DNA from: Gammaproteobacteria bacterium
Lineage (GTDB): Bacteria > Pseudomonadota > Gammaproteobacteria > Ga0077536
Assembly: GCA_965278995.1 (NCBI GenBank)
Contig: OZ257136.1
Coordinates: 1,777,458-1,841,457 of the forward strand
Reading direction: 5' to 3'
DNA: 64,000 nt
Part shown: positions 1 through 64,000 of the stretch, in pieces
How the letters are laid out: each line of letters starts with the position of its first letter
Position numbering within the stretch: the first letter of the stretch is position 1
Position numbers and translations under genes: made by a program
The notes under the pieces: generated by a model
What the model was told of the DNA's origin: nothing
Databases searched by the model: none
What the model saw: only the letters and a program-made list of their open reading frames with translations

Positions 1-992
1 CCTCGCTCATGTGGTTGGTGTGTATCGTCACGTTTTTTCTGAGTGCCATTCTCGACAATCTGACCACCACCATTGTCATGGTCTCGTTGGTCGGCAAACT
101 CCTCGCGAAGCACGAGGATCGCCTGTTCTTTGCCGGCATGATTGTCATTGCTGCGAACTCAGGCGGCGCGTGGTCGCCTATCGGCGACGTCACGACCACG
201 ATGCTGTGGATTGGCGGTCAGATCACCACCATGGCCATTATCCAATCCGTGTTTCTTCCGTCCGTCGCAAGCCTGCTGGTGCCATTGGCGTGCACGGCTC
301 ATACCTTGCGCGGCCGCGAGGTGATTGCCCCAGATGCGACCAAGAGCGAAAGAAGCCTCGACACAACCGATTTTGAACGAAATCTGATGTTCTTCCTCGG
401 CCTCGGCATTCTGATGGCCGTGCCGGCATTCAAGACCATGACGCATCTGCCGCCGTACATGGGCATCCTTTTTGGTCTGGGCATTCTGTGGCTGGTCGGC
501 GATCTGGTCCACCGCCATAAGGAAGTCGACTCGAAACAGCACCTGACGCTGGTTCATGCGCTCAGCCGTATTGACCTCAGCTCAATTGTATTCTTCATCG
601 GCATCCTGCTTGCCGTCGCCGTACTCGAACATACGCATATCCTGAATACGTTGGCGACGTGGCTGGATCATGTCGTGAAACGGCAGGACCTGATCGTTCT
701 CATCATCGGCCTGGCCAGCGCAATCGTCGACAACGTACCGCTGGTTGCCGCGTCCATCGGCATGTACAGCTTGGTGGAATACCCTCCGGATCATTTCCTG
801 TGGGAGTTTTTGGCCTATTGTGCCGGCACCGGTGGTTCGATTCTCATCATCGGCTCGGCCGCAGGCGTCGCTGCCATGGGTCTGGAGAAAATTCAATTCA
901 TCTGGTACCTGAAGAAGATCAGCGGCCTCGCGCTGATCGGCTATCTCACCGGTGCCGGGACCTATCTGTTCCAATATCACGTGACGCATTGA
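1..992 (+). CDS. nhaD: NhaD-family Na+/H+ antiporter, 3' portion (5' end lies outside the window)
   Basis: The reading frame is open to the window edge. The profile is multi-TM hydrophobic. Motifs FFLSAILDNLTTTIVMVSL and ANSGGAWSPIGDVTTTMLWIGGQ are typical of NhaD antiporters. Confidence 0.85.
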   Translation, partial: SLMWLVCIVTFFLSAILDNLTTTIVMVSLVGKLLAKHEDRLFFAGMIVIAANSGGAWSPIGDVTTTMLWIGGQITTMAIIQSVFLPSVASLLVPLACTAHTLRGREVIAPDATKSERSLDTTDFERNLMFFLGLGILMAVPAFKTMTHLPPYMGILFGLGILWLVGDLVHRHKEVDSKQHLTLVHALSRIDLSSIVFFIGILLAVAVLEHTHILNTLATWLDHVVKRQDLIVLIIGLASAIVDNVPLVAASIGMYSLVEYPPDHFLWEFLAYCAGTGGSILIIGSAAGVAAMGLEKIQFIWYLKKISGLALIGYLTGAGTYLFQYHVTH

Positions 993-1054
993 CGTCCTGT
1001 TCTCACCTCTCACACGCGCCGATTCCGTATACTGTGTCTGCTCCCCGCGAGGCC

Positions 1055-1720
1055 ATGATCATGTCGCCCCCCGAAATACCCTTGCTGAAGCTCGATATCG
1101 TCTCCGATATCGTGTGTCCCTGGTGTTATATCGGCAAGGCGCGACTGCAGCGCGCGTTGCCCGAGATCGATCCGTCTATCTCCATTGCAGTGCGCTGGCT
1201 GCCGTTCGAATTGAATCCGACGCTGCCGGCTGACGGCATGCCGCGGGCTGAATATTGCGAACGCAAGTTCGGATCGGTCGAACGCGCCAATCAGCTTTAT
1301 GCGCGGGTCGCTGCGGCAGCCCGGCAAGACGGTCTGGCGATCGCTGTCGAACGTATTGCGCGCACGCCGAACACGCGCGCGGCGCACGTGCTGATTGCTC
1401 TGGCCGAGGAAGCCGGGCTGCAGGATGCCATCGTCGACGCTCTGTTCAAGGCCTATTTCGTCGACGGCCGCGATATCGGCGACACGACGACCTTGGCGGA
1501 GATTGCGACCGCGGCGGGATTGTCCGTCGAACAGCTGGCCGCCGCCCTGACCGACCCGGCGCGTCTTGGCGCAATTGCCGCATTCGAACAGGCGGCCGAT
1601 GAACAAGGTGTAACCGGTGTCCCGTCTTTTCTCGTCAATGGTCGCCTGCTGTTCAGCGGCGCCCAGGACCCGATCACCATTGCGCGTTCGCTGGAACGCG
1701 CCTATCAACGGCGACTTTGA
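1055..1720 (+). CDS. DsbA-family oxidoreductase (FrnE / 2-hydroxychromene-2-carboxylate isomerase-like)
   Basis: I used the internal ATG at 1055 because the ORF-track N-terminal extension overlaps nhaD and is Arg-rich. It has the CxxC motif SDIVCPWCYIGK and C-terminal GVTGVPSFLVNG, as expected for a DsbA-like thioredoxin fold. Confidence 0.85.
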   Translation: MIMSPPEIPLLKLDIVSDIVCPWCYIGKARLQRALPEIDPSISIAVRWLPFELNPTLPADGMPRAEYCERKFGSVERANQLYARVAAAARQDGLAIAVERIARTPNTRAAHVLIALAEEAGLQDAIVDALFKAYFVDGRDIGDTTTLAEIATAAGLSVEQLAAALTDPARLGAIAAFEQAADEQGVTGVPSFLVNGRLLFSGAQDPITIARSLERAYQRRL

Positions 1721-1721
1721 A

Positions 1722-2489
1722 ATGACCCGACCGCGCATACTGCTGACCAATGACGACAGCCATGATTCTCCGCTGTTTCACGACGCCATCGATGCGCTGC
1801 AACGTATCGGCGAGGTCGATATTGTGGTGCCGGCAACAGAGCAGAGCTGGAAAGGCAAGTCGATGACGCGCCATGGTGCGATCTACGCCGAACGCATCGA
1901 GATCCACGGCACGCCGGCGTGGTCGGTCACTGGCACGCCGGCGGACTGCGTGAACCTGGGCCTCTACAATCTGCTCGACGTGCGACCGGATATCGTCGTT
2001 TCGGGTATCAATATCGGCAAGAACATCGGCCTGAGTTTTCTGTTCGCCTCGGGCACCGTCGGTGCCTGCCTGGAAGCGAATATTGCCGGCCTGCCGGCGT
2101 TGGCGCTGTCCCAGGAATTGACCTCGGAAGACTTCTGGTACTGGGATGCCAATCGGGCATTTCGCGACGACACCCGCGCGACCGTCAAAGCGCTATCGGC
2201 CTCGCTCATTCCGCGTTTATGGCAGGAACTCATCGTTCCTGGCCATCACGAGCCGACGACGTGGAACGTGAATTTCCCGCAGTTCGCCGAAGCTGTGCCA
2301 CCATTGGTGCACACTCGCCTGGGTCACTCCTACTACCACGGCTGCTTCAAGCAGCGCGGCGACCAGTACCATCATAATCTGACGACCGCCGTCGTCGACC
2401 CCGCACCGGATACTGACGACGCCGCCGTCAAAGCCGGCCAGGTCAGCGTGACCTTGATCGATATGCGGACGCTCGGTCAACAGGTCTGA
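1722..2489 (+). CDS. surE: 5'/3'-nucleotidase SurE-family protein
   Basis: ATG 1722 lies directly after the preceding stop codon. Motifs RILLTNDDSHDSPLF, SGINIGKN and ASGTVGA fit SurE, although it has NDDS rather than the canonical NDDG. Confidence 0.75.
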   Translation: MTRPRILLTNDDSHDSPLFHDAIDALQRIGEVDIVVPATEQSWKGKSMTRHGAIYAERIEIHGTPAWSVTGTPADCVNLGLYNLLDVRPDIVVSGINIGKNIGLSFLFASGTVGACLEANIAGLPALALSQELTSEDFWYWDANRAFRDDTRATVKALSASLIPRLWQELIVPGHHEPTTWNVNFPQFAEAVPPLVHTRLGHSYYHGCFKQRGDQYHHNLTTAVVDPAPDTDDAAVKAGQVSVTLIDMRTLGQQV

Positions 2490-2535
2490 GCGCATCGGCT
2501 GCCCAGAGAAGCGCTGCAAAACGCAGAACTTCCAG

Positions 2536-2560
2536 CGGCACACGGACGTGCCGCCATTTT
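2536..2560 (+). terminator. Possible weak intrinsic terminator after surE
   Basis: Stem CGGCAC / loop ACGGAC / stem GTGCCG, followed by CCATTTT. It sits between convergent genes. Confidence 0.3.
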
Positions 2561-2583
2561 CGATGGACTTATTCAGAGTTTCA

Positions 2584-3273
2584 TTAGAATTCCGCTTCGA
2601 CTGCCATGCACAGGTAAGACACCAGCGGCGCCGCGCGCTTGTAGGCTTTGGCGACATAGGGAATGAAATCCGCGCGCAGGATTTCGCTATCATCGAAGTA
2701 CAGGCAGGCGATGAAATCCTTGCGCTTGAGATCCGCGATCAGAGCGTGTTCCGGCGCATAACCGCGCGGCGGGCGCGTCAACGACTCGCCGACCAGTGCC
2801 CAGTCACGCGCAAAGCTTTTCGCCTGCGTCGCCGCGCTCCAGGCGCGCGGATTGTCGACGATAAAATCGCGGATCGCATGCAGCACAGGCGGTTCCGGAT
2901 GCCAGATGCCGGCGCCGAGAAAACAATTTCCCGGCTCGATATGCAGATAGAAACCCGGCGCGTGAACGTCGGCGCCAAGTTCGTGCCGGAACTGAATCCC
3001 GACGTTGGTCTTGAACGGTGTCTTGTCGTTGGCAAACCGGGTATCGCGGTACGGTCGCATGAGCGAGCCGCCGACTTTCTTCGGGATGGCGCGAAAATGC
3101 GGCGACAGCCGCTTCAGAGTCGGCGCCATCGCCTCGATGAATGCGAGCGCGGGCATGCGCACTTCATTTTCGTAGCGCTGTTTGTTGTCGTTGAACCAGG
3201 GTCGGTTGTTATGTTTCGCGAGCTGCTTCAGAAACGGCAGACAGCCTGGCGGGAAGCCTTCAAATAGTGCCAT
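2584..3273 (-). CDS. DUF2461 (TIGR02453) family protein
   Basis: ATG start. The N-terminus FLKQLAKHNNRPWFNDNKQRYE and the motif RDTRFANDKTPFKT are characteristic of DUF2461. Confidence 0.8.
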   Translation of the reverse strand: MALFEGFPPGCLPFLKQLAKHNNRPWFNDNKQRYENEVRMPALAFIEAMAPTLKRLSPHFRAIPKKVGGSLMRPYRDTRFANDKTPFKTNVGIQFRHELGADVHAPGFYLHIEPGNCFLGAGIWHPEPPVLHAIRDFIVDNPRAWSAATQAKSFARDWALVGESLTRPPRGYAPEHALIADLKRKDFIACLYFDDSEILRADFIPYVAKAYKRAAPLVSYLCMAVEAEF

Positions 3274-3301
3274 GGTCCAGTCCTGGTCCCCTTATCCCGC
3301 A

Positions 3302-4183
3302 CTACGACGACAAACCGGCTTCGGCGCGGATATCGATGCCGACGGCGGTCCAATCCTTGTTACCCCAACCGTTGGTCACCGCTTCGCTGAAACGCGCTTC
3401 GAGCAATTCGCCGAGGCGCATGCGGGCATCGCAGGCTGCTGCCGTGCTCGCCGCCAGACGGACATCTTTCAAGCCCAGTTCAAGCTTGAACAACGGCCGC
3501 TCCCAGTTGCGTTGGTAAAGCATCCGCCCATAGTTCTCGTACAGCGGGCAGCCGAAAGGTGACGCGACGAGCATGTCGTAGAACGTCGCCGGATCAAGAC
3601 CGGATTTCTCGACCACGGCAAACGCCTCGCCCATCGCTTCGACCGCAGATGCAATCAGAAAATTGAAATTGATCTTGGCGATATTAGCGGCGCCTGTGTC
3701 TTCGCCGAAATCGAATATCTTGCGGCTGAGCGAAGTCAGCAGCGATGCGACGCGTGTTTTGGCCACGCTGCTGCCGGAGAGAATGAACGACGGCAGGCGC
3801 GCTTTGACCGCATCGGGTCGACCGATGATGGGCGCTGCCAGATAGTGCGCGCCGACCGCGGCATGCTGTTCACCGAGGCGGCGGGCACAGGCTGCTGATA
3901 TCGTGCTCATCGAGACATGTACCGCACCTGGGCCCATGGCTGCTACGACGCTGCCGTCGGCGAAGATGGCTTCCAGTGCTGCATCGTCGGCCAGACAGCT
4001 GAAGACGATGCCACCCGGCTCACACACGTCGCGCGGCGAGGCGACGATCCGGGCGCCGCGGTCGGCAAACCGGTCAGCTTTGGCCGCCGTGCGGTTCCAC
4101 ACCGCGACGGTATGGCCGTCGTCGAGCAGGTTTTCGATCATGGGCGCGCCCATGAGGCCGACACCGAGGTAACCCAGATGCAT
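3302..4183 (-). CDS. NAD(P)-dependent oxidoreductase, 3-hydroxyisobutyrate / 6-phosphogluconate dehydrogenase-like
   Basis: ATG start. It has the Rossmann motif LGYLGVGLMGAPM and beta-hydroxyacid dehydrogenase family features. Confidence 0.8.
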   Translation of the reverse strand: MHLGYLGVGLMGAPMIENLLDDGHTVAVWNRTAAKADRFADRGARIVASPRDVCEPGGIVFSCLADDAALEAIFADGSVVAAMGPGAVHVSMSTISAACARRLGEQHAAVGAHYLAAPIIGRPDAVKARLPSFILSGSSVAKTRVASLLTSLSRKIFDFGEDTGAANIAKINFNFLIASAVEAMGEAFAVVEKSGLDPATFYDMLVASPFGCPLYENYGRMLYQRNWERPLFKLELGLKDVRLAASTAAACDARMRLGELLEARFSEAVTNGWGNKDWTAVGIDIRAEAGLSS

Positions 4184-4216
4184 GCAAAAGTCTCCTTGAA
4201 AAGTTCGCGATGGCGC

Positions 4217-5815
4217 TCAGCGCAGGCCGAGAGAGCCGGGATTCATCAGATGGTCTGCATCGAGATGATCCTTGACCCCTTGCAGCAGTTGCTGCAGGGG
4301 CGGATTGTCGATCATTTCCTGATACGGATAGTACTTGCCGAGCTGCAGATGGCAGCAGCCGTGACGATCGTAGAGATCACGTAGACCGTCGCGCAGCGCA
4401 AGCGCAACGGCGCGCTTCCCGGTATCGGCCGGTATGTCTTTCCATCGTTCGGCGAAATCGTCTTCGATCAGGCTCAAACGAAATTCACCGAGTGCATCGC
4501 GCCAGTAGATGCTCGGCTCAATGACGAATTCAGTGCCGGCGAAGCAGGTCAGATAGGAACTCTTGATCTCGTGCTGTTCCATCAAGGCGCGATGCTCGGC
4601 GAAATACGCTTCTGTCGCCGAGCCAACCGCGACAGCCTTGGACAGCGGCATGAAACCATGCACCGGCAGCCAGATTTCGCCGTTGGCGCCGAGCAGCACG
4701 GTCCGGACACCGCCGAAAGGATGCGCGCGAAACACGGTCGGCAGCGTGTTATCGATTTCCCGCCCACCGGCCTCGATACAGAACTGTCGCGCCGTCATCA
4801 GGGCGATATGCGCGGCATCGCGCGAATAACTGTCGAACGTCATGTGCAACGAGTACTTGACCTTGCGCAGAAATGATTTGCCGGCGGCTGCCACTTTGAA
4901 GGACGTCCACAGCCCTTTGATGCCACCCTCGCTACCGGCGACATCGCGGAGCACAGCGAGCCCTTCGCTGAAAGTGAATCCCTGACCCTCGAATCCAGCG
5001 TTGTAGTACGGATCGAAGCCGTAACATTCGGCACACAAACGCTTCCGCGCGAGCACGGTCTGGGTCGCAATCATCGCCTCGATGGTATCGAAACCGAAAG
5101 ACATGAACAGGGTCACCGCGGGCGCCTCGATAAGGCGCAGCGTAATCTCGGCTTTAACGCCGAAAGCGCCGGTATCCGCAGTGAAGATGCCGGTCAGATC
5201 GGGGCCGAAATGGCGCCAGAACGGTGTGCCGTGCCGGTGCGCCGCCGAGCCGGTCTGCAGCACGGCGCCGTCGGCCAGCACGACTTTGAGTCCGAGCACA
5301 CTTTCGGCAACCGTGTTGTAGATGCCGGAGCCGAGAAACAGGCTGTTCTGCGACACGGCGCCGCCGACTGTCGCGTACATGCCGGAGAGCGGCCCGAAAT
5401 AAGGTGTGCGCACGCCGTGTTCGGCGAGCGCTTCATAGAGCGCCTTCCAGGTGCAACCCGCCTCGACCGTGACATACATGTCGGTCGGATTGATGTCGAG
5501 AATGCGGTTCATGCGCCGCAGATCGACCAGCATCGAGGCCTCGCGTTCCGGTTGATAACCGCGCGTATACGACATACCGCCGCCACGTGGCACAACAGCG
5601 AGCCCGCCGCGCGTCGCGATGCCAACGCAGGCGGCGAGTTCGGCTGCGTCAGCGGGCTGCACGACCATCGCCGCGATCGCACCGGGAACGTAGCTGAGAT
5701 CGGTCGAGTAGTAGCGGCGCTCGTGCTCCGACGTCAGGACATGCGCGCTGCCGACGATGCTCTTCAGCGCGTTCAGAACGCCGTTCTCATCATGACGCAT
5801 CAAAGTCGAACTCAT
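4217..5815 (-). CDS. FAD-binding (PCMH-type, FAD-linked oxidase) oxidoreductase
   Basis: ATG start, 532 aa. The N-terminal FAD-binding region contains VVPRGGGMSY and the layout is glycolate-oxidase/D-lactate-dehydrogenase-like. Confidence 0.75.
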   Translation of the reverse strand: MSSTLMRHDENGVLNALKSIVGSAHVLTSEHERRYYSTDLSYVPGAIAAMVVQPADAAELAACVGIATRGGLAVVPRGGGMSYTRGYQPEREASMLVDLRRMNRILDINPTDMYVTVEAGCTWKALYEALAEHGVRTPYFGPLSGMYATVGGAVSQNSLFLGSGIYNTVAESVLGLKVVLADGAVLQTGSAAHRHGTPFWRHFGPDLTGIFTADTGAFGVKAEITLRLIEAPAVTLFMSFGFDTIEAMIATQTVLARKRLCAECYGFDPYYNAGFEGQGFTFSEGLAVLRDVAGSEGGIKGLWTSFKVAAAGKSFLRKVKYSLHMTFDSYSRDAAHIALMTARQFCIEAGGREIDNTLPTVFRAHPFGGVRTVLLGANGEIWLPVHGFMPLSKAVAVGSATEAYFAEHRALMEQHEIKSSYLTCFAGTEFVIEPSIYWRDALGEFRLSLIEDDFAERWKDIPADTGKRAVALALRDGLRDLYDRHGCCHLQLGKYYPYQEMIDNPPLQQLLQGVKDHLDADHLMNPGSLGLR

Positions 5816-5843
5816 GGCTCGCCCTCTTTCGAATTTACCGACA

Positions 5844-7712
5844 CTACATCGCGCGCCGGCTGAAGACCGGCGACACCGGCGGCGCGTGACCGGTCTCAGC
5901 CAGACAACGTGCCTTCAATTCATCGATCGTACCGCCTTTATCGAACAGACCTGGATCTACGCGCGAATCGCGCATGAGGGCACGCAACGCTGTCGTCGCC
6001 TCGGCATCGACGTCGCCGTGCTCTCCAGCCACGACACCATAGCGGCGTGCACCGAGCGGGGTTACCAGTCCGCGCGCGATATCCTGCGCGACGAGTGCCG
6101 GTTCGCGTGCCAGTGCATCGCCCCAGCCGCCGCCGCCCCAGGTGTCGAAGTACAGCAGATCGTTTTCATTCACCACCACGCGATCGCATTTCGAGGGCAG
6201 CAATGTCTCGCTGCCATCAGCGCGCAACAGCCGTTTCGCGCTCCGCGCACCGGGAAGGCCACCGTTGACGCCCCACGGATAAGTCAGCCATCGATCGTCA
6301 TGAACGGAGATTTCGCCCGGTTCGAGAAAGCGGTAGGCAACGCGCACGCCGTTGCCACCGCGATGCAGTCCTGCTCCGCCGGAATCGGGCAGCGTCGTAT
6401 AGGTTTCAATGCGCAGCGGGAAATAGCTTTCGAGAAATTCGTTCGGTACGTTGGTGAAGCTCGGCCACAGCGAATGACCGTCCGGACCGTCGCCAGCCGG
6501 GCGGCCGGGAATCCCGCCGAATCCGATCTGGTAAAGCTGAAACCACTCACCTCGGCGGTCATAGCCGGAATACATGAAATGCGGACTGTCGGAAAATCCC
6601 GCTGCGCACATGAGATCAGGCGCACCCTGCCCGAGCAGTCCACTGATGATGTCGAAAACGCGCCCCAACGCATGTGTGCGACACGACAACGCGGCCGGAT
6701 AGCGCGGTTTGAGCAGCGTGCCTTCCGGAATACGGACTTCCATCAAATCGTAGAATCCGTCGTTGAACATGATCTGCGGGTCGAAGACCATGATCATGAA
6801 CACGCCGCAGAACATCTTGAACATTTCTTCGTTCAGAAAGAAGTTGATCGAGCCGACCGACTGCGTATCGGTGCCGCTGAAATCGAAGATCACCCGCTCG
6901 CCTTCACGCCACATCGTGCAGGCCAGTTTGTACGGCCCCATGCCCATGCCGTCGTCGCAGATGTAGTCCTCGAAATAACGTCTGGTCTCGGGAATGGCCT
7001 GCGTGATCAGATGTGCCATGGCGCGCCGATTCCGTGCCAGCAATTCGGCCATCGCAGCATGCAGGACATCGTCGCCAAAGCGCGCCGAGAGTTCCACGCA
7101 GCGCCGCGCAGCTGTGCGGCAGGCCGCAACGATGGCGTTAAAATCGCTATGGTTCCATTGCGGCAGGCGGCAGTTCCGCAGGATCAGTTTCAGCAGGTCT
7201 TCCTGCAGACGATCGCCTTTGTAGATCTTGACTGGTGGAACGACGATGCCTTCCTCGAAGATCTGTCGCGCATCGGTCGGCAGGCTGCCCGGCACTTTGC
7301 CGCCGATATCGGTCATGTGCCCGAACATCGCGGCCCATGCGATCAGGCGACCATCCTTGAATATCGGTAGCAATACCAGCCAATCGTTGGCATGACTGAT
7401 GGCACCGTTGCAGGCATACGGATCGGTCGTGAGGAAAATATCGCCTTCTTCGATAGTGCCATCGTATGCAGCCATGAAACCGTGGATGAACGAGCCGAAC
7501 TGGCCGACCACCATCTTGCCATCGCGATTGGCGATGAGCGGAAATTCGTCGTGCTGTTCGCGGATACCGGGCGACATCGCGGTGCGAAACAAGACGGCGT
7601 CCATCTCATAACGCGCGTTTTTCAGTGCGTTCTCGATGATATCCAGGGTGACAGAATCGACGTTGACCGGCGCGAACGGTGTGGTATTCGATTCGATGAG
7701 TCTGGCGGTCAT
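5844..7712 (-). CDS. hyuB: Hydantoinase B / oxoprolinase family protein
   Basis: ATG start. The N-terminus DSVTLDIIENALKNARYEMDAVLFRTAMSPGIRE and the motif GGGGWGD are typical of HyuB. Confidence 0.9.
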   Translation of the reverse strand: MTARLIESNTTPFAPVNVDSVTLDIIENALKNARYEMDAVLFRTAMSPGIREQHDEFPLIANRDGKMVVGQFGSFIHGFMAAYDGTIEEGDIFLTTDPYACNGAISHANDWLVLLPIFKDGRLIAWAAMFGHMTDIGGKVPGSLPTDARQIFEEGIVVPPVKIYKGDRLQEDLLKLILRNCRLPQWNHSDFNAIVAACRTAARRCVELSARFGDDVLHAAMAELLARNRRAMAHLITQAIPETRRYFEDYICDDGMGMGPYKLACTMWREGERVIFDFSGTDTQSVGSINFFLNEEMFKMFCGVFMIMVFDPQIMFNDGFYDLMEVRIPEGTLLKPRYPAALSCRTHALGRVFDIISGLLGQGAPDLMCAAGFSDSPHFMYSGYDRRGEWFQLYQIGFGGIPGRPAGDGPDGHSLWPSFTNVPNEFLESYFPLRIETYTTLPDSGGAGLHRGGNGVRVAYRFLEPGEISVHDDRWLTYPWGVNGGLPGARSAKRLLRADGSETLLPSKCDRVVVNENDLLYFDTWGGGGWGDALAREPALVAQDIARGLVTPLGARRYGVVAGEHGDVDAEATTALRALMRDSRVDPGLFDKGGTIDELKARCLAETGHAPPVSPVFSRRAM

Positions 7713-7722
7713 ATTGAGTCCC

Positions 7723-9777
7723 TCAGACGTCCGGAGTGATCAGGATATTGCCGAAATCATCGACCCGGCCGTGATGCCCGGGCAGGATGAGCGTGGTCGA
7801 GTCCATTTCGGTTACGACAGCCGGCCCCGGTATCGAAGCGCCGGCGCCGAGCAGCGCACGATCGTAGATGCCTGCAACCAGCCGCAGGCCGGCAATGAAC
7901 ACTGGCTGCTCACCATAACGGGCAGCGGCAATGTCCGCGCCGGGCGCAAGGCACCGCGCGCTGACGCTGGCAGCGAGGCCGAGCACGACCGCGCGCAGAT
8001 TGACGATTTCTTTGTCGGCCGGCAGTGCGAACGTGAATAGTTGCTCGTGCATCGCGTCGAATCGCCCGCCGATGACGGTCAATGATTCCGCGATATCGTC
8101 AAGTTCGAGATCGACGGTCAGCGACAGGCCCTGCCCGTGATACCGCAGATCGATCTGAAAGCTCGTCGTCTGGTCCGCTGCAGCGACGCCCTCACTGGCC
8201 AGAGCGGCACCAGCGGCAGCGGCGAGTTCGACCAATACCGCACGGATCTCCTCCGCGCTGGTTTCGCTGAAACGCCGGATGAACGTGCGCGAGGCTTCGT
8301 CGCGCAGGCGCGTCGTCGCGTCGCCGTAAGCGCACAGCACACCTGGCCCGGGTGGAATGATCACCGGCCACGAGCCCATCAGGCGGCCCAGGGCATTGGC
8401 GTGCAAAGGGCCTGCACCGCCGAAAGCAATCAAGGCGAAGTCGCGCGGATCGTAGCCCTGTTCGACCGAGACCAGTCGCAGCGCGCCGAACATGTGTTCG
8501 TTGACGATGTTGTAGATGCCTTCGGCAGCCTGTTCCAGCCCGAGGCCAAGCGCAGCGGCCACTTCGGCGACTGCTGCTTGCGCACACGCCGGGTCGAGGC
8601 GCATATCGCCGCCAAGCCTGGCCGCCGCTGGCAGATAGCCAAGCACGACATTGGCGTCGGTCACGGTTGCCGCAGTTCCGCCTTTACCGTAAGCCGCAGG
8701 ACCCGGATCGGCACCGGCACTGGCCGGCCCCACGCGCAGCGCACGGGTCAAGCTCGGGACGTGCGCTATCGAACCGCCACCGGCACCGACCGTGCGCACG
8801 TCGATGGATGACGCGCGCACGGTGACATCGCCGACCGTCGTCTCGCGGCGCAGCCGCGCAGTTCCGCGCTGAACCAGGGCGACGTCAGTCGAGGTGCCGC
8901 CCATGTCGAGCGTCAGGAGGTCCTCGAAACCGGCGGAACGCGCCACCCAGATGGCGCCGGCGACGCCGCCGGCGGGGCCGCTCATGAGCAGATTAACCGG
9001 ATAGTTCGCTGCCGCAACGGCACCGGCCAGGCCGCCATCGCTGCGCAGAATATTGAGTTTGACATCCTGCATGCGGCGCGCCAACTCGGCTTCGAGATTC
9101 TGCACATAGGAAGCCACGCGCGGGCGAACATAGGAATTGGCCACCGTCGTTACGGTACGCTCGTATTCCTGCATCTCGGGAATGACTTCTGCCGAGATCG
9201 AGACTGGAATGCCGGGCAGTTCCTCGGCGGCGATGTCGCGCACGCGACGCTCGTGCACATCGTTGGTGAACGAATTGATCAGACACACAGTGAGCGCTTC
9301 AATGCGGCCGGCCGCCAATGCGCGCAATCGCGGCCTGAGCGTGGTTTCGTCCAGCGCACGAACGATGTCGCCGCGGGCGCCGATACGTTCGTCCGCTTCG
9401 ATGGTCAGTTCCAGTGGCGCCATCGGTTCGGATTTTTTGTAGATAACCCAGGCGCCGAGCCCACCCGGTACGTAAGACCGCGCGATCTGCAGTACCTGGC
9501 GATAACCTGCGGTCGTCACCAGACCGACACGCGCGCCGGTGCCGGTCAGCACGGTATTGGTCGCGACGGTGGTGCCGTGCATGACATGCGTGATGGCAGC
9601 TGGCGCGATGCCGGCGCGCTCGCATACCCGCTCGATGCCATTCAACACACCGAGTGACGAATCTGCCGGCGTGGATGGGACTTTGGCAGTATGAATTTCG
9701 CCGGAGTGTTCATTGATCAGCAGCACGTCGGTGAAAGTCCCACCAACGTCCACGCCAAGTCGATAAGTTGATACCAC
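7723..9777 (-). CDS. hyuA: Hydantoinase A / oxoprolinase family protein
   Basis: The motif YRLGVDVGGTFTDV lies near the N-terminus. I chose GTG at 9777, preceded by GAGGA, over the ORF-track start at 9882 because the extension is Arg/Gly-rich and non-homologous in appearance. Confidence 0.88.
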   Translation of the reverse strand: MVSTYRLGVDVGGTFTDVLLINEHSGEIHTAKVPSTPADSSLGVLNGIERVCERAGIAPAAITHVMHGTTVATNTVLTGTGARVGLVTTAGYRQVLQIARSYVPGGLGAWVIYKKSEPMAPLELTIEADERIGARGDIVRALDETTLRPRLRALAAGRIEALTVCLINSFTNDVHERRVRDIAAEELPGIPVSISAEVIPEMQEYERTVTTVANSYVRPRVASYVQNLEAELARRMQDVKLNILRSDGGLAGAVAAANYPVNLLMSGPAGGVAGAIWVARSAGFEDLLTLDMGGTSTDVALVQRGTARLRRETTVGDVTVRASSIDVRTVGAGGGSIAHVPSLTRALRVGPASAGADPGPAAYGKGGTAATVTDANVVLGYLPAAARLGGDMRLDPACAQAAVAEVAAALGLGLEQAAEGIYNIVNEHMFGALRLVSVEQGYDPRDFALIAFGGAGPLHANALGRLMGSWPVIIPPGPGVLCAYGDATTRLRDEASRTFIRRFSETSAEEIRAVLVELAAAAGAALASEGVAAADQTTSFQIDLRYHGQGLSLTVDLELDDIAESLTVIGGRFDAMHEQLFTFALPADKEIVNLRAVVLGLAASVSARCLAPGADIAAARYGEQPVFIAGLRLVAGIYDRALLGAGASIPGPAVVTEMDSTTLILPGHHGRVDDFGNILITPDV

Positions 9778-9973
9778 GATAGTCCTCGGTAGTTCGCCGC
9801 CAATCCTGCCTTCACCCGGGCACTCTACGGCAGAGCCATTACGCAATCTCCGAGAGCGCTGGTCAAGCGCCCGCTGACCCACCTGGATTCAGGTGTCAGC
9901 GCCTGCTAGGCTTCTGACCGACAGGCTGACCGCAGCACATCCGCCCGCGGTGCCGAGATGAGGACCGACTGCC

Positions 9974-11170
9974 ATGAGCCGTTCCACGAACAAATCCGGC
10001 GGCACTCCGGGGCAAGCCCGCCACGCCGTACTACCCGGTGCCACGCACGACGAGTTCGCCCGCCAGGAGTTTGTGCGTTCGTACAAGGAATATCTCGTCA
10101 AACACGTTCATGGGGGCAATCGCGCGCGGTACGAGTCCGCCGTGAAGCCGGCTTTCGAGCAGCGCCACAGTCGAACACCGCAGGATCGTTTCGAAGTCCG
10201 CGACGCCATGACGACCGACGGCTATTACCAGATGTTCAGCGCGCTGCTCCGGACCAGCCAGGAAATGATGTGGTCGGCCTGTCAGATCCCCGTTGACCGC
10301 GAACTCGACCGCTTGAATGCGCAGGTCAAATCGCGCCTGCCGCAAGCGGGCGCCGGCGGCACGCTCAAACTCGATCCCACCGTAAAGACGCCGCGCTATC
10401 ACACGGCCGTCGACATCCACTGCCAGCCAGGCGGCTACCACAGCGAATTCGCGCAGGATGACGCCTCACCCGGCATGGTCTATGACCGCGCCGTACATTT
10501 GTACGCGATGGGTCAGATGGGCCCCTATAACGATGACATGGGCGCGAGCATCGTTGCCTGGTTGAAACAGCAGCATCCGCAGTTCAAGCCACGCCGCATT
10601 CTCGACCTGGGGTGCTCGGTCGGACACAGCACCGTGCCGTATGCGTGGGCGTTCCCGCAAGCGGAAGTTCATGCCGTCGATGTCGCCGCGCCGATGCTGC
10701 GCTATGCGCACGCCCGTGCCGAAGATCTCGGAGCGCGCATCCATTTTTCTCAGCAGAACGCCGAGAACATGAATTTCCGCGATGGGCAGTTCGACCTGAT
10801 CGTCTCGCACATCCTGCTGCATGAAACATCGGATAAAGCCATCCGCAATATCATCGGCGAATGCCATCGCCTGCTGGCCGCCGGTGGCATGATGCTGCAT
10901 GCCGAGACACCGCCCTACAAGGACATGGACGCTTTCGATGCGTTCATGCTCGACTGGGATACTCGCAACAACAACGAACCATTCTGGGCACGCTCGCACG
11001 AAATCGATTTGCGCACATTGTCGACGGACGCCGGTTTCGATGCCGACCACCAAATCGAAACACTCATTCCGAGCGCATTCCAGGTCGCCGAAGCTGCACG
11101 CTCCAAGGTCTTCCAGGGCGGTGATTTCGGCGGTGGCGGTCTGTGGTTCGTCTACGGCAATCGCAAATGA
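9974..11170 (+). CDS. Class I SAM-dependent methyltransferase with a long N-terminal extension
   Basis: ATG follows a GAGG. It has the SAM motif I ILDLGCSVGHST and a downstream acidic loop. Confidence 0.75.
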   Translation: MSRSTNKSGGTPGQARHAVLPGATHDEFARQEFVRSYKEYLVKHVHGGNRARYESAVKPAFEQRHSRTPQDRFEVRDAMTTDGYYQMFSALLRTSQEMMWSACQIPVDRELDRLNAQVKSRLPQAGAGGTLKLDPTVKTPRYHTAVDIHCQPGGYHSEFAQDDASPGMVYDRAVHLYAMGQMGPYNDDMGASIVAWLKQQHPQFKPRRILDLGCSVGHSTVPYAWAFPQAEVHAVDVAAPMLRYAHARAEDLGARIHFSQQNAENMNFRDGQFDLIVSHILLHETSDKAIRNIIGECHRLLAAGGMMLHAETPPYKDMDAFDAFMLDWDTRNNNEPFWARSHEIDLRTLSTDAGFDADHQIETLIPSAFQVAEAARSKVFQGGDFGGGGLWFVYGNRK

Positions 11171-11547
11171 GATTGAAGCGCAAAGCCAAAGGCGAACGCC
11201 CGATATTTTTCTCTGATCCCGCGGTCGACAAGGTCATCGCAATGGTCATGGGACTGGCCGGCGAAGTCGCTGTGATGCGTGACCGCCAGGATACGGTCGA
11301 ACGTCTGCTCGAGACCCGCGGCCTGCTCAAGCGCGCCGAAATAGAAAACTATCTGCCGCCTGCACAAGTCATGCAGGATCGCGCTGCCTGGCGCGAAACT
11401 TTTCTCGGCGAAGTATTGCGCATCGTCGCCAGCGAACTCGAAGGCGCGGCCAGCGGCGATACAGCGCCATATGATGCCGCCATCGCGGCCGTCGTCGAGG
11501 ACATCACGCCGCGCCGACGGGGGCGCCGCGACAAGGCAGCGTGTTAG
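11167..11547 (+). CDS. Hypothetical protein, translationally coupled (ATGA) to the methyltransferase
   Basis: The in-frame ATG at 11167 overlaps the TGA of the upstream gene. Amino-acid composition is balanced. I recognise no motif. Confidence 0.5.
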   Translation: MRLKRKAKGERPIFFSDPAVDKVIAMVMGLAGEVAVMRDRQDTVERLLETRGLLKRAEIENYLPPAQVMQDRAAWRETFLGEVLRIVASELEGAASGDTAPYDAAIAAVVEDITPRRRGRRDKAAC

Positions 11548-12599
11548 CGAAGCAGTGGCATCACCTGCTCACCGAACTGCCGGATACCGGGTACGAAATC
11601 CGGCCAGCTGAACAGCATGCCATCGATGCCGGTAGCTTGCGCGATGTCATCGATCTGACGCGCCACCGTCGCCGGTGACCCGAGTATCACCGGAATGCTC
11701 ATGAATGCCATGTTGCCTTCTTCGATACTCTGCGCCAGTGCATTCTTCAGGTGCGCGCTGGTACCGGCTGCGTTGGTATCGAGCCCGGCACTGGCCAGCA
11801 TATTGCTGATGGCACCGCGATCCGCGCGCTGGACGATATCCGCGGCGATGCGTTGCGCTTCATCGTCGGTATCCGCCAGCACCATCTGATACAGCGCATA
11901 GATACCGACTGTGCGGCCGCTGGCCGTGGCGCGTGCCTTGATGTCGGTGACGCCGGCCTCCAGTGTCGATCGCGCGCTCATCACGAACTGATGATCGGCC
12001 ATCGCGGCCACGAACTGTTTACCGCGCGGCGACTGACCGGCACAGACTATCGGGATCTCGCGACCCGGTTGCGGGTAGACCGTGCAGTCGTCGAGCTTGA
12101 AGAATTCGCCGTCGTGGGTGCAGCGGCCATGCGCCCACAGCGTTTTTATGATGTGCAGATATTCGGCGGCGTAATCGTAACGGCGCTCATAGTGATCATC
12201 GCCAGGCCACACGCCCATCTGCGCGTATTCGGCGCGATTCCACCCGGTGACGATATTCAGACCGCAGCGACCATCGCTGATGTCGTCGATGGTTGCCACC
12301 ATGCGCGCAACGACGGCCGGATGCTGGCTCAGAATCGAAATCGAAGGATACAGCTCGATGGTGTTCGTGACACTGGCGAGCGCCGCCATCAGGGTGAACG
12401 ACTCCAGGCAGGCGTCCCAATAGCCGGTCTCGCCGCCGAAGCCACGGTATTTCATCATCGACAGCACGAAATCGAGCCCCTGTCGCTCAGCTTCCAGCGT
12501 TATTGCCCGGTTATGGGCAAACGTCGGCGCATACAGCGGACTGCCGGCCGACGGAATATAGCCATTGCTGCCATTGGGCAGCAAGACGCCGAACTTCAT
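11544..12599 (-). CDS. LLM-class (luciferase-like) flavin-dependent monooxygenase
   Basis: ATG start. MKFGVLLPNGSNGY and the rest of the sequence fit the luciferase-like TIM-barrel family. Confidence 0.85.
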   Translation of the reverse strand: MKFGVLLPNGSNGYIPSAGSPLYAPTFAHNRAITLEAERQGLDFVLSMMKYRGFGGETGYWDACLESFTLMAALASVTNTIELYPSISILSQHPAVVARMVATIDDISDGRCGLNIVTGWNRAEYAQMGVWPGDDHYERRYDYAAEYLHIIKTLWAHGRCTHDGEFFKLDDCTVYPQPGREIPIVCAGQSPRGKQFVAAMADHQFVMSARSTLEAGVTDIKARATASGRTVGIYALYQMVLADTDDEAQRIAADIVQRADRGAISNMLASAGLDTNAAGTSAHLKNALAQSIEEGNMAFMSIPVILGSPATVARQIDDIAQATGIDGMLFSWPDFVPGIRQFGEQVMPLLR

Positions 12600-12754
12600 G
12601 CACGATCCTCACAAGGCCGGAGCGAAATGTCCGGGCGCTGGTGGCAGTATACGGATTTCGTCAGAGACCAAAAAATGCGTACGACTTGCGTATACTCGAA
12701 GCACTGCCTGCGCCTTCAGGGCGTCGTACCGCTACCAGTCGCGGAGTTGAGTTC

Positions 12755-13477
12755 ATGACCAGACGCTTTCTCGTTCTGCAGCACCTCGCGGTGGAACATC
12801 CAGGGATATTCCGCGATTTCATGCGCGCCGACGGCATCACCTGGGAAACGGTCGAACTCGATGCGGGCGAAACGTTACCCGATGTCGCCAAATACGATGC
12901 ACTGCTGGTCATGGGTGGGCCGATGGATGTCTGGGAGGAGCATGAACATCCCTGGCTGATCGCGGAGAAAGCGGCAATCCGTCGCGCCGTGGTGGACCTT
13001 GAGAAACCCTACTTCGGTTTCTGTCTAGGTCACCAGCTGCTGGCCGCGGCGCTCGGCGGCACCGTCGGTAAAGCGGCTCAAGGAGAAGTCGGCGTCATGC
13101 CGGTCAAACTCACCGAGGCCGGCGCAACCCACGCTTTTCTGGCCGGTGTGCCGTCGCAATTCGACGCGCTGCAGTGGCATGGTGCGGAAGTTGAAATGGC
13201 GCCGCCAGGCGCCAGCGTTCTCATCGCTTCGGCGGCGTGTCCGATCCAGGCGCTGGCTGTCGGCACGCGCGCGTTCAGCATCCAGTTTCACGTCGAAGTC
13301 ATCGCCAGCACGGTCGACGACTGGTATGACATACCCGCTTATCGCGACGGTCTGCACCGCGCGCTCGGCGAGACCGGCGTCGACGGCTTTCGTGCCGCTG
13401 CAGCCGCCGGCATGCCGGCGTTCAACGCGCTGGCCCGCCGCCTCTACGACAACTGGCGAACGACTGCGCGCGTGTGA
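12755..13477 (+). CDS. Type 1 glutamine amidotransferase (GuaA-N-like)
   Basis: I used the internal ATG at 12755. It has FLVLQH at the N-terminus, the nucleophile elbow GFCLGHQLL and the motif FHVE. Confidence 0.8.
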   Translation: MTRRFLVLQHLAVEHPGIFRDFMRADGITWETVELDAGETLPDVAKYDALLVMGGPMDVWEEHEHPWLIAEKAAIRRAVVDLEKPYFGFCLGHQLLAAALGGTVGKAAQGEVGVMPVKLTEAGATHAFLAGVPSQFDALQWHGAEVEMAPPGASVLIASAACPIQALAVGTRAFSIQFHVEVIASTVDDWYDIPAYRDGLHRALGETGVDGFRAAAAAGMPAFNALARRLYDNWRTTARV

Positions 13478-13483
13478 GGGCGC

Positions 13484-14899
13484 TCAGTCCGGAGCCGGCA
13501 GTGCAGGCCGCTCGACCACCGCCGGCGAGACCAGCGGTAACAGCATCAGCACGCGCAATCCCGGTGCGTTATCGGCGAAGCGCAGTTCACCGCCATGCAG
13601 ACTCGCAACCGCCTTGACCAGGCTCAAGCCGAGCCCTGAACCAGGCAGGCTGCGGCTTTGGTCGAGTCGCGCAAACCGCTGCGTGACGCGATCGTACTCG
13701 CCGACCGGAATGCCGGGGCCGGCATCGCGAACTTCGATAATCGCGCGCGCATTCTCGGCTCGCAAGGTGACGCCGATAGCGCCGCCGGGCGGGCTGTACT
13801 TGATCGCGTTGTCGAGCAGATTGGCGACTGCCTGAAACAACAGATTGCGATCGCCTTGCGTAACGAGACTGGAGCCGATATCGGGCACCAGCAGCAAAGA
13901 TTTGTCCTGCGCGAGCCCAAGATAGAGTTCAACTGCATCTTCGACCAGGCGCGCAAGATCGACGGCCTCGATGTCGGCATCGTAGCTGCGCGATTCGATG
14001 CGCGCGATATTGAGCAGACTGGCAAATGTCGCCAGTAGTGCATCGGCCTCGGCAACGCTGGTTTCGAGTTCCGCACGCAGCTCAGCCGGCGCCCCGCGCG
14101 CTGCGAGCTCGATGCCGTTACGCAGGCGTGTAAGGGGCGTGCGCAGGTCGTGCGCAATGTTGTCGGATACATGGCGGACCGCCGCGAGCAGCGCTTCCAG
14201 TCGATCGAGCATCTGATTGACGTGCTGGGCGAGAATATCGAATTCGTCACCGGTACCGGAATCTTGCAGCCGGCTCTCGAGACGCCCGGCAATGATGTCG
14301 CCGGTCGCTTCGGAGAACTTTCCGACCCGCGCGAGCAGGCGGTTGCTCATAAACAAGCCGCCAACCGTCGCCAGTACGACTATCAGACCACCACCGCCGA
14401 GCAGAGCGCGATTGAATACGGCTTTCAATTGCTGGAGCTGCTCGATATTGCGACCCACCAGCAGATGCAGACCGTCGCGTAACAGATAGACCCGTCCACG
14501 TGCCGGCACCACTCGACCGTCGACGCGTTGATGAACGAATTCCACCCAGCCGTCGCTGTCCGGGCTGACTTTCGGCCATTCGCGCAGATTACCGGCCAGC
14601 GGCTGATTATCGCGGGTGGCAAACAGATACAACATGGTGCCGCTGCTGTCGGTGCGGATGCGATGCACGATGACCTGCGCCAGGCGATCGAGTCCATGCT
14701 CGATGTACTGTTCGGCCAGCCCGGTGATCTCGGCTTTCAGGGTCGCATCGGTTTCTCGAACCAGCAGACCGATGGTCGACCAGTAGAAGAACAACGAGAG
14801 CACGATGACCGAGACACCGAACAGCAGGCTGTAGGACAAGGTCAACTGGAACGTTGTGGTGCGCAACAACACACCGAGGCGATTGGTACGACGTGCCAT
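13484..14899 (-). CDS. Sensor histidine kinase (HAMP-HisKA-HATPase)
   Basis: It has two TM segments, the H-box VSDNIAHDLRTPL, the N-box LLDNAIKY and the G-boxes RDAGPGI and GSGLGL. I chose ATG 14899; the ORF track starts at a TTG at 14926. Confidence 0.88.
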   Translation of the reverse strand: MARRTNRLGVLLRTTTFQLTLSYSLLFGVSVIVLSLFFYWSTIGLLVRETDATLKAEITGLAEQYIEHGLDRLAQVIVHRIRTDSSGTMLYLFATRDNQPLAGNLREWPKVSPDSDGWVEFVHQRVDGRVVPARGRVYLLRDGLHLLVGRNIEQLQQLKAVFNRALLGGGGLIVVLATVGGLFMSNRLLARVGKFSEATGDIIAGRLESRLQDSGTGDEFDILAQHVNQMLDRLEALLAAVRHVSDNIAHDLRTPLTRLRNGIELAARGAPAELRAELETSVAEADALLATFASLLNIARIESRSYDADIEAVDLARLVEDAVELYLGLAQDKSLLLVPDIGSSLVTQGDRNLLFQAVANLLDNAIKYSPPGGAIGVTLRAENARAIIEVRDAGPGIPVGEYDRVTQRFARLDQSRSLPGSGLGLSLVKAVASLHGGELRFADNAPGLRVLMLLPLVSPAVVERPALPAPD

Positions 14900-14903
14900 C
14901 CCG

Positions 14904-15593
14904 TCACGCACCAGTCGCGCTTTCAACGGCGAGCCGATAGCCGACGCCGCGCACTGTCTGCAGTAGCGCGGGTTCGAACCCGCGATCGAGTTTCGCCCGC
15001 AGACGACTGATGTGTACGTCGATGACGTTCGTCTGTGGATCGAAGTGATAGTCCCAGACGTGTTCGAGCAGCATCGTTCGGGTCACGACCTGGCCGGCAT
15101 GACGCAACAGATACTCGAGCAGGCGGAATTCGCGGGGCTGGAGTTCGAGCGGGGTGTCACCGCGTCGAACGCTGCGCGCCATCAGATCCATTTCGAGATC
15201 GGCCAGTTTCAGTACGGTGGTCGGGCCATCCGGCGCAGTGCGGCGAACGAGCGCTTCGATGCGCGCTTCAAGTTCGCTGAAAGCGAATGGTTTGACCAGG
15301 TAGTCGTCACCGCCGGCGCGCAGACCGGCCACGCGATGATCGACTTCGCCGAGCGCACTCAGAATGATCACCGGCACACGTGAGCCGGAAGCCCGCAACG
15401 TGCGCACGACCGTCAGGCCATCGACTTCCGGCAACATGCGGTCGAGCACGATCAGGTCGAACTCAGCAGTCGTTGCCGCGATCAGGCCATCCCGGCCGTC
15501 GGCCGCCACGTCGACGCTGTGGCCGGCCTGGATGAGCCCGTTACGGATGAACTCGCGCGTGTCGCGGTCGTCCTCGACGACGAGCAGATGCAT
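14904..15593 (-). CDS. OmpR-family response regulator
   Basis: ATG start. It has the receiver domain MHLLVVEDD...DLIVLDRMLP and a winged-helix C-terminus ending RGVGYRL. Confidence 0.92.
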   Translation of the reverse strand: MHLLVVEDDRDTREFIRNGLIQAGHSVDVAADGRDGLIAATTAEFDLIVLDRMLPEVDGLTVVRTLRASGSRVPVIILSALGEVDHRVAGLRAGGDDYLVKPFAFSELEARIEALVRRTAPDGPTTVLKLADLEMDLMARSVRRGDTPLELQPREFRLLEYLLRHAGQVVTRTMLLEHVWDYHFDPQTNVIDVHISRLRAKLDRGFEPALLQTVRGVGYRLAVESATGA

Positions 15594-15777
15594 GGCTGAC
15601 TCCCACTGAAGACCCGGTATGAAGAGGACATGTGCCCTCCATGCCCGGAAAGTTGCGTGGGCCGGGGCCTACGCCTGCGACGCGCACATTACAGAAATTT
15701 AATCCGGCGGACAGCGCCGCGTAATGGTACGCACTCTATCCTTCGCTCCACTGAATGATTATCCCGAGGAGCCAGAC

Positions 15778-17307
15778 ATGAAGCATTCCATCGCTCTATT
15801 GTGCCGCAAAGACCTGCGCAAGGTGACCTGGGTCGGCCTGCCGATGCTGCTCGGTGCCGCGGTTCTGCAATCGTCCCTGCCGGCTTTCGCCATAGACACA
15901 CCGGCTGCCAGCTTCGCCCAGCCGCAGATGGCCGACGTCATCGAGGCGGCGCAGCCGGCTGTAGTGAAAATTGAAGTTGCCAAAAAAGCAGGCGGTGTCG
16001 CCCGACTACAGGGTCATGCTGTTCCTTTCGGTAATGGTAACGGCAATAGCATGGGCAACGGCAATCCGCTCGAAGAATTCATGCGCCGCTTCGGTCAGGG
16101 CGGGCCCTACGCTTTCGGTCAACCAGACGCACCGCAGGGCAAAGTGGAAGGCCTCGGTTCCGGCTTCGTCGTCGACGCCGACGGCTACATCGTTACCAAC
16201 AACCATGTCATCGACGGTGCTGACGAGATCAACGTCACGTTCGTCGACGGCAAAACGCTGCCGGCGAAACTTCTTGGCGCCGATCCGCTGAGCGACCTGG
16301 CGCTGCTCAAGGTCGAGACGACCAGCAAGCTGCCGGCAATCGCTTTTGCCGATTCCGACCGCGCTCGTGTCGGCGACTGGGTCGTCGCCATCGGCAATCC
16401 TTTCGGACTCGGTGGCAGTGTCACGGCCGGCATCATTTCGGCGCGCGGCCGCGATATCAATTCCGGTCCGTACGACGACTATCTGCAAATCGATGCGCCG
16501 ATTAACAGCGGCAACTCGGGCGGACCGATCATCGATGCCTCCGGCAAGGTGGTCGGCGTGAACACCGCCATCTATTCACCGAACGGCGGCAACATCGGCA
16601 TCGGTTTTGCCATTCCGGCCCACGAAGCGGAGCACGTTGTCGCCGAACTGCGCGAACACGGTGCGGTGACGCGCGGCTGGCTCGGTGTGCAAATCCAGCC
16701 AATCACGGCGGATATAGCCGAAGCGCTGAGCGCTCACGATACCGGTGGTGCACTGGTCGCAGCGATCGTGGACAAGGCACCGGCGACCCGCGCCGGTGTG
16801 AAAGTCGGTGACATCATCACGCGCTATGGCGATACCGTGATCAAGGAACCACGCGACCTGAGCCGGGCGGTTGCTGCAACCGAACCGGGCACCAAAGTCA
16901 CGCTTGAAATCCTGCGTAACGGCAAACCGCAGCAATTGACGACGGTGCTGGATCGCAACGCGGAGACTTCAGTGGCCAGCGTGCGACCGACCGCGGGCGA
17001 CAATTCGGCCCAGGCCGACGATGCACTTGGCCTCGCCCTCGGGCCGCTCTCGCCGGACGCACGCACTGAACTCGGTCTCGAGGCCGCGTTCCAGGGCGCG
17101 CTGGTGGTCGGTGTGAAATCCGGCGGCCCGGCCGATACCGGTGGCGTTCAGCCCGGCGACATTATCGTCCGCGTCAATCGCGACGCCGTTGCCGATGCCA
17201 CTGCCGCCCAGGCCGCCTTGCTGGCGGCGCGCGCCGGCGATGCACCGGTCGTCGTCCTCGTCCGCCGCGGCGATCAACAGTTCTTCACGACCTTGAAAAC
17301 CGCGTGA
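15778..17307 (+). CDS. htrA: Do/DegP/HtrA-family periplasmic serine endoprotease with two PDZ domains
   Basis: ATG 15778 follows GAGGAG and is followed by a signal peptide. The catalytic motifs TNNHV, D...ALLK and GNSGGP are present, and there are two PDZ-like regions. Confidence 0.92.
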   Translation: MKHSIALLCRKDLRKVTWVGLPMLLGAAVLQSSLPAFAIDTPAASFAQPQMADVIEAAQPAVVKIEVAKKAGGVARLQGHAVPFGNGNGNSMGNGNPLEEFMRRFGQGGPYAFGQPDAPQGKVEGLGSGFVVDADGYIVTNNHVIDGADEINVTFVDGKTLPAKLLGADPLSDLALLKVETTSKLPAIAFADSDRARVGDWVVAIGNPFGLGGSVTAGIISARGRDINSGPYDDYLQIDAPINSGNSGGPIIDASGKVVGVNTAIYSPNGGNIGIGFAIPAHEAEHVVAELREHGAVTRGWLGVQIQPITADIAEALSAHDTGGALVAAIVDKAPATRAGVKVGDIITRYGDTVIKEPRDLSRAVAATEPGTKVTLEILRNGKPQQLTTVLDRNAETSVASVRPTAGDNSAQADDALGLALGPLSPDARTELGLEAAFQGALVVGVKSGGPADTGGVQPGDIIVRVNRDAVADATAAQAALLAARAGDAPVVVLVRRGDQQFFTTLKTA

Positions 17308-17353
17308 CCTGAATCCTCCTCCCAGGATGTCTCCCAGCCCTCCCAAGGCGTTA

Positions 17354-17379
17354 CCCCGGCTCCGGCCGGGGATTTTTTT
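17354..17379 (+). terminator. Rho-independent terminator after htrA
   Basis: Hairpin CCCCGG...CCGGGG is followed by ATTTTTTT. Confidence 0.75.
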
Positions 17380-17394
17380 CGCTCGCTACGTTTT

Positions 17395-18351
17395 TTAACT
17401 CTCTAGATTCTCGAACAGCACGCTCGACAGATATCGTTCACCGGCATCGGGCAGGATGACGACGATTGTCTTGCCGGCGAAAGCTGGCTCAACGGCCAGA
17501 CGCTGAGCCGCAACCACGGCGGCACCGCAGGAAATCCCGCACAGAATGCCTTCTTCAGTTGCCAAGCGGCGACCCATGGCGACAGCAGTCTCATTGGAGA
17601 CCCGCTCGACGCGATCGACCACGGCCAGGTCGAGCGCACCGGGAATGAAGCCCGCGCCGATGCCCTGAATCTTGTGCGGTGCCGGCTTGAGCGGCTCGCC
17701 GGCCAAGGTCTGCGTGATAATCGGGCTGGATTCCGGTTCGACAGCGACCGAGACCAGGGCGTGGCCGCAGGTCTGCTTGATGAAACGTGAAATGCCCGTG
17801 ATCGTGCCGCCGGTGCCGACACCGGCAACCAGCGCGTCGACATGGCCCTCGGTCTGCGCCCAGATTTCCGGGCCGGTGGTCCGTTCGTGGATGGCGGGAT
17901 TGGCCGGATTCTCGAACTGCTGCGGCATGTAGTAACGGCCCGGTACGCTGGCGACGATTTCCTCGGCTTTCGCAATCGCACCTTTCATGCCTTTGGCGCC
18001 TTCAGTCAGCACCAGCGTTGCACCGAAAGCTTTGAGTACTTTGCGCCGCTCGATGCTCATCGTATCCGGCATCGTCAAGGTCAACTTGTAGCCGCGGGCG
18101 GCGCACACGAAAGCCAGCGCGATGCCGGTATTGCCGCTGGTCGGTTCGACGACTTCAACGCCGGGCTTAAGCAGACCTTTTTCTTCCGCATCCCAGATCA
18201 TTGCCGCGCCGATGCGGCATTTGACCGAATAGGCTGGATTGCGTCCTTCAATTTTGGCCAGTACGGTCGCTTGCGACGGACCGATGACGCGATTCAAGCG
18301 CACCAGCGGCGTATTGCCGATGGACAACGAGTTATCGGTAAAAAAAGCCAT
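17395..18351 (-). CDS. cysK: Cysteine synthase A (O-acetylserine sulfhydrylase)
   Basis: I used the internal ATG at 18351. Motifs [21 protein letters not shown] (PLP lysine) and GTGGTITG fit CysK. Confidence 0.92.
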
Positions 18352-18420
18352 GAGCGTTCTCCTGTGGGTCGTCGTGCGCGTTTCCGGATTGCGCGCCGCC
18401 GGCACGGCGTATCGGGACCA

Positions 18421-19434
18421 TCAGAGTTTACTGATGACCTGCTCGCCGAACAGGCGAATGTCGGCCAGCGCTTCGGCCTGTGGCGGTCCACCTGGTTGGC
18501 GCATTCGCAGCATCACATAGTCTGGCTGGATAGCCTCTTTCCACATCTGCAATTGTTCCAGGCACTGCGCCGGCGAACCTGCAATCAGTCGATCGCGGGC
18601 CGCCACTTCGAACGTCAGATCCTCGGGCGTCTTGACGTCCTTGATGTAGTCGTCATGAACATAGGCGCCGTAGTGGTAATACCAGCGATGCGTGATCATG
18701 GTCGGGCCGCTCTTCGCGACGCAGGCCTGCCAGTTCTCGCCAATGACGCAATCGCGCATCAGCACGATGTAGGGTTTGCGGCCATAACGAGCCGCTTCGG
18801 CGCGATACTGGCTGGCGTAGTCCTTGATCACGGGAAGCGACTGTATCGGATCCGCAATCCAGCCATCGCCCATACGCCCTGCGCGTTCGAGTCCGGCAGG
18901 CACCCAGCCCGCCAGCCAGATCGGCGGCCCACCGGGCTGATAGGCTGGCGGTGTCACGCGAACATTGTCGATGATGTGATACTTGCTGTCGTAGCTGAAC
19001 GGCTCGCCGGTCCACGCTTTGCGCAGGATCTCCACGCATTCCTCGGTGCGGCTGGCGCGCTGCTTGATCGGCACGCCGAAAGCGTCGAAATCGTGTGGTT
19101 GATAGCCGATACCGAGCGCCGAGATCATGCGACCTTTGGTCGCTTGATCGACCACGGCAATATCTTCCGCCAGTCGTATCGGGTGATAGAGCGGCGCGAG
19201 CAGTACGCAGGTGCCGACTTTGATGCGTTTGGTGCGCATGCCGATGAGGCCGGCCATGAGCACCGGTGCCGGCAGATAGCCGTCTTCCTGCTGATGATGT
19301 TCGGTGAAGAAGAATCCATCGAAGCCGACGGCCTCGCACAACTCGGCCTGTTCCACCAGTTCATCGATGACGCGCGCAATGTTCTTGCCGTCCGGCGCAT
19401 CCTGGGTGCAGGGAAAATAGCCCACAGGCAACAT
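18421..19434 (-). CDS. LLM-class flavin-dependent oxidoreductase
   Basis: I used the internal ATG at 19434. The sequence fits the luciferase-like family, including EAVGFDGFFFTEHH. Confidence 0.8.
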   Translation of the reverse strand: MLPVGYFPCTQDAPDGKNIARVIDELVEQAELCEAVGFDGFFFTEHHQQEDGYLPAPVLMAGLIGMRTKRIKVGTCVLLAPLYHPIRLAEDIAVVDQATKGRMISALGIGYQPHDFDAFGVPIKQRASRTEECVEILRKAWTGEPFSYDSKYHIIDNVRVTPPAYQPGGPPIWLAGWVPAGLERAGRMGDGWIADPIQSLPVIKDYASQYRAEAARYGRKPYIVLMRDCVIGENWQACVAKSGPTMITHRWYYHYGAYVHDDYIKDVKTPEDLTFEVAARDRLIAGSPAQCLEQLQMWKEAIQPDYVMLRMRQPGGPPQAEALADIRLFGEQVISKL

Positions 19435-19523
19435 AATCAACTCTCCTCGTCCGCTGACTGAAAGCAGAGCTGCCGTAACAATGCCGGGTCTGCCGCGAGC
19501 CGGCATTCTGACAAATGCGGCGG

Positions 19524-19898
19524 TCAGCGACTACCGGATGTTGCGGTCGGACTCGTCGTGCAGGGGTAGGCCGCCTGCAGTATCTGCGTGACGAGTACCG
19601 GCGCTGGGAGATTGGCCGCATCGGTGCGGACAGTCAGCGCATCAACCACGACCCGGGCAAGCGTAGCGTGCTCGATATCGGCGGGCGGGCAGGCCGTCGG
19701 CGGCGCCGGCTCGGCACCACAGACCGGGCATGGCACCACATACCAATCGCAGATGCCGGCCTCGAAGCCGGTATAGCCGGCAACCAACGCACGCTTGCAG
19801 GTCCGAACAAGCTCTGCACCGGTAGCTGCTGCGCAAGCCTCGGCACCGGCCATCAGCAAGGTCACGAACAGCATGCAGCACCACCGCCAGCGATTCAT
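19524..19898 (-). CDS. Exported Cys-rich protein, Rap1a/Tai4-like (periplasmic immunity-protein fold)
   Basis: It has an ATG start and a signal peptide. The pattern C-x12-GY-x7-C...CPP-x-I-x4-L-x2-VV...AAYPC resembles the Rap1a/Tai4 domain. This is recognition by eye only. Confidence 0.5.
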   Translation of the reverse strand: MNRWRWCCMLFVTLLMAGAEACAAATGAELVRTCKRALVAGYTGFEAGICDWYVVPCPVCGAEPAPPTACPPADIEHATLARVVVDALTVRTDAANLPAPVLVTQILQAAYPCTTSPTATSGSR

Positions 19899-20416
19899 GG
19901 CGCAGGCCTGTTCAGTTCGATGACAACGGTATAGCCAGCGTTACGCCAGAGCGCATCGGCTTTGCGCACATAGACATTGGGGTACTTATAGTAGTCGCGC
20001 AGAAAGTTGAACGCAGTCGGTTGTCCGCGCAGAAAAATGACACCATCGGCGGTATCGTAACGGGTGTGCTCGTCGAGACGCTTGCCGTACCAATCGGCGA
20101 CCTCGCTCACACCGGCTCGGGTCGCCAGCACGATCGCGCCGAGTTCTGACCAGCCGGAACGGAGGCGGCAGTCGGGCGGCTGACGACCCCAGGCGAGACC
20201 GATGATAGAAGCTTTCGGATACGCAGGTATTTCGCTGTCGGCAGTCTGCGGCAGGCAGCGCGCGCGTTTGAGATCGGAAAAGCGCAGACCAGCGAGGGTC
20301 TCCAGACCTGTCGCACTAGCCCACGGTGCCAACGGCGCCGCTGCAGCCAGGCCCGCTACCTGCCCGAAACAAAGTACAAGCGCTAGACACGCGCGTATCG
20401 AGGCAGAGTTCACCAT
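19895..20416 (-). CDS. Hypothetical exported protein, ATGA-coupled to the Rap1a-like gene
   Basis: The internal ATG at 20416 gives the signal peptide MVNSASIRACLALVLCFGQVAGLAAA. Its stop codon overlaps the start of the downstream gene. Confidence 0.55.
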   Translation of the reverse strand: MVNSASIRACLALVLCFGQVAGLAAAAPLAPWASATGLETLAGLRFSDLKRARCLPQTADSEIPAYPKASIIGLAWGRQPPDCRLRSGWSELGAIVLATRAGVSEVADWYGKRLDEHTRYDTADGVIFLRGQPTAFNFLRDYYKYPNVYVRKADALWRNAGYTVVIELNRPAP

Positions 20417-20463
20417 GATTTCCGAGTGTACGCCGATCCGATTGCACCGCGCGCCGCGGCGCC

Positions 20464-21429
20464 TCAATAGGCGGCTTCGTTCACCCATGTCGGTTCGCTG
20501 AGCGCGTAAAGCTGCTCGCGCAGTTCGAGGATATGACGTTCCCAGTAAGCCTGTGAGTTGAACCACGGGAATGCGAGCGGAAATGCCGGGTCGTCCCAGC
20601 GCCGCGCCAACCAGGCCGCGTATTGCAGCATACGCAAGGTTCGCAGCGGTTCAACCAGCGCAAGTTCGCGATAGTCGAAATCGGCAAACTCGTGATAACC
20701 CTCGAAGATGGCAGCGAGCTGGCTACGCTGCTCCTCGCTATCGCCGGACAACAGCATCCAGATGTCCTGTACCGCTGGCGCCATGCGCGCATCGTCGAAA
20801 TCGACGAAATGCGGAAGGTCGTCCCGCCACAGCAGATTGCCGGCATGGCAGTCGCCGTGCACACGCCGATAGCGCACGCTCTCGGCCTGGCGGAAACGAT
20901 CGGCACACAGCGCCAGTACATCGCGGGTCAGACTCGTATAAGCGGGATGCAGATCCGCCGGTAACGCGTGAGCCAGTACGTAAGCCACACTGTCGGTACC
21001 AAAGCTCGACACATCGATGGCCGGGCGGTGAACGAACGGTGAGGCCTGCCCGACCGTGTGCATACGTGCAAGACAGCGCCCGAGTACGCGCAGATTGTCG
21101 CGATCATCCAGCTCCGGTGCGCGGCCGCCACGACGCGGGAACAGCGCAATGCGGAAATCCTCGTACACGATCAGACTCACACGTGGATGTTCGCCGAGCG
21201 GCGCCACCACTGGCAGACCATGCCGCAGCAGTTCGAAACAGAAGGCGTGTTCCTCGCGCAGTTCGGCGTCGTTCCAGCGGCCCGGCCGATAGAACTTCGC
21301 AATCAGTGGCTCATGCTCCTCGATGCCGACCTGATAGACGCGATTCTCATAACTGTTCAGTGCCAGCAGGCGGCCATCGGTGACATAGCCGCGGCTCTCC
21401 ACCGCAGCGAGGATGAAATCAGGCGTCAA
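20464..21429 (-). CDS. srkA: Stress-response serine/threonine kinase SrkA (YihE/RdoA)
   Basis: Motifs LALNSYENRVYQV and HGDCHAGNLLW and the APH-like fold fit SrkA. The start codon is TTG. Confidence 0.88.
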   Translation of the reverse strand: MTPDFILAAVESRGYVTDGRLLALNSYENRVYQVGIEEHEPLIAKFYRPGRWNDAELREEHAFCFELLRHGLPVVAPLGEHPRVSLIVYEDFRIALFPRRGGRAPELDDRDNLRVLGRCLARMHTVGQASPFVHRPAIDVSSFGTDSVAYVLAHALPADLHPAYTSLTRDVLALCADRFRQAESVRYRRVHGDCHAGNLLWRDDLPHFVDFDDARMAPAVQDIWMLLSGDSEEQRSQLAAIFEGYHEFADFDYRELALVEPLRTLRMLQYAAWLARRWDDPAFPLAFPWFNSQAYWERHILELREQLYALSEPTWVNEAAY

Positions 21430-21458
21430 CCGTGCATAAGGATGCGCTTCGATGGTGT

Positions 21459-22304
21459 TCAGTGCCGCAGTTTTTCGGCCATCGCCGCAATCTGATCGAG
21501 TACTGGCAGCACTGCGTCACGCGAATCCGATGGCAGCGCGAACACCAGTTCGCTATAGCCGAGGGCCACTTGTGCGCGCAGTGCCGATTCGTCGAGCGGC
21601 GCATAAAACAACGCCAGCGTGATGTCTTCGAAACGTCGCCCGCGTTTGGCGCAGGCTTCGCGCAATTGATCGATGGTTGCGCCACCAGCACGGCCGCCTA
21701 TCGGAAGCCAGCCATCTGCGTACTCGGCAACCCGATCGACCACGTACTTCGAATTGGCGCCGAGCCATATCGGTGGGCCGCCTGCCTGGACGGGCTTGGG
21801 GTAGGACCACAGCTTGTCGAAGTTGACGAACTCGCCGTGAAATTCCGGCTCGTCCTCGGACCAGATGGTCTTCATCGCCAGCACACGTTCACGCAGGACC
21901 CGCCAGCGATTTTCGAACGCGACGCCGTGATTCTCGACTTCCGGTTGGTTCCAGCCGGCGCCGATACCGAAAGTGAAACGCCCGTTCGACAATCGATCGA
22001 CAGTCGCGACTTCCTTGGCCAGCGTAATCGGGTGACGCTGGGAGACCAGACAGATGCCGGTACCGAGCCGAATGCGCTCAGTCACCGCGGCGGCGGCACC
22101 GAGTACGACGAACGGGTCATGCGTCCGCTTATAGGGCTCGGGCAGCACGCCTCCCGGCAGAAACGGCGAAACCGACGTCAATGGAATATGCGTGTGCTCG
22201 GGCACGAACAGCGAATCGAGTCCGCGCTCCTCGACCGCGCGCGCCAGCGCCGTCGGTTGGATCGACTGATCGGTCGCGAAAATAATGACGCCGCAATTCA
22301 CCAT
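21459..22304 (-). CDS. LLM-class oxidoreductase (F420-dependent-type subfamily by motif)
   Basis: I used the internal ATG at 22304. Motifs FVPEHTHIP and GIGAGWNQPE are present. Confidence 0.8.
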   Translation of the reverse strand: MVNCGVIIFATDQSIQPTALARAVEERGLDSLFVPEHTHIPLTSVSPFLPGGVLPEPYKRTHDPFVVLGAAAAVTERIRLGTGICLVSQRHPITLAKEVATVDRLSNGRFTFGIGAGWNQPEVENHGVAFENRWRVLRERVLAMKTIWSEDEPEFHGEFVNFDKLWSYPKPVQAGGPPIWLGANSKYVVDRVAEYADGWLPIGGRAGGATIDQLREACAKRGRRFEDITLALFYAPLDESALRAQVALGYSELVFALPSDSRDAVLPVLDQIAAMAEKLRH

Positions 22305-22455
22305 GGACCAGCCGCTCACTACAAGTTCATGGGGGGATCCTAATGCATGGCTTCGGTCCCGCCTACCTCGTTCGACGAGCGCGACGCATTTCACCGATAA
22401 TCAGCGCTTGCGGTCGCCAGACGGCCCTACTCTCAACTGCGCAGGAGCAGCCACG

Positions 22456-23637
22456 ATGCAGCGATCAGTCAATGTCATCGGTGTCGGTATGACAGCGTTC
22501 AAGACGCCGAAACATGCCGAACCTTATACCGTCATGGGCGGCGCAGCCGGGCGCCTGGCTCTGACCGATGCCGGCGTCGACTATCGAGATATCGAACAGG
22601 CCTATGTCGGCTACGTCTACGGCGATAGCACCGCCGGCCAGCGTGTGATCTACGACATCGGTATGTCCGGTATTCCGGTCTTCAACGTCAACAACAACTG
22701 CGCGACGGGTTCCAGCGCGCTCTTTCTCGCCCGTCAGGCGGTCGAATCCGGCATGGTCGAATGCGCGCTGGCGCTCGGCTTCGAAACGATGAGCCCGGGC
22801 GCACTCGGCTACATCTTCCCGGACCGGCCCGCACCGCTCGAGAAATTTACCGACGTCGCGAAACGGAAATACGGCGACAGCCAGGTGCCGATGGCGCCGC
22901 TGCTGTTCGGCGGCGCCGGGCGCGAGTACATGGAGAAGTACGGCGCCAAAGCGGAGACATTCGCGCGTATCACGGTCAAAGCACGTCGCCACGCGCAGCA
23001 CAATCCGAATGCCGTATTCCGTGAGCTGCTATCGCTCGAAGAAGTCATGGCAAGCGCAAGCGTGTGCGATCCGGTTACACGGTTCCAGTGCTGCCCGCCG
23101 ACCTGCGGCGCTGCTGCCGCAGTGCTATGTTCCGACGATTTCGTGCGTCGTCATGGCCTCAAAACGCAGGTGCGTATCGCGGCCCAGGCAATGACCACCG
23201 ATACCGCTTCGACCTTCGGCGACAGTCTTATCAGCACGGTCGGTTATGACATGTCGCGCGCCGCAGCGCTCAAGGTCTACGAGGATGCCGGCATTGGTCC
23301 GGAAGACGTCAAGGTCATCGAACTGCACGATTGCTTCAGCACCAACGAAGTGCTGAATTACGAAGCGCTCGGGCTGACAGCGCCGGGCACGGCCGAGCGC
23401 ATGATCGAAGACGGCGACAATACCTACGGCGGCAAGTATGTCGTCAATCCGTCTGGTGGATTGATCTCGAAAGGCCATCCGCTGGGCGCCACCGGGCTGG
23501 CACAGTGCGCGGAGTTGACCTGGCAGTTGCGCGATCAGGCGGGCGCGCGACAGGTCGACGGTGCAATGATTGCACTCCAACACAATATCGGTCTCGGCGG
23601 CTGCTGTGTGGTGACGCTCTACGAGCGTGTCGCCTGA
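22456..23637 (+). CDS. SCP2-type thiolase / lipid-transfer protein
   Basis: ATG 22456 follows GGAG. Motifs VIGVGMTAFK, NVNNNCATGSSAL (active-site Cys) and GHPLGATG fit this family. Confidence 0.88.
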   Translation: MQRSVNVIGVGMTAFKTPKHAEPYTVMGGAAGRLALTDAGVDYRDIEQAYVGYVYGDSTAGQRVIYDIGMSGIPVFNVNNNCATGSSALFLARQAVESGMVECALALGFETMSPGALGYIFPDRPAPLEKFTDVAKRKYGDSQVPMAPLLFGGAGREYMEKYGAKAETFARITVKARRHAQHNPNAVFRELLSLEEVMASASVCDPVTRFQCCPPTCGAAAAVLCSDDFVRRHGLKTQVRIAAQAMTTDTASTFGDSLISTVGYDMSRAAALKVYEDAGIGPEDVKVIELHDCFSTNEVLNYEALGLTAPGTAERMIEDGDNTYGGKYVVNPSGGLISKGHPLGATGLAQCAELTWQLRDQAGARQVDGAMIALQHNIGLGGCCVVTLYERVA

Positions 23638-24157
23638 GTCGGTGTTGCGTAACGATACCGTGGGGCGAGTCGCGGCAACCTGGGGAATGGCCGGGTTCAG
23701 TGCCCTGTTGTTGTTCGCGATCGTGCGTTTGACGGTTATCGCACGCGCCGGATTCGAACTGCCGTGGCAGCCGTTGCACTGGGTCGCGCTGGCGTTGAGC
23801 GTCACCGGTATGGCTTATTTCGAGGGTTACCGTGCTTTTCAGCGCTCCTATGCACCGCGGTTCGCCGCGCGTGCCGCCGTCCTGCTGCGCGAACCGACGG
23901 TTGTCCGTCTGGCACTGGCGCCTTTGTTCTGCATGAGTTTTTTTGATGCACCCCGCCGCCGCGTCATTGCTGCCGCCGTGCTGACCTCGGGCATCGTTGC
24001 GCTGATACTCACCATTCGTACGCTGCCACAGCCGTGGCGGGGGATCATTGACGCCGGGGTCGTCACAGGGCTGGTGTGGGGCCTGGTCGTAACCCTGTTC
24101 GCGGTCGGTCGCGTGCTGGCCGGCCAGCGGCCGGCAGTGGACCCGGACATCGCCTGA
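23627..24157 (+). CDS. Uncharacterised 4-TM membrane protein, paralogue 1
   Basis: The GTG start overlaps the end of the thiolase gene by 11 nt. I estimate roughly 45-50% identity by eye to the product of 31714-32262, with shared motifs MAYxEGYRxFQ, APRRR and LPQPWRGIxDAGV. Confidence 0.7.
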   Translation: MSPESVLRNDTVGRVAATWGMAGFSALLLFAIVRLTVIARAGFELPWQPLHWVALALSVTGMAYFEGYRAFQRSYAPRFAARAAVLLREPTVVRLALAPLFCMSFFDAPRRRVIAAAVLTSGIVALILTIRTLPQPWRGIIDAGVVTGLVWGLVVTLFAVGRVLAGQRPAVDPDIA

Positions 24158-24229
24158 TCGGTGCAGTCCGCTGCGCTGGCCGCGCATCGGTCGGGCGTTA
24201 TCAGTTTATGCCTGACGGGTTTTGATATT

Positions 24230-24248
24230 ATTAATGATAATCGTTATC
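24230..24248. promoter_or_regulatory. Fur box
   Basis: ATTAATGATAATCGTTATC matches 16/19 positions of GATAATGATAATCATTATC. It lies in an AT-rich island about 35 nt upstream of ATG 24281. Confidence 0.8.
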
Positions 24249-24280
24249 ATTATTATTCATTACCTAGTTGGAGCATTCCC

Positions 24281-24943
24281 ATGCGTACTCTGATCTCGAG
24301 CCTGCTCGCCATTCTCCCCACGCTCGCTGCACCGCTGGCCGTCGCCGACGTCGTCGGTGTTCAACTTCCGCTGGATTGGACCCGCGGCGATTCTGGCACT
24401 GCCTTCGCCGAGTTCGATAGTTTTGCCGGTTTTGTCGGTGGTATCGGTCAGGTCGCAGCGACGGCACAGGCGGGTTTCACCTCTGCACAGCTGGCGCAAA
24501 GCGGCAGCATCGTCACGCCCGGCGGTGTGACCGCCGGTGGCGACCGACTCTACGTGCATAGCTATAGCAGCAGCTGGTCGCTGACCGGCACGGTCGGCTT
24601 CGACATCACGCGCGCCATCCTGCAGGTCAAAGAAAGCACGGGCTCGGGTACGCTCGCTTATACGGCGACCCTGGCTGGCTTCGCGCCGTCCAGCGTATCG
24701 GTGTACTCCGATGGCGGCAGTACCCCGGATTCCATCACCCGCTATGTGTGGGATTTGAGCAGCATCGGAGCTGTCCTCACCAATCCGGCCATCAACCTGA
24801 GCGGCCCGGGCTTCACGTTTATCTCGTTTGACTCGTTCAGTCTGGATCTGGCCAGCGCCGCACCGGTACCGCTGCCTGCAGCTGCCTGGCTGCTCGGCGG
24901 AGGTCTCGCAGTCCTGAACGCGCGACGCCGTCGTAGCGCCTGA
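24281..24943 (+). CDS. Exported protein with VPLPA-CTERM-type sorting signal (family member A)
   Basis: ATG 24281 follows TTGGAG. The signal peptide is ...APLAVA/DV and the C-terminus is APVPLPAAAWLLGGGLAVLNARRRRSA. It shares blocks DWTRGxxG...AEFDxF and others with the genes at 27402 and 39112. Confidence 0.8.
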   Translation: MRTLISSLLAILPTLAAPLAVADVVGVQLPLDWTRGDSGTAFAEFDSFAGFVGGIGQVAATAQAGFTSAQLAQSGSIVTPGGVTAGGDRLYVHSYSSSWSLTGTVGFDITRAILQVKESTGSGTLAYTATLAGFAPSSVSVYSDGGSTPDSITRYVWDLSSIGAVLTNPAINLSGPGFTFISFDSFSLDLASAAPVPLPAAAWLLGGGLAVLNARRRRSA

Positions 24944-25026
24944 CAGCGCGCGCCAGCGGCCAGCGCTCCGAGCCCATCACACGCAATGGGCTTGGTTTGC
25001 GGAAGGCATGCTGTCGCGAAATCCTG

Positions 25027-27414
25027 ATGCTTGCGAGTTCCAACCGTCCGCCTGCCGCCGCGGCATGGCTGGCTGTGCTGTGGGTCGTCCTGTCCCCGGC
25101 GCATGCCGCGGATGAAATCGTCATCACCGGTCAACGCGAACGACCGCTCGTCATCGATCTCGAGCCGACGGCCTCTGCCTCGCGAGTCGACCTGGCGGCA
25201 TTGAAACGCGCTCAGGCCGGCGACGTGTTCGATGCCGTCCGCGATATGCCCGGCGTCAGCATCGAAGGCGGTCCGCGCACCAGCGGTAAGTCGTTCAGCA
25301 TCCGCGGTTTCTCCAGCAACGAAGATGTGATGGTCCAGATCGACGGCGTCACGCAAAATTTCGAGAAATATCGCTACGGTTCAGGCGTCGACATCGATCC
25401 CGAACTGCTCAAGACGATCACTGTATATCGCGGTGGTGCGGCGACCACACAGGGCTCAGGTTATATCGGCGGCGTCGTGCAGATGGAGACCAAGGACGCC
25501 TCGGATATGCTGGAACCCGACGAACGTTACGGCTTTCAAGCCAAGGCTGGCTACCAGACCAATAACGATGGCGCGCTGTATTCGGCGACCGGTTATGGCC
25601 GGCCGCTCGATTTCCTCGAGACCCTGTTCAATGTCACCAAGCGCCATACCAATGAATTCGAACTGCCTGACGGCACCCGTTTCCAGGACTCGGCCGAAGG
25701 GCAACTGAGCGGACTCGGCAAGCTGGTCCTGCGCACCGACGAAATTCGCGTGTCCGCCGTACAGCGCTATGGTGAAGACAGTGGTCTCGAACCTTTCGAT
25801 ATCACCGGCGGCGTGAGCGGGGTCGGCGGCAATGTCCGTCGTAGTACGACTGAAAAAGCCACGTCGCTTCGCCTGCAGTGGGATCCGGCTAGCACGCTGC
25901 TCAATATCGATAGCACGCTCGGCTTCATCGACAAAAACGTCACGGACGAAGGCAGCGCTATTGCTGGCGTCGATGCCGATGGACAACCTATAGGTACTGA
26001 TTTCTTCGACTATCAGATCTGGACCCTGAACACCGGTAATACCTGGGCCTTCGACATTTTCGGTGTGCATCAGATCCTGCAGACCGGCGTACAGGGCAAT
26101 CGCGAGCGCCGCGAGGCGGTGCGGCAGAATCTGCAAGGCATCGGATTTAATCCGTCACAGCCCTCGGGCGAGAAAGAGTCTCACGCAATTTATGCCGAGC
26201 ACACGGTGGAATGGCACGGTGCGCGTGCGACCGGCGGCATACGCCGCGATTGGATCACGGTAGCGCCGGGTCACGACACGCGCGCCCTGCTGACCGCCCG
26301 TGGGCTGGACGAAACGATTGGCTTCGCGCGCAATTCGCCGAGCTTCGGCTTGAATTACGGCTATGCACCGCTCGATGTGTTTTATCGCTGGAGCAAAACT
26401 TTCCGCGCACCGCTGCTCGATGAATACTTCGCGCGCGGAACGTTCAGTTCCTGTTTCGAATTCTCGGCCTTTACGCGCAACCCTGTACCACCCAGTCTGA
26501 ATCTGCCGCAGGCGCCGGTATCTCCGGACATCAACGACTTCGCCGATATTTTCGCCTATCTCGCTGCGCTTACACAGTACAACTCAGTCGATCTGCCGGC
26601 TTATCTCGCCGCGCTCACCACCACAATCGATAATTTCAATGTTGCTTTCTCCGCTTACCAGACTGCGCAGGCGGCATTTCTGAATGACCCGGCTGGCGAA
26701 CACAATGCGTTCTGTGGGGAGGCTTACGAGCCCGAGCGGGCAATTACGCGCGAGGCCGGCTTCGCACTCACGTTTGCCGATGTGCTGGCTGCCGACGACA
26801 GCCTGCTGCTCAAGTTGACCTATTACGACATCCGCGTCAGCAAGCTGCTGGAATCGATCTATGAGAATGCAATCACCCATGAGATCAGTCAGCCGGGCAA
26901 CGAAGTGCGCAAAGGCTTCGAAGTCGAACTGCATTACGCCGAAGAACGCTGGTTCGCCGATTTTGCCCTGACCACGCTGGGCGGTTACTTCCAGTACAAC
27001 TTCTTCGCCGACAACATCGACGCGAGCGTAGCCGCACTCGGCAACCCCGGCACCACGCCACTGTTCAATCAGCCGGCCAACAGTTTGAGTTTTACTTTCG
27101 GCGTACGTCCGGGCTGGAATGTCGAACTGGGCCACCGGCTGCGTGCGATAGACACCCGAGCAGTCACAGTCGGCATCATTCCGAATTGCCCCGGTGGTCT
27201 GTTCACCAATCCGGTGTGCAACATCATCGGCCGGCAGAGCGGCTACATCACCTCGAATTTCTTCGCTGCGTGGCAGCCTGCGCCGGCACTCGATCTGCGT
27301 CTGACGATCGATAACGCTCTGAACAAGCAATTTGAACTGGCGGGTTTCGGCGGGGCGCTCGGTGCCACGGCACCCGGCCGCGATGTCCGGTTGAGCGTCA
27401 GCTATCGATTCTGA
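25027..27414 (+). CDS. TonB-dependent receptor, heme/hemoglobin-receptor-like
   Basis: It has a signal peptide, a TonB-box-like DEIVITG, a plug region (FSIRGF, VQIDGV, ITVYRGG), TKDASDML, a FRAP motif and a terminal aromatic residue (SVSYRF). It is adjacent to hutZ-hmuTUV. Confidence 0.88.
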   Translation: MLASSNRPPAAAAWLAVLWVVLSPAHAADEIVITGQRERPLVIDLEPTASASRVDLAALKRAQAGDVFDAVRDMPGVSIEGGPRTSGKSFSIRGFSSNEDVMVQIDGVTQNFEKYRYGSGVDIDPELLKTITVYRGGAATTQGSGYIGGVVQMETKDASDMLEPDERYGFQAKAGYQTNNDGALYSATGYGRPLDFLETLFNVTKRHTNEFELPDGTRFQDSAEGQLSGLGKLVLRTDEIRVSAVQRYGEDSGLEPFDITGGVSGVGGNVRRSTTEKATSLRLQWDPASTLLNIDSTLGFIDKNVTDEGSAIAGVDADGQPIGTDFFDYQIWTLNTGNTWAFDIFGVHQILQTGVQGNRERREAVRQNLQGIGFNPSQPSGEKESHAIYAEHTVEWHGARATGGIRRDWITVAPGHDTRALLTARGLDETIGFARNSPSFGLNYGYAPLDVFYRWSKTFRAPLLDEYFARGTFSSCFEFSAFTRNPVPPSLNLPQAPVSPDINDFADIFAYLAALTQYNSVDLPAYLAALTTTIDNFNVAFSAYQTAQAAFLNDPAGEHNAFCGEAYEPERAITREAGFALTFADVLAADDSLLLKLTYYDIRVSKLLESIYENAITHEISQPGNEVRKGFEVELHYAEERWFADFALTTLGGYFQYNFFADNIDASVAALGNPGTTPLFNQPANSLSFTFGVRPGWNVELGHRLRAIDTRAVTVGIIPNCPGGLFTNPVCNIIGRQSGYITSNFFAAWQPAPALDLRLTIDNALNKQFELAGFGGALGATAPGRDVRLSVSYRF

Positions 27415-28244
27415 GCGGGCTCGCGCCCGGACGATGAGACGAACCAGGCACGGCGCGCCTGTCGTTCGAGGGCGCGGCGACCCGACAATGCCATCAGCGC
27501 CGCACCGAGCATCAGCATCGGTGCCGGCAGCGGTATCGGCGTGGTCGGCGGCGGCTCCACCGGCGGAACGACAATGGTTGCTGGCCCGATATCGACTGCA
27601 ACTGCTTCCAGACTGAGACTGGTCGACACGGCAGCGAAATCGAACGTGTAGACCGAGGATGCGGCATTCAGATGCCACAGATAGAGATATTCATTGTCGA
27701 CGCCGGTACCTTCCCCGCCTGGACCCGAGGCGGAACCCTCATGCAGTACGATCTTTGAACTGAACGTCTGGCCGAGCAGTTTGACCGACGTGTCATCCAG
27801 GTCCGAACCAAGTACGGCCACCTGCAGCGCGACCGTAATCGGGTGTGTACCGAGCGCGGTATGCGCAGCAGTCGGCTGCACGATCAGATCGAAATCGAGG
27901 ATGTCGGAAAAACTATAGATATTGGCACTGCCGGTGATGAACGCGGCCGGTGCCGCAGTCGACCCTTTTTTTTTGGTGAGCAGAATCGCGCCGTTAGTGA
28001 GAGTCCCGAAATTACCCTTGTCGGGCGTGGTATCGGGCAGCACCGGAGCGGTACCTAAAGGCGGTGGATTGCCGAACGCGTCGTAGTGCACATACACACT
28101 GCCGGCGGTGCCCCGATTCCAATCGCCCCACGCCGCCGGACCCGGATCTTGAAAGGCGACAGTCACAGCCAGCGCCGTTACGGGTAGGCCCAAAGCGCCG
28201 ACCGTTGCGCCCAGGAAAGCGCCAGTAGTAGTCCGTCGTGACAT
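27402..28244 (-). CDS. Exported protein with VPLPA-CTERM-like signal (family member B)
   Basis: ATG 28244 follows GAGG; the ORF-track start is a TTG inside the Fur-like box. It has an RR-containing signal peptide and the C-terminus TPIPLPAPMLMLGAALMALSGRR. It is paralogous to members A and C (DWNRGTAG...YDAFG, GSANIYSFS, AVDIGPA). Confidence 0.78.
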   Translation of the reverse strand: MSRRTTTGAFLGATVGALGLPVTALAVTVAFQDPGPAAWGDWNRGTAGSVYVHYDAFGNPPPLGTAPVLPDTTPDKGNFGTLTNGAILLTKKKGSTAAPAAFITGSANIYSFSDILDFDLIVQPTAAHTALGTHPITVALQVAVLGSDLDDTSVKLLGQTFSSKIVLHEGSASGPGGEGTGVDNEYLYLWHLNAASSVYTFDFAAVSTSLSLEAVAVDIGPATIVVPPVEPPPTTPIPLPAPMLMLGAALMALSGRRALERQARRAWFVSSSGREPAQNR

Positions 28245-28278
28245 GCCCGCAGCCTCGGTTGTTCTATGCAAGCTCTAT

Positions 28279-28297
28279 AATAATACGAATCGTTCTC
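28279..28297. promoter_or_regulatory. Fur-box-like operator in a divergent promoter region
   Basis: AATAATACGAATCGTTCTC matches 13/19 of the Fur consensus. The flanks (AATCGTTxTCA...TATTATTATT) resemble the 24230 box region. It lies between member B (-) and hutZ (+). Confidence 0.5.
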
Positions 28298-28384
28298 ACT
28301 ACTAGTATTATTATTGAAGGGAATTTACCATACGCGCAACCGCGCTGGCGGACAGAACCATCGATTTTCAGCAGGAGTAATGGC

Positions 28385-28903
28385 ATGAGTGCGCTTCCGG
28401 CAGATCTGGACACGGTAGGTCACGAGGCACGCACGTTTCGCGATCGCTTCCTGACCTTGCAACTGGCCACCTGCTCGAACGACGGTGTACCGACAGCCAG
28501 CTATGCGCCTTATGCGCTCAGCGCGGCGGATACGTTCTACATCTACGTAAGCGAACTTGCTGCGCACACGCCCAATCTGCACGCTGGCCGCCCGCTCAGC
28601 GCGCTGTTCATCGAATCGGAAGCAGACGCCGAACACGTCTTTGCGCGCAGACGGCTGACCTGCCGTTGTGAAGTCGAATCGCTGCCGCGAGGGGATGACC
28701 GCTTCGATGCCGCACTCGACGCGCTGCGTGAACGTTTCGGCCCGTTCATGGATCATTTGCGGACATTCCAGGACTTCCATGCGTTTGCCTTGATTCCGCG
28801 CCACGCGATTTACGTGCGCGGCTTTGCGCAGGCGTATGAACTGCCGGATGCGGATTTCAATGCCATCCGCCATCAGAACGAACAAGGCCATCGCAATGCG
28901 TGA
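28385..28903 (+). CDS. hutZ: Heme utilisation / heme-degrading protein HutZ (PNPOx-like fold)
   Basis: ATG 28385 follows AGGAG. Blocks TLQLATCSNDGVPTASYAPY, FARRRLT, RFGPFMDHLRTFQDFHAF, YVRGFAQAYEL and NEQGHRNA parallel Vibrio HutZ. Confidence 0.85.
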   Translation: MSALPADLDTVGHEARTFRDRFLTLQLATCSNDGVPTASYAPYALSAADTFYIYVSELAAHTPNLHAGRPLSALFIESEADAEHVFARRRLTCRCEVESLPRGDDRFDAALDALRERFGPFMDHLRTFQDFHAFALIPRHAIYVRGFAQAYELPDADFNAIRHQNEQGHRNA

Positions 28904-29756
28904 GCGCGCGTGCTCGATAATGTTCGCCGTCGTGTTGCCGGCTCTGGTTTGCGTTCTGTCGACGCCGGCCATCGCTGCCGAGCGCATCGTCTCCATTGGC
29001 GGTTCTGTCACCGAGATTCTGTTTGCGCTCGGCGCAGGCGATCAGCTCGTTGCGGTGGATGCCACCAGCATTTACCCACCTGCAGCGGATGCGCTTCCCG
29101 ACGTCGGCTATCTACGTGCGCTGGCGCCGGAACCGATACTCGCGCTGAAGCCCGATCTGGTGCTGTGCGAAGCCGACGCCGGTCCACCGGAAACGCTCGC
29201 GCAGCTGCACGCTGCCGGCACCGCCACGGTCATGATCCCGGATGAACCCAGCGCTGCTGGCGTCGCGGCAAAAATCCGCGCTGTCGCTGAAACAATCGGG
29301 CGTAGCGCGGCCGGGGAAGAACTCGTTGCCTCGCTCGAGCGCGATCTGAGTGCAACTGCCGCAAGTATCCCGCGCGTCGACGGCAAGCAACCGCGGGTGC
29401 TGTTCGTGCTTCAGTTCGATGAAGGCTCCGTGATGGCCGCCGGGCGCGGGACATCGGCTGATGCGATCATCACACTGGCTGGCGGAATCAATGCTGCCGC
29501 GGCGTTCAACGGTTATAAAGCGATGAACGGTGAAGCGCTGCTGGCGACTGCCCCGGACTACATTTTGACCATGGAGCGCGCCATCGCCGGGCTGGGCTCA
29601 CACGATGCTGTGCTCGCGCTGCCGGCGGTCAGACTGACACCAGCCGCCAAAGCGGGCCGCCTGGTTGTCATGGACGGCTTGTTGCTGCTTGGCTTTGGTC
29701 CGCGCCTCGGTCTTGCCACGCGACAGCTTGCTGACGCTATTTACGCTACTGACTGA
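28896..29756 (+). CDS. hmuT: Hemin ABC transporter periplasmic binding protein
   Basis: ATG 28896 overlaps the end of hutZ. It has a signal peptide and the motif ERIVSIGGSVTEILFALGAGDQLVAVD. Confidence 0.88.
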   Translation: MRERACSIMFAVVLPALVCVLSTPAIAAERIVSIGGSVTEILFALGAGDQLVAVDATSIYPPAADALPDVGYLRALAPEPILALKPDLVLCEADAGPPETLAQLHAAGTATVMIPDEPSAAGVAAKIRAVAETIGRSAAGEELVASLERDLSATAASIPRVDGKQPRVLFVLQFDEGSVMAAGRGTSADAIITLAGGINAAAAFNGYKAMNGEALLATAPDYILTMERAIAGLGSHDAVLALPAVRLTPAAKAGRLVVMDGLLLLGFGPRLGLATRQLADAIYATD

Positions 29757-29778
29757 AACACGCCCGGTACACAGTGGC

Positions 29779-30834
29779 GTGATCACGCACGAACTGTTCT
29801 CGCCACGCGCGCGTGTCATCTCCGCCTGCCTGACAACCACCGTAGTCGCTGCACTGATCAATCTGGCGTGGGGACCTGTCGCCGTTCCACTGGCCGATGT
29901 GATCGCGATTCTGAGTTCCGGAAGCAGCGCGTCTGGCACCCTTTCAGCGAGTGTAGTGCTCGATCTGCGCGGCCCGCGCGTCCTACTGGGCGCATTGGTC
30001 GGCGCGACTCTGGCGGTCGCCGGCGCCGCATTTCAAGGATTGTTTCGCAATCCGCTCGCCGATCCCAGTCTGCTCGGCATCTCGGCCGGCGCTGCCACCG
30101 GCGCAGTCGCGTTTATCGTCCTCGGGCGCGCGCTTGTGCCCGTAGAATTGGGATCAACCAACTGGTCAATTTATGGACTGCCGATAGCCGCCAGCCTTGG
30201 CGCAGTACTGGCGGCTGCCCTGCTCTATCTGCTCGGGCGGCGAGCGGGTGCGCTGGATGTCGCGACCTTGCTGCTGTCAGGAATTGCCATCAACGCGTTG
30301 TGCTCGGCGCTATCGGGGCTATTGATTTTTACCAGCGATGAGCAGGAGCTCCGTGAGCTCACGTTCTGGTCACTCGGTTCCTTGTCGCGCGCGCATTGGT
30401 CGACTCTACTTCCAGCACTACCGCTGCTGGTGGCCGCCATGAGTGGCTTGTTTGCCTTGGCTGGCGCAGTTAACGCTCTCGCTCTCGGAGAGGCAGCCGC
30501 CGCACATCTCGGTTTTCGAGTCGAACGCCTGAAAGGTGTGCTCGTTCTCGCCACCGCTGTCGCCGTCGGTACAGCGGTGGCACTGACCGGCGTGATTGCG
30601 TTCATTGGTTTGATCGTTCCGCATGCAGTCCGAAGTCTCATCGGAGCCGACAATCGCTATGTATTCGCCGCCTGCGCTGGTGCTGGTGCTACGCTGATGC
30701 TGCTCGCCGATCTCCTTGCGCGCAGCGTTGCCATGCCGGCGGAGATGCCGATAGGCATTTTGACCAGTTTGCTCGGCGGCCCGTTTTTTCTGTGGTTGAT
30801 GCTGTATCGGCGCAGCGTCCTGGCGATGCCATGA
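29779..30834 (+). CDS. hmuU: Hemin ABC transporter permease (FecCD family)
   Basis: The sequence is FecCD-like with multiple TM segments. The start is uncertain; I chose the first in-frame GTG after the hmuT stop. The ORF-track ATG 29665 would overlap hmuT by 92 nt. Confidence 0.82.
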   Translation: MITHELFSPRARVISACLTTTVVAALINLAWGPVAVPLADVIAILSSGSSASGTLSASVVLDLRGPRVLLGALVGATLAVAGAAFQGLFRNPLADPSLLGISAGAATGAVAFIVLGRALVPVELGSTNWSIYGLPIAASLGAVLAAALLYLLGRRAGALDVATLLLSGIAINALCSALSGLLIFTSDEQELRELTFWSLGSLSRAHWSTLLPALPLLVAAMSGLFALAGAVNALALGEAAAAHLGFRVERLKGVLVLATAVAVGTAVALTGVIAFIGLIVPHAVRSLIGADNRYVFAACAGAGATLMLLADLLARSVAMPAEMPIGILTSLLGGPFFLWLMLYRRSVLAMP

Positions 30835-31643
30835 TAACGACCACGGCCGTCACCTATCGCGTCGGTCATCGAGCCTTGGTCGACGACTGCACCGTGGATT
30901 TCGCAAGCGGCGGTGTGACCGTCGTACTCGGACCGAATGGTGCCGGTAAATCGACCTTATTGCGGCTGCTTGCCGGCGACCTGTCGGCAACCGCCGGCGG
31001 TATTGCGCTGGCCGGTCGCCCACTCAGCGAATGGCCGCTGGCTGCGATCGCCAGGTTCCGCGCTGTCGTCACCCAGTTCAACCAGATTGCCTTTCCCTTC
31101 ACCGTCGCCGAAGTTGTCGCACTCGGCCGACTGCCCCATCGTGCTCAAACAACGGCTGCAGCGGACGCCGCTGCGGTAAGCAACGCCCTGCATTGCATGG
31201 GAGTCGCGGAACTGGCCGCACGCAGCTACCCGACACTGTCCGGCGGTGAACAACAACGGGTTGCCATTGCGCGTGCACTGGCGCAGCTGGATGTGCGCAA
31301 TATCGCTGCCGGGCAAACGCGCTATTTCCTGCTCGATGAACCGACGGCCAGCCTCGATCTGGCTCATCAGCACACCCTCATGCGTCAGCTGCAGGAAATC
31401 GCGCGCGCGGGCTGCGCGGTGATCGCGGTTCTGCATGACATCAATCTCGCGCTCACCTACGCCGACAAGGTGGTAGTGATGGACAACGGTCGTATCGTGG
31501 CGGCGGGCATTACGGCCGAAACGTTGACTGTCGAGTGCATCGAGCGCGTATTTCGAGTGGCGACCCGACGCGTTACGACCGGCCCCGGCTGCGAAACCCT
31601 AATTTTCGGTGGCGCTGTCTGCGCTCCGCCGAGACTGTCATGA
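30831..31643 (+). CDS. hmuV: Hemin ABC transporter ATP-binding protein
   Basis: It is ATGA-coupled to hmuU. It has Walker A GPNGAGKST, the signature LSGGEQQR and Walker B YFLLDEP. Confidence 0.9.
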   Translation: MITTTAVTYRVGHRALVDDCTVDFASGGVTVVLGPNGAGKSTLLRLLAGDLSATAGGIALAGRPLSEWPLAAIARFRAVVTQFNQIAFPFTVAEVVALGRLPHRAQTTAAADAAAVSNALHCMGVAELAARSYPTLSGGEQQRVAIARALAQLDVRNIAAGQTRYFLLDEPTASLDLAHQHTLMRQLQEIARAGCAVIAVLHDINLALTYADKVVVMDNGRIVAAGITAETLTVECIERVFRVATRRVTTGPGCETLIFGGAVCAPPRLS

Positions 31644-31713
31644 ACATCGTGCGTGCTAACATCCACCGCACTACTCGGAATAATCAGCCTTTTCTCCATT
31701 GTGGATTGTATCG

Positions 31714-32262
31714 ATGACCATGTCAGGCCCGTCGGTGTTCGACTTCACACCACGAACGACCGTCATCCGGACCGTCGCCGCGAGTTGGGGCGCAGGCGGC
31801 TTCATTGCGATATTGATCCTCGCGCTGCAGAAGCTTACTCCCGTCGCGCTGGATGCCCTGCGCCACGAACTGACGACGACGCACTGGCTGGTGCTGGTCT
31901 CGAACAGCATATTCATGGCGTACAGCGAAGGTTATCGGGGATTCCAGTGCGCTTATTCGCCGCGACTCGCGGCACGCGCACTGTGGCTGTATCGCCATGC
32001 CGACTGGCGGCAATGTCTGGTGGCGCCGCTGTTGTGCATGGGTTTCTTGCAGGCGCCGCGGCGACGCATGATCAGTGCGTGGGTCCTGACCGCGATGATC
32101 ACCGTGCTCGTGATCGTCTTTCGAAGTCTGCCGCAACCGTGGCGCGGGATCCTCGACGCTGGCGTTATCGTCGGGCTGGGCTGGGGCCTGCTGGCGACAT
32201 TGGCAGCGTGCGTGCAGGCGATGCTCAAACCAGGCTCAACGGTCGATCCTGAAGTCTGCTGA
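31714..32262 (+). CDS. Uncharacterised 4-TM membrane protein, paralogue 2
   Basis: I chose ATG 31714; the ORF track starts at a TTG at 31699. It is paralogous to 23627-24157 and follows hmuV after about 70 nt. Confidence 0.7.
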   Translation: MTMSGPSVFDFTPRTTVIRTVAASWGAGGFIAILILALQKLTPVALDALRHELTTTHWLVLVSNSIFMAYSEGYRGFQCAYSPRLAARALWLYRHADWRQCLVAPLLCMGFLQAPRRRMISAWVLTAMITVLVIVFRSLPQPWRGILDAGVIVGLGWGLLATLAACVQAMLKPGSTVDPEVC

Positions 32263-32334
32263 GACCCGCTCAGGCACGCCCAATCGGCAGCCCGCAGACC
32301 TGCCTATTGCGCAAAACACGGCGCGCCCTTACAT

Positions 32335-32530
32335 TCGCTAGTCTACGTACAGGTGCCGTCGACTAGCGTAAGTCACGGTGAAACGAGAAGACGGTGCGCT
32401 GCCACGCAGCAATCCCGTCACTGCCCCCGCAACGGTAAGTGGGTGCGCTGCTGATACTGCCACTGTGCTTCGCACGGGAAGGCCAGCAAGCGCGCGCAAG
32501 CACCCCACGAGTCCGGAGACCGGCCTGTGC
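32335..32530 (+). promoter_or_regulatory. Cobalamin (B12) riboswitch
   Basis: The conserved blocks appear in the correct order: GGTGCC, GAGAAGACGGTGCG, AATCCCGTCACTGCCCCCGCAACGGTAAG, CACTGCCACTG...GGGAAGGCC, and the B12 box GAGTCCGGAGACCGGCC. The element lies about 40 nt upstream of the GGAGGG RBS and ATG 32570. Confidence 0.85.
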
Positions 32531-32569
32531 GCTGTTGTTTCGTCATGTCGCGGAGGGCGACTGTTGAGC

Positions 32570-34759
32570 ATGCGCACGCGCGTCCTCACTCTATTGTCTT
32601 TTTTCGTTCACCGGACCGGTAACGGGCGGCCACGCCGGCCCGTTGTCCTTGCTCTGGTTCCCGTTCTCGCCATCGTTGCTGCTTCGGTTGCGTCACCACA
32701 AATGGCGCTCGGCGCGTCGGCGCTCGAAATGGATGAGTTGATCGTAACCGGCGTTCGTGAGCAGCGCCTGTTGCTGGCGCCTCGCAGCATCGCGGTGATT
32801 ACGGCGGACGATATCGCGCGCAGCGCTTCCAGCAATCTCGTCGACTTGCTGGCGAAGGAAGCGAACGTCAATCTGCGCAGTTTTTTCGGCAACGACAAAT
32901 TCGCCGGTGTCGATATCCGCGGCATGGGCGATACCTTTTCGAGCAACGTCCTTGTGCTGATCGACGGCGTACGCATCAACGCAGTTGATTTGAGCGGTGC
33001 AGATTTTTCCAGCATTCCGCTCGACCAGATTGAGCGCGTCGAGGTCATCCGCGGCGCCAATGCCGTTCGCTACGGTAACGGCGCTGTCGGCGGTGTGATC
33101 AATATCCGCACGCGACGCCCGTTGCCGGGGACTCATGCGCAGTCGCGACTCACTGCCGGCAGCTTTGACAACCACGGCGGCGCGCTGTCGGCCAGCACCG
33201 GAATCCGCGGCCTCGAACTGGACCTGCGCAGCTCACTAAACGACAGCGACGGCTACCGTGATAACGGCCAGTTCTACAAGAAGGACGGCGCTTTCGGTCT
33301 GCGTTTTCGTGGATTGAGCTGGTTGGATGCCTATGTCCGCGCCGAACTGCATCAGGATCGTTACGGTATTGCAGGCCAGATCAGCGGTACCGCATTCAGA
33401 CGTTCATCGAAAGCCCGCCAGGCCACTGCTACACCAGACGATCATGGCGAAACCATGGATCGACGTTACCGTGCCGGGCTAAATGTCGACGGCGGACGTT
33501 TCGGTCGCTACAGCGGTCTTGCCGCTTATCGCGCTCGTACCAACCCGTACGTCATCGGCTTCACATCGTTGCTCAGCATCCGCGAACAGGAAAGCACGAT
33601 TGAATCTGTGACGCGCGACTATCAGGGGACCTACACGCTTCCACTCACGCTGCTCGGGAACAATCACGAACTGGTGTTCGGCTACGAAGATCTGAACGCC
33701 GATTACGAGCGTCGCGAAAACGGCCGCGGTTACCTCGATCGCAGCCGCAGTTTGAATGGGGCTATCCGCGATCGTTCCGGCTTCGTCAGTTCGCGCTGGT
33801 CGCTGCCACATGCGTTCGCGCTCGATCTCGGTTATCGCCGCGATCAATTCGCGGTGCGGCGGCACGAGGAACGCCTGCAGCGTGTGTGCGACACCGTATT
33901 TATCGATACGGTCGTCAACACGACCGTGTTCGTCGAAGTCGCGCCCGGTGTATTCGTCCCGATAGCCGTGCCCGTTACGGTCTCGCTGCCAGTGGAAAGC
34001 AACTGCCGCGGAGAACTCCTGGTTGCCACCGGCCAGCGCGAAACCTGGCGCAATTCAGCCTGGGAAGCCGGCCTGAGCTGGCAACCGACGAACTGGAGCA
34101 ACATTTATGTCAGCCATCACCGGAGTTTTCGCAATCCGAATGTCGATGAGCTGACGCTGGCTACCGGCGACCTGGCGCCACAACGCGGCAAGCACTGGGA
34201 AATCGGCCTTCGCATGCAACCCACCGAGCGCTTCGAAGCGGCATTGTCGTTGTTTCACATGCGCGTGGCCGACGAAATATTCTTCGGTTACGACCCGGTC
34301 ATGCGCCGCGAAGTGAACCGCAATCTCGATCAGGGGACGACCCGTATGGGCACCGAGATCGAATTGAAGTATGACTTCACGGCCGTGCTTTCCGGTTGGA
34401 CCAACCTGAGCTACATCGACGCCCGCATCGTCGGTGACGATACCTTCATTCCGCTCGTTGCACGCGACAAGATTGCCGCTGGTATCGAGTGGGAACCACT
34501 TGCTGGATTAAGTTTTTCGGCCTCGTGTACGCATGTCGGTCGTCGTTTCGACGGTAACGATTTCGATAATCGCAGTTTCGATCACCTCGACGCCTACCAT
34601 GTCGTCGACGCCAAACTACGTTGGCGTGCGCCACATTATTCTGTCGCCGCGAGTGTCAGCAATGTACTCGACGCCATCTATGCGACTGCCGGATACAGCG
34701 GCACGCTCTATCCCATGGCGCCGCGTTCATTCATGGTCGAACTCGCGTTCGACATCTGA
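32570..34759 (+). CDS. TonB-dependent receptor, BtuB-like (assigned from riboswitch context)
   Basis: I used the internal ATG 32570; the ORF-track N-terminus would run across the riboswitch. It has a TonB box DELIVTG, a plug region (IERVEVIRGANAVRYG), FRNPNVDEL and a C-terminal aromatic residue. Confidence 0.85.
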   Translation: MRTRVLTLLSFFVHRTGNGRPRRPVVLALVPVLAIVAASVASPQMALGASALEMDELIVTGVREQRLLLAPRSIAVITADDIARSASSNLVDLLAKEANVNLRSFFGNDKFAGVDIRGMGDTFSSNVLVLIDGVRINAVDLSGADFSSIPLDQIERVEVIRGANAVRYGNGAVGGVINIRTRRPLPGTHAQSRLTAGSFDNHGGALSASTGIRGLELDLRSSLNDSDGYRDNGQFYKKDGAFGLRFRGLSWLDAYVRAELHQDRYGIAGQISGTAFRRSSKARQATATPDDHGETMDRRYRAGLNVDGGRFGRYSGLAAYRARTNPYVIGFTSLLSIREQESTIESVTRDYQGTYTLPLTLLGNNHELVFGYEDLNADYERRENGRGYLDRSRSLNGAIRDRSGFVSSRWSLPHAFALDLGYRRDQFAVRRHEERLQRVCDTVFIDTVVNTTVFVEVAPGVFVPIAVPVTVSLPVESNCRGELLVATGQRETWRNSAWEAGLSWQPTNWSNIYVSHHRSFRNPNVDELTLATGDLAPQRGKHWEIGLRMQPTERFEAALSLFHMRVADEIFFGYDPVMRREVNRNLDQGTTRMGTEIELKYDFTAVLSGWTNLSYIDARIVGDDTFIPLVARDKIAAGIEWEPLAGLSFSASCTHVGRRFDGNDFDNRSFDHLDAYHVVDAKLRWRAPHYSVAASVSNVLDAIYATAGYSGTLYPMAPRSFMVELAFDI

Positions 34760-34786
34760 GCGCTATTCCTCGTACAGGTACCTGTC

Positions 34787-35677
34787 ATGCGATTACTTTT
34801 CTCCCGCAACTTTACTGCTTTTACCAGCATTCTCGCACTCGCAGCGTTGGTCATTACAGCAGCACAAGCCGGTCCTTTCGCGCCTGCTGCCGGCCAACCC
34901 GGCAGCACCGCTGTGTCCAGTAACGATGCCAGCATCACGGCCTGGGCGACCGGCTATTCCGCCTACCAGGTTGGTGCCAACGTCGATACTACCTGGCAAA
35001 CGCCGGGTCTGGCGCTGGGATCGGCCACTGGCGACAGTTTTGGCATTGTCGGTCTCGGCGACGCCGGCCGCATCACGCTCAGTTTTGCCGGTTCCATCTA
35101 CAACGGTCCGGGTTGGGATTTCGCGGTTTTCGAAAACAGCTTCAGCGACACCTTTCTCGAACTTGCTTTCGTCGAAGTCTCCTCCAATGGCACGAGCTTT
35201 TTCCGCTTTCCGAGTTTCTCGTTGACGCCAGCTGCAGTGGGCGCTTTTGGAACGATGGATCCGACCAACATCGACGGCCTTGCCGGCAAATACCGCCAGG
35301 GATTCGGAACCGCTTTCGATCTGGATATTTTTCGTACCACGCCAGGGATCGACATCAATGACATTCGATTTGTACGCATCGTCGATATCGTCGGTAACGG
35401 GTCGAGCGTCGACAACTGGCCGACCAACCTCGGCGGTCCGCATCCGATCTATGACCCTTATCCAACTATTGGCAGCGCCGGCTTCGATCTCGATGCGGTA
35501 GCCGTGCGTTATCTCGATGCCGACCCGCCGCCCGTCGATGTGTCATCGAAGCAGGTGCCGATACCAGCTACGTTCGCGCTATTACTTGCCGGTGCGCTTG
35601 GCATGGCCGGTGCGCGTCGATTGGAAAGGAAATCAATGTCTCCCGATTTCATTCACTACAACAGGAACCACCTATGA
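34787..35677 (+). CDS. Exported uncharacterised protein with VPIP-type C-terminal anchor signal
   Basis: It has an ATG start, a signal peptide and the C-terminus KQVPIPATFALLLAGALGMAGARRLERK. It is ATGA-coupled to the next gene. Confidence 0.75.
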   Translation: MRLLFSRNFTAFTSILALAALVITAAQAGPFAPAAGQPGSTAVSSNDASITAWATGYSAYQVGANVDTTWQTPGLALGSATGDSFGIVGLGDAGRITLSFAGSIYNGPGWDFAVFENSFSDTFLELAFVEVSSNGTSFFRFPSFSLTPAAVGAFGTMDPTNIDGLAGKYRQGFGTAFDLDIFRTTPGIDINDIRFVRIVDIVGNGSSVDNWPTNLGGPHPIYDPYPTIGSAGFDLDAVAVRYLDADPPPVDVSSKQVPIPATFALLLAGALGMAGARRLERKSMSPDFIHYNRNHL

Positions 35678-36531
35678 AAGCGCTCCCCTTGATCACACTC
35701 GCGGCCTGGACCGGACTGGCGGCCGTCCCGGCAGCCCATGCAGCTCTTGTCAGCTTCGAAGACGTCGTCATGCCGAACGAGCAAAGCTATTCCGGTCCTG
35801 GCGGCGGACGCTACTGGTCCGGGCTGGTGCCGCCTGCCAATGGTCAGGTCGACAGTCAGTTCGTTTCGGGCAACGCATCATTTCCGAACACGAACAACGA
35901 GTGCTGCGGTGGCGCGACATTCTGGAGCGGCTTCGCCTATTCGAATACAACGGATACAACGACTGCTGGCTTCGGCAATCAGGTCAGCGCGTTCGCTGGT
36001 GGTGGCGCCGGAGGCAGCGCGAATTATGCAATCGCTTTCGCCGGTGCATTCAACCCGCTGCGTCTGTCTTTCGACAGCCCTACGACGCTGAAACGCGCAA
36101 ATCTGACCAATACAACCTATGCCGCCTTGTCGATGCGCGATGGCGATTCTTTTGCCAAGCGTTTCGGCGGCGTCAGCGGCGATGATCCGGATTATCTGCT
36201 GTTGACGATCACCGGTAAGGACGCCAATGACGACGATACCGGAACAGTGGACTTTTATCTGGCGGATTTTCGCTTCGCCGACAACGCCGACGACTACATA
36301 CTCGACAGCTGGGCAGCAGTCGAACTGAGTACGCTGGGCGCGGTCACCGCTCTGGAGTTCACGATGACGACTACCGATGTCGGGCAGTTCGGGCCGAATA
36401 CTCCGTTCTATTTCGCTATCGACAATATCGAGCCGGTTCCACTGCCGTCCGCCGTCTGGGTATTCGCGCCCGCACTTGGCTGGCTCGCTGCTGCCGGGAA
36501 GCGACGCAAGCACGGCGTTATTGTGCGCTGA
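35674..36531 (+). CDS. DUF4465-like exported protein with VPLP-type C-terminal anchor signal
   Basis: It has a signal peptide. Blocks SFEDV, YWSG, FPNT, FWSGFAYSNTTDTTTAGFGNQ, GGSANYAIAF, NTTYAALSMRDGDSFAKRFGG, YLLLTITG, VDFYLADFR and YFAIDNIE are typical of DUF4465. The C-terminus is EPVPLPSAVWVFAPALGWLAAAGKRRK. Confidence 0.78.
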   Translation: MKALPLITLAAWTGLAAVPAAHAALVSFEDVVMPNEQSYSGPGGGRYWSGLVPPANGQVDSQFVSGNASFPNTNNECCGGATFWSGFAYSNTTDTTTAGFGNQVSAFAGGGAGGSANYAIAFAGAFNPLRLSFDSPTTLKRANLTNTTYAALSMRDGDSFAKRFGGVSGDDPDYLLLTITGKDANDDDTGTVDFYLADFRFADNADDYILDSWAAVELSTLGAVTALEFTMTTTDVGQFGPNTPFYFAIDNIEPVPLPSAVWVFAPALGWLAAAGKRRKHGVIVR

Positions 36532-36542
36532 AGAACGCTGCT

Positions 36543-36577
36543 AAAAATTGCGACTTCGGCATTCGAGCCGAAGTCGC
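36543..36577 (-). terminator. Hairpin terminator between convergent operons
   Basis: A perfect 11-bp inverted repeat GCGACTTCGGC/GCCGAAGTCGC has a 6-nt loop. On the minus strand it is followed by a T-run (AATTTTT). Confidence 0.7.
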
Positions 36578-36583
36578 TCGGTA

Positions 36584-37312
36584 TCATCGAATCGGCGACG
36601 CGCGCCGCCGCCGGTACAGCATCACAACAGCACTCATCGCCATCCATGCCGGCGGCAATGGTATCGGCGAGATCGAACCATGCCCGCTGCCATAAACAGC
36701 GGTCAACGCGCTGATCATGTCCGGTGCGAGCGGGAACAAAGGCCCGTCGTAGGCCGACGGAAGCGTGCCTGGCAAAACGCCGTCATCGCTGTTGACGAAA
36801 TGCCCCATGCCGAGCGCATGACCGAGTTCGTGTTGCGCGACGGCGTAAAACAGCGTCAATGACCACCCGGCACCGAAACGCTCAGCATTGAAGACAATAT
36901 CTCCAGCCAGACCACTGGCTGTATCAAAAGGAAAATAGGCATACGCGTTGGCGCCATCGATGTGCGCGACCTGGCCGATGCGGATGTCGGCCAGGCCGGT
37001 CGGATCATACTCACCGCTCTCCGGCAACGGACCGTTATCGCGCACTTCACGGAAATGTATCGGCAGCACTGCCGCGTAGTCCCACAGCGCTGCCTCGAAC
37101 GCTCCGCGAAGCGCATCGTTGGCAAGCGCTGAGCTGCCGCGTGCCGGTTGCAGGGCACCATCCAACAGGTTGTCGTAACTGTAGGTCAGCGTTATCGGAC
37201 TGCCGATACCACCCGCTAGCGGCCACGCTGCGTACATCGGGTAGTAGCCGGCTGCATACACCACGGCAGGTGTGAAAAGGCTCAGAAGCAGGAATGTCTT
37301 AAGCCTGTGCAT
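36584..37312 (-). CDS. Matrixin-like (metzincin) zinc metalloprotease with C-terminal IPLP anchor signal
   Basis: It has an ATG start and a signal peptide. The zinc motif is HELGHALGMGH (HExxHxxGxxH). The C-terminus is SPIPLPPAWMAMSAVVMLYRRRR. Confidence 0.82.
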   Translation of the reverse strand: MHRLKTFLLLSLFTPAVVYAAGYYPMYAAWPLAGGIGSPITLTYSYDNLLDGALQPARGSSALANDALRGAFEAALWDYAAVLPIHFREVRDNGPLPESGEYDPTGLADIRIGQVAHIDGANAYAYFPFDTASGLAGDIVFNAERFGAGWSLTLFYAVAQHELGHALGMGHFVNSDDGVLPGTLPSAYDGPLFPLAPDMISALTAVYGSGHGSISPIPLPPAWMAMSAVVMLYRRRRASPIR

Positions 37313-38378
37313 CGTGGCGACTCCGTGTTCGACGCGCGAACATCACGCTGCTGATCGCAGTGCCCGCCAGCCACAACGATGGCGGCACGGGGACGGGCGT
37401 CACCTGCCAGCCGATGTCCGCCAGGCCGGCGTAATCGAGGTCGGTTGGCAACTCACGCAGACCCCTTTCAGTGCTCGGATCCATCAGCGTCTCCTGCGAG
37501 ACTCCATCGACCGTCCTGTAGATGCCATTTGCCCAATGCAGCGCCAGCGAGTCGAGTGGAACCGCCGCGCCGTAGGCCGCGACCGACTGCGTGCCTGTAA
37601 ACGCGCCGGCCTCGACCTGGGAAAACCACGAGTCTGCTTCACCGTAGCCAAGAATGTGCGCCAACTCGTGTGTCGCCGTGGTCACAAAATCCGGTCGCCC
37701 TGGGACAAGCGTGTTGCCCAGGTCTGGGCCATCGAGACCGAAGTACCAATCGTTATTGGCGTTGAACCAGATGGCGCCGCCCCACGGACCGAAGTCGCTG
37801 GCCACAGCGCCAGCCGCATTCGCCTGACCGCGATACAGCACACTGTCGACAAAGGACGCCGGTCCAGTGGCAGTGAGCGCCGAACCGACACCAGCGAATC
37901 CCAGCACGCCGGGTGCCGATGATGAACCGCCAACGAAGACGCGAAGCGTGTTGGCCGGAATCGACTCATTTAGCACAGTCACAGGCGGCCCCTGCAGACT
38001 CGGATGCGTGAACGTTACCGACCAATTTGAGCCCGTGCCGGGTTCGATCGCACTCAACTGGTCGGAAAACCCGGCATAAAAACTAGCTGCCTGCTCGAGC
38101 ACGGCACGACGTTCGAGTCGCGGAGTGCCGTTCACCTGATCGGTGAAAAAGCCGCGTGTGTCGTAACGATAATCGAACTCGATGATGAGTGCCCGCGCCT
38201 CCCCCGCCGCCAGCAGGGCCAGCGCCAACACGCTGCCCTGATAGATGGCGGTAAGACGTCGCGATGAAGTTGCGGTGTCCGCCGGGAAACCACTGCGATC
38301 AACGCCCGGAGCAAGAGCGCCGACGGACACCGCGTTGAGGAGCGATCGCAGTGGGGGGAGACGGTGGCGGCCGCTCAT
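37299..38378 (-). CDS. Zincin-like metalloprotease-domain exported protein with C-terminal VPVP anchor signal
   Basis: ATG 38378 is ATGA-coupled to the upstream gene. It has the motif THELAHILGYGE and ETLMDPS. The C-terminus is TPVPVPPSLWLAGTAISSVMFARRTR. Confidence 0.72.
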   Translation of the reverse strand: MSGRHRLPPLRSLLNAVSVGALAPGVDRSGFPADTATSSRRLTAIYQGSVLALALLAAGEARALIIEFDYRYDTRGFFTDQVNGTPRLERRAVLEQAASFYAGFSDQLSAIEPGTGSNWSVTFTHPSLQGPPVTVLNESIPANTLRVFVGGSSSAPGVLGFAGVGSALTATGPASFVDSVLYRGQANAAGAVASDFGPWGGAIWFNANNDWYFGLDGPDLGNTLVPGRPDFVTTATHELAHILGYGEADSWFSQVEAGAFTGTQSVAAYGAAVPLDSLALHWANGIYRTVDGVSQETLMDPSTERGLRELPTDLDYAGLADIGWQVTPVPVPPSLWLAGTAISSVMFARRTRSRHDAQA

Positions 38379-39115
38379 GCGCAAGCAGACCGTTTGCGGC
38401 AGTGCAGAAGACCCACGAGCAACGGCCCGGCAAGCACCAGTGCGCCAGGCAGCGGGACTGCGCTGACGGTCAGATAACTCGCGCCGGGGCTGTTCGAGTT
38501 ATTGAGAAATCCATGCAGAAACTCGTTGCCGGAAATGTCGTCGCTGCCCGTCAAGGCAATCGCGAAAGCGGTGTTGGCACCGCTGATCCAATCGTTGACG
38601 ATGCGCGACACATCGAAACTGACTGCACCGAATCCATCGACACTGGTCTGCGCAGCGGGATCTGCCGCAACGATGTAATCGTTGAAGAAAGTCAGCCAGT
38701 CTACCGGTCCACCGGGATTGGTATCGTCGGTAATGCTCAACAGCGGATTGGCTGTCACCGCATGCGCCGAAACCAGAAAAGGCGTCGTCGAATCGGCATC
38801 GGCGTTAAAGCCGCCCGCGACACTCTGCACAGTGAGCGTTGCACTGACCGGCCCGCTCAGACTCGCGATCGCCGCGCTGTCGAAGGTCAGGTAAATCGTT
38901 TCGGCGCCAGCGCCGCCAAACGGATTGTCGGTCGAAACGCGATGTACTGGCCGATTGTCGCCGGCGTATCCGCGTACACGATTGGTTCCGGTGAAGAACG
39001 ACGAGGTCATGACGTCTTGCTGGACGGCGATGACAGCTGCTGTCGCGCTGCTCGCGGCGCTCGCCAGCAGCAGGAAGCAAAGACCTTTAAGGGCTTTCGA
39101 TACTGCGTTGTTCAT
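38375..39115 (-). CDS. Exported protein (possibly DNRLRE-like beta-sandwich) with VPLP anchor signal
   Basis: ATG 39115 is ATGA-coupled to the upstream gene and is followed by a signal peptide. It contains VSFDVSRIVNDWISGANTAFAIALTG. The C-terminus is SAVPLPGALVLAGPLLVGLLHCRKR. Confidence 0.7.
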   Translation of the reverse strand: MNNAVSKALKGLCFLLLASAASSATAAVIAVQQDVMTSSFFTGTNRVRGYAGDNRPVHRVSTDNPFGGAGAETIYLTFDSAAIASLSGPVSATLTVQSVAGGFNADADSTTPFLVSAHAVTANPLLSITDDTNPGGPVDWLTFFNDYIVAADPAAQTSVDGFGAVSFDVSRIVNDWISGANTAFAIALTGSDDISGNEFLHGFLNNSNSPGASYLTVSAVPLPGALVLAGPLLVGLLHCRKRSACA

Positions 39116-39870
39116 GCAGTCTCCCCCCATCCCGCGCGGCGGCGCGCGATGCCAGCCAGGCCGGTCAGCAGCGCCGAGCCGAACAGCCAGGCAGCGGCCG
39201 GTACCGGGACAGCGGCGGGGCCGATATCCACAGCCGCTTGCGTGAATGACAAATGCGGACCGCCTTGCAGGACGAAGGAATAGCTCGCGGCAGCTGTCGG
39301 CAGCGTCCACGTGAATAACAGGTGTTCGAGCAGAACCGGGCCGAAGACCGAATTGAAGTCAGCCTCCTGGTAGGTGATGGTTTTGGAATCCCACTGCGCG
39401 CCGTTCAAGCTGACCGGCGCAATTGCGCCACCGAGACTGTCGAATTCAAGGGGCGTGCCCCAGGTCTCGGTCTGCAATGCGACGGTCACCGGCCCGTTTG
39501 CCGGCCCCTGGCTGCCATCGACCGTGATCGTAAAAATTTCAACGCCACTGAAGTTGTACAGATTGCCGGATCCTGCGACGAACGTGCCAGCGTTCCAGCC
39601 GAATGTCGCGGAAGGCGTACCCGACTTGCCGACATCGACTGGACGTGGGCTCGGGCCGCCCGTGAATTGATCCCATTCGGCCCAGGTCGTGCCGGCGGCG
39701 CCACGCGTCCAGCCGCCCCAGGTTACGCCGGCGTCGCTAGGCAGATCGAAGCCGAATCCGGCCGCGTAGGGATTGGGGCCGGTAGCAAAATCGGCCTGCG
39801 CAGTGCCGGCGACGAGCGCGAGCGCCAGGGTGGCCGTTGATGCGACCGTTGATCGATAGCTGATTGTCAT
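39112..39870 (-). CDS. Exported protein with VPLPA-CTERM-type sorting signal (family member C)
   Basis: ATG follows GAGGAG and is followed by the signal peptide ...AGTAQA/DF. The C-terminus is AAVPVPAAAWLFGSALLTGLAGIARRR. It is paralogous to members A and B. Confidence 0.8.
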   Translation of the reverse strand: MTISYRSTVASTATLALALVAGTAQADFATGPNPYAAGFGFDLPSDAGVTWGGWTRGAAGTTWAEWDQFTGGPSPRPVDVGKSGTPSATFGWNAGTFVAGSGNLYNFSGVEIFTITVDGSQGPANGPVTVALQTETWGTPLEFDSLGGAIAPVSLNGAQWDSKTITYQEADFNSVFGPVLLEHLLFTWTLPTAAASYSFVLQGGPHLSFTQAAVDIGPAAVPVPAAAWLFGSALLTGLAGIARRRAGWGETA

Positions 39871-39959
39871 CTCGTCATCTCCTCAAAGCTGAATTTTTTT
39901 ATGGACAGTTTCGTCGCGGTTATCTGACGGCATCGCGTACTTATCTGCTGTTAATTAAT

Positions 39960-39978
39960 CTAAATGATAATCCTTATC
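39960..39978. promoter_or_regulatory. Fur box
   Basis: CTAAATGATAATCCTTATC matches 15/19 of the consensus, with the core AATGATAATCxTTATCATT. It is AT-rich and lies about 90 nt upstream of the gene starting at 39870. Confidence 0.75.
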
Positions 39979-40059
39979 ATTAGCAATAAGTGCGTTATGT
40001 GGAATTTCGGCGGGTTGGCTGGCGCTCGCCCAAACTCACAGCGCCATGATTTCCTCTTG

Positions 40060-40080
40060 CAGTATTTTCAGTATTTACTG
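40060..40080. promoter_or_regulatory. Repeat/palindrome, candidate operator upstream of the GbsR-like gene
   Basis: CAGTATTTTCAGTATTTACTG is a direct repeat of CAGTATTT that also forms the palindrome CAGTA...TACTG. It lies about 40 nt upstream of ATG 40121. Confidence 0.35.
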
Positions 40081-40120
40081 TAAATTCATCACGCCTTGTA
40101 GATAGCTCGCTTGATCGGCC

Positions 40121-40699
40121 ATGAACCTCACGCCACTGACGCAGAATTTCGTCCTCCACTTCGGTGAAATGGGTAGCCGCTGGGGCATCAATCGAACGGT
40201 CGGACAAATCTACGCGCTGCTCTACGTCGCCGAGCAGCCATTGAATGCCGACGACATTGCCGGCGCGCTGGGTTTCTCACGCTCGAACGTGAGCATGGGT
40301 TTGAAGGAATTGGAGTCCTGGCGCCTGACACGCGTACAGCACCTGCCGAATGATCGGCGCGAATATTTTTCTGCACCCGAAGATGTGTGGACGATTTTCC
40401 GCACACTGGCCGACGAACGCCGCAAACGGGAAATCGACCCAACTTTGTCGCTGCTGCGCACGTCACTGATGAGTGAGGCCACCACGCCGGCCGAGCAGCA
40501 TGCGCAGAGTCGCATGCGCGAAATGCATCAGCTCATCGAACTCGTCACGCTATGGTTCGACGAGATTCGGAGACTCGAACCCGAGACACTCGTGCAATTA
40601 ATGCAAATGGGTTCAAAAGTCACACGCCTGCTCGAATTCAAGGACCGCCTGAAAGGCGTTACCACCCGGAAGTCCGGACCTGCGGCCGCCGACTCATGA
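40121..40699 (+). CDS. GbsR/MarR-family transcriptional regulator
   Basis: It has an ATG start and the winged-HTH region GINRTVGQIYALLYVAEQPLNADDIAGALGFSRSNVSMGLKELESW. Confidence 0.82.
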   Translation: MNLTPLTQNFVLHFGEMGSRWGINRTVGQIYALLYVAEQPLNADDIAGALGFSRSNVSMGLKELESWRLTRVQHLPNDRREYFSAPEDVWTIFRTLADERRKREIDPTLSLLRTSLMSEATTPAEQHAQSRMREMHQLIELVTLWFDEIRRLEPETLVQLMQMGSKVTRLLEFKDRLKGVTTRKSGPAAADS

Positions 40700-40715
40700 G
40701 CGTGAGGTAGTTGCC

Positions 40716-42083
40716 ATGCATGCCCTCGACCCCGTCTTGCTAGCACGTGCGCAATTCGGCGCAAACATCACCTTTCACATACTATTTCCGACCATTTCTA
40801 TCGCCCTGACCTGGATCCTGCTGTATTTCAAGCTGCGCTATAACGCATCGCTCAGGCGTGGTGACCCGCAGGCTTCGGTCTGGCGCGAAGCCTACCGTTA
40901 CTGGGTCAAAGTTTTCGCACTGACATTCGCACTCGGTGTTGTCTCCGGTGTGACCGTGAGTTTTCAATTCGGCACCAACTGGCCCGGCTACATGGAAACG
41001 GTCGGCAATATTGCCGGGCCATTGCTGGCTTACGAAGTGTTGACGGCATTTTTTCTGGAAGCGACGTTTCTCGCCATCATGTTGTTCGGCGCACGTCGCG
41101 TGTCGAATCGCCTGCACACGCTTGCCACACTGCTCGTAGCCATTGGCACGACGCTGTCGGCGTTCTGGATCCTGGCTTTGAATTCGTGGATGCAGACGCC
41201 CGCGGGATTCACCCTCATCGACGGTCGCGCTCACGCGACCGACTGGGTTGCCGTGATCTTCAACCCGTCGTTCCCGTATCGTTTGACGCACATGCTGCTC
41301 GCCTCAGGGCTCACCACGGCTTTCCTGATTGCCGGCATTTCTGCTTACCGGATTCTCCGCGGTGACCGCGCCGCCGAGGTCCAGATGACATTGCGCACCG
41401 GCATCTATCTCGCCGCGCTGCTGATCCCATTGCAGATCGTAGCCGGCGATATGCACGGTCTGAACACCCTCGAATATCAACCGGCGAAAGTCGCGGCGAT
41501 GGAAGGCATCTGGGAAACAGCGCGTGGCGTACCTGTGCTGCTGTTCGCCCTGCCCGACGGCGTTGCGCGCCGTAATGATTACGAACTCGGCATAACTGGC
41601 GGTGCCAGCCTCGTCCTGACGCACGACCGCAATGGTGAGGTACGCGGGTTGAACGAATTCCGCGATGCGCACCCTCCGGTATTCGCGCTGTTCTGGGCGT
41701 TTCGCGTCATGGTCGGCACCGGTCTGTTGATGCTGGCAGTGTCGTGGCTGGCAAGTTGGCACCTCAAACGCACAGGTGAACTTGCACCATGGCTCTGCCG
41801 CGTTCTCGTTGCCATGACGTTTGCTGGTTGGGTCGCCACTGTCGCCGGCTGGTACGTCACCGAGATTGGGCGCCAACCGTATCTGGTCTACGGTGTACTA
41901 CGAACAGCGGACGCTGCCTCCAGCGTGCCTGCCGGCATGATTGCTACGACACTGGCGATGTACCTGATCCTGTACCTCGGTTTGCTGGTTGCATACGTAT
42001 TGGTCTTGTTTCATCTCGCGCGAAAAGCTGACACCGGACTGCTTGCCCATGACAGCATCGTCGCTCCCGCAGGGAGCGCGTGA
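40716..42083 (+). CDS. cydA: Cytochrome bd-type quinol oxidase subunit I (short Q-loop, CIO-like)
   Basis: ATG follows GAGG. Motifs ARAQFGANITFHILFP and GWYVTEIGRQPY fit CydA. At 455 aa it is shorter than long-Q-loop CydA proteins. Confidence 0.9.
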   Translation: MHALDPVLLARAQFGANITFHILFPTISIALTWILLYFKLRYNASLRRGDPQASVWREAYRYWVKVFALTFALGVVSGVTVSFQFGTNWPGYMETVGNIAGPLLAYEVLTAFFLEATFLAIMLFGARRVSNRLHTLATLLVAIGTTLSAFWILALNSWMQTPAGFTLIDGRAHATDWVAVIFNPSFPYRLTHMLLASGLTTAFLIAGISAYRILRGDRAAEVQMTLRTGIYLAALLIPLQIVAGDMHGLNTLEYQPAKVAAMEGIWETARGVPVLLFALPDGVARRNDYELGITGGASLVLTHDRNGEVRGLNEFRDAHPPVFALFWAFRVMVGTGLLMLAVSWLASWHLKRTGELAPWLCRVLVAMTFAGWVATVAGWYVTEIGRQPYLVYGVLRTADAASSVPAGMIATTLAMYLILYLGLLVAYVLVLFHLARKADTGLLAHDSIVAPAGSA

Positions 42084-42087
42084 CGCC

Positions 42088-43107
42088 ATGGAGTATCTCG
42101 CTGACGGCCGCTGGTTACCGCTGGTCTTTCTGGCGCTGATGGGATTGGCCATGCTCGCGTACGTCGTTCTCGACGGTTACGATCTGGGTGTCGGTATCCT
42201 GTTCGCGCAGGCGGACGACGCGCAAAAAGACATCATGATTGCGAGCATCGGCCCGTTCTGGGATGCCAATGAAACCTGGCTCGTGCTGGGTATCGGCATA
42301 TTGCTGGTTGCGTTTCCGCTGGCGCACGGCGTCATCCTGACATCGCTCTATCTGCCTGTTGCATTAATGTTGGCGGGATTGATCGCGCGAGGCGTCGCTT
42401 TCGATTTCCGCGTCAAAGCCGCCGCTGGCTACAAACCGGCATGGGATAGTGCTTTCCATCTTGGTTCAGTCGTCGCCAGTTTCGCGCAGGGATTGATGCT
42501 CGGCCTTTACATAATCGGCTTTCGTCATGGTTGGGGGCCATATCTCTTCGCGCTGTTTACGGGCTGCGCACTGCTGGCCGGCTATACGCTACTCGGCGCG
42601 ACCTGGTTGATCATGAAAACTGAAGCTGAACTGCAGCTCCGTGCCATCGCCTGGGCACGCCGCAGCATGTGGCTGACCGGCGCCGGCATCGCGGCCGTTT
42701 CGGTGGTCACGCCGCTGGTCAGTTCACGCATTTTCGATAAATGGTTTGCGTTCGACAATTTCTTGGTGCTGTTACCGATACCGGCTGCAACCGCGTTGTT
42801 GTTCGCCATCGTCCTGCGCAGCCTGAAGCGAATTCAGCTGCAGTTGATAGTGGGTAACGAGCACGGCGCGTGGATCCCATTTGCCGGTGCCACAGGGATA
42901 TTCATTCTCGCTTTCTGCGGCCTTGCGTACAGCATGTTCCCCTACCTGGTGGTCGATCGCATCGACATCTGGCAAGCCGCGAGCGCGCCCGAATCTCTGA
43001 AAGTCATTTTAGTCGGCGCCGCTATCGTGCTCCCAGCCATCCTGGGTTACACCGCGTTTGCTTATCGTGTTTTCCGCGGCAAAGCGCGCGAACTGCACTA
43101 CGACTGA
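42088..43107 (+). CDS. cydB: Cytochrome bd-type quinol oxidase subunit II
   Basis: I used the internal ATG 42088, which lies 4 nt after the cydA stop. It has YVVLDGYDLGVGIL and FWDANETWLV. Confidence 0.9.
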   Translation: MEYLADGRWLPLVFLALMGLAMLAYVVLDGYDLGVGILFAQADDAQKDIMIASIGPFWDANETWLVLGIGILLVAFPLAHGVILTSLYLPVALMLAGLIARGVAFDFRVKAAAGYKPAWDSAFHLGSVVASFAQGLMLGLYIIGFRHGWGPYLFALFTGCALLAGYTLLGATWLIMKTEAELQLRAIAWARRSMWLTGAGIAAVSVVTPLVSSRIFDKWFAFDNFLVLLPIPAATALLFAIVLRSLKRIQLQLIVGNEHGAWIPFAGATGIFILAFCGLAYSMFPYLVVDRIDIWQAASAPESLKVILVGAAIVLPAILGYTAFAYRVFRGKARELHYD

Positions 43108-43113
43108 GAAGCG

Positions 43114-43554
43114 TCAAACAGGACCGTGACCTTTGATATAAGTCTCGAGATATTCGATGTGCGTTTCCTGCTCGCGTATCGTTGCTTTGACGACGTCGCC
43201 GATAGAGATCATGCCAACCACGCCGCCATTTTCCAGCACCGGGAGGTGACGGATGTCGCGCACCGTCATTTCTTGCATGCAATCCTCCAGACGCTGCGTC
43301 GGTTCGATGGTGATGACATCGCGGGTCATGATTTCGCCGACTTTGACTTCAGTCGCCTTGAGTCCTGGCAGCGCCACCTTGATCGCGCAATCACGCTCAG
43401 AAACGATGCCGACCAGCTGATCGCCGCTCGTCACCATCAACGCGCCGATACGATGTTCGGCCAGTAGCTGCAGAGCGAGGTGCACGCTGTCATCAGCGGA
43501 TACGACGAAGCGCCGCGCGGGTTTGGCGGCAAGAATATTGCGAACGGTGACCAT
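43114..43554 (-). CDS. CBS-domain pair protein
   Basis: I used the internal ATG 43554. There are two CBS repeats (GALMV...LVGIVSERD and RHLPVLENGGVVGMISIGD). Confidence 0.85.
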   Translation of the reverse strand: MVTVRNILAAKPARRFVVSADDSVHLALQLLAEHRIGALMVTSGDQLVGIVSERDCAIKVALPGLKATEVKVGEIMTRDVITIEPTQRLEDCMQEMTVRDIRHLPVLENGGVVGMISIGDVVKATIREQETHIEYLETYIKGHGPV

Positions 43555-43683
43555 GACGGGATCCTTGTGCTGGCAACGGGAAATCATGCGCCCGCGCCGC
43601 AACGAGACCCGCACGGGCATCGTCAGACTAGCGATTGTTTGAGCACCTTGGCATACGGATAAGCTACGTATGACCAGCTGCGT

Positions 43684-44679
43684 TCACGCTGTATTGAAAT
43701 AGCTCCCGGCGCCGCGCAGGCAACGCTCGGTTTGTGCCAGCAGACGCTCGACGATGGTAGCCGCGCTCCACTGCCCGTCAACCAGATCGACTGCTTCGCC
43801 GACGATGACCGGTGCCCGGTTGATGTCGCCGGCAGCCACCGCACACGCGAAGGCGGCACGCTCCTCGATGAGTGTACTGTCGAGACCGTCAGCTGAATCC
43901 GGCCAACGCGCGGTGGTCTCGTTGACGAGTGTTCGCAGTGCATAGCCCGGCGGCCAGTCCCAGCCGCGCAGGCGATCGAACACCGCGCCGCGCACGGTGG
44001 TGTCGCCAGATGCAGTTACGGCGGCAGCCTTGGCCTGAACTGAGGCCAGCGACTCGATGGCGCTATAAAACGCCGTCCCGACCACTACACCAGCGGCACC
44101 GAGCATCAGCGCGGCAGCGCAACCGCGACCATCGGCAATGCCGCCGGCAGCAAGTACCGGCAGAGGATCGACCGCGTCGACCACGGCCGGAACCAGGGCA
44201 AGCGTGCCGCGCGTGCCGCCGTGGCCGCCGGCTTCGCCACCTTGCGCGATGACGACGTCGACACCGGCAGCGACAGCGGATCGCGCCTGGGCAACGCTTT
44301 GCACCTGGGCCAGGCACAGCGCGCCGGCTGCTCTGATCCTGCCGACATAGGGCTCGAGCGGTCCGAACGACAGCCACACGGCGGCCGGGCGTTGACTCAA
44401 CGCGAGATCGAGTGCATCTGCTACTTGCGCCAGTCGCCAGGTGATGAACCCGACGCCGACTCGCGCAGATCCTGCCGCCTTGAATTCGCGTTCGACCCAG
44501 GATAGGTCGGCATAGCCGCCGCCAATCAGTCCAAGTCCGCCGGCGGCGGTCATCGCAGCGGCGAGTCGTCCGCCGGCAACGCCCGCCATCGGAGCCAGCA
44601 CCAATGGATGACGGATGCCTGCCAGTGTCGTAAATGGCGTCGTGATCACGGTCAACCTCGCGTTGCAGACTGAAGCCAC
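43684..44679 (-). CDS. Nitronate monooxygenase (NMO / 2-nitropropane dioxygenase family)
   Basis: Motifs PLVLAPMAGV, AQGGEAGGHGG and AAGGIADG fit the family. The start codon is GTG. Confidence 0.85.
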   Translation of the reverse strand: MASVCNARLTVITTPFTTLAGIRHPLVLAPMAGVAGGRLAAAMTAAGGLGLIGGGYADLSWVEREFKAAGSARVGVGFITWRLAQVADALDLALSQRPAAVWLSFGPLEPYVGRIRAAGALCLAQVQSVAQARSAVAAGVDVVIAQGGEAGGHGGTRGTLALVPAVVDAVDPLPVLAAGGIADGRGCAAALMLGAAGVVVGTAFYSAIESLASVQAKAAAVTASGDTTVRGAVFDRLRGWDWPPGYALRTLVNETTARWPDSADGLDSTLIEERAAFACAVAAGDINRAPVIVGEAVDLVDGQWSAATIVERLLAQTERCLRGAGSYFNTA

Positions 44680-44874
44680 AGCGGCAGCGTCCCTGTCGAT
44701 GATTGTACGCGGTCGACGTTTGGTGGGTTGCGGTCCGTTCGGCCTATACTTCAGGAATACTGGCCAGCGTCGACATAGGTTAGCTGTTGCCAGCTCATCA
44801 GTGGTGCGTCAACGCCTGCCCTGTCACGATGCCGACGCGCCGCGCGCGGATGAATTGTTGAGGACGCCTACGCG

Positions 44875-47800
44875 ATGTCGGCAAGACTGCCCCACGATAT
44901 TTCCCAGGAGATGGTTCGGGAGCCTCTGCTCAGCGCGGGCGATGCACTGCTGATCGCCGCGTTTGCGGCGAGCTCCGATGGCGTCATCATTCTCGACGTC
45001 GATCTCCGAGTCGCCCGCATGAACCCGGCTGCAGTCACCGTGACTGGTTGGGACGAAGCTGCGGCACTGGGACGCTGGTGGCACGAAATCATCGAGTGCA
45101 CATCGCTCGCGGAAGCCGCTGCATCGAGGCCGCCGGAAGGCCCGCCTGAACCTGGGACCTGGCAACTGGACCTGCGTCATCGTAGCGGGCGCCACCTCAA
45201 ACTCATGGCCAGATTCGAGCAAGTACGCGATACCCATGGCGAAGCTGTACTCGCAACGCTTGTCACTTTGCTCCGACACGAGCCGGCACTGGCACTGCAA
45301 TCGGCACTCGACCGCAGCGAACAGCGCCTGCACATCGCACTCGAAAGTGGCCAGGTCGGACTGTGGGAATGGCATGCAGCGACCGATACGTTCCGTGAAT
45401 ATGGTGCCTGGGTCGGTCGAACGGCGCACACCGTGCACGGTGGTTCCTGCACCGGCCGCGACCTGCTCGCGCACACCCACCCCGATGACGTCGGTGCCGT
45501 CAGCGCTGCGTTGCTCGCCCATCTGCGCGGTGAATGCGCGACCTATGAAGTTGAGCAACGCGTACGACTGGTCAATGGCGGCTATGTGTACTTCCTTGCG
45601 CGCGGCCAGACCGTCGAGCGTGACGCCAACGGCAAATCCTTGCGACTGATCGGTACGTATACCGAAATCGGCGCGCTGAAAGCACAAGCTCAACGTTTGA
45701 AAATCGCACTCGAGAACGGTCACGAAGGTCTGTGGGAATGGGAACCGGACGCCGGCCAGATAACCTTTTCTCCCGAATGGTATGCGATGCTCGGTTACCC
45801 CGAAGGATCCTTGCGCGATGCACGTGGCGAATGCACAGACATCGTTCACCCCCACGATCGTCAACCGGCGATCGAGGCACTGCTGCCGATGCTGAGAGGC
45901 GAGTGCGACGATTTTCAGGTTGAACAGCGTTATCGTCATCACGACGGCCACTATCTCTATCTGCTGTCGCGTGGCAGTGTGCTCGAACGAAGTGCCGAGG
46001 GGCGCGTGCTGCGCGTACTCGGTACGCACGTTGACATCACGACGTTGAAAGAGACCCAGGCTCGCCTGATCGAATCGCGCGGTCTGCTCGAAACCGTCAT
46101 CGACGCGTTCCCGCAGCGCGTGTTCTGGAAAGATCTCGACAACCGTTATCTCGGCGGCAACCACCGTTTCGCCTACGACGCCGGGTTGGCCGGCGCCGAT
46201 GAACTCGCCGGACGTCATATTGAGGATCTCGGCTGGCCCGAGGCTGTCGACCGTTACATCGAAGATGACCGGCGCCTGACTACCGGACTGGAACAGAAGA
46301 TCGTCGTCGAACGCGCCTTCCAGCCGATACGCGGCGATGCGTTCTGGTGCGAGACAACCAAAGTCGCGCTGCGCGGACCGGACGGCGCCGTCACCGGCAT
46401 CCTCGGCATGTACGACGACGTCAGCAACCGACGGCAGCGAGAACGACAGCTGGAGGTCGTCGCCAATGCGCTGACCAGCGGAAGCCAGAGTCGCTTGCTC
46501 AACGCGTTAACTCGCGCTGCGGCGGAACTGGCCGACGCTGATTACGCCTTTGTCGCGCGACTTCATGAAAAGAACGGCGAGGCGACGGTCACTGCCTGCT
46601 ATCCCTCGCGCAAGCCGCTCAGGAACTGGACCTATAGCGTGGCTGGTACGCCGTGCGCATTTACCGTGGGGCGAAACCGCGGTTATTTTGTCCGCGATAT
46701 ACGTGCGCAGTTTACCGAATCTGAATTGCGCGACCGGCTACAGGTTGCGGCCTACGCCGGCCAGCAACTAAAAACTCCAGATGGGCAGGTCATCGGTATT
46801 TTCGCCCTGCTCTTCAAGCAATCGCCACCTGACGAGGATCGCGTGCGCGCAGTGCTCGATATCTTTGCCGCCCGCGCCACTGCCGAACTCGACCGAGAAC
46901 GAACGCATGCCGATCTGCTAGCGAGCGAAAGGCGCCTGAATGCGGCGATGGCGAGCGGCAATCAGGGCATCTGGGAATGGGAGCTGGACAGCGATCAATT
47001 TACGACCATGGGCGCGCATTTCCTGGCACTGGGCTATGACGGCGCTCCGCGTTCCACGACCGGCATCCTGGTCTCAGATCGCATTCATCCCGACGATCGC
47101 ACGTTCATGCTTGAAGCGCTCCACGCCTACTTCCGTGGTACGCAGGCCACCTACGAGCGCGAAGTGCGCATGCGCGATGCCGGCGGCACCTACCACTGGA
47201 CACTCATCCGCGGCGAGGCCTGCGAGCGCGATAGCGCGGGTCGTGTAACGCGCATGATCGGTACGCATACCGACATCTCCGCACTCAAGGCCGTACAGTC
47301 CGCGCTGGAGCGATCGCAGGACTTCCTGGAACTGATTATTGACACGGTTCCGCAAGCGATATTCTGGCAGGATCGCGACTTTCGCTACCTGGGTTGCAAT
47401 GAGCGTTTCGCGGCCATGGCCGGCGTAGCGCGACCGGAGGACATCGTCGGTAAACGGGATGCCGAACTGTGGTGGGCTGAGAGCTCGGCCAGTTTCATTA
47501 CCGCCGATCTGCCATTGCTGGCCGGAACACTCCCTTATCTGCAGGTCGAGACCCGGCTGTCCGACACTCTCGGCGGGACGCAGTGGGCAGAATTGATCAA
47601 AGTGCCGATGCGCGACAGCGCCGGTACCATCATCGGCCTGCTCGGTGCTATACACGACATCTCGGCGCGCAAGGAAGCACAGGACCGCGCGCAACATCTG
47701 GCCTTGTACGACCCGCTGACCAATCTGCCGAACCGACGCTATTTCACCGATCGATTGGAGGCGAGTCTGGCCGCCGCGACGCGTCATGGCACGACCGGCG

Positions 47801-49005
47801 CGCTACTGTTCATCGATATGGATCAGTTCAAGCGCATCAACGATTCGCTGGGTCATTCCGTTGGCGATGGCCTGCTTCAGGCGGTTGGTCAACGCCTGCA
47901 GAACGTGACACGTCAGGAAGACATGGTGGCACGGCTCGGTGGCGATGAATTTGTCATCCTGCTGCCCGACCTGGCGACTAATTTCGAGACCTGCGCTCGC
48001 CAGGCCCGGCTGGTTGCGGAGAAGATCCACGACTCTCTCGGGCAACCATTCCAGTTCGAACGGCATCAGTTCCACGTCACGCCAACCATCGGCATATCGC
48101 TGTTTCCAGAACCGGGTAAAGGTGTCGACACTGTCCTCAAGGAAGCCGACACCGCGATGTACAGCGGCAAAGCCGCTGGCCGCAACGTCACGCGGTTCTT
48201 CCGCCCGGAAATGGAACAGGGTGCACAGCAGCGATTGCGTATCGAATCCGACATCCGCAAGGCGCTGGCAAATCACGAGTTCGAGCTCTACTACCAGCCG
48301 CAGGTCGATGGCGCAGGACGGGTGACCGGTGCCGAAGCGCTGTTGCGCTGGAATCATCCCGAACAGGGCATGATTCCACCGGGCTTGTTCATTCCAGTTG
48401 CCGAAGAGCGCGGCTTGATTGTCGACCTAGGGCGCTGGGTCCTGCGCGCGGCGATGACCACCTATCGCGGGTGGCTGGATAGCGGGGCCATCGCGCCGGC
48501 CGAGTTGTCCGTGAATGTCAGTTCGCGACAGTTCCGCGCAGACGATTTTGTTCTCGATGTCGAACATCTGCTGGCGGAATTTAGCATCCCGGCCCATCGC
48601 ATCGTGCTCGAACTGACTGAAGGTACCGTGATTGAGGATGTCGGTGCGACTGTCGCCGTGATGGAACGCCTGCGCCGGCTGGGCATGAAGTTCGCCGTGG
48701 ACGATTTCGGTGTCGGCTATTCGTCGCTGTCGTATCTCAAACGACTGCCTATCGATCAGCTGAAAATCGATCGCTCGTTCATTGCCGACATCGGGCAGGA
48801 TCAGAACGACGAGGTGATCTGCCAGACCATCATCGCCATGGGGCGGCACCTCGGACTGCAAACCGTTGCCGAAGGTGTCGAGACAGCTGCTCAATTCGCT
48901 TTTCTGCAGCAGCTGGACTGCAACCGCTACCAGGGCTATTACTTCCTCCAGCCGTCGCCAGCCGATGTCTTCATCGCCTACTGTCGCGATGCCAATCCTG
49001 CCTGA
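44875..49005 (+). CDS. Multi-PAS/GAF sensor diguanylate cyclase/phosphodiesterase (GGDEF-EAL)
   Basis: It has an ATG start and is 1376 aa. It contains repeated PAS/PAC blocks (GLWEW...), an intact GGDEF (RLGGDEFVILL) and EAL-domain motifs (AEALLRW, ELTE, DDFGVGYSSLSYL). Confidence 0.92.
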   Translation: MSARLPHDISQEMVREPLLSAGDALLIAAFAASSDGVIILDVDLRVARMNPAAVTVTGWDEAAALGRWWHEIIECTSLAEAAASRPPEGPPEPGTWQLDLRHRSGRHLKLMARFEQVRDTHGEAVLATLVTLLRHEPALALQSALDRSEQRLHIALESGQVGLWEWHAATDTFREYGAWVGRTAHTVHGGSCTGRDLLAHTHPDDVGAVSAALLAHLRGECATYEVEQRVRLVNGGYVYFLARGQTVERDANGKSLRLIGTYTEIGALKAQAQRLKIALENGHEGLWEWEPDAGQITFSPEWYAMLGYPEGSLRDARGECTDIVHPHDRQPAIEALLPMLRGECDDFQVEQRYRHHDGHYLYLLSRGSVLERSAEGRVLRVLGTHVDITTLKETQARLIESRGLLETVIDAFPQRVFWKDLDNRYLGGNHRFAYDAGLAGADELAGRHIEDLGWPEAVDRYIEDDRRLTTGLEQKIVVERAFQPIRGDAFWCETTKVALRGPDGAVTGILGMYDDVSNRRQRERQLEVVANALTSGSQSRLLNALTRAAAELADADYAFVARLHEKNGEATVTACYPSRKPLRNWTYSVAGTPCAFTVGRNRGYFVRDIRAQFTESELRDRLQVAAYAGQQLKTPDGQVIGIFALLFKQSPPDEDRVRAVLDIFAARATAELDRERTHADLLASERRLNAAMASGNQGIWEWELDSDQFTTMGAHFLALGYDGAPRSTTGILVSDRIHPDDRTFMLEALHAYFRGTQATYEREVRMRDAGGTYHWTLIRGEACERDSAGRVTRMIGTHTDISALKAVQSALERSQDFLELIIDTVPQAIFWQDRDFRYLGCNERFAAMAGVARPEDIVGKRDAELWWAESSASFITADLPLLAGTLPYLQVETRLSDTLGGTQWAELIKVPMRDSAGTIIGLLGAIHDISARKEAQDRAQHLALYDPLTNLPNRRYFTDRLEASLAAATRHGTTGALLFIDMDQFKRINDSLGHSVGDGLLQAVGQRLQNVTRQEDMVARLGGDEFVILLPDLATNFETCARQARLVAEKIHDSLGQPFQFERHQFHVTPTIGISLFPEPGKGVDTVLKEADTAMYSGKAAGRNVTRFFRPEMEQGAQQRLRIESDIRKALANHEFELYYQPQVDGAGRVTGAEALLRWNHPEQGMIPPGLFIPVAEERGLIVDLGRWVLRAAMTTYRGWLDSGAIAPAELSVNVSSRQFRADDFVLDVEHLLAEFSIPAHRIVLELTEGTVIEDVGATVAVMERLRRLGMKFAVDDFGVGYSSLSYLKRLPIDQLKIDRSFIADIGQDQNDEVICQTIIAMGRHLGLQTVAEGVETAAQFAFLQQLDCNRYQGYYFLQPSPADVFIAYCRDANPA

Positions 49006-49132
49006 AGAGCCCCGTCCGGAACCGTTTCCCAGCCGCCGCCATGATTTGAGCGGTCGATTCGACCTCAGGCCGGCAGGCTGCTAGATTGCGCGCCACAGCC
49101 GCGATCGCGGCTAACTTCCGGTACAGCCAACG

Positions 49133-50116
49133 ATGCGCGACCTGCTCGATCGATTGCAACGCCGCCTGCCGATATGGTCGGCCGGCATGGGCGGCGGATT
49201 GGCGGGGGCAGAGCTCGTTGCTGCCGTCAGTAACGGCGGTGGGCTGGGTGTGCTGGGGACAGGCGGCCTGCGCGGCGCGGCTGTCAGTGCGCTGCTCGAA
49301 CGAACTGCCGAGCTGACATCGGCGCCTTTCGGCGCCAACATCATCCTGCCGATGTCCAACGGCTCGGATATCGAAGCCTGTTTCAATGCCCGCGTGCCGG
49401 TACTGGTGCTGTTCTGGGGCGACCCCCAACCATTCGTTGGCGACGCGCATCGCCGTGACATGTACATCGTCGCGCAATGCGGTTCTGCCAGCGACGCTGT
49501 GGCGGCCGCTGACGCGGGCGTCGACGCGGTCATCCTGCAGGGTATCGAAGCCGGCGGTCACGTCATGGCCGTGCGGCCGTTGCGCGACACGCTGGCCGAA
49601 ACGCTACCCGCGCTGGGCCCGGTTCCAGTCATCGCTGCTGGCGGTATCGCCACCGGTGCAGATATCGCCGACGCTTTGAAGCTCGGAGCCCGCGCGGTCT
49701 CGATGGGCTCGCGCTTCGCTGCCTCCGAGGAAAGCCGCGCCCACGTGCGCTACAAGGAACGCCTGGTGAGCGCGCATGAAGATGACACGGTCCTGACCGA
49801 GTTGTTCGATCGCGGTTGGCAGCAAGCCTGCCATCGCGTCATCCGTAACGAGCAAGTCGAGACCTGGGAACGTGCCGGACGCCCGCCACCTGGATTGCGA
49901 GCGGGCGAAAACGACGAAATCGGCTGTATTGTCCGAGGCCACGAGCGTAACCCCGTAAGACGCTTCACGGTGACCCCGCCACTGACGGACTTCGACGGCG
50001 ATATCGAAGCGATGCCGCTCTACGCTGGTCTGTCGGTTGCGCGAATTTCCGATATCAAGCCGGTAAGCGTACTGCTCGAGCGCCTGCACAGCGAACTGCG
50101 CACCGCCGTCAAATGA
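49133..50116 (+). CDS. Nitronate monooxygenase family protein (second copy)
   Basis: It has an ATG start and the motifs LPIWSAGMGGG, LQGIEAGGH and AAGGIATG. Confidence 0.82.
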   Translation: MRDLLDRLQRRLPIWSAGMGGGLAGAELVAAVSNGGGLGVLGTGGLRGAAVSALLERTAELTSAPFGANIILPMSNGSDIEACFNARVPVLVLFWGDPQPFVGDAHRRDMYIVAQCGSASDAVAAADAGVDAVILQGIEAGGHVMAVRPLRDTLAETLPALGPVPVIAAGGIATGADIADALKLGARAVSMGSRFAASEESRAHVRYKERLVSAHEDDTVLTELFDRGWQQACHRVIRNEQVETWERAGRPPPGLRAGENDEIGCIVRGHERNPVRRFTVTPPLTDFDGDIEAMPLYAGLSVARISDIKPVSVLLERLHSELRTAVK

Positions 50117-50138
50117 AGCCACGAGGACAGAGTCAACC

Positions 50139-51695
50139 ATGCGAGTCACTCAACCCCTGCAACGCAATCTACAACAGATCCCGGATGAAATTGCCACTGT
50201 CGACGGTGCTCGACACTGGACCTGGCGCGAACTGACCGGAAGGATCACGCGGCTCGCCGGTGGACTGCGTGGTCTCGGTGTCGCGCCTGGCGATCGCGTG
50301 GCGATCGTCGCGCTCAATTCCGATCGCTATCTCGAAGTGTTTTTCGCCGTGCCGTGGGTCGGTGCTGTCATCGTACCGGTCAATTATCGCTGGTCGGCCG
50401 CCGAGGTGGCATTTTCGCTGAATGACTCCGGCACGCGCGTCGTATTCATCGACCGGACATTCTGGCCACTTGCCGCCGAACTCCGCGAACTCTGTGACGA
50501 GCGACTGACCATTATCTGCATCGATGACGACCTGCCGGGTCGCGATGCGGTGCACGACATGCTGATAGCCGACGCACCCCCACTGGATGAATACGCGAAT
50601 ACCGCTGACTCGTTGTCCGGCATTTTTTATACCGGCGGAACCACCGGGCGCTCCAAAGGTGTGATGTTGACGCACGGCAATCATGTCAGCAACACGCTGC
50701 AGTTCGTCACCCTGGTCGGCGCGCTGCCGGATACTGTTTATCTGCATGCGGCGCCGATGTTCCATATCGCCGATGCGTTGTTTGTCTACATGATCACGCA
50801 GATCGGCGGGCGGCATATTTTTGTTCCGCGTTTCGAACCGGCCAGCTGCGCGCGGGCCTTGCAGGAACACGCCGTTAACGACACCATCCTGGTCCCAACC
50901 ATGATTCAAATGCTGCTCGAACAGCCCAGCTTTGCCGACTTCGATTTACGTTGCCTGCAACGGATGTTCTACGGCGCTTCGCCGATGCCGGAAGCAGTCG
51001 CGCTCGATCTCATGCGTAAAATGCCCTGGGTCGCTGCCTGGCAGCTCTATGGTCAGACTGAATCAGCACCGCTGCTGACCGGCCTCGATTCCCGCTACCA
51101 CACCACCGAAGGTCCTTATGCCGGCCGTCTGCGCTCGGCTGGCCGTGCAATGCCTGCGACCGAGATCCGCATCGTCGACGAGCAGGATAACGAAGTGCCG
51201 CGCGGCTCCATCGGCGAAATTGTCGCCCGTGGTCCGAATGTGATGAAAGGCTATTGGGGTCGCGATGATCTCACCGCGGAAGCGCTGCGAGGCGGCTGGC
51301 TGCACACGGGCGACGCCGCTTATATGGACGACAGCGGCTTCATATTCATCAGCGATCGATTGAAGGACATGATCATCTCGGGGGGTGAGAATGTTTATTC
51401 GACAGAAGTCGAACAGGCCATGTATCAGCATCCGGATGTCCTGCAATGCGCCGTCATCGGTATTCCGGACGACCGCTGGGGCGAGCGCGTGCACGCCGTA
51501 GTCGTGCCGCGTCCCGGTGCGACGCCGGATCCGACGGATCTGATGGCACATTGTCGCAAGCTCATCGCCGACTACAAATGTCCGCGCTCAGTCAGCTTCC
51601 GTGATGAGCCGCTGCCGCTCTCCGGCGCCGGCAAAGTGCTCAAGACCGAGCTGCGCAAACCCTTCTGGAGTGGGCGCGATCGCCAGGTGAATTGA
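50139..51695 (+). CDS. AMP-dependent acyl-CoA synthetase/ligase
   Basis: ATG follows GAGGA. Motifs IFYTGGTTGRSKGV, YGQTE, TGD and the terminal GKVLK fit the family. Confidence 0.9.
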   Translation: MRVTQPLQRNLQQIPDEIATVDGARHWTWRELTGRITRLAGGLRGLGVAPGDRVAIVALNSDRYLEVFFAVPWVGAVIVPVNYRWSAAEVAFSLNDSGTRVVFIDRTFWPLAAELRELCDERLTIICIDDDLPGRDAVHDMLIADAPPLDEYANTADSLSGIFYTGGTTGRSKGVMLTHGNHVSNTLQFVTLVGALPDTVYLHAAPMFHIADALFVYMITQIGGRHIFVPRFEPASCARALQEHAVNDTILVPTMIQMLLEQPSFADFDLRCLQRMFYGASPMPEAVALDLMRKMPWVAAWQLYGQTESAPLLTGLDSRYHTTEGPYAGRLRSAGRAMPATEIRIVDEQDNEVPRGSIGEIVARGPNVMKGYWGRDDLTAEALRGGWLHTGDAAYMDDSGFIFISDRLKDMIISGGENVYSTEVEQAMYQHPDVLQCAVIGIPDDRWGERVHAVVVPRPGATPDPTDLMAHCRKLIADYKCPRSVSFRDEPLPLSGAGKVLKTELRKPFWSGRDRQVN

Positions 51696-51717
51696 ACGCA
51701 GTTGAAATGAACGATCG

Positions 51718-52791
51718 TCAACTCGAACTGGTGGAACAGAGCGTGGCGATCCGCCGAAGCAGCTTCTCGGTCGTTGCCCAGTCCATGCAAGCATCGGTAA
51801 TCGAGACGCCATAGACCAGATCGCGCTGGCCTGGCGTAAAGGGCTGGTTGCCCCAGGCCAGGTGGCTTTCGAGCATCAAGCCGACGATGGCGCGCGCGCC
51901 CGCCATGCGCTGAGTAACAACGTCCAGTGCGACGTCGACCTGACGCGCCGGATCCTTGCCCGAATTGCCGTGACTGCAGTCGATCATGATCGCTTCGGGC
52001 AAGCCTGCGTTGGCGAGCTGGTCGCGACAGCGGGCAATTGTCGCTGCGTCGTGATTGGGCCCGCCGCCGCCGCGCAGGATCAAGTGGGCCAGGTCGTTGC
52101 CACGGGTGCGGATCACCGCCGTGCGACCGTCACTGTCGATGCCGAGAAAATGATGGGCTGCCCGTGCACTCTGGATAGCATTCAGTGCGACCGCGATATT
52201 GCCATCGGTCCCATTCTTGAAGCCGCAAGGCGCTGACAGACCGCTGGCCATTTCGCGATGGGTCTGCGATTCGGTGGTGCGCGCGCCGATCGCGTACCAG
52301 CTGATCAGATCGCCGAGATATTGCGGGACGACCGGGTCCAGCGCTTCAGTCGCCGCGGGCAAACCAAGTTCGGCAAGTTCGACCAGAAAGCCGCGCGCCA
52401 GCGACAGTCCGCGCTCGATATCGAAGCTGTCGTCGAGCTCGGGATCGTTGATCAGGCCTTTCCAACCGATGGTTGTCCGCGGTTTTTCGAAATAGACGCG
52501 CATGACCACCAGCAATTGCGTGGCGAGTTCGCTCGCGAGCGAGGCCAGCCGCCCGGCATACTCACGCGCGGCAGTGAGGTCGTGCACTGAGCACGGCCCG
52601 ACCACGACCAGCAATCGCGAATCCATGCCACCGATCAAGGCGGCAATTTCGCGGCGCGCGGTTACAACGGTCGCCACCCCGGCAGCCGTCAACGGATGGC
52701 CGGCATGCAGGACTGACGGCGCCGGCAGCGGCGATACGCCGACGACATTGATGTTCTCTATCGGAGTGCTGGCTGGCGGAATTGTTGTCAT
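51718..52791 (-). CDS. Class I 3-deoxy-7-phosphoheptulonate (DAHP) synthase
   Basis: I used the internal ATG 52791. Motifs VVGPCSVHD, RVYFEKPRTTIGWKGLINDP and IDCSHGNS fit class I DAHP synthase. Confidence 0.9.
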   Translation of the reverse strand: MTTIPPASTPIENINVVGVSPLPAPSVLHAGHPLTAAGVATVVTARREIAALIGGMDSRLLVVVGPCSVHDLTAAREYAGRLASLASELATQLLVVMRVYFEKPRTTIGWKGLINDPELDDSFDIERGLSLARGFLVELAELGLPAATEALDPVVPQYLGDLISWYAIGARTTESQTHREMASGLSAPCGFKNGTDGNIAVALNAIQSARAAHHFLGIDSDGRTAVIRTRGNDLAHLILRGGGGPNHDAATIARCRDQLANAGLPEAIMIDCSHGNSGKDPARQVDVALDVVTQRMAGARAIVGLMLESHLAWGNQPFTPGQRDLVYGVSITDACMDWATTEKLLRRIATLCSTSSS

Positions 52792-52884
52792 GCCGCATGA
52801 TAACCCGACGCTGCGATTGTCGGCACCGGTGCGAGTCGCCACCACCCCGTTTCAAGCAGCGTGTGTCGCAGTAGAATGGCGCCC

Positions 52885-53721
52885 ATGAACAACCAGCACA
52901 TTCGCGTCCAGCCGATGACACCGGCAATTGGCGCAATCATCAGCGGCGTCGATATTTCGCGCGATCTCGATGCCGCCGTCATCGCTGAAATCCGACGCGC
53001 ATTTCTCGACCATCTGGTCGTGTTCTTTCGCGATCAGTGCTTGACGCCCGACCGTCTCGTCGCATTCACGCGCCGTTTTGGGGATATCGGCTATTACCCG
53101 TTCGTAGCCGGCATGGAGGGCCATCCGGAAGTCGTCGAAGTGATGAAGAAAGAAGACGAGAAAATCAATTTCGGCGGCCTGTGGCATACCGATACCAGCT
53201 ATCTCGAGCGCCCACCTCTCGGATCGGTGCTGTACGCGGTGCAGGTACCGCCGTTCGGCGGCGACACGCTGTTCAGCAATATGTACCTGGCTTACGATTC
53301 GTTGTCCGACGGCATGAAACGGCTGCTCGCGCCGCTGCGGGCGATCAACAGTGCCGAAAAGCCGGATGCTGCTGTCACCCGTGTACATCGCATCGCGGAG
53401 AGCCCTCGCCACGCGGATGTCGTTACGACAGCCATCCATCCCATCGTCCGCACCCATCCGGAAACGGGTCGCAAAGCACTCTATTGTGCAAACGCTCATA
53501 CGGTCGGCATCGACGGCATGACCGTCGAGGAGAGCCGCCCGCTGCTGGAGTATCTTTACCGCGTGCAACAGCGTGAAGAGTTCGGCTGTCGATTCCAGTG
53601 GGCCGCAGGTTCGGTCGCGCTGTGGGACAACCGCTCAGCCCAGCACAACGCATTGAATGATTACCATGGCTATCGCCGGGTCATGCATCGGGTCACGCTG
53701 GAGGGCGACATTCCGGCGTGA
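52885..53721 (+). CDS. TauD/TfdA-family Fe(II)/2-oxoglutarate dioxygenase
   Basis: I used the internal ATG 52885. Motifs WHTDTSY, GGDTLF and WDNRSAQH fit the family. Confidence 0.88.
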   Translation: MNNQHIRVQPMTPAIGAIISGVDISRDLDAAVIAEIRRAFLDHLVVFFRDQCLTPDRLVAFTRRFGDIGYYPFVAGMEGHPEVVEVMKKEDEKINFGGLWHTDTSYLERPPLGSVLYAVQVPPFGGDTLFSNMYLAYDSLSDGMKRLLAPLRAINSAEKPDAAVTRVHRIAESPRHADVVTTAIHPIVRTHPETGRKALYCANAHTVGIDGMTVEESRPLLEYLYRVQQREEFGCRFQWAAGSVALWDNRSAQHNALNDYHGYRRVMHRVTLEGDIPA

Positions 53722-53801
53722 TCGGCACTGGCTTGCGGTAAGTCTCCTGAGGGCTATAGTGGTCATTCAATATACCGGCAAGACACTGGGGAGATTTAGC
53801 C

Positions 53802-54491
53802 ATGGCCGAACGCTTTTTTTCCGACGATGAACTGCGCGAGATGGAACGTCGCACGGTCGATCGGTTGACGGATGCCATCGATGCCGGCGATGCCGACAAA
53901 GCCAGGAAAATCGCCAAACGCATGTATAACGAATTCCTGAGCATGCACGACCTGTATCGCAACTGGGTCACGGCCACATTGAGCGAAATCGGACGCCGCT
54001 ACGGCGACCAAGCGCTCGACGAAATCATGGTCGAAGGCGTGCGTGCGTGGTGGAAGCCAATCGTGCAGAGTCTGCCAAAAGAACCCGAAGCGCTGCCAGC
54101 GAAAATCAAGATGTTCGCCGCCGGTCTGCAAGGCCATCTGCAGCCGCTCGAAATCGTCGAAGATGACGAGAAAATCGAAATCAAGATGAAACCTTGCGGC
54201 AGCGGTGGCCGCCTGATCATGGAAGGCAAGTACGAAGGCAAGGACGCATTCCTGAAAATCAGTGCACCGCAGGCCATGACTTACGGGCGACCTGATTACC
54301 CCGTCTACTGCGCCCATGAATATGCGATGGAGAAAATCGACATCGAAGAAAACGGCCGCCCGTTTGTCGTTGTAGAACCGGCGGCGAAACTCGGGCGCGA
54401 CTACTGTTCGCTGATCGTCTACAAGGATCCGGAGGCGGTTCCGCTCAAATACTACGACCGCGTTGGATTGACGAAAAAGCCTGCTGCTTGA
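53802..54491 (+). CDS. Hypothetical protein (conserved Cys: KPCGSGG, YCAHE)
   Basis: It has an ATG start and balanced composition with GC3-rich codons. The opposite-strand ORF (53796-54581) is Arg/Ala-rich and was rejected. Confidence 0.6.
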   Translation: MAERFFSDDELREMERRTVDRLTDAIDAGDADKARKIAKRMYNEFLSMHDLYRNWVTATLSEIGRRYGDQALDEIMVEGVRAWWKPIVQSLPKEPEALPAKIKMFAAGLQGHLQPLEIVEDDEKIEIKMKPCGSGGRLIMEGKYEGKDAFLKISAPQAMTYGRPDYPVYCAHEYAMEKIDIEENGRPFVVVEPAAKLGRDYCSLIVYKDPEAVPLKYYDRVGLTKKPAA

Positions 54492-54540
54492 TGCGCTCGC
54501 GAGCGCTGCCTGCAGACCGATCGTGTTCGGTTCACGGCCC

Positions 54541-55149
54541 TCAGGGGAGTGCTGGCAGCTCGCGGCGCATGACTTCGGCAAAACTCGCCAGCACGCGTAA
54601 GGTCAGCCCCCAGATCACGTGCTCGTCGAAGCGGATGCCGGGGAACACGCTGGCGGCACTGCCGGACGGATAAGCAAGTTCGGTCACCGCATCGGCATCG
54701 AACAGATGCCCGATAGGAACCCAGAACACACTGGCGACTTCTTCGGGCAGTCGCGGCGTGGCAACGCCGTGCCCGGCCCCGGCGACGTAGTAGACGAATG
54801 GCGACAGAGTCAGACTACCGCGCACACTGGTTGGCTGTATCGGGCGGACTGGCAGCGGCCCCAGGCGATGGTGCGGCAGCAATTGGAGGCCGACCTCCTC
54901 CCAGGTTTCACGTTCGGCGACGGCGTGTGCATCGGCATCCCCCGGACTGGCGCGACCGCCCGGGAAAGCGACCTGTCCTGACCACGGGTCACCTTCACGC
55001 TCAGCACGCCGGATGAAACAGACTTCGAGCCCGCCAGCGCCATCGCCGAGGATCATCGCGACGGCGGCATGGCTCGGGTGAGCGAGGAATGCCGCTGGCT
55101 CATGGCGACGGTCGCGAAGCGCGCGTTCGATTTCAAGAATGGTCAGCAC
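54541..55149 (-). CDS. NUDIX hydrolase, CoA-pyrophosphatase-like
   Basis: It has the Nudix box GGRASPGDADAHAVAERETWEEVGL preceded by GQVAFPGG. The start is uncertain: GTG 55149 lies 10 nt after the upstream stop, while the ORF stays open to 55239 but would then overlap the upstream gene by 80 nt. Confidence 0.75.
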   Translation of the reverse strand: MLTILEIERALRDRRHEPAAFLAHPSHAAVAMILGDGAGGLEVCFIRRAEREGDPWSGQVAFPGGRASPGDADAHAVAERETWEEVGLQLLPHHRLGPLPVRPIQPTSVRGSLTLSPFVYYVAGAGHGVATPRLPEEVASVFWVPIGHLFDADAVTELAYPSGSAASVFPGIRFDEHVIWGLTLRVLASFAEVMRRELPALP

Positions 55150-55159
55150 ATGCAGCCTG

Positions 55160-56341
55160 TCAGCGCGCCACACCGAGATCCGCTGGGGGATAGAACGGTT
55201 GGTCGCCCAGTGCATCGACTGCATCCCAGAAACTTGCATCGGCGTTCAGCTCACCGACTTTCTGCGGGTCGAGGACATTGGACTGCCGGCGGTAGTTCCA
55301 TTTGTCCGGACACAGCCGCACCGCTTCCTTGAAATGATGCTTGGCGCGCTCGAGCGCGCCCTTCCCATACAGGTAGTGGCCGAGTCGCACATGCGTCGCC
55401 GCGCGTACATCCGCCTCGTCGGGACCGCGCAGGCGCTTCCGCACCTCGGCCGGTGACAGCACATACTGGCTGGCGGCACCATTCCGCACCCAATCACGCA
55501 GCGCATCGATGTAGCCGTCGCGGAGCGCCACGCCGCGTTCGGCCGCATCATCCGGCACTTCGAACGTCGTGCGATCCATACTGCGCACCATATCGCAGGT
55601 GCCGGCTGATTCCGGCGGCCTGACGAGGTGCCCGCGCTCGTCTATCCAAACAGCCTGCGGCACGTTCACAATGCCATAGAGTTCGGCCACGATATGCGCC
55701 TCATCGATCAAGCAAGGATAGGTGGGCGGCGACTGCCGTGCCCACAAATCTGCAGACCAGCCCATCAGGCGAGCCAGTATGGCCGGGCGTTCCGCGCAGT
55801 CGGCGGCGCGAATACGCGCTTCGACGGCAGCTTTGCCAGCGGTATCGAATGCGATCGCGATGATCTCCAGTCCCTCGCTCTTCAGTTCCTCGTAGACTGC
55901 CTGCCACACGGGCAGGTCAAAGCTGCAGCCTCAGTAGGAGCCCCACGAATACATGAAGACTTTCTTGCCGCGATAGTCCGACAAGGTGTGCAATTTTCCG
56001 TCGATATCCGGCAGGGTGAAATCAGGCGCTTCGAGGGAGAACAACGTATCGCGCCGGACATTGACGCTCTCGCCGAAAGCCCACGCTTGCCTCGGCTCAT
56101 CGCGGACCATCGGCAGACCGAGATAGCGCGAGAACGCGGCCAAATCGACGTTACCTTTGCCTTCCAGCCAGCTTGCGTCAGTCCGCACGCAGGCATCGCC
56201 GCGACACAGCCCTTCGGCTTCCAGTTTCCAGCCGGTGGCGGCCGCCAGATCGCCGACATTCAGCCAGAGTTTTTCGCCGTCGACACGGGCATCGAGGCCC
56301 TCAGTTACGCGATCGTCATACAATATCGTCGTTGCGGCCAT
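55160..56341 (-). CDS. Candidate selenoprotein: ResA/redoxin-like thioredoxin-fold protein (W-G-S-Y-U-G-C) with TPR-like C-terminus; in-frame UGA at 55931-55933
   Basis: Two ORFs in the same frame are separated only by a TGA. Read-through gives ...APDFTLPDIDGKLHTLSDYRGKKVFMYSWGSY-U-GCSFDLPVWQAVYEELKSEGLEIIAIAFD..., which places Sec exactly at the redox-active position of a redoxin domain. ATG 56341 follows GAGGA. Confidence 0.65.
55895..55933 (-). promoter_or_regulatory. UGA plus downstream hairpin, candidate bacterial SECIS
   Basis: The RNA reads UGA-GGCUGCAGCUUUGA-CCUGCC-CGUGU-GGCAGG-CAGUC. A 6-bp GC-rich stem starts 15 nt after the UGA, with a 5-nt loop that contains GU. Confidence 0.45.
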
Positions 56342-56444
56342 GGTTTGTTCCTCGTCTGCAGACGGAATTTAAGGTACCAATCTAGCCTGCCCGCTTGTCC
56401 TTGGGAAGCGCGCGCCGGCGACACATTTCAGGACGACTCCCCGG

Positions 56445-56858
56445 ATGCCATTTCGACATCAACTCCGCGTGCGCTACGGCGAATGCGATCAGCAGGGCGT
56501 GGTGTTCAACGCCCATTACATGGCCTATATCGACGATACGACAGAAGTCTGGGTGCGCGGTCTTTCGCCGCAAGGTGACTACCGCAATCTGGACTGGGAG
56601 TGGATGGTGGTGCGCTCTGTCATCGAATGGCAGTCACCGGCGCGCAACGGTGATCTGCTCGACATCGACACAGCCATCGTGCGCTACGGAGAAACGTCGT
56701 TCGATTTCGGTTGCATCGGCACCGTCGCCGGCAACCCCGTCTTCACTTCGCGCACCGTCTGCGTCAGCGTGGCGCCGGTGACTTTGGAGAAAATGGCCAC
56801 TCCAGCGGCCGTGATGGCGCTGCTGGGCGAGGCGGAAGATTGGGCCGTACCAGGCTGA
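56445..56858 (+). CDS. Acyl-CoA thioesterase (4HBT/YbgC-like hotdog fold)
   Basis: It has an ATG start and the motif RVRYGECDQQGVVFNAHY. Confidence 0.85.
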   Translation: MPFRHQLRVRYGECDQQGVVFNAHYMAYIDDTTEVWVRGLSPQGDYRNLDWEWMVVRSVIEWQSPARNGDLLDIDTAIVRYGETSFDFGCIGTVAGNPVFTSRTVCVSVAPVTLEKMATPAAVMALLGEAEDWAVPG

Positions 56859-56886
56859 ATCGGCCAGCAAACGGCGCAGAACACCC

Positions 56887-58437
56887 TTACACGATCCGAC
56901 TCTGCCCTTCCCCCCAATAACGATCGCGCAGCACGCGCTTGTAGAGTTTGCCGGTAGGCAGTCGCGGCAGTTCAGCCTCGAAATCGACAGAGCGCGGGCA
57001 CTTGATGTGCGACAGGTGCTCGCGACAGAAAGCGATGAGTTCGGCTTCGAGCGCTGGTCCTGGAGCGATGCCAGGCATGATCTGGACGACGGCTTTAACC
57101 TCTTCGCCGAGATCCTCGTTCGGCACACCGAAGACGGCGGCGTCCTGCACTTTGGGATGCGTGATCAGAAGATTCTCGCACTCCTGCGGATAGATGTTCA
57201 CGCCGCCCGAGATGATCATGAACGTCTTACGGTCGGTGAGGTGCAGAAAGCCGTCGTCATCGAGATAGCCGATGTCGTTTACTGTACTCATGGTGCCGTC
57301 GGGCGAGCACGCTTCAGCCGTCTTTTTCGGATCGTTGTAATACTCGAACGGCGTGGCAGTCTTGAACCAGAGCGTACCGGCAGTGCCCCGCGGACATTCG
57401 CGCAGGTCGTCGTCGAGAACATGCAGCTCACCGAGCAGGATGCGCCCGACCGTGCCGGGATGGGCCAGCCACTCAGCGCTGTTGCAGGCCGCAAAACCCA
57501 GGCCTTCGGTCGCGCCGTAATACTCGTGGATGATCGGTCCCCACCACTCAATCATTGCGTGCTTGACCTGCTGCGGGCAGGGTGCTGCCGCATGCACGGC
57601 GAACTCGAGTGAGTCGAGTCGGTAGCGCTTGCGCACTGCCTCTGGCAGTTTCAACAGGCGGCTGAACATGGTCGGAACCAGCTGGCTGTGCGTGACCTGA
57701 TACCGCTCTACCAGCGCCAGATACTGCTCGGGATCGAAGCGCTCCATGATAATGCTGGTACCGCCCATGCGAATGGTCAGACCGACAGCCGCATTTGGCG
57801 CGGAGTGGTAGAGCGGCGCGGGCGACAGATAAATCATTCCTGGCCGGTACTGCCACAGCTTGAGCAGGAACTGATAAAGCGGCAGACCTTCGACGGGCGC
57901 AACATCGGGCAGCGGCCGCAGAATGCCTTTCGGGCGCCCGGTCGTTCCGGACGAATAAAGCATCGACGTGCCGAGGCATTCGTCCGCAATCGGGGTGGTC
58001 GGCATCGCCGCAACAGCGCCCAGATAATCGATACCGAGTGCGGGTGCTTCGCCACCATCAACCACCAGGCAGAGCTTGATGCGCGGACACAACGGCAACG
58101 CTTCAGCAACTATTTCGAGTTTCGCCTGCGAGGTAATGAGGATCTGCGAATGACTGTCATTCAGGATGAACGCGAGTTCGTCCGCATTAAGATAGGAATT
58201 TACGCAGGTGTAATACAGTCCCGCGCGACTGCCGGCGCCGCAGGTCTCCAGATAGCGCGCGTTGTTCTCCATGAATATCGCGTAGTGATCGCGCGGGCCG
58301 AGCCCGTGGCGTCGAAACAGATGCGCCAGCTGATTGGTCCGCTTCTCGAACTCGCCGTACGTGATGACCTCGCCGGTCGCGGCCATGATGTAGCAGGGCA
58401 CGTCAGCTCGCTCCTGCGCATATTTACCTGCGTACAT
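56887..58437 (-). CDS. AMP-dependent acyl-CoA synthetase
   Basis: It has an ATG start and the motifs LYSSGTTGRPKGI, YGATE and GKLYKR. Confidence 0.9.
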   Translation of the reverse strand: MYAGKYAQERADVPCYIMAATGEVITYGEFEKRTNQLAHLFRRHGLGPRDHYAIFMENNARYLETCGAGSRAGLYYTCVNSYLNADELAFILNDSHSQILITSQAKLEIVAEALPLCPRIKLCLVVDGGEAPALGIDYLGAVAAMPTTPIADECLGTSMLYSSGTTGRPKGILRPLPDVAPVEGLPLYQFLLKLWQYRPGMIYLSPAPLYHSAPNAAVGLTIRMGGTSIIMERFDPEQYLALVERYQVTHSQLVPTMFSRLLKLPEAVRKRYRLDSLEFAVHAAAPCPQQVKHAMIEWWGPIIHEYYGATEGLGFAACNSAEWLAHPGTVGRILLGELHVLDDDLRECPRGTAGTLWFKTATPFEYYNDPKKTAEACSPDGTMSTVNDIGYLDDDGFLHLTDRKTFMIISGGVNIYPQECENLLITHPKVQDAAVFGVPNEDLGEEVKAVVQIMPGIAPGPALEAELIAFCREHLSHIKCPRSVDFEAELPRLPTGKLYKRVLRDRYWGEGQSRIV

Positions 58438-58470
58438 CGCCGCTCCCCCTGATCGCGGTTCGAACTATGC

Positions 58471-59343
58471 TCAGCGACCAGTGCTGGTCGAGCGTTTCTC
58501 GATATCAGCCAGCACCGGCAGCAGATATTTCTTGAACTGCGCCGGGTCTTCCGACATCGGAAAATGGCCCATACCTTCCATCAGGGTGTAGGTCGCACCC
58601 GGTACGGCATCGGCCAGCGCTTTGGAGGCCGCAGGATAGGCCGACCAGTCGTACTCGCCGCTCAGTACATACAGCATGCATTTGCGGGTATCGATATTCT
58701 GTGCGGTCTCACGCAGGTCATGTTCGATGCCGTAGTAATTGAGATCGCCGGCGAACACCGCTGGGGCGCCCTGACTGTACATCCACACGGTTTCGCGTAC
58801 CGAGACGTCGGGTGCGTTCGGCGAACAGAGGCTCATCATTGCCGCCGGTTTCGATTCATTCGACAGGCGCGGATGATGCCACCACTGCGAGATCAGGCGG
58901 TCCATCTCACCGCTCCACATCGACGCTTCGAGGCCGATGCAGGCGCGGAATGCGTCGGGGTGATGGAGCGCCAGATCGCCGGCCAGATGTCCGCCCATCG
59001 AACAGCCCATATAGACCGGTCGTTCGAGCTCCAGCGCGCGGACCAGCGCCACCCAATAGTTCATGAACCAGGTTTTGGTGAGTCGATATTCCTCTTCCCA
59101 GTAGCGCTTGCCGGCAGGTGGCAGTGACTTACCGTGGTAAGGAAGATCGACGGCAAACACGCTGAAGCGCGAAGTGATTTCGCCATCTTCGAGCAGGTGG
59201 CGGAACTGCCGTCCGTCGGAGCCCGCCGTATGCTGGCAGACCAGCGGAATGCCCTGCCCGGCCTGTTCGACATAAACGCGGTATTCGAGACCCTCGACGT
59301 CGAGGTAAAGATAGCGCCCGGTAATAGCTGAATAGCGTGCCAT
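58471..59343 (-). CDS. Alpha/beta-fold hydrolase
   Basis: It has an ATG start, the nucleophile elbow GCSMGG and a C-terminal GHFP motif. Confidence 0.85.
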   Translation of the reverse strand: MARYSAITGRYLYLDVEGLEYRVYVEQAGQGIPLVCQHTAGSDGRQFRHLLEDGEITSRFSVFAVDLPYHGKSLPPAGKRYWEEEYRLTKTWFMNYWVALVRALELERPVYMGCSMGGHLAGDLALHHPDAFRACIGLEASMWSGEMDRLISQWWHHPRLSNESKPAAMMSLCSPNAPDVSVRETVWMYSQGAPAVFAGDLNYYGIEHDLRETAQNIDTRKCMLYVLSGEYDWSAYPAASKALADAVPGATYTLMEGMGHFPMSEDPAQFKKYLLPVLADIEKRSTSTGR

Positions 59344-59353
59344 GGTGAACTCC

Positions 59354-59761
59354 TCAAGCCGCGCTCAAGCGGGCGCGCACGCATTCACCCATGACGGCGT
59401 GAATGCGACGCAGCGCGTAGTAGTAGGCGTAAGCCGATTCGAGATCGCCACCGAACTCGAACGGGTGATGAAACGATGCCGCGAACCAGTCGTGATAGAA
59501 CGGGCGCGGCTTCTCGACCAGCATCTGTTCCCAGACCTCCACCGGTCCACCAATATTGATCGTATACGGATCAAAACCTTGCGTGCCGTGCTGAAAATTG
59601 GCGACCTGGCCATTCTCGACGCGCATGAAATAACGGTCGTCGCCGACCACGAAACGCAGGTCGCAATACCAGAAACGGGCCGTCAGCTTGAACTCACGAT
59701 CGGCGTTCAAGCGCTCGCGGATTTCGGCGACAGGCAAGAGCAGGGTCGTACCCATGAACAT
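59354..59761 (-). CDS. Hypothetical protein (possibly SCP2-like)
   Basis: ATG has a strong GGAG RBS and the composition is balanced. The functional call is not secure. Confidence 0.6.
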   Translation of the reverse strand: MFMGTTLLLPVAEIRERLNADREFKLTARFWYCDLRFVVGDDRYFMRVENGQVANFQHGTQGFDPYTINIGGPVEVWEQMLVEKPRPFYHDWFAASFHHPFEFGGDLESAYAYYYALRRIHAVMGECVRARLSAA

Positions 59762-59823
59762 GACTCCTTCAAACAGAGCCAGGCAGATCCCGTCTGAGGG
59801 ACCTGCCTGCGATATCGTGGACT

Positions 59824-60471
59824 TCAGCCTTTCGAGGCCATGAACGCCTGCAGCGCAGCCTGCTGATCGGCCATCACTTTGGCGCCGGCGGTACGTGCGT
59901 TGGTGGCGTCGATGGCACCTTTCAGACCTGGCACTTCAGCGACGATATCCCAGCCATAGACTGCCTGGCATACCGGTGCCGCGTAGATGAACGTATGCGC
60001 GGCGAAGATATCAGCGTAGGAAAATTCCCCAGCCAGGTACGGCTTGAACGAACCGAGACGGCGAAGCGCCGCCAGGCCTTTCTCGATCACCGGCTTCACT
60101 TCCGTCACGGCGGCGTCATTGCGCGCTTCGCCGAAAAAGATTTCCGGATAATGGCGTCGCGCCGGCAGCTCGACATAGAGTTCGAGCACCTTGACCAGTT
60201 CGCGAACTTTGGCAGCAGCGAACGCATCTTTCGGCAGGAGCGCGGTACTCGGTACAGATGCATCGACGTAGTCGACTATTGCCGAGGTCTCAGACAGAAA
60301 ACCCTTGTCGGTTTCGATACACGGCACCTTGCCCATCGGGCTTTTCGACGTGTAGTCGCTTTCCTGGCTCGGCATCGCCGCGACTTCCTCGAACTTGGCG
60401 CCTTTCTCGAGCAGGGCGAACTTCGCCATGTTGTAGTAATTGCTGACAGCGAATCCGTAGAGCTTGATCAT
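59824..60471 (-). CDS. Glutathione S-transferase
   Basis: I used the internal ATG 60471, which follows GAGGAG. MIKLYGFAVSNYYNMAKFALLEKG and the overall layout fit a GST N- plus C-domain. Confidence 0.85.
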   Translation of the reverse strand: MIKLYGFAVSNYYNMAKFALLEKGAKFEEVAAMPSQESDYTSKSPMGKVPCIETDKGFLSETSAIVDYVDASVPSTALLPKDAFAAAKVRELVKVLELYVELPARRHYPEIFFGEARNDAAVTEVKPVIEKGLAALRRLGSFKPYLAGEFSYADIFAAHTFIYAAPVCQAVYGWDIVAEVPGLKGAIDATNARTAGAKVMADQQAALQAFMASKG

Positions 60472-60606
60472 GGGCTGAACTCTCCTCAAGTGGCGTGTAA
60501 CTCTCAGGGCTTGTGGCGCCGGGTGTGGCCGGTCGCGGGCGCCGCACAGTATACCCGCTCGTCAGTCCGGGATAGTCACCGTTGGGCGCGATCGCGTTAT
60601 CCAGCA

Positions 60607-61470
60607 CTACATCGAGCAACCGATGCGGCGCCCGATGTCGGCGTATTTGTCCAGCCAGCGCAGAACCGTGTCTTTATCTTCGGTCGGACAGCGCGGGATG
60701 GCGCGCAGCACGAATCCGGAATCGGCAAAACGCCGCAAGTCGTCCTCCTTGGTCTCAAAGATATCGAACATCGATATCGACACGGAGTCCGGATCGCGCC
60801 CATTGGCGCGCAGACGCGCATGCAGATCGGCGACATCGGCCGCCAGATCGCCATGAAACAAATCTATCGGGATCCAGCCGTCGCCGAAATCAGCCACCCG
60901 CTGACGACCCCACGCCGAGCCGAAAGTGCCCAGGATCACCGGCGGATGCGGCTGTTGGACCGGCTTGGGATAGGACCATACGCGATCAAAATTGACCCAC
61001 TCGCCGTGAAAGCTCGCCTCGTCCTGCGTCCATAGCGCTTTCATGGCCCGCACGCGCTCCTCGAGCACTTTCCAGCGCTTGGCGTAAGGCGTGCCGTGAT
61101 TCTCCATTTCCTCCCGGTTCCAGCCGGCGCCGACGCCGAACAGAAAACGTCCGTTGGAAAGCTGATCGACTGTCGCCACGGTCTTGGCGAGCGAGAGCGG
61201 CTCGTGTTCGACGACCAGCGAAATACCGGTGCCAATCTTGATGGTTTTCGTGACGACCGCTGCAGCGGCTGCGCTGACGAACGGATCGGACATATGTACG
61301 TATTCGCGCGGCAGTGGTCCGTTGCCCGGCCAGGGCGTCAGACGACTGGCCGGAATATGCGTGTGTTCCGGAAACCAGACCGACTCGAAGCCGCGCTCTT
61401 CGGCCGCGATCGCGAGATCGTCGGCACGGATCGAATATTCCGTATTGAAGCTGAAGACACCCAGTTGCAT
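60607..61470 (-). CDS. LLM-class oxidoreductase (F420-dependent-type subfamily by motif)
   Basis: I used the internal ATG 61470. It has FPEHTHIP and GVGAGWNREE, and is paralogous to 21459-22304. Confidence 0.82.
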   Translation of the reverse strand: MQLGVFSFNTEYSIRADDLAIAAEERGFESVWFPEHTHIPASRLTPWPGNGPLPREYVHMSDPFVSAAAAAVVTKTIKIGTGISLVVEHEPLSLAKTVATVDQLSNGRFLFGVGAGWNREEMENHGTPYAKRWKVLEERVRAMKALWTQDEASFHGEWVNFDRVWSYPKPVQQPHPPVILGTFGSAWGRQRVADFGDGWIPIDLFHGDLAADVADLHARLRANGRDPDSVSISMFDIFETKEDDLRRFADSGFVLRAIPRCPTEDKDTVLRWLDKYADIGRRIGCSM

Positions 61471-61534
61471 TGCTGTTCCCCGTATCCGATTGCTTGAAAA
61501 TGACTGGCCCGGCTGACCTCGCCGCCGGCCGCGC

Positions 61535-62758
61535 TCAGCGACTTCGCTCGACGCTGGCCTGACCGGCGATGCCGAACTGATCGAGAATTTCACGCGTGTG
61601 CTCACCGAGATTCGCACCGCGCCGATGCACACCGCCCGGCGTCTGCGCGAAATGTACCGGCACGCCGGCAACTGTCAGCTCACGACCCAGTTCGGGCAGC
61701 GCCAACGGCGCGGCCATGCCGCGCAGTCCGACGTGCGTGTCGGCCATGATGTCACTGATATCGTTGACCGGGCCGAAAGGGACTTTGCCACCCAGCGCGA
61801 CGGCACACTCCGCGCGCGTGCGCTGGCCACTCCAGGCCGTGATCGCTGCACGCACCAGCGCGCCATGCGTGACCCGCGAGGGGTTGCTGGCGAAGCGTTC
61901 GTCACTCAGCATGTCAGCGCGACCGATGATTCCGGCGAGTGTCCGCCATTGCGCTTCTATCGGGCATCCAATGGCAATCCAGCCATCGCTGGCCTCGAAA
62001 ATCGAGAATGGGCAGACCAGCGGATGTTCGTTGCCTTCGGCGCCGGGCACCCGGCCGGTGACCGAGTGCTGGTAGACGATGCGTTCGCACAACCCGATCA
62101 TCGCATCGTACATGGCGACATCGAGGAACTGGCCGCTGCCGCTGCGTTCGGCATGCCGCAGGGCCGCGACGATCCCGAAAGCGAGCATGATGCCGGGCAC
62201 GATATCACCGATACCCGGGCCTGCTTTCATCGGCGTGCCGGGCCCGGTCACGCTCATGAAACCGCTCATGGCCTGGGCGACGATATCGAATGCCGGCCAG
62301 TTCATATACGGGCTGTCGCCTGTGCGCGGATCGCCGAAACCCCGGATCGCAGCGTAGATCAGCCGCGGATTGCGTTCGCGCAGAATCTCATACGACAGCC
62401 CGAGCCGGTCCATCACACCCGCGCGATAGTTCTCGACGACAACATCGACACGAGCGGCGAGGTCGCGTGCGATGGCGCAATCGCCCGGCTGCTTGAGGTC
62501 GAGCACGAGACTGCGCTTGTTGCGGTTGACGCTGTGGAAGTACCCGCCTTGACGACGCTCGGTATCCTCCTTGAACCAGGGCCCGAGACTGCGTGAGAGG
62601 TCACCTTCCGGCGGTTCGACCTTGAGCACATCGGCGCCGTGATCGGCAAGCATCATGGTGCAATAAGGGCCGGACAGGACCTGCGTGAAATCGAGGACGG
62701 TGACGCCGCGCAACACGCCATCGAGGCCGTTGGCAGGTTGCACAGTTGCAGTGCTCAT
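61535..62758 (-). CDS. CaiB/BaiF-family (type III) CoA-transferase
   Basis: Motifs VLDFTQVLSGPYCTMMLADHGADVLKVEPP and ENYR fit the family. Confidence 0.9.
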   Translation of the reverse strand: MSTATVQPANGLDGVLRGVTVLDFTQVLSGPYCTMMLADHGADVLKVEPPEGDLSRSLGPWFKEDTERRQGGYFHSVNRNKRSLVLDLKQPGDCAIARDLAARVDVVVENYRAGVMDRLGLSYEILRERNPRLIYAAIRGFGDPRTGDSPYMNWPAFDIVAQAMSGFMSVTGPGTPMKAGPGIGDIVPGIMLAFGIVAALRHAERSGSGQFLDVAMYDAMIGLCERIVYQHSVTGRVPGAEGNEHPLVCPFSIFEASDGWIAIGCPIEAQWRTLAGIIGRADMLSDERFASNPSRVTHGALVRAAITAWSGQRTRAECAVALGGKVPFGPVNDISDIMADTHVGLRGMAAPLALPELGRELTVAGVPVHFAQTPGGVHRRGANLGEHTREILDQFGIAGQASVERSR

Positions 62759-62802
62759 TCGGAATGACTCATTAACAGCAGTGCTCTTTCAACGGCTGGT
62801 CT

Positions 62803-63984
62803 TCACTGAGCTGGCTTGCCCAGCAGATTATCGGAAATGATCCGCAGCTGAATTTCCGAAGTACCTTCGAATATCCGGGTCAGACGAGCGTCTCGCCAAT
62901 ACCGTTCGACCGCGTAGAGTTTGGTATAGCCTGCACCACCGAAAATCTGCAGAGCGTCCGAGGTCACGCGCTCGGCCATCTCGGAGGCAAAATACTTGGC
63001 CATCGAGGCCTCGGTATCGGCGCGTTCGCCGCTGTCGATGCGCGCGCACACCGAATACATCAGCTGGCGCGCCGCTTCGATAGAGGTTGCCATGCGCGCC
63101 AGTTTGAAACGCAGGTCCTGAAACTCTGCAATCGGATGACCGAACTGCTGTCGTTCCAGCGCATAGGCGCGCGCATCTTCGAATGCCCCTTGCGCCAGAC
63201 CAATGGCCCGCGCTGCAGTATGTGCGCGTGCTTCGTCGAGTCCGCGCGCCAGCGCATAGAACGCTCTGCCCTCTTCGCCGATCAGCGCGTTCGCCGGCAG
63301 GCGCAGACCGTCGAACGCGAGTTCGAAGGTTTTCCAGCCGAAATAGCCGATCTTCGGGATCTCGGCTCCGTGCACCCCGGGTGGCAGGGAACCGCGTTGC
63401 TTGTCGATCAGGAAAGCGCTGATGCCGAGATGGCGTCGCTCAGGCGTCGGCGGCTGTGTCGTTCGTGCGAACAGCAGGATGTAGTCGGCGCCATCGGCAA
63501 ACGTGCACCAGTATTTATTCCCGGTAATCACCCAGCTATTACCGTCGCGTACCGCGCGACAGGCGATCGAGGCGAGGTCCGAACCGGTCTCCGGTTCAGA
63601 CAACGACATGGCACCGAGATACTCGCCGCGCGCGACGCGCGGCAGGATTTGCGCACGCTGCGCGTCGTTCAGCAGGTCCATTGTCAGCGTGCCGTTACCG
63701 CGCGCGATGATGCTGGCCACGCTCATCCAGCCTCGCGCCAGCTGTTCGGCAATCAGGCAGTACTCGAAACACCCCAGCCCGCTGCCACCGTGGACTTCGG
63801 GAATACGAATGCCGAAGTAGCCCATCTCGGCGAGCTTGTCGCGTAGCGCCATCGGGATCTCGCCCTGGACCGGGTCAAGCGCGTTTGCGACCGGCAGGAC
63901 TTCGGCCAGCGTGAATGCGCGCGCCGTATCGCGGATCATGCACCGCTCGGGCGACAGCTGATAAGCGGCCTCGCCGATACTCAT
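62803..63984 (-). CDS. Acyl-CoA dehydrogenase
   Basis: It has MSLSEPETGSD, the C-terminal QIFGGAGY and IFEGTSEIQ. Confidence 0.92.
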   Translation of the reverse strand: MSIGEAAYQLSPERCMIRDTARAFTLAEVLPVANALDPVQGEIPMALRDKLAEMGYFGIRIPEVHGGSGLGCFEYCLIAEQLARGWMSVASIIARGNGTLTMDLLNDAQRAQILPRVARGEYLGAMSLSEPETGSDLASIACRAVRDGNSWVITGNKYWCTFADGADYILLFARTTQPPTPERRHLGISAFLIDKQRGSLPPGVHGAEIPKIGYFGWKTFELAFDGLRLPANALIGEEGRAFYALARGLDEARAHTAARAIGLAQGAFEDARAYALERQQFGHPIAEFQDLRFKLARMATSIEAARQLMYSVCARIDSGERADTEASMAKYFASEMAERVTSDALQIFGGAGYTKLYAVERYWRDARLTRIFEGTSEIQLRIISDNLLGKPAQ

Positions 63985-64000
63985 TGCTGATAACCGCCGC

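What the first reader, a model, noticed from the sequence alone, without database searches (positions are those of the whole stretch)
24224..27414. Fur-box-controlled, surface-anchor-tagged small exported protein directly upstream of a heme-type TonB receptor: a hemophore-like pair of an unrecognised family
Seen in the sequence: a 16/19 Fur box (ATTAATGATAATCGTTATC, 24230-24248) lies about 35 nt upstream of a 220-aa gene. The product has a cleavable signal peptide and the C-terminus PVPLPAAAWLLGGGLAVLNARRRRSA. A TonB-dependent receptor with heme-receptor hallmarks (TKDASDML, FRAP) starts 83 nt downstream, and hutZ-hmuTUV follows it. Established knowledge: a small exported protein followed by a TonB receptor under Fur control is the layout of hemophore systems (HasA/HasR, HmuY/HmuR, HphA/HphR). 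Inference: the mature protein shows no motif that I can tie to any of those families. It may therefore be a new ligand-capture protein that is tethered to the cell surface rather than released.
Basis: partly seen in the sequence, partly recalled or inferred. Interest (0 to 1): 0.7.

Follow-up and report, generated by a model that had tools for sequence, protein, structure and literature searches.

The report
Candidate surface-tethered heme-capture protein family
A small iron-regulated exported protein and two nearby paralogues belong to an undescribed protein family that always sits beside a distinctive heme receptor and carries a known cell-surface sorting tag; it is probably a new surface-anchored helper for heme uptake, but heme binding is untested.

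Summary
A 16/19 Fur box overlaps a sigma-70-like promoter 32 nt upstream of a 220-aa gene (P1, 24281-24943). A heme-type TonB receptor (TBDR1) starts 83 nt downstream.

Corrections:
- The C-terminal tag is the known VPLPA-CTERM (PEP-CTERM-type) sorting signal.
- A second tagged paralogue (P2, 27402-28244, minus strand) lies between the receptor and hutZ-hmuTUV.
- A third paralogue (P3, 39112-39870) has its own Fur box.

P1, P2 and P3 share a beta-jelly-roll domain. It has no Pfam, NCBIfam or PDB relative and does not resemble any known hemophore fold. A profile finds 616 clusters, carrying varied surface anchors.

In all 14 independent loci retrieved through the family, its genes adjoin a TBDR1-type receptor. 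hmuTUV and HutZ/HugZ are also present wherever the contig extends far enough. The Fur-type operator is conserved in the closest loci.

In the same window, a cobalamin riboswitch, a BtuB-like receptor and a VPLPA-tagged DUF4465 (B12-binding) protein provide an internal precedent.

Best reading: surface-tethered accessory proteins that capture heme for the receptor. Ligand binding, surface exposure and the sorting enzyme remain untested.

The parts
23627..24157 (+). 176-aa multi-pass membrane protein, paralogue of 31699-32262
   Evidence: 46% identity to the 187-aa ORF. A homologue lies upstream of the P1 homologue in L002 and at the end of the hmu operon in L019. No Pfam family.
24222..24250 (+). 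sigma-70-like promoter of P1 (TTGATA, 17-nt spacer, TATCAT)
   Evidence: 10/12 matches; 2 sites found against 0.2 expected.
24230..24254 (.). Fur box: two overlapping 19-mers, each 16/19
   Evidence: 0 expected by chance. The position is conserved in L001 and L002. Also matches the lineage variant TAATGCGAATCGTTATCAT.
24281..24943 (+). P1, 220 aa: signal peptide (residues 1-22), beta-jelly-roll domain (23-194), VPLPA-CTERM tag (196-219)
   Evidence: AF2 model pLDDT 67.6, pTM 0.64. Homologous to P2 by hhalign, 97.7% probability, E 2.4e-12, 195 columns.
24944..25026 (+). P1-TBDR1 spacer with a stable stem-loop; no promoter or canonical terminator
   Evidence: dG -41.5 kcal/mol, z -2.4. A similar stable fold occurs in L001 (z -2.9) and a weak one in L002. 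No terminator pattern.
25027..27414 (+). TBDR1, a divergent heme-type TonB-dependent receptor
   Evidence: Plug and barrel domains. Best NCBIfam hit is TonB-hemin, 239 bits, below the 317 cutoff. Closest solved structures are ShuA, a heme/hemoglobin receptor and PhuR. QNFEKYRYG plug motif, FRAP box and a Cys-bracketed insert.
27402..28244 (-). P2, 280 aa: paralogue of P1 with a VPLP-type tag, convergent with TBDR1 (13-nt overlap)
   Evidence: AF2 model pLDDT 87.1, pTM 0.73.
28277..28312 (.). conserved Fur-type operator in the divergent P2/hutZ spacer
   Evidence: The only conserved island across 5 loci. Matches the lineage Fur variant at 28281-28299.
28385..28903 (+). HutZ-like heme utilisation protein
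   Evidence: TIGR04110, 141.8 bits (below cutoff); Pfam PNPOx_N.
28896..31643 (+). hmuT (28896-29756), hmuU (to 30834), hmuV (30831-31643): heme ABC importer
   Evidence: Peripla_BP_2 for HmuT. HmuV scores 289.6 on NF010068 (heme ABC transporter ATPase), above the 261 cutoff. The permease assignment rests on NCBIfam BtuC/FecCD-type hits. The hmuU start is uncertain.
31699..32262 (+). 187-aa membrane protein, paralogue of 23627-24157, last gene after hmuV
   Evidence: The L019 homologue occupies the same position.
32334..32542 (+). cobalamin riboswitch
   Evidence: RF00174, 100.1 bits against a gathering score of 31.5.
32570..34759 (+). TBDR2, a BtuB-like receptor under the riboswitch
34787..35677 (+). 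296-aa protein with a VPLPA-like tag, unknown domain
35674..36531 (+). DUF4465 (B12-binding domain) protein with a VPLPA-type tag
   Evidence: PF14717, 176.9 bits. Function of the domain per PMC13398666. Tag.
36584..39130 (-). three tagged genes downstream of P3: a DNRLRE-like protein (38375-39130) and two zinc-metalloprotease-like proteins (37299-38384; 36584-37312, matrixin-like)
   Evidence: Orthologues of both proteases lie next to a P-family gene in L009.
39112..39870 (-). P3, 252 aa: third paralogue, with a VPVPAAAW tag
   Evidence: Orthologues (60% identity) lie near the heme locus in L004 and L008.
39960..39984 (.). Fur box about 96 nt upstream of P3
   Evidence: 16/19 match. The equivalent position in L004 carries a 15/19 box.

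Best explanation
P1, together with its paralogue P2, is an accessory protein of a heme uptake system.

Proposed mechanism:
1. Under iron limitation, Fur leaves the operator that overlaps the P1 promoter. P1 and the receptor TBDR1 are then transcribed together.
2. P2 and hutZ-hmuTUV are de-repressed from a second Fur-type operator in their shared divergent spacer.
3. P1 and P2 are exported by Sec. Their VPLPA-CTERM tag (motif, membrane helix, Arg cluster) is handled by an exosortase-type pathway, and the beta-jelly-roll domains end up displayed at the cell surface.
4. There they capture heme, or a heme-carrying molecule, and hand it to TBDR1. This receptor clade has an unusual Cys-bracketed loop that may be the docking site.
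5. Heme then passes to HmuTUV and on to HutZ.

Shown here: the gene, the tag, the Fur box and promoter geometry, the conserved synteny, the conserved operator, the lack of any known relative, and the variety of surface anchors across the superfamily.

Inferred: co-transcription, tag processing, surface display, heme binding, and docking on the receptor loop.
For: Regulation:
- A 16/19 Fur box lies between the -35 and -10 elements of a 10/12 promoter.
- Footprints show the operator is the only conserved island upstream of P1 homologues (3 loci) and in the P2/hutZ spacer (5 loci).
- The lineage-specific variant hits only these two sites in 64 kb, against 0.02 expected.

Operon:
- The gap to TBDR1 is 83 nt, with no promoter or terminator pattern.

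Synteny:
- All 14 distinct loci retrieved through P-family homology have P gene(s) beside a TBDR1-type receptor (34-75% identity).
- hmuTUV and HutZ/HugZ are present wherever the contig extends far enough.

Heme identity of the locus:
- HmuV scores above the curated heme cutoff.
- HutZ-like gene.
- TBDR1 is nearest to ShuA and PhuR among solved structures.

Extracellular domain:
- The same domain occurs with PEP-CTERM, VPLPA-CTERM, PEPxxWA, MYXO-CTERM and GC-dockerin anchors, as an autotransporter passenger, and fused to PKD/Big_9 modules.

In-window precedent:
- Cobalamin riboswitch, then a BtuB-like receptor, then a VPLPA-tagged DUF4465 protein. DUF4465 is a B12-binding domain (PMC13398666).

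Conserved candidate ligand residues across both branches (P1 numbering):
- W33, R35, Y91, Q115.
Against: - No heme-binding motif or fold is recognisable. The high-confidence P2 model (pLDDT 87) matches only generic jelly rolls (CBM6/35, Eph ligand-binding domain, TNF-like) with TM-scores of 0.43 or less. A CBM-like fold would fit glycan binding equally well.
- The superfamily is large (616 clusters), and contexts outside the heme-linked clades were not examined.
- Weak sub-threshold similarity to the floc protein PepA recurs.
- No exosortase gene is in the window, so tag processing and surface exposure are assumed.
- No His is conserved.
- TBDR1 scores below the curated heme-receptor cutoff.
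Confidence: 0.55

Rival explanations
1. P1 and P2 are receptor-associated surface proteins that take part in heme uptake without binding free heme. They might bind a heme-carrying macromolecule or particle, for example through a CBM-like glycan or protein site. They might instead act as a lid or stabiliser of TBDR1, possibly working with the tagged metalloproteases of the P3 operon that would release heme.
For: - The same synteny and regulation as the main explanation.
- A jelly-roll, CBM-like fold.
- P3 shares a Fur-controlled operon with two tagged zinc-metalloprotease-like proteins. That link recurs in L009.
- Two paralogues per locus suggest a division of labour.
Against: No direct evidence for any macromolecular ligand. 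The conserved W/R/Y/Q set fits a small aromatic, anionic ligand just as well.
Confidence: 0.2
2. P1 is a generic exosortase-sorted matrix or adhesion protein, PepA-like. It would be induced by iron limitation to promote aggregation or particle attachment, and would not be a component of the transporter.
For: - Sub-threshold hits to the floc-associated PepA model cover the C-terminal half plus the tag: P1 E 1.9e-5, and 35 of 130 superfamily members.
- PepA-type proteins are needed for floc formation (PMC9850573, PMC9012009).
- The superfamily is large and the genome encodes many tagged paralogues.
Against: - All 14 loci show tight linkage to one receptor clade, often in the same operon.
- PepA scores are far below the cutoff (24.6 against 80 bits) and partly driven by the tag.
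- No EPS genes are nearby.
Confidence: 0.12
3. The tag is not processed. P1 and P2 stay anchored in the inner membrane by the C-terminal helix, with the domain in the periplasm, and act as periplasmic heme handlers or as sensors for the uptake system.
For: - The predicted C-terminal transmembrane helix followed by an Arg cluster gives exactly this topology before any processing.
- No sortase gene could be examined.
Against: - Homologous domains occur as autotransporter passengers and with dockerin or PKD modules, which are extracellular contexts.
- HmuT already provides the periplasmic binding function.
Confidence: 0.1

Closest known systems
HmuY-HmuR (Porphyromonas gingivalis; my own knowledge of the system)
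   Same: A small all-beta exported protein is encoded directly upstream of, and probably co-transcribed with, a heme TonB receptor. It is iron-regulated and tethered to the cell surface rather than freely secreted.
   Different: No sequence or fold similarity. HmuY is a lipoprotein, whereas P1 has no lipobox Cys and carries a VPLPA-CTERM tag. Here two or three paralogues serve one receptor.
HasA-HasR and HphA/hemophilin-type hemophores
   Same: Proposed role: extracellular capture of heme and delivery to a dedicated Fur-controlled receptor.
   Different: Those proteins are released, by a type I or type 11 secretion system. No such secretion genes flank P1. The folds are different, and Pfam and Foldseek give no hit.
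BtuG/BtuH (DUF4465) with BtuB in Bacteroides (PMC13398666 and papers listed)
   Same: Surface-anchored binding proteins that scavenge a tetrapyrrole for a TonB receptor. The window itself encodes a DUF4465 protein with the same tag next to a riboswitch-controlled BtuB-like receptor.
   Different: The P domain is unrelated to DUF4465; hhalign aligns only the tag. The anchor is a lipid in Bacteroides and a VPLPA-CTERM tag here.
PEP-CTERM / exosortase cargo, including PepA of floc-forming bacteria (PMC9850573; background in 10.1101/2023.06.07.544157)
   Same: The same tripartite C-terminal sorting signal, an N-terminal signal peptide, and many cargo paralogues per genome.
   Different: Known cargo is linked to exopolysaccharide and floc formation. 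This clade is linked to heme uptake and Fur control.

Membership tests
VPLPA-CTERM / PEP-CTERM sorted proteins | C-terminal motif, hydrophobic helix and basic cluster recognised by the curated model | tested here: met
   TIGR03370, 30.0 bits against a cutoff of 25.35, residues 196-219. A transmembrane helix is predicted at 200-219.
VPLPA-CTERM / PEP-CTERM sorted proteins | N-terminal signal peptide | tested here: met
   By inspection only: MR, a hydrophobic core, then AVA|D. The feature is conserved in the homologues. No predictor was available.
VPLPA-CTERM / PEP-CTERM sorted proteins | Several cargo proteins with the same tag in one genome | tested here: met
   Eight tagged ORFs in the window.
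VPLPA-CTERM / PEP-CTERM sorted proteins | Cognate exosortase-type enzyme encoded in the genome | not testable with these tools
   None in the 64-kb window. The rest of the genome could not be reached.
HasA hemophore | HasA domain or fold, with an adjacent type I secretion exporter | tested here: not met
   No Pfam hit at E<=0.1. No Foldseek hit. No exporter genes nearby.
HmuY | HmuY domain or fold and a lipoprotein signal | tested here: not met
   No Pfam or Foldseek hit. There is no Cys at the cleavage site.
HmuY | Gene directly upstream of a heme TonB receptor and under iron control | tested here: met
   83-nt spacer, Fur box in the promoter. This is a similarity in layout only.
HphA/hemophilin (T11SS cargo) | Hemophilin-type fold and a neighbouring Slam/T11SS gene | tested here: not met
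   No fold or family hit. No such neighbour in any locus.
DUF4465 (BtuH/BtuJ B12 binders) | DUF4465 domain | tested here: not met
   hhalign of the family profile against the window's DUF4465 protein aligns only the 30-residue tag.
Heme-type TonB-dependent receptor (applies to TBDR1) | Plug and barrel domains, and a curated heme-receptor model above its cutoff | tested here: inconclusive
   Plug and barrel are present. TIGR01785 is the best hit, but at 239 bits it is below the 317 cutoff. The nearest solved structures are ShuA and PhuR.
Heme-type TonB-dependent receptor (applies to TBDR1) | FRAP and NPNL boxes with a His between them, and a His in the plug | tested here: inconclusive
   FRAP is present. 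The NPNL box is replaced by NPxA..NA.CG..Y.PE after a Cys-bracketed insert. A Tyr (in YRYG) aligns with the plug His of ShuA.
Fur regulon | Fur box overlapping the promoter | tested here: met
   16/19 match inside a 10/12 promoter. The operator is conserved in orthologous loci.
Fur regulon | Iron- and Fur-dependent expression | not testable with these tools
   This requires an experiment.

The most novel reading that the evidence does not exclude
An undescribed and widespread superfamily of jelly-roll domains (616 clusters at 50% identity), displayed through exosortase-type and other surface anchors, serves as ligand-capture partners of TonB-dependent receptors in Proteobacteria. That would make it the counterpart of the surface lipoproteins of Bacteroidota (HmuY, BtuG/BtuH, SusD). 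The P1/P2/P3 clades would be tethered hemophores that dock on a dedicated receptor clade with a Cys-bracketed loop. This would also be the first physiological role assigned to VPLPA-CTERM cargo.
Probability: 0.35. Interest if true: 0.8.

Novelty: new variant of a known kind. Interest (0 to 1): 0.68.

Why it matters
Surface or secreted binding proteins that feed TonB receptors are central to how bacteria compete for heme, iron and vitamins. The known examples come mostly from pathogens and gut Bacteroidota.

If this reading is right, it would:
- add a new fold family to that set;
- add a new way of anchoring such proteins, a PEP-CTERM-type tag;
- identify a distinct receptor clade in uncultured environmental Gammaproteobacteria;
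- connect exosortase-type sorting, so far tied to exopolysaccharide and floc formation, with nutrient uptake.

The hypothesis is directly testable with a 170-residue soluble domain.

Tried and rejected
- **Known hemophore or heme-binding families (HasA, HmuY, HphA, NEAT).** No Pfam or NCBIfam hit. No PDB sequence hit with a 32-sequence profile. No Foldseek hit with either model. Rejected as memberships.
- **Relation of the P domain to DUF4465 or the other tagged neighbours.** Similarity is confined to the tag. Rejected.
- **Strict E. coli Fur consensus in the related loci.** Few hits at 4 mismatches or fewer. Resolved by footprinting, which revealed a lineage variant.
- **Known riboswitch upstream of the tandem P genes in distant loci.** None at Rfam gathering scores. 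The conserved GC-rich motif has no convincing consensus structure.
- **HemP/HmuP identity of the small conserved ORF.** No Pfam or NCBIfam hit. The resemblance is by eye only.
- **Annotated plasmids.** No homologue of P2 or P3.
- **Metagenome scan for more P1-clade members.** Only the already known contig.
- **Organism identity.** Not recoverable.
- **One failed call.** Wrong P2 coordinates, corrected.
Full report
**1. What is there**

The 220-aa gene P1 runs from ATG 24281 to the stop at 24943, with GGAG nine bases upstream. The reported Fur box (24230-24248) matches the 19-nt consensus at 16/19, and an overlapping 16/19 match lies on the other strand. No such match occurred in 100 shuffles of the window. 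The box sits between the hexamers of a sigma-70-like promoter, TTGATA-17-TATCAT, 10/12 matches. That is the usual geometry for repression.

The receptor TBDR1 begins at ATG 25027, 83 nt after the P1 stop. The spacer has no promoter or terminator pattern. It folds into a stable stem-loop (-41.5 kcal/mol, z -2.4). A comparable fold occurs in L001, but only a weak one in L002. Co-transcription is therefore likely but inferred.

**2. The tag**

The C-terminus scores above the curated cutoff for VPLPA-CTERM (TIGR03370, 30.0 against 25.35). This is a PEP-CTERM-type sorting signal. By established knowledge, PEP-CTERM signals are cleaved by exosortases (10.1101/2023.06.07.544157). Whether this holds for the VPLPA variant, and which enzyme acts, could not be tested. 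No such gene is in the window.

**3. Paralogues and the neighbourhood**

- P2 is a second tagged protein (27402-28244, minus strand, 280 aa). It is convergent with TBDR1 and divergent from hutZ.
- P1 and P2 are not similar by BLASTP, but their family profiles align over 195 columns at 97.7% probability, E 2.4e-12.
- As a control, the family profile aligns with three other tagged proteins of the window only over the tag.
- P3 is a third paralogue (39112-39870, minus strand). It has a 16/19 Fur box about 96 nt upstream.
- P3 heads a run of three more tagged genes, two of them zinc-metalloprotease-like.
- The window has exactly eight tagged ORFs, all between 24.2 and 39.9 kb.

**4. The heme assignment of the locus**

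- HmuV passes the curated cutoff for a heme ABC transporter ATPase (289.6 against 261).
- HutZ is the best match for 28385-28903, although below its cutoff.
- The nearest solved relatives of TBDR1 are ShuA, a heme/hemoglobin receptor and PhuR.
- TBDR1 is nevertheless divergent. It scores below the TonB-hemin cutoff.
- Along with all receptors found next to P-family genes, TBDR1 has an invariant QNFEKYRYG plug motif, in which a Tyr aligns with the plug His of ShuA.
- These receptors also share an Ala/Leu-rich insert of 40-130 residues between FRAP and an NPNL-like box, bracketed by two conserved Cys.

**5. The domain is undescribed**

- Pfam and NCBIfam give nothing beyond the tag.
- A 32-sequence profile finds nothing in the PDB.
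- The P1 model is moderate (pLDDT 67.6) and the P2 model is good (pLDDT 87.1, core above 90). Both are beta sandwiches of the jelly-roll type followed by a membrane helix.
- Foldseek returns only generic jelly rolls (CBM6/35, Eph ligand-binding domain, TNF-like), with TM-scores no higher than 0.49 for P1 and 0.43 for P2. No hemophore fold appears.

**6. Distribution**

The word-based search found only two relatives of P1 and fourteen of P2, all unnamed metagenome proteins. A full profile search found 616 clusters at E<=1e-3 and 311 at E<=1e-10. Members carry PEP-CTERM, VPLPA-CTERM, PEPxxWA, MYXO-CTERM or GC-dockerin anchors. Others are autotransporter passengers or are fused to PKD/Big_9 modules. 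This choice of anchors argues that the domain works outside the cell.

Positions conserved across the whole superfamily include W33, F48, Y91, Q115, S182 and D189 in P1 numbering. R35 is additionally invariant in the 17-sequence P1+P2 alignment.

**7. Synteny**

Fourteen distinct loci were retrieved through P-family proteins, not through the receptor: L001; L002 (with L003/L016); L004 (with L005/L012); L006; L007 (with L013); L008; L009; L010; L011; L014; L015; L017; L018; L019.

- All have a TBDR1-type receptor. It lies within a few hundred bases of a P gene in 13 of them and 3.4 kb away in L010.
- All have hmuTUV and a HutZ/HugZ-type gene wherever the contig reaches that far.
- A neighbour-joining tree resolves four clades: P1, P2, a 'first-gene' clade and P3. 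Most loci carry two paralogues from different clades.

**8. Regulation is conserved**

In the GC-rich spacers of the closest loci, the only conserved island is an AT-rich operator: ATTATTAATGCGAATCGTTATCATTA upstream of the P1 homologues, and its relative in the P2/hutZ spacer. By my own alignment of its core against the E. coli Fur consensus, 13 of 16 positions match. The variant consensus hits only 24232-24250 and 28281-28299 in the window, against 0.02 expected.

**9. Internal precedent**

A cobalamin riboswitch (100 bits) precedes a BtuB-like receptor. That receptor is followed by two tagged proteins, one with the DUF4465 domain (177 bits). DUF4465 binds B12 in several species (PMC13398666). 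In this organism, then, a protein with a known ligand-binding domain that partners a TonB receptor carries this tag.

**10. Interpretation**

The best-supported reading is that P1 and P2 are surface-tethered accessory proteins that capture heme, or a heme carrier, for TBDR1. I put this at 0.55.

Rivals:
- an accessory role without direct heme binding (0.2);
- a generic PepA-like matrix protein (0.12; PMC9850573, PMC9012009);
- an inner-membrane-anchored periplasmic role (0.1).

No paper in the library links PEP-CTERM-type proteins with heme receptors or hemophores.

**11. Verdict**

The functional proposal is well supported by context but biochemically untested. I rate it a new variant of a known kind, with interest 0.68.

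Noticed in passing
window 32334-36531: A cobalamin riboswitch (100 bits), then a BtuB-like receptor, a 296-aa tagged protein of unknown domain, and a DUF4465 (B12-binding) protein carrying a VPLPA-type tag. This looks like a cobamide uptake unit whose binding protein is anchored by a sorting tag rather than a lipid.
   Followed up: yes
window 36584-39984: A Fur box (39960-39984) upstream of a minus-strand run: P3, a DNRLRE-like tagged protein, and two tagged zinc-metalloprotease-like proteins (HELGH and HELAH motifs). Orthologues of both proteases sit next to a P-family gene in L009 (1189-3911). They may release heme from proteins.
   Followed up: partly
window 23627-24157 and 31699-32262: Two paralogous small multi-pass membrane proteins (46% identity, no Pfam family). 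One lies upstream of P1 and the other after hmuV. Homologues occupy the same positions in L002 (1211-1747) and L019 (5366-5947). Their role in the heme locus is unknown.
   Followed up: partly
L007 8913-9098; also L009, L011, L013, L015, L017: In the more distant loci, a conserved small ORF (61-107 aa, ...LYDELFAHDGYGE..VEIR.LKRGQKEVILHCGKQHRFVV) lies between hmuT and the tandem P genes, preceded by a Fur-like box. It looks HemP/HmuP-like by eye but has no Pfam or NCBIfam hit.
   Followed up: partly
L009 about 9240-9275, L011, L015, L007, L013: A conserved GC-rich motif (GCAGCCTC....GGGAG.GGTGTCTTCGG) lies about 40 nt upstream of the first P gene. No Rfam family matches, and the consensus fold is weak (-4.7 kcal/mol).
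   Followed up: partly
window 25027-27414 (TBDR1), protein residues about 480-580: Every receptor found next to a P-family gene has a QNFEKYRYG plug motif, with a Tyr where ShuA has its heme-ligating His. Each also has a Cys-bracketed Ala/Leu-rich insert of 40-130 residues between FRAP and an NPNL-like box. This defines a distinct receptor subclade.
   Followed up: partly
window 27402-27414: P2 and TBDR1 converge and overlap by 13 nt. The window's P2 has an unusually long tail (about 25 residues) after the basic cluster of its tag, which its homologues lack.
   Followed up: no
window 40121-43107: A MarR/GbsR-like regulator and cytochrome bd oxidase-like genes are transcribed divergently from the P3 Fur-box region.
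   Followed up: no
window 19524-19898: A small ORF matches the Rap1a immunity protein family (type VI secretion immunity), E 1.5e-9.
   Followed up: no
protein P0023: A partial family member is deposited as a protein of the alga Phaeothamnion confervicola. This is probably bacterial sequence in an algal assembly.
   Followed up: no

Follow-up and report, generated by a model that had tools for sequence, protein, structure and literature searches.

A Large Uncharacterized Protein Family Linked to Cobalamin Riboswitches and BtuJ in a Putative B12-Acquisition Operon of a Gammaproteobacterium

What does a gammaproteobacterium acquire with an operon in which a cobalamin riboswitch precedes a TonB-dependent receptor and two exported proteins, and what does the middle gene of this operon contribute? 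We addressed this question in a 64,000-nucleotide stretch of DNA, hereafter the window. A preliminary description proposed a Bacteroidetes-style B12-capture module in a proteobacterium and overlooked its most interesting element, the middle gene (gene 2). The B12-acquisition reading is supported by the riboswitch, an outer-membrane receptor, and a protein of the DUF4465 family, for which B12 binding is proven; the oddity of finding a B12-capture operon here was overstated, since DUF4465 genes close to TonB receptors have been published in Pseudomonadota and the gene set is common.

Organization and Regulation of the Operon

The operon is composed of the following features.

32334-32542, plus strand: cobalamin riboswitch aptamer (RF00174; 100.1 bits, model positions 1-189 of 189)
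32547-32561, plus strand: expression-platform hairpin GTCGC-GGAGG-GCGAC, found in both leader folds
32570-34759, plus strand: TonB-dependent outer-membrane receptor, 729 aa (Plug 90.5 bits, barrel 137.8 bits)
34787-35677, plus strand: gene 2, 296 aa, unnamed family without a Pfam family, in a B12 genomic context
35674-36531, plus strand: gene 3, 285 aa, BtuJ-family DUF4465 protein (PF14717, 176.9 bits)
36550-36577, unstranded: 11-bp GC-rich hairpin between convergent operons

A cobalamin riboswitch had been proposed upstream of the ATG at 32570, and an Rfam search bears this out with a full-length RF00174 match far above the gathering score of 31.5 (E 7.7e-24). This is the sole Rfam match within the 64 kb, and it includes the B12 box GAGTCCGGAGACCGGCC at 32509-32525. 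The Shine-Dalgarno sequence forms the loop of the hairpin at 32547-32561, 8 nt from the start codon, and in the window and loci L001, L003, and L010 the hairpin 15-mer is identical and lies at an identical distance from the ATG, the flanking sequence having diverged. A search of the riboswitch leader revealed no intrinsic terminator, and thermodynamically the leader folds no more stably than shuffled sequence (z 0.18). We infer that the riboswitch controls the receptor gene at the level of translation.

The ATGA coupling suggested for the two exported proteins is present between gene 2 and gene 3 (35674-35677) but not between the receptor and gene 2, where the stop (34759) and the next ATG (34787) lie 27 nt apart. 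The hairpin at 36550-36577 is likely a two-way terminator that ends the operon; 3' of it lie convergent minus-strand genes and, as had been described, no btuFCD genes. Directly upstream of the operon is an ABC transporter of the BtuCDF fold (28824-31643), which types not as a B12 system but as heme HmuTUV; its ATPase passes the heme equivalog model NF010068 (291.7 bits; cutoff 261). Fur-box-like 19-mers (each with 16/19 matches) occur upstream of the heme-uptake cluster at 24230-24254 and upstream of the convergent minus-strand operon at 39966-39984, so that the reported placement between two Fur-controlled operons stands only at the level of motifs.

The Receptor and the DUF4465 Protein

The closest solved relative of the receptor is Escherichia coli BtuB (E 3.8e-28), whose residues 6-155 align with receptor residues 55-205; within this alignment, a TonB-box-like DELIVTG (receptor residues 55-61) falls on BtuB residues 6-12. 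The E. coli btuB gene likewise follows an RF00174 leader. However, the alignment is confined to the plug region, the receptor scores far under the cutoffs of the BtuB equivalog models (145.5 bits vs. 599.7 and 128 vs. 836), and models for siderophore and heme receptors score it about as high. The E. coli system also lacks surface accessory proteins, unlike the operon described here. Based on sequence, we predict that the receptor is a functional analog of BtuB.

The assignment of gene 3 to DUF4465 is well founded, as the sequence blocks quoted for it are present and PF14717 matches residues 83-252 far above the cutoff of 25 bits. The accompanying name was mistaken: DUF4465 proteins are BtuJ1 and BtuJ2, whereas BtuH, which we rejected as the gene 3 family, is a different protein with PKD domains and a distinct C-terminal B12 domain. 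Gene 3 encodes a signal peptide, the DUF4465 β-jellyroll, and a VPLP-helix-KRRK tail, and belongs to the same family as BtuJ1 and BtuJ2 of Bacteroides thetaiotaomicron and D5EK51 of Coraliomargarita akajimensis (PDB 9FCT, 9I2L, and 9HMU), with E-values of 1.2e-26 to 9hmu and 1.5e-20 to 9fct (BtuJ1). Both B12-contact tyrosines are kept in the alignment (BtuJ1 Y146 and Y245 correspond to Y149 and Y246); the DE-helix tyrosine and the HI-loop motif (NTPFYF vs. NTPAYF) are conserved. BtuJ family members also share with gene 3 an upstream cobalamin riboswitch and an adjoining TonB-dependent receptor. All eight of the diverse DUF4465 proteins that have been tested bind B12 (PMC13398666), and this activity and the occurrence of the family near TonB receptors in Pseudomonadota were published in 2025-2026. 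The DUF4465 part of the operon is a further member of a published family, not a new kind; gene 3 belongs to an experimentally B12-binding family, and its own binding is predicted from its homologs and conserved residues.

Sequence and Predicted Fold of Gene 2

Gene 2 encodes a signal peptide (cleaved between AQA and GPFAPAAG), a β-sandwich core at approximately residues 29-250, and a VPIP-helix-RR tail. Its homologs number more than 5,000, and their source names refer to the sorting tag only. HMM and structure searches on 34787-35677 matched no Pfam family and yielded a discoidin-like model with weak matches to BtuH domains. The AF2 model of the core (pLDDT 89.6, pTM 0.89) is a discoidin/CBM32-like β-sandwich, and most of its structural matches are discoidin/F5-8C/CBM32 modules with target-normalized TM-scores of 0.5-0.6. 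By query-normalized TM-score in Foldseek, the top PDB match is 8blw_B (TMq 0.50) and the seventh is BtuH2 (7biz; TMq 0.45), placing both identified BtuH-domain structures among the best matches, although weakly: E-values range from 9e-4 to 8e-3, the rmsd is about 10 Å, the matches do not resolve which part of 8blw_B is aligned, and sugar-binding modules of the generic discoidin/CBM32 type reach comparable scores. The C-terminal domain of 8blw_B is a BtuH domain.

At the sequence level, a profile of the gene 2 family retrieved neither BtuH nor any other B12 protein. The sole named family with a sequence signal is LIC_13355 (NCBIfam NF033170), which matches the same core region weakly in 30 of 36 gene 2 members (best E 1.9e-6; 15-25 bits vs. 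a cutoff of 120 bits). LIC_13355 of Leptospira is experimentally surface-exposed or extracellular and is reported to bind laminin and plasminogen; it differs from gene 2 in being a lipoprotein, and it has been investigated as an adhesin, no connection with B12 having been reported. Gene 2 is also reminiscent of BtuH2 from B. thetaiotaomicron (7BIZ) and of the BtuH domain in BtuG1 from the same species (8BLW chain B), which are surface accessory proteins of riboswitch-controlled B12 loci and resemble CBM32-type β-sandwiches. However, gene 2 shows no detectable sequence similarity to BtuH proteins, lacks PKD domains, and has a different anchor, and we regard homology between the two as unproven given the weak structural match.

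Genomic Context of the Gene 2 Family

Among the loci of the 80 closest relatives of gene 2, a nonrandom sample of the family, a cobalamin riboswitch lies upstream on the same strand in 65 (at least five of the remaining 15 end at a contig boundary), a DUF4465 gene is nearby in 63 (in 48, on the same strand within 400 nt), and a TonB receptor is encoded in at least 51. With J denoting DUF4465 and T the receptor, gene order varies among g2-J-T, J-T-g2, and T-g2-J, which argues that selection rather than inherited synteny links the three genes. Planctomycetota encode gene 2 and DUF4465 fused in single polypeptides. Fusions are arranged as signal peptide-DUF4465-gene 2-dockerin-like in L054 and L058, whereas in L050, L069, L071, and L075 gene 2 comes first and several DUF4465 domains follow it (three are Pfam-confirmed in L050). 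Some riboswitch-controlled gene 2 operons have no DUF4465 partner (L039, L063, L067, and L068); in L039 and L067, from Desulfobacterota, gene 2 lies between the receptor and BtuFCD-like genes, and in L063 it stands alone, directly 3' of the riboswitch. The three-gene set is also found in many Beta- and Gammaproteobacteria, Desulfobacterota, Verrucomicrobiota, and Planctomycetota, and the gene 2 family adjoins or is fused with BtuJ in B12-controlled operons of at least six phyla.

This context, together with the weak fold match, gives about even odds that gene 2 is a second surface protein for corrinoid capture or hand-off, and we would weigh direct corrinoid binding by gene 2 just as evenly. 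A less likely alternative is that gene 2 binds no corrinoids and instead serves in carbohydrate binding or docking, aiding capture only indirectly by tethering BtuJ to exopolysaccharide or lipopolysaccharide or by docking it on the receptor. The preponderance of discoidin/F5-8C/CBM32 sugar-binding modules among the structural matches, the fusion or adjacency to DUF4465 in most loci, the reported ligands of LIC_13355, and the classical association of PEP-CTERM proteins with exopolysaccharide production (Haft 2006, as cited in a later source) are consistent with such a role. However, the operons without a DUF4465 partner imply that gene 2 is not merely a BtuJ tether, its best query-normalized structural matches are BtuH-type B12 domains, and the BtuH B12 domain itself resembles the CBM32 of AlyQ, so a CBM-like fold is compatible with corrinoid binding in gene 2.

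Predicted Surface Localization

Gene 2 and gene 3 both encode signal-peptidase-I type leaders with no cysteine in the first 40 residues and tails in which VPIP or VPLP is followed by a hydrophobic helix and an Arg/Lys cluster, in agreement with the earlier reading of VP[LI]P-type anchors in place of lipoprotein signals.

35555-35632, plus strand: PEP-CTERM-class (VPLPA-type) tail, gene 2 residues 257-282 (motif; homolog tails)
36436-36510, plus strand: PEP-CTERM-class tail, gene 3 residues 255-279 (motif; tail alignment)

These tails have the VPxP motif, helix, and basic C-terminus of the PEP-CTERM/exosortase system (TIGR02595 and PF07589; VPLPA-CTERM variant TIGR03370), but both score under the cutoffs of the curated HMMs (for TIGR03370, 18.2 bits on the gene 2 tail vs. 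25.35), and a scan of ORFs at 40121-53721 found no exosortase. The exosortase that partners VPLPA-CTERM proteins is XrtD. Homologs of gene 2 pass PF07589/TIGR02595 at the same tail position, the gene 2 tail matches the DUF4465-family tail at 92.5% in an hhalign profile-profile comparison, DUF4465 homologs in many loci have VPEP, VPLP, or VPVP tails, and eight ORFs in the window have VPxP-type tails. The gene 2 core is constant, and its C-terminal module varies by lineage (PEP-CTERM/PEPxxWA/VPLPA, CFI-box-CTERM at 100 bits, dockerin, or PKD); in other lineages the core also occurs inside extracellular proteins of about 2,000 aa. Gene 3 differs in its signal-peptidase-I leader and PEP-CTERM-class tail from BtuJ1 and BtuJ2, which have an N-terminal lipid anchor. 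The searchable literature contains no mention of exosortase-type anchoring of DUF4465 proteins and treats non-lipoprotein members as periplasmic.

It is improbable that gene 2 and gene 3 instead carry corrinoids in the periplasm, downstream of the receptor and in the manner of BtuF, with the tails as inner-membrane anchors. The phrase "bearing periplasmic targeting signals" is indeed used in the DUF4465 paper for members that are not lipoproteins, btuF is absent from the operon, and a C-terminal helix with basic residues would keep its protein anchored in the inner membrane unless processed by an exosortase, none of which was seen in the ORFs scanned. Against this stand the many gene 2 homologs that pass curated PEP-CTERM models, the extracellular modules and large extracellular proteins in which the core is found elsewhere, the BtuF-like protein encoded beside gene 2 in L039 and L067, and the surface exposure of BtuJ1 in Bacteroides and surface or extracellular location of LIC_13355.

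A Model for Corrinoid Capture

We consider B12-repressed surface capture of corrinoids coupled to outer-membrane import the probable explanation of the operon as a whole. With enough intracellular cobalamin, binding to the aptamer would turn off translation of the receptor gene, likely via the hairpin that holds the ribosome-binding site. When B12 is scarce, the three proteins would be made, each crossing the inner membrane by Sec, and by analogy to PEP-CTERM proteins an exosortase would process the tails of gene 2 and gene 3, placing them on or beyond the outer membrane. As in its homologs, the gene 3 β-jellyroll would grip corrinoids tightly via the conserved loop tyrosines, and gene 2 may bind or hand off corrinoids at the surface, loading the receptor jointly with BtuJ. 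The receptor would carry the corrinoid into the periplasm, and the inner-membrane transport step would be encoded outside the operon. Import of something other than complete cobamides (cobinamide-type precursors, heme or another tetrapyrrole, or a cobalt complex), with the riboswitch tying expression to B12 status, is very improbable: the equivalog scores of the receptor, the adjoining heme-uptake cluster, and the binding of cobinamide by BtuJ1 would be compatible with it, but gene 3 keeps the contact tyrosines of a family in which every tested member binds B12, the closest solved receptor is BtuB, other genomes have the same gene set with BtuFCD-like transporters behind cobalamin riboswitches, and cobinamide import would count as corrinoid salvage anyway.

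The new finding is gene 2, which on sequence evidence represents a large uncharacterized family with a tight link to B12 riboswitches and BtuJ. By analogy, it may be the counterpart of the BtuG, BtuH, and BtuK relay proteins of Bacteroides.

Riboswitch Control and Borders of the Operon

Covariance model searches of the 64-kb window return a single Rfam match, a cobalamin riboswitch (RF00174) that, at 100.1 bits, far exceeds the gathering threshold of 31.5 bits, covers the full aptamer (model positions 1-189 of 189), and has its B12 box at 32509-32525. The preliminary description had placed such a riboswitch upstream of ATG 32570 and proposed the RF00174 search as the check; the search bears out both the aptamer and its position. 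The operon is laid out as follows.

32334-32542, + strand, cobalamin riboswitch
32547-32561, + strand, hairpin GTCGC-GGAGG-GCGAC, the loop of which is the Shine-Dalgarno sequence of ATG 32570
32570-34759, + strand, TonB-dependent receptor
34787-35677, + strand, gene 2
35674-36531, + strand, gene 3
36550-36577, strong hairpin that parts the operon from the convergent genes

The 15-nt leader hairpin keeps both its sequence and its distance from the start codon in the three closest loci that share the gene order of the window (L001, L003, and L010), and the flanks diverge. A promoter and terminator scan found no intrinsic terminator in the leader and no sigma-70-like promoter between 32262 and 32334. 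Based on the conserved Shine-Dalgarno hairpin and a leader without an intrinsic terminator, we infer that the riboswitch most likely controls translation of the receptor gene. Thermodynamic folding of the leader is no better than that of shuffled sequence (z 0.18 and 0.62), a statistic that is uninformative at 62% GC, so the riboswitch assignment rests on the covariance model. The ATGA coupling proposed for the accessory genes exists between gene 2 and gene 3 and not between the receptor gene and gene 2, which are separated by 27 nt. Horizontal transfer of the operon was considered and set aside, given that its GC content (0.58-0.62) equals that of its surroundings.

Genes Flanking the Operon

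A heme-uptake cluster (24161-31643, + strand) lies immediately upstream, and a convergent operon (36584-39984, - strand) encodes four proteins that all end in a VPxP motif, a helix, and RR.

24161-24943, + strand, VPLPA-CTERM protein (28.5 bits, above the cutoff)
24224-24254, Fur-box-like 19-mers (up to 16/19, motif level)
24997-27414, + strand, TonB-dependent heme/hemoglobin-type receptor
27680-27698, Fur-box-like 19-mer (15/19, motif level)
28238-28903, + strand, HutZ-like protein
28824-31643, + strand, HmuTUV-like ABC transporter
31699-32262, + strand, predicted membrane protein of 187 aa that matches neither a Pfam nor an NCBIfam family, placed after the heme ABC transporter and before the riboswitch
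36584-37312 and 37299-38384, - strand, matrixin/metzincin-like metalloproteases
38375-39310, - strand, DNRLRE-like domain protein
39112-39870, - strand, fourth tailed protein
39966-39984, Fur-box-like site (16/19)
40716-43107, cytochrome bd oxidase genes, adjoining the GGDEF-EAL gene
44875-49005, + strand, downstream multi-PAS GGDEF-EAL protein of 1,376 aa (c-di-GMP turnover)

We rejected the upstream ABC transporter as a BtuFCD system in favor of a heme HmuTUV system, its ATPase passing the heme equivalog. The tailed proteins of the minus strand may be iron-regulated, exosortase-sorted surface proteases.

A Putative BtuB-Like Receptor

The receptor (729 aa) has the three features of a TonB-dependent transporter: a plug domain (Pfam: PF07715, 90.5 bits), a barrel domain (Pfam: PF00593, 137.8 bits), and a TonB box, DELIVTG (residues 55-61), that aligns with the TonB box region of Escherichia coli BtuB. 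The latter is also its closest solved relative (E 3.8e-28), in an alignment that begins at the TonB box and is limited to the plug. Given scores far under the NCBIfam cutoffs for the BtuB equivalogs (145.5 versus 599.7 bits for TIGR01779; 128 versus 836 for NF007926), we file the receptor as BtuB-like and not as an orthologue. The earlier reading of a BtuB-like receptor is retained as to TonB dependence and closest solved relative; it falls short at the equivalog cutoffs. From its sequence, we describe the protein as a putative B12-riboswitch-controlled receptor that would be BtuB-like in its working without being a BtuB orthologue.

Gene 3 Encodes a BtuJ-Family Protein

The product of gene 3 (285 aa) matches the DUF4465 model (Pfam: PF14717, positions 5-176 of 176) with 176.9 bits against a cutoff of 25, confirming the DUF4465-type assignment by the very search that had been proposed for 35674-36531. 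It further matches solved B12 complexes (9HMU, E 1.2e-26; 9FCT, BtuJ1, E 1.5e-20). Eight diverse DUF4465 proteins bind B12, for which two conserved contact tyrosines and an HI-loop motif, NTPAYF, have been named (PMC13398666, 2026). The contact tyrosines of BtuJ1, Y146 in the DE helix and Y245 in the HI loop, correspond to Y149 (LTNTTY) and Y246 (NTPFYF) of gene 3, the HI-loop motif of which differs from the NTPAYF of the family. This correspondence points to a BtuJ-family protein that is predicted to bind corrinoids, high-affinity binding being known from its homologs. For BtuJ1, protein-to-protein transfer to BtuG2/BtuH2 has been assayed by size-exclusion chromatography. The preliminary description had named DUF4465 proteins BtuH, which we correct here: the DUF4465 proteins of Bacteroides are BtuJ1 and BtuJ2, and BtuH is a different protein composed of PKD domains and a B12-binding domain of its own. 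DUF4465 is known from Pseudomonadota, often adjoining TonB-dependent receptors (PMC13398666).

We consider it very probable that the operon serves corrinoid uptake across the outer membrane, is repressed by B12, and includes a BtuJ-type binder. That it serves a different substrate is highly improbable.

Predicted C-Terminal Sorting Tails in Place of Lipid Anchors

An N-terminal lipoprotein signal is present in Bacteroides BtuJ and in >70% of the DUF4465 family, and is thus typical without being obligatory. Gene 3 has no such signal: there is no cysteine in its first 40 residues, its leader ends in AHA followed by A, and, unlike Bacteroides BtuJ, it carries a C-terminal VPLP tail. Both accessory proteins have leaders of the signal-peptidase-I type without a lipobox cysteine and end in VPIP or VPLP, a hydrophobic helix, and a basic cluster, in agreement with the proposal that VP[LI]P-type anchors replace lipoprotein signals on them. 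In each tail, a proline-rich motif is followed by a transmembrane helix and then by clustered basic residues, all at the very C-terminus and in a position homologous to that of accepted PEP-CTERM tails. Against the curated PEP-CTERM models, gene 2 scores 18.2 bits with TIGR03370, below the cutoff of 25.35, and the tail of gene 3 has no match to TIGR03370, TIGR02595, or PF07589 at E <= 0.01. Gene-2 homologs match, at the same E value, TIGR02595 (17/36), PEPxxWA (13/36), and VPLPA (4/36) models, and PF07589 is recorded on many of them at the position of the window tail. Tails of the PEP-CTERM class are found on gene 3 and many of its DUF4465 relatives, and hhalign aligns the family tail of gene 2 with that of DUF4465 at 92.5%. 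Eight open reading frames (ORFs) of the window end in the same kind of tail; no exosortase was found among the ORFs scanned at 40121-53721 and between 20571 and 39870.

Across lineages, the core of gene 2 is constant and its C-terminal module varies. Homologs of Proteobacteria, Verrucomicrobiota, and some Planctomycetota have PEP-CTERM, PEPxxWA-CTERM, or VPLPA-CTERM tails, those of Spirochaetota (L051 and L077) have a full CFI-box-CTERM domain (100 and 89 bits; cutoff, 40 bits), and other lineages have dockerin, PKD, or β-propeller additions. The C-termini of Desulfobacterota members (L045, L046, L061, L065, L070, and L073) share a conserved GEAGFGG-x-GGCFI-x-T, which the CFI-box-CTERM model does not match in the three that were scanned (L045, L061, and L070) and which may be a cysteine-containing sorting signal without an earlier description. 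Such swapping of display modules is typical of extracellular or surface domains. Non-lipoprotein DUF4465 members have been classed as carrying "periplasmic targeting signals" (PMC13398666); set beside the lineage-specific tails, periplasmic roles for the accessory proteins appear improbable to us.

Family and Predicted Fold of Gene 2

Gene 2 (296 aa) has no Pfam family and, as a single sequence, no solved-structure match; a profile of its family, searched against PDB sequences at E <= 10, retrieved neither the B12 domain of BtuH nor any other relevant protein. Its homologs number >5,000 and are named, if at all, "hypothetical" or "PEP-CTERM sorting domain-containing protein". Among the matches listed, identity to the window protein is 49-72%, and the nearest relatives (59-67%) are in metagenome-assembled genomes of Pseudomonadota. 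Conservation within the family is high: its mature N-terminus, AGP[FY]APAAG, hardly varies, and many glycine, aspartate, and aromatic positions are invariant. The invariant residues include W53, Y60, R140, K168-Y169-R170, D178, and D234. The LIC_13355 lipoprotein family of Leptospira (NF033170) is matched by 30/36 gene-2 members at 15-25 bits (window protein, 19.2 bits) against a cutoff of 120 bits. It is the only named family with any signal for gene 2 and would be a remote relative to which gene 2 does not belong; work on the LIC_13355 protein has been limited to its part as an adhesin, at the surface or extracellular. A divergent DUF4465 paralogue was also considered for gene 2 and rejected, hhalign aligning only the 29-residue C-terminal tails.

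An AlphaFold2 model of the gene-2 core (pLDDT 89.6, pTM 0.89) predicts a single β-sandwich of the discoidin or galactose-binding-domain-like type and not the seven-bladed β-propeller of BtuG and BtuK. Because the signal peptide and tail had lowered the TM-scores of the full-length model, the structure search was repeated with the core alone, against 350,542 PDB chains in Foldseek; all matches are weak. Ranked by query-normalized TM-score, BtuG1 of B. thetaiotaomicron comes first (8blw chain B; TMq 0.50, E 9e-4), with an rmsd of ~10 Å. Its C-terminal domain (~250 residues) is homologous to BtuH2 and may lie within the aligned part. BtuH2 itself (7biz_B) ranks seventh (TMq 0.45), likewise with an rmsd of ~10 Å, and generic discoidin domains score similarly to both. 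The remaining matches include the muskelin discoidin domain, F5/8C domains, and CBM32 modules, among them that of AlyQ, which the BtuH B12 domain modestly resembles according to the BtuH paper. The surfacing of both identifiable BtuH-domain structures from a search blind to B12 is suggestive, at an rmsd of ~10 Å and for a predicted fold.

Gene 2 Accompanies Cobalamin Riboswitches and BtuJ

We fetched 80 loci that encode a gene-2 homolog from species-representative genomes of Beta- and Gammaproteobacteria, Desulfobacterota, Planctomycetota, Verrucomicrobiota, Spirochaetota, and Kiritimatiellia; they are the best matches to the gene-2 protein of the window rather than a random sample of the family, and their genes were counted from tblastn searches that used the proteins of the window. 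Culturable relatives that carry the operon, such as Methyloversatilis universalis FAM5 (L018) and Aquabacterium soli (L025), are among them. In 65/80, the gene-2 homolog has an RF00174 riboswitch upstream on its own strand; in at least five of the others, the contig stops at the operon. DUF4465 genes occur in 63/80, within 400 nt and on the same strand in 48. TonB-dependent receptors were counted in at least 51/80, a lower bound given that the receptor of L068 escaped tblastn and was detected by Pfam. The order gene 2, DUF4465 gene, receptor gene occurs in 23 loci; DUF4465 gene, receptor gene, gene 2 in 12; the order of the window (receptor gene, gene 2, DUF4465 gene) in seven; and DUF4465 gene, gene 2, receptor gene in one, alongside other partial sets. 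That the partners stay together through repeated rearrangement points to functional coupling.

Apparent fusions of gene 2 with DUF4465 were seen in two forms. Those of Betaproteobacteria, 516-590 aa long (P0096, P0113, and P0114; L002, L017, and L022), were rejected as Rosetta-stone evidence since a PEP-CTERM tail in their interior, followed by another signal peptide, marks them as adjacent genes read through in frame. In L002, L011, L017, and L022 there is no stop between gene 2 and DUF4465, which are in frame, and gene callers report a single protein (514-590 aa). The true fusions are those of Planctomycetota. In two of them (L054 and L058), a single signal peptide precedes DUF4465 (Pfam, residues 60-230), which leads straight into the gene-2 core and a dockerin-like terminus. 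The loci of Novipirellula (L050) and Stieleria marina (L075) each encode a protein of ~2,000 aa that has the gene-2 domain at its start and, after it, repeats, DUF4465 domains, and again a dockerin-like terminus. Three DUF4465 domains and the C-terminal dockerin of L050 are confirmed by Pfam, and L069 and L071 follow the same plan. These giant extracellular proteins of Pirellulaceae (up to ~2,000 aa), each with several DUF4465 domains spaced by repeats, are encoded behind cobalamin riboswitches at the following locus positions.

L050, 5923-11964
L075, 5923-11949
L069, 2361-8351
L071, 5899-9315

Gene 2 also occurs without a DUF4465 gene: between the receptor gene and BtuF/BtuC/BtuD-like genes (L039 and L067), directly behind the riboswitch in Desulfatibacillum alkenivorans (L063), and preceding the receptor gene (L068). 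This occurrence indicates that gene 2 belongs to B12 uptake independently of BtuJ and is no mere appendage of it.

Several loci have additional elements. In L030 (Deltaproteobacteria, 4423-5048) and L036 (Desulfosarcina, 1832-4728), c-di-GMP riboswitches stand in tandem with the cobalamin riboswitch upstream of the DUF4465 and gene-2 genes, and in L038 (Desulfobacula, 517-600) a c-di-GMP riboswitch precedes these genes and the cobalamin riboswitch is absent, an arrangement that suggests dual control of surface proteins by B12 and c-di-GMP in these bacteria. In the PVC group, the gene-2 domain lies beside weakly β-propeller-like proteins in L047 (6774-7796; near-threshold PEP-CTERM match) and L056 (4808-5947), and in L031 (5983-8079) it is fused to β-propeller repeats; these proteins are possible partners of the BtuG/BtuK kind. 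The genes that come next in L047 and L033 are of the type-II-pseudopilin-like DUF1559 or the N-methyl-motif type. Three betaproteobacterial loci have a 6S RNA gene within a few kilobases of the B12 operon (L007, 10331-10515; L013, 8639-8823; L027, 4592-4774), probably as a mere conserved neighborhood.

Proposed Role of Gene 2 and Implications

The link of gene 2 to B12 is unusually clean for an uncharacterized protein, given the riboswitch in most loci, its varying position, true fusions with BtuJ, and its occurrence with BtuB/BtuFCD-like genes without BtuJ. We judge the chances about even that the gene-2 protein is itself a corrinoid-binding or hand-off protein. The main alternative, a tether or docking module that does not bind corrinoids, would fit a remote relative studied as an adhesin and a fold search in which generic discoidin domains score like BtuH2; beside the occurrence of gene 2 without DUF4465 and the two BtuH-domain structures among the matches, we hold it to be rather unlikely. 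The combined statement, a corrinoid uptake operon in which gene 2 binds or hands on the corrinoid, we regard as probable.

To our knowledge, B12 surface relays, which capture the vitamin ahead of its import by a TonB-dependent receptor, have been worked out almost wholly in gut Bacteroides, with the lipoproteins BtuG, BtuH, BtuJ, and BtuK; of these, BtuJ (DUF4465) alone has been followed beyond that phylum, and the functions of PEP-CTERM/exosortase substrates are mostly unknown. The riboswitch, receptor, and BtuJ homolog are ordinary given the literature of 2025-2026. The searchable literature contains neither a link of PEP-CTERM proteins to B12 uptake nor a description of the gene-2 family; relative to it, new aspects are the putative exosortase-class anchoring of B12 capture proteins and an unnamed, very widespread partner family with a very clean genomic B12 link.

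The operon and the 80 related loci show that BtuJ, when found outside Bacteroidota, is usually accompanied by another protein family, which is conserved and uncharacterized. We tentatively propose, at somewhat less than even odds, that gene 2 represents a new and widespread class of surface corrinoid-binding or hand-off proteins, with a B12 domain perhaps related to that of BtuH, that is the regular partner of BtuJ in the lineages of these loci and is displayed through exosortase or other C-terminal sorting rather than lipid anchors. If this is true, multi-protein extracellular B12 relays would be a general bacterial strategy of interchangeable parts, and exosortase substrates would have their first role in nutrient acquisition, giving some of these proteins a concrete physiological function. 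If gene 2 binds corrinoids, the relay model of Bacteroides would come to apply to a large part of the bacterial domain, and the gene would aid in predicting which environmental bacteria scavenge cobamides.

Follow-up and report, generated by a model that had tools for sequence, protein, structure and literature searches.

The operon and its surroundings

The genes described here, g1 to g4, are four minus-strand open reading frames that together occupy 39870-36584 of a 64-kb stretch of gammaproteobacterial DNA, referred to below as the window (Table 1). The overlaps noticed at first reading can all be found in the sequence: the stop and start codons of g1/g2 and g2/g3 share an ATGA (39112-39115 and 38375-38378), g3 and g4 overlap by 14 nt (37299-37312), and the operon ends in a hairpin of 11 perfect pairs followed by the tail AATTTTT. 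Since the genes overlap and there is a single terminator, g1-g4 are considered one transcription unit, as originally proposed. The simplest reading places the start of g3 at ATG 38378, which would give the ATGA coupling with g2; the coupling is uncertain because this start is. A GAGGAG sequence lies 8 nt upstream of the g1 ATG, and a simple scan found no σ70 consensus promoter for the operon. All four products carry signal peptides and are thus predicted to be secreted, as had been suggested.

Table 1. Coordinates of the operon and of related features in the window
Feature	Position	Strand	Description
Second predicted Fur box	24230..24254	.	two overlapping 19-mers, 3 mismatches each; directly 5' of paralogue A
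Paralogue A of g1	24281..24943	+	directly 5' of heme-type TonB receptor; tag above VPLPA-CTERM threshold
TonB-dependent receptor	24997..27414	+	best family match heme/hemoglobin receptors; start codon uncertain
Paralogue B of g1	27402..28271	-	31% identity, E 1.7e-12; IPLP-type tag
HutZ/HugZ-like heme-degrading protein, then HmuT/U/V heme ABC importer	28382..31643	+	profile matches
Tagged DUF4465 protein	35674..36531		last gene of neighbouring B12 operon, behind cobalamin riboswitch
Intrinsic terminator	36541..36577	-	perfect 11-bp stem 36577-36550, loop 6 nt, tail AATTTTT
g4	36584..37312	-	242 aa; signal peptide, matrixin-like domain, no prodomain, IPLP-helix-RRRR tag
g3	37299..38378	-	359 aa; long N-terminal signal region, ~270-aa metzincin-like domain, VPVP-helix-RR tag
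g2	38375..39115	-	246 aa; signal peptide, sub-threshold DNRLRE-like domain, VPLP-helix-RKR tag
g1 ("family member C")	39112..39870	-	252 aa; signal peptide …AGTAQA/DF, beta-sandwich domain, VPVP-helix-RRR tag
Predicted Fur box	39960..39984	-	19-mer best match 39966-39984, 3 mismatches to GATAATGATAATCATTATC

A heme uptake locus lies in the same window, with paralogues A and B of g1 flanking its TonB-dependent receptor. The receptor scores 238.9 bits against TIGR01785, below the cut-off of 316.85, and is 55% identical to the receptors of the heme loci in two of the nearest relatives (L001 and L004). HmuV passes its profile (291.7 vs. a cut-off of 261, “heme ABC transporter ATP-binding protein”), while HutZ, at 142.9, falls below its own.

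The DUF4465 protein of the neighboring B12 operon belongs to a family that binds B12 and that includes BtuH, the surface B12-capture proteins of Bacteroides, which are lipoproteins there (PMC13398666). As a tagged member of this family at the end of a riboswitch-controlled B12 operon, it suggests that tagged ligand-capture proteins partner TonB receptors in this organism. The likeness to g1 is one of arrangement, with a TonB receptor operon that also encodes an accessory protein for ligand capture; unlike the Bacteroides lipoproteins, the window's DUF4465 protein is tagged, and this C-terminal tag is all that it has in common with g1.

Fur boxes

The Fur box proposed ahead of the four genes stands up to closer analysis. 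It contains a perfect 8-N3-8 inverted repeat, AATGATAA-N3-TTATCATT (39963-39981), and Fur-type 19-mers with up to 3 mismatches occur only three times in the 64 kb, against 0.00 expected from 100 shuffles. The only other sites of equal quality stand in front of paralogue A, where the heme receptor locus begins. The box lies ~95-115 bp upstream of the g1 ATG and ~140-160 bp upstream of a divergent MarR-like gene, and from this position in a divergent intergenic region, it might act on the MarR-like/cydAB unit as well as, or in place of, the operon.

Similar boxes recur in other genera. In L001 and L004, two of the four nearest relatives, the g1 homologue is preceded at ~99 bp by a Fur-like box, a distance equal to that in the window, with a DUF6607 or CorA gene upstream in place of the MarR/cydAB unit. 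Fur-like sites with up to 5 mismatches, within ~330 bp 5' of the module formed by g2, g3 and g4 (see below), are present at 45% of loci compared to 2.8% of control windows, a ~16-fold enrichment. Methylophilus, Methylobacillus, Methylophaga, Nitrosovibrio and others account for 12 loci in which a site with up to 4 mismatches directly precedes the module.

C-terminal tags

The original prediction gave all four proteins a VP[LV]P-helix-Arg C-terminus. This applies to g1, g2 and g3, but the tag of g4 has IPLP instead. The assignment to the PEP-CTERM-like class is sustained by profile matches of the VPLPA/PEP-CTERM type: the tag of paralogue A scores 30.0 against TIGR03370 (cut-off 25.35), g2 orthologues exceed TIGR02595, and there are weak matches to floc_PepA and other PEP-CTERM families. 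The proteins thereby resemble PEP-CTERM cargo, specifically the VPLPA-CTERM variant (TIGR03370), in their C-terminal [VI]PxP, hydrophobic helix and Arg cluster. All eight tag-bearing reading frames of the window sit in the uptake region between 24 and 40 kb; no exosortase gene was found in the 64-kb window. Exopolysaccharide and floc formation are the known associations of PEP-CTERM/exosortase cargo (Haft et al. 2006, PMC1569441), and the literature searched contained no report tying such cargo to heme or B12 uptake through TonB-dependent receptors.

The putative binding proteins, g1 and g2

The g1 family comprises 105 homologues, none of which is characterized. Its structure model is of high confidence (pLDDT 89.9), and a fold search against the PDB returned no match at E<1e-3. 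Conserved positions in the family are W54, R56, Y105, W188 and D215. No His, Met or Cys is conserved; R56 and Y105 are the sole obvious candidates for a ligand. The protein had been called hemophore-like. It shares no sequence or fold similarity with HasA, HmuY, hemophilin or NEAT proteins, and the term thus lacks a basis in homology and derives from genomic context. With its membrane-spanning tag, g1 resembles a co-receptor at the surface more closely than a secreted hemophore.

Similarity between g1 and g2 is confined to the C-terminal tag. The match of g2 to NF033679 is below threshold (23.8 bits, cut-off 34) and is repeated, again below threshold, in all 10 of the orthologues compared. The g2 alignment has 52 invariant columns, which include H118 and H201.

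The metzincin-like proteins, g3 and g4

The HELGHALGMGH sequence reported for g4 is present and forms the active-site motif H161-E162-LG-H165-ALGMG-H171. Its assignment as a matrixin-type protein holds: g4 passes Pfam PF00413 (M10; 30.1 bits, cut-off 24), matches MMP-7 in the PDB at 9e-7 and has homologues annotated “matrixin family metalloprotease”. Among 31 sequences of the g4 family, the HExxHxxGxxH motif is invariant, and there is no conserved Met-turn methionine. The resemblance to MMP-7 and karilysin (MEROPS M10) covers the whole catalytic domain, which aligns as far as the C-terminal YG, and the predicted mature N-terminus is like that of activated MMPs. Unlike MMPs, g4 has no cysteine-switch prodomain, hemopexin domain or conserved Met-turn methionine, and it bears a sorting tag.

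The g3 protein contains the expected HELAHILGYGE sequence and is more divergent. A ~40-residue N-terminal extension, absent in most homologues, precedes its hydrophobic signal segment. In the family, H237, E238, H241, H281 and D300 are invariant and M299 is nearly so; these include the active-site motif H237-E238-xx-H241 and a candidate Met-turn, M299-D300. The canonical third zinc-ligand position is variable (E/T/S/K/G), and for this reason H281 is only a putative third ligand.

The structure model of g3 (pLDDT 80.9) has leishmanolysin (1lml) as its top fold match, with a probability of 0.90, although the match is weak (E 0.014, TM 0.35); TACE, ADAM and snake-venom metalloproteinases follow. 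A profile of g3 finds only metzincins in the PDB. The superfamily extends to 988 clusters at E<=1e-30, and its distant members exceed the Pfam M10 cut-off and form the heads of large secreted multidomain proteins. There is no Pfam M8 match in g3 at E<0.1, and its score against NCBIfam NF038122 (“metallo_LGF”) is 34.5 bits against a cut-off of 80. The proposal of a second zinc metalloprotease is thus upheld at the level of fold, PDB profile matches and relatives, and g3 is predicted to be a divergent metzincin with a leishmanolysin-like ligand layout. With leishmanolysin (GP63, MEROPS M8) it shares HExxHxLG[FY], a ~40-residue insertion ahead of an invariant His, and after this a Met-containing turn, the ligand layout of the M8 type, but g3 is much smaller, and its distant relatives are nearer M10 by sequence.

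Conservation and linkage

A survey anchored on g3 covered 38 species representatives, with heme-uptake genes scored within 10 kb. A g4 gene adjoins g3 in 30 of these 38 loci and g2 in 19, and a gene of the g1/A/B family occurs in 20. The g2-g3-g4 group is a conserved module, carried by many environmental bacteria, free-living members of the Beta- and Gammaproteobacteria. Co-occurrence with TonB-dependent heme receptors, a check suggested along with the original prediction, proved positive: heme-uptake genes lie within 10 kb of g3 in 22/38 loci, and a TonB receptor adjoins the g1 relative in all nine loci anchored on g1, seven of which also have HemS/ChuX, HugZ-type and HmuTUV genes.

In seven loci, all four families are contiguous with hmuTUV, hugZ or the receptor, and four (L012, L021, L028 and L029) share the one-strand order hmuTUV/hugZ-g2-g4-g3-g1-TonB receptor. 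The remaining 16 of the 38 loci, including all those of Methyloversatilis and Methylobacillus, have no heme gene within 10 kb. The gene order of the window is absent from every other locus fetched, and the nearest relatives of its heme locus have g1 and lack g2-g4.

A proposed role in heme acquisition

We propose, with about even confidence, that the operon is repressed by Fur and that its exosortase-sorted products break down hemoproteins and capture heme for the nearby heme receptor. Under iron starvation, Fur repression would be lifted and the operon switched on. The four proteins would be exported via Sec, passed to exosortase-type sorting through their VPLPA/PEP-CTERM tags and placed on the outer membrane or just beyond it. 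There, g3 and g4 may act as zinc endopeptidases that digest extracellular hemoproteins, such as the cytochromes, globins and catalases of lysed cells, into free heme or heme-peptides. The g1 protein and its paralogues A and B would work at the surface, as capture proteins or as co-receptors of the adjacent heme TonB receptor, and g2 as an accessory binding module of unspecified ligand. Heme would then be imported by HmuTUV and its ring opened by the HutZ/HugZ-type enzyme.

The theme of a protease combined with heme capture is already known; the families that build it here are uncharacterized. No description of such a system, or of the combination of features that the original prediction considered novel, was found in the literature searched, and the operon is probably an undescribed way to strip heme from proteins.

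It is unlikely that the module instead serves general iron piracy or nutrient proteolysis, in which proteases induced by iron starvation would attack non-heme carriers (ferritin-like, transferrin-like or protein-bound iron) or bulk protein, and the proximity of heme genes would reflect shared Fur control only. Fur-like boxes do precede modules far from heme genes (Methylobacillus, Nitrosovibrio, Methyloversatilis), and in many phyla domains like that of g3 head extracellular proteases of a generic kind. However, the 22 loci with heme-uptake genes within 10 kb, and the seven where all four families are contiguous with them, are far above what shared regulation by itself would predict.

The proteases could also act on their own neighbors, cutting tagged g1, A, B and perhaps g2 off the surface as diffusible hemophores, or processing them otherwise. 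Proteases and capture proteins are co-transcribed with the same tag and would co-localize, the g3-g4 pairing is tight (30/38), and the protease domains are small and single, without substrate-binding appendages. Nevertheless, we consider this decidedly unlikely: at least 16 loci have the module without a nearby g1-family gene, the nearest relatives keep g1/B without the proteases, and no linker or cleavage motif conserved ahead of the tags was noted.

Another possibility is that g3, g4 or both are catalytically dead and have a binding or scaffold role, for example, as a His-rich site for metal or heme. Missing from g4 is the methionine of the Met-turn that defines metzincins, g3 lacks the canonical third ligand position, and the two are paired as a catalytic and a non-catalytic partner might be. 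This is very unlikely, since the catalytic Glu and both motif His are invariant in g3 and g4, as is the third His in g4, a pattern that would be expected of active enzymes, and MMPs are known to keep catalytic activity when their Met-turn methionine is substituted.

Finally, it is highly improbable that the proteins are exosortase cargo of the ordinary kind that remodels matrix or floc, with a Fur box that regulates the divergent MarR-like/cydAB (cytochrome bd) unit: PEP-CTERM proteins are classically tied to exopolysaccharide and floc, with weak floc_PepA matches here, the box sits between divergent genes and no promoter consensus was found, but Fur-like boxes recur upstream of the module among quite different neighbors, the L001/L004 box stands before a g1 homologue with no MarR/cydAB there, and linkage to heme uptake is strong.

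Comparison with known heme uptake systems

Surface proteolysis is coupled to heme capture in Porphyromonas gingivalis, in which C-terminally sorted surface gingipains degrade hemoproteins and HmuY captures heme beside the TonB receptor HmuR, all under the control of iron or heme. The present system resembles it in the C-terminal sorting signal on the proteases and in a putative capture gene that adjoins a TonB receptor gene. However, gingipains are cysteine proteases exported by type IX secretion, whereas the proteases here are predicted metzincins with VPLPA/PEP-CTERM tags. Nor is g1 related, by sequence or by fold, to HmuY, a lipoprotein whose ligands are His residues; in g1, no His is conserved.

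In the bipartite receptors TbpB-TbpA, HpuA-HpuB and HmuY-HmuR, the gene for a surface co-receptor lies 5' of the TonB receptor gene. Paralogue A in the window and the g1 homologues of L003, L012, L021, L024, L028, L029 and L047 show the same arrangement, a putative capture gene followed by a TonB receptor gene, again with Fur boxes upstream. Unlike the bipartite systems, anchoring is predicted to occur through an exosortase-type tag rather than an N-terminal lipid, and the proteins are not homologous. HasA/HasR and HphA/hemophilin likewise involve small secreted proteins encoded beside heme TonB receptors, as here under predicted Fur control, but g1 resembles them neither in sequence nor in structure, and with its membrane-spanning C-terminal tag, neither type I secretion nor Slam export would be needed.

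A Fur-box operon of tagged, exported proteins

The four minus-strand genes g1 to g4 overlap from end to end. The stop codon of g1 and the start codon of g2 share an ATGA, as do those of g2 and g3, while the g3/g4 overlap is 14 nt long. A GAGGAG Shine-Dalgarno sequence is found 8 nt 5' of the g1 ATG. About 100 bp upstream of g1 is a Fur box, GCTAATGATAAGGATTATC, which has 3 mismatches (16/19 match) to the 19-bp consensus GATAATGATAATCATTATC. The box contains a perfect 8-N3-8 inverted repeat (AATGATAA-N3-TTATCATT). In shuffles of the window, the expected number of matches with three or fewer mismatches is 0.00, and only two other sites in the window are equally good, both at 24230-24254, directly 5' of a g1 paralogue. 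No consensus sigma-70 promoter was found for the operon by a simple promoter scan. The overlapping genes, the Fur box and the terminator hairpin of the original prediction are borne out at the sequence level, with three small corrections, and a single operon under predicted Fur control, encoding four Sec-exported proteins with exosortase-type tags, is well supported. The GC3 of g2 to g4 (0.67-0.69) is similar to that of neighbouring genes, and composition thus gives no support for a recent horizontal insertion of these three genes.

Features of the operon and its surroundings (positions in the window)
Feature	Position	Strand	Remarks
Heme-uptake locus	24161-31643		complete
Paralogue A	24281-24943		flanks heme receptor
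Paralogue B	27402-28271	opposite to receptor	flanks heme receptor
Cobalamin riboswitch	32334-32542	plus	100 bits
BtuB-like TonB receptor	~32570-34759	plus	3' of riboswitch
p5	34787-35677	plus	tagged; no clear family
DUF4465 protein	35674-36531	plus	tagged; 176.9 bits; PDB 9hmu at 1e-26
Terminator stem	36577-36550	minus	3' of g4; 11 perfect pairs, AATTTTT tail
g4	37312-36584	minus	242 aa
g3	38378-37299	minus	359 aa
g2	39115-38375	minus	246 aa
g1	39870-39112	minus	252 aa
Fur box	39984-39966	minus	upstream of g1
MarR/GbsR-like regulator, cydA and cydB (cytochrome bd oxidase)	40121-43107	plus	divergent from Fur-box intergenic region

Sorting tags

A [VI]PxP motif followed by a hydrophobic helix and an Arg/Lys cluster ends all four operon proteins, the g1 paralogues A and B, the p5 protein of the B12 operon, and p6. 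These eight are the tag-bearing ORFs of the window, all located at 24.2-39.9 kb. The four operon tags had been read as VP[LV]P; all four proteins do carry a tag, but the motif in g4 is IPLP. Paralogue A passes the VPLPA-CTERM model TIGR03370 (30.0 against a cut-off of 25.35), on which g1 scores 15.6 and p5 is likewise below the cut-off, and g2 to g4 have no listed match on the curated tag HMMs. Six g2 orthologues from Betaproteobacteria pass the PEP-CTERM model TIGR02595 (18.9-26.2; cut-off 16), and many homologues are named VPLPA-CTERM or PEP-CTERM proteins in the source databases. The tags of g1 and g2 align with each other by hhalign (96.5% probability). A scan of the larger ORFs in the 64-kb window, which is part of a replicon of about 5.7 Mb, turned up no exosortase gene.

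Two metzincin-like proteins

The matrixin assignment originally made for g4 holds: the protein passes Pfam PF00413 (Peptidase_M10) with 30.1 bits against a gathering cut-off of 24 and aligns with the catalytic domains of MMP-7, MMP-8 and MMP-12 (~1e-6). PF00413 is also carried by most g4 homologues. The HExxHxxGxxH zinc motif reads HELGHALGMGH, and H161, E162, H165, G168 and H171 are each at least 95% conserved among 31 sequences. There is no conserved Met-turn methionine, as the stretch past the third His varies in sequence and length; in the alignment to MMP-7, the Met position is Val or Leu. There is also no cysteine-switch prodomain: the mature protein begins right after the signal peptide (AGYYPMYAAW…), with no Cys in the N-terminal region. 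By Pfam, g4 is an M10 member, though one without the Met-turn and prodomain. Its homologues are named “matrixin family metalloprotease” or “PEP-CTERM sorting domain-containing protein”, and none is characterised.

The g3 protein belongs to a tight family of ~310-aa members with 50-63% mutual identity, in which H237, E238, H241, G244, H281 and D300 never vary and M299 hardly does. HExxHxxG is invariant, and the canonical third-ligand position is E, T, S, K or G among homologues, so that g3 lacks a complete HExxHxxGxxH/D motif. The third zinc ligand is likely to be the invariant H281, 40 residues further on, by analogy with leishmanolysin, which has the same layout of HExxHxxG, insertion, His and Met turn. 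M299, in the sequence Q-E-T-L-M-D-P-S, 18 residues past H281, is the candidate Met-turn residue. Leishmanolysin (1lml) is also the best PDB match by Foldseek to the g3 structure model (mean pLDDT 80.9), with a probability of 0.90, E = 0.014 and TM = 0.35. TACE/ADAM17, ADAM10 and snake-venom metalloproteinases recur lower down among unrelated low-scoring matches, and no match has E<1e-3. Searched against PDB sequences, the family profile finds metzincins only (fragilysin at 0.007, karilysin at 0.02). Some distant relatives pass PF00413 in the zinc-helix segment. There is no Pfam Peptidase_M8 match at E<0.1, and the resemblance to leishmanolysin and M8 is restricted to ligand layout and a weak fold match.

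On the NF038122 “metallo_LGF” model, g3 scores 34.5 bits and g4 21.1 bits against a cut-off of 80; by sequence, the two are related to this family and are not members of it. Their likeness to each other is confined to the surroundings of the active site. It is well supported that two of the four operon proteins carry metzincin catalytic signatures, with g3 being metzincin-like and outside every curated family. Many of the clusters from an exhaustive search with g3 (988 at E<=1e-30) are the heads of large secreted proteins with Ig, cadherin, dockerin or PEP-CTERM domains.

The start codon of g3 is uncertain because about 40 residues located 5' of the hydrophobic signal segment (38190-38378) are missing from most of the 41 aligned homologues; there is no obvious Shine-Dalgarno sequence before the ATG at 38378. 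Four database proteins of 560-592 aa (P0127, P0203, P0213 and P0215) consist of g4 followed by g3. Since they retain the internal g4 tag and the g3 signal peptide, they are most likely merged or read-through gene calls and were discarded as evidence of fusion.

The g1 family and g2

No relative of g1 was found in Pfam or among PDB sequences, where phmmer and a family profile gave no relevant match even at E<=10. The structure model (pLDDT 89.9) is a beta-sandwich, and its top 50 Foldseek matches are CBM6/35, ephrin-receptor and lectin-type beta-sandwiches or jelly rolls, all with E>8e-3 and TM<0.3. The description of g1 as “hemophore-like” finds no support in homology: no likeness in sequence or fold was found to HasA, HmuY, hemophilin/HphA, NEAT or any other known hemophore family, and, as judged from its sequence and modelled fold, g1 lies outside these families. 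Across the g1 family, including A and B, W54, R56, Y105, W188 and D215 are conserved, and there is no conserved His, Met or Cys. By conservation, the sole candidate heme residues are Y105 (86/87 sequences) and R56, W54 and W188 (87/87 each). None of the 105 detected homologues is characterised, and looking up the exact g1 sequence gave no match. A relationship between g1 and DUF4465 was rejected: hhalign aligns the C-terminal tag alone, and a weak BLAST match is to the same tag.

The g2 protein scores 23.8 bits on the DNRLRE model NF033679, and its orthologues score in a consistent range (10/10 at 19-26 bits), all below the cut-off of 34. Neither the single sequence nor a profile gave a usable match to PDB sequences. 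A relationship between g2 and g1 was also discarded, as only the C-terminal tag is shared.

The heme and B12 neighbourhood

The heme-uptake locus at 24-32 kb runs in the order Fur box, A, TonB receptor, B (on the opposite strand), a HutZ/HugZ-like gene, hmuT, hmuU and hmuV. The best match of the TonB receptor is the heme/hemoglobin receptor family, and HmuV passes its equivalog cut-off. The double Fur box lies within the longest ORF call for A, yet 5' of its likely ATG. The divergent intergenic region between B and HugZ has just a 6-mismatch Fur site (28279-28297). The B coding region itself contains a 4-mismatch Fur-like site, GATAGAGATATTCATTGTC (27680-27698), which may be a chance occurrence. 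The convergent 3' ends of the receptor ORF (plus) and B (minus) share 13 nt (27402-27414). Between hmuV and the riboswitch, on the plus strand, are two overlapping ORFs with no family match (31653-32262), where relatives have DUF2470.

The g1-g4 operon is convergent with the B12 operon and has the MarR/GbsR-like gene and cydAB on its other side. The DUF4465 protein of the B12 operon is close to solved B12-binding DUF4465 structures. DUF4465 proteins bind B12 (PMC13398666); in Bacteroides they are lipoproteins, whereas the copy in the window has a VPLPA/PEP-CTERM-type tag as its anchor.

Conservation of the module

A g1 homologue adjoins a TonB receptor in 9/9 loci examined, and in seven of these a HemS/ChuX, a HugZ-type gene and HmuTUV are adjacent as well. 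The nearest loci are from gammaproteobacterial MAGs. The closest (L001 and L004-L006) keep the heme gene order of the window with 55-62% protein identity, and an unrelated ~235-aa gene follows the g1 homologue in place of g2-g4. In L001 and L004, a Fur-like box precedes the g1 homologue by ~99 bp, matching the spacing in the window. The ~235-aa protein (L001 10920-11627, L005 2942-3628, L006 7967-8674) has a C-terminal C-x-R-C-H-Y-D and no Pfam match. In these closest relatives, DUF2470 comes after it, and DUF6607 and an ABM-domain gene lie upstream. The ABM domain family includes IsdG-type heme oxygenases. All four genes are missing from the window.

The g3 alignment, run against one genome per species, identified 38 loci, with the window's own genome not among them. 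These come from Methylophilus, Methylobacillus, Methyloversatilis, Thiobacillus, Nitrosovibrio/Nitrosospira, Pseudothauera, Methylomonas, Methylophaga and others. Next to g3 are g4 in 30 and g2 in 19 of the 38, and a gene of the g1/A/B family is present in 20. The predicted co-occurrence of the block with heme receptor and uptake genes is borne out by the g1 loci and by heme-uptake genes within 10 kb of g3 in 22/38. Most Betaproteobacteria have the order g2-g4-g3, and Gammaproteobacteria have g2-g3-g4. In four loci (L012, L021, L028 and L029), all four families share one strand, with hmuTUV/hugZ on one side and the receptor on the other. The modules of Methyloversatilis and Methylobacillus are found within unrelated neighbourhoods. 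Fur-like sites with at most 4 mismatches occur just 5' of the module in 12 loci, and sites with at most 5 mismatches in 45% of the 38 loci, compared with 2.8% of control windows. That the operon proteins belong to a conserved module, genomically coupled to heme uptake, is well supported by these gene neighbourhoods.

A possible route to heme

In the proposed mechanism, g3 and g4 would degrade hemoproteins, and g1, A and B would capture the heme and deliver it to the TonB receptor; HmuTUV would then import it, and HutZ/HugZ would open the ring. Drawn only from linkage and analogy, the full sequence from hemoprotein degradation through ring opening stands at about an even chance. The nearest functional parallel is the gingipain/HmuY/HmuR system, and the gene order is similar to that of TbpB-TbpA-type bipartite receptors. 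The operon products share their predicted sorting type with PEP-CTERM cargo, and the predicted chemistry of g4 and g3 matches that of matrixins and leishmanolysin.

Four other readings need to be considered. The first, that g3 and g4 are a general iron-starvation protease, would be compatible with the Fur box and seems unlikely, with heme-uptake genes near so many g3 loci. It is slightly less likely that they are a sheddase that frees the tagged capture proteins; these, like the proteases, end in a sorting tag. Improbable, too, is that the two are pseudo-proteases: the Met-turn is missing from g4 and the canonical third ligand from g3, and the remaining zinc-site residues are conserved in both families. 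Least probable is that the operon products remodel the matrix while the Fur box serves the divergent MarR/cydAB genes. The box could act on both that unit and g1-g4.

The heme-capture mechanism can be extended, tentatively, to a shared, so far unrecognised exosortase-dependent heme-piracy machine in environmental Beta- and Gammaproteobacteria (methylotrophs, nitrifiers and sulfur oxidisers). Such a machine might consist of a conserved tagged metzincin pair, a DNRLRE-like protein and a new Tyr/Arg-based beta-sandwich family of heme co-receptors that feeds a heme TonB receptor, with the VPLPA/PEP-CTERM tag being the counterpart of surface lipoproteins in heme and B12 capture by TonB systems. If so, it would give a concrete function to four conserved families of exosortase cargo and explain how methylotrophs, ammonia oxidisers and sulfur oxidisers, with their very high heme demand, obtain heme from the hemoproteins of biofilms and sediments. 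It would also suggest that exosortase tags stand in for lipoprotein anchors on the accessory proteins of TonB receptors.

An iron-regulated protease combined with heme capture is a known theme; what would be new here are the uncharacterised families that build it and their sorting system. All database names of the module proteins are automatic, and there is at present no Pfam model for the g1 capture family or for the g3 metzincin domain (~1,000 clusters at 50% identity). Environmental bacteria are rich in PEP-CTERM/exosortase cargo, and to our knowledge hardly any of it has been assigned a role apart from an association with exopolysaccharide and flocs. A full-text literature search found no paper that links such cargo to heme, hemophores, metalloproteases, Fur or iron, and in the literature searched, exosortase-type sorting is not previously tied to TonB-dependent uptake.

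Variant arrangements

Nitrosospira sp. Nsp5 and Nitrosovibrio sp. Nv17 (L003 10001-15536 and L047 7001-12243) have a TonB receptor after the g1 homologue and, next to it, a ~600-aa protein with a faint match to CbiX (chelatase-like). L003 also has a truncated g3 copy at 14964-15479, comprising residues 180-353 only. Another locus of Nitrosovibrio sp. Nv17 (L007 6545-8382) has a tandem pair of g2 genes before g4 and g3, with a Fur-like box (7459-7477) between the two g2 copies.
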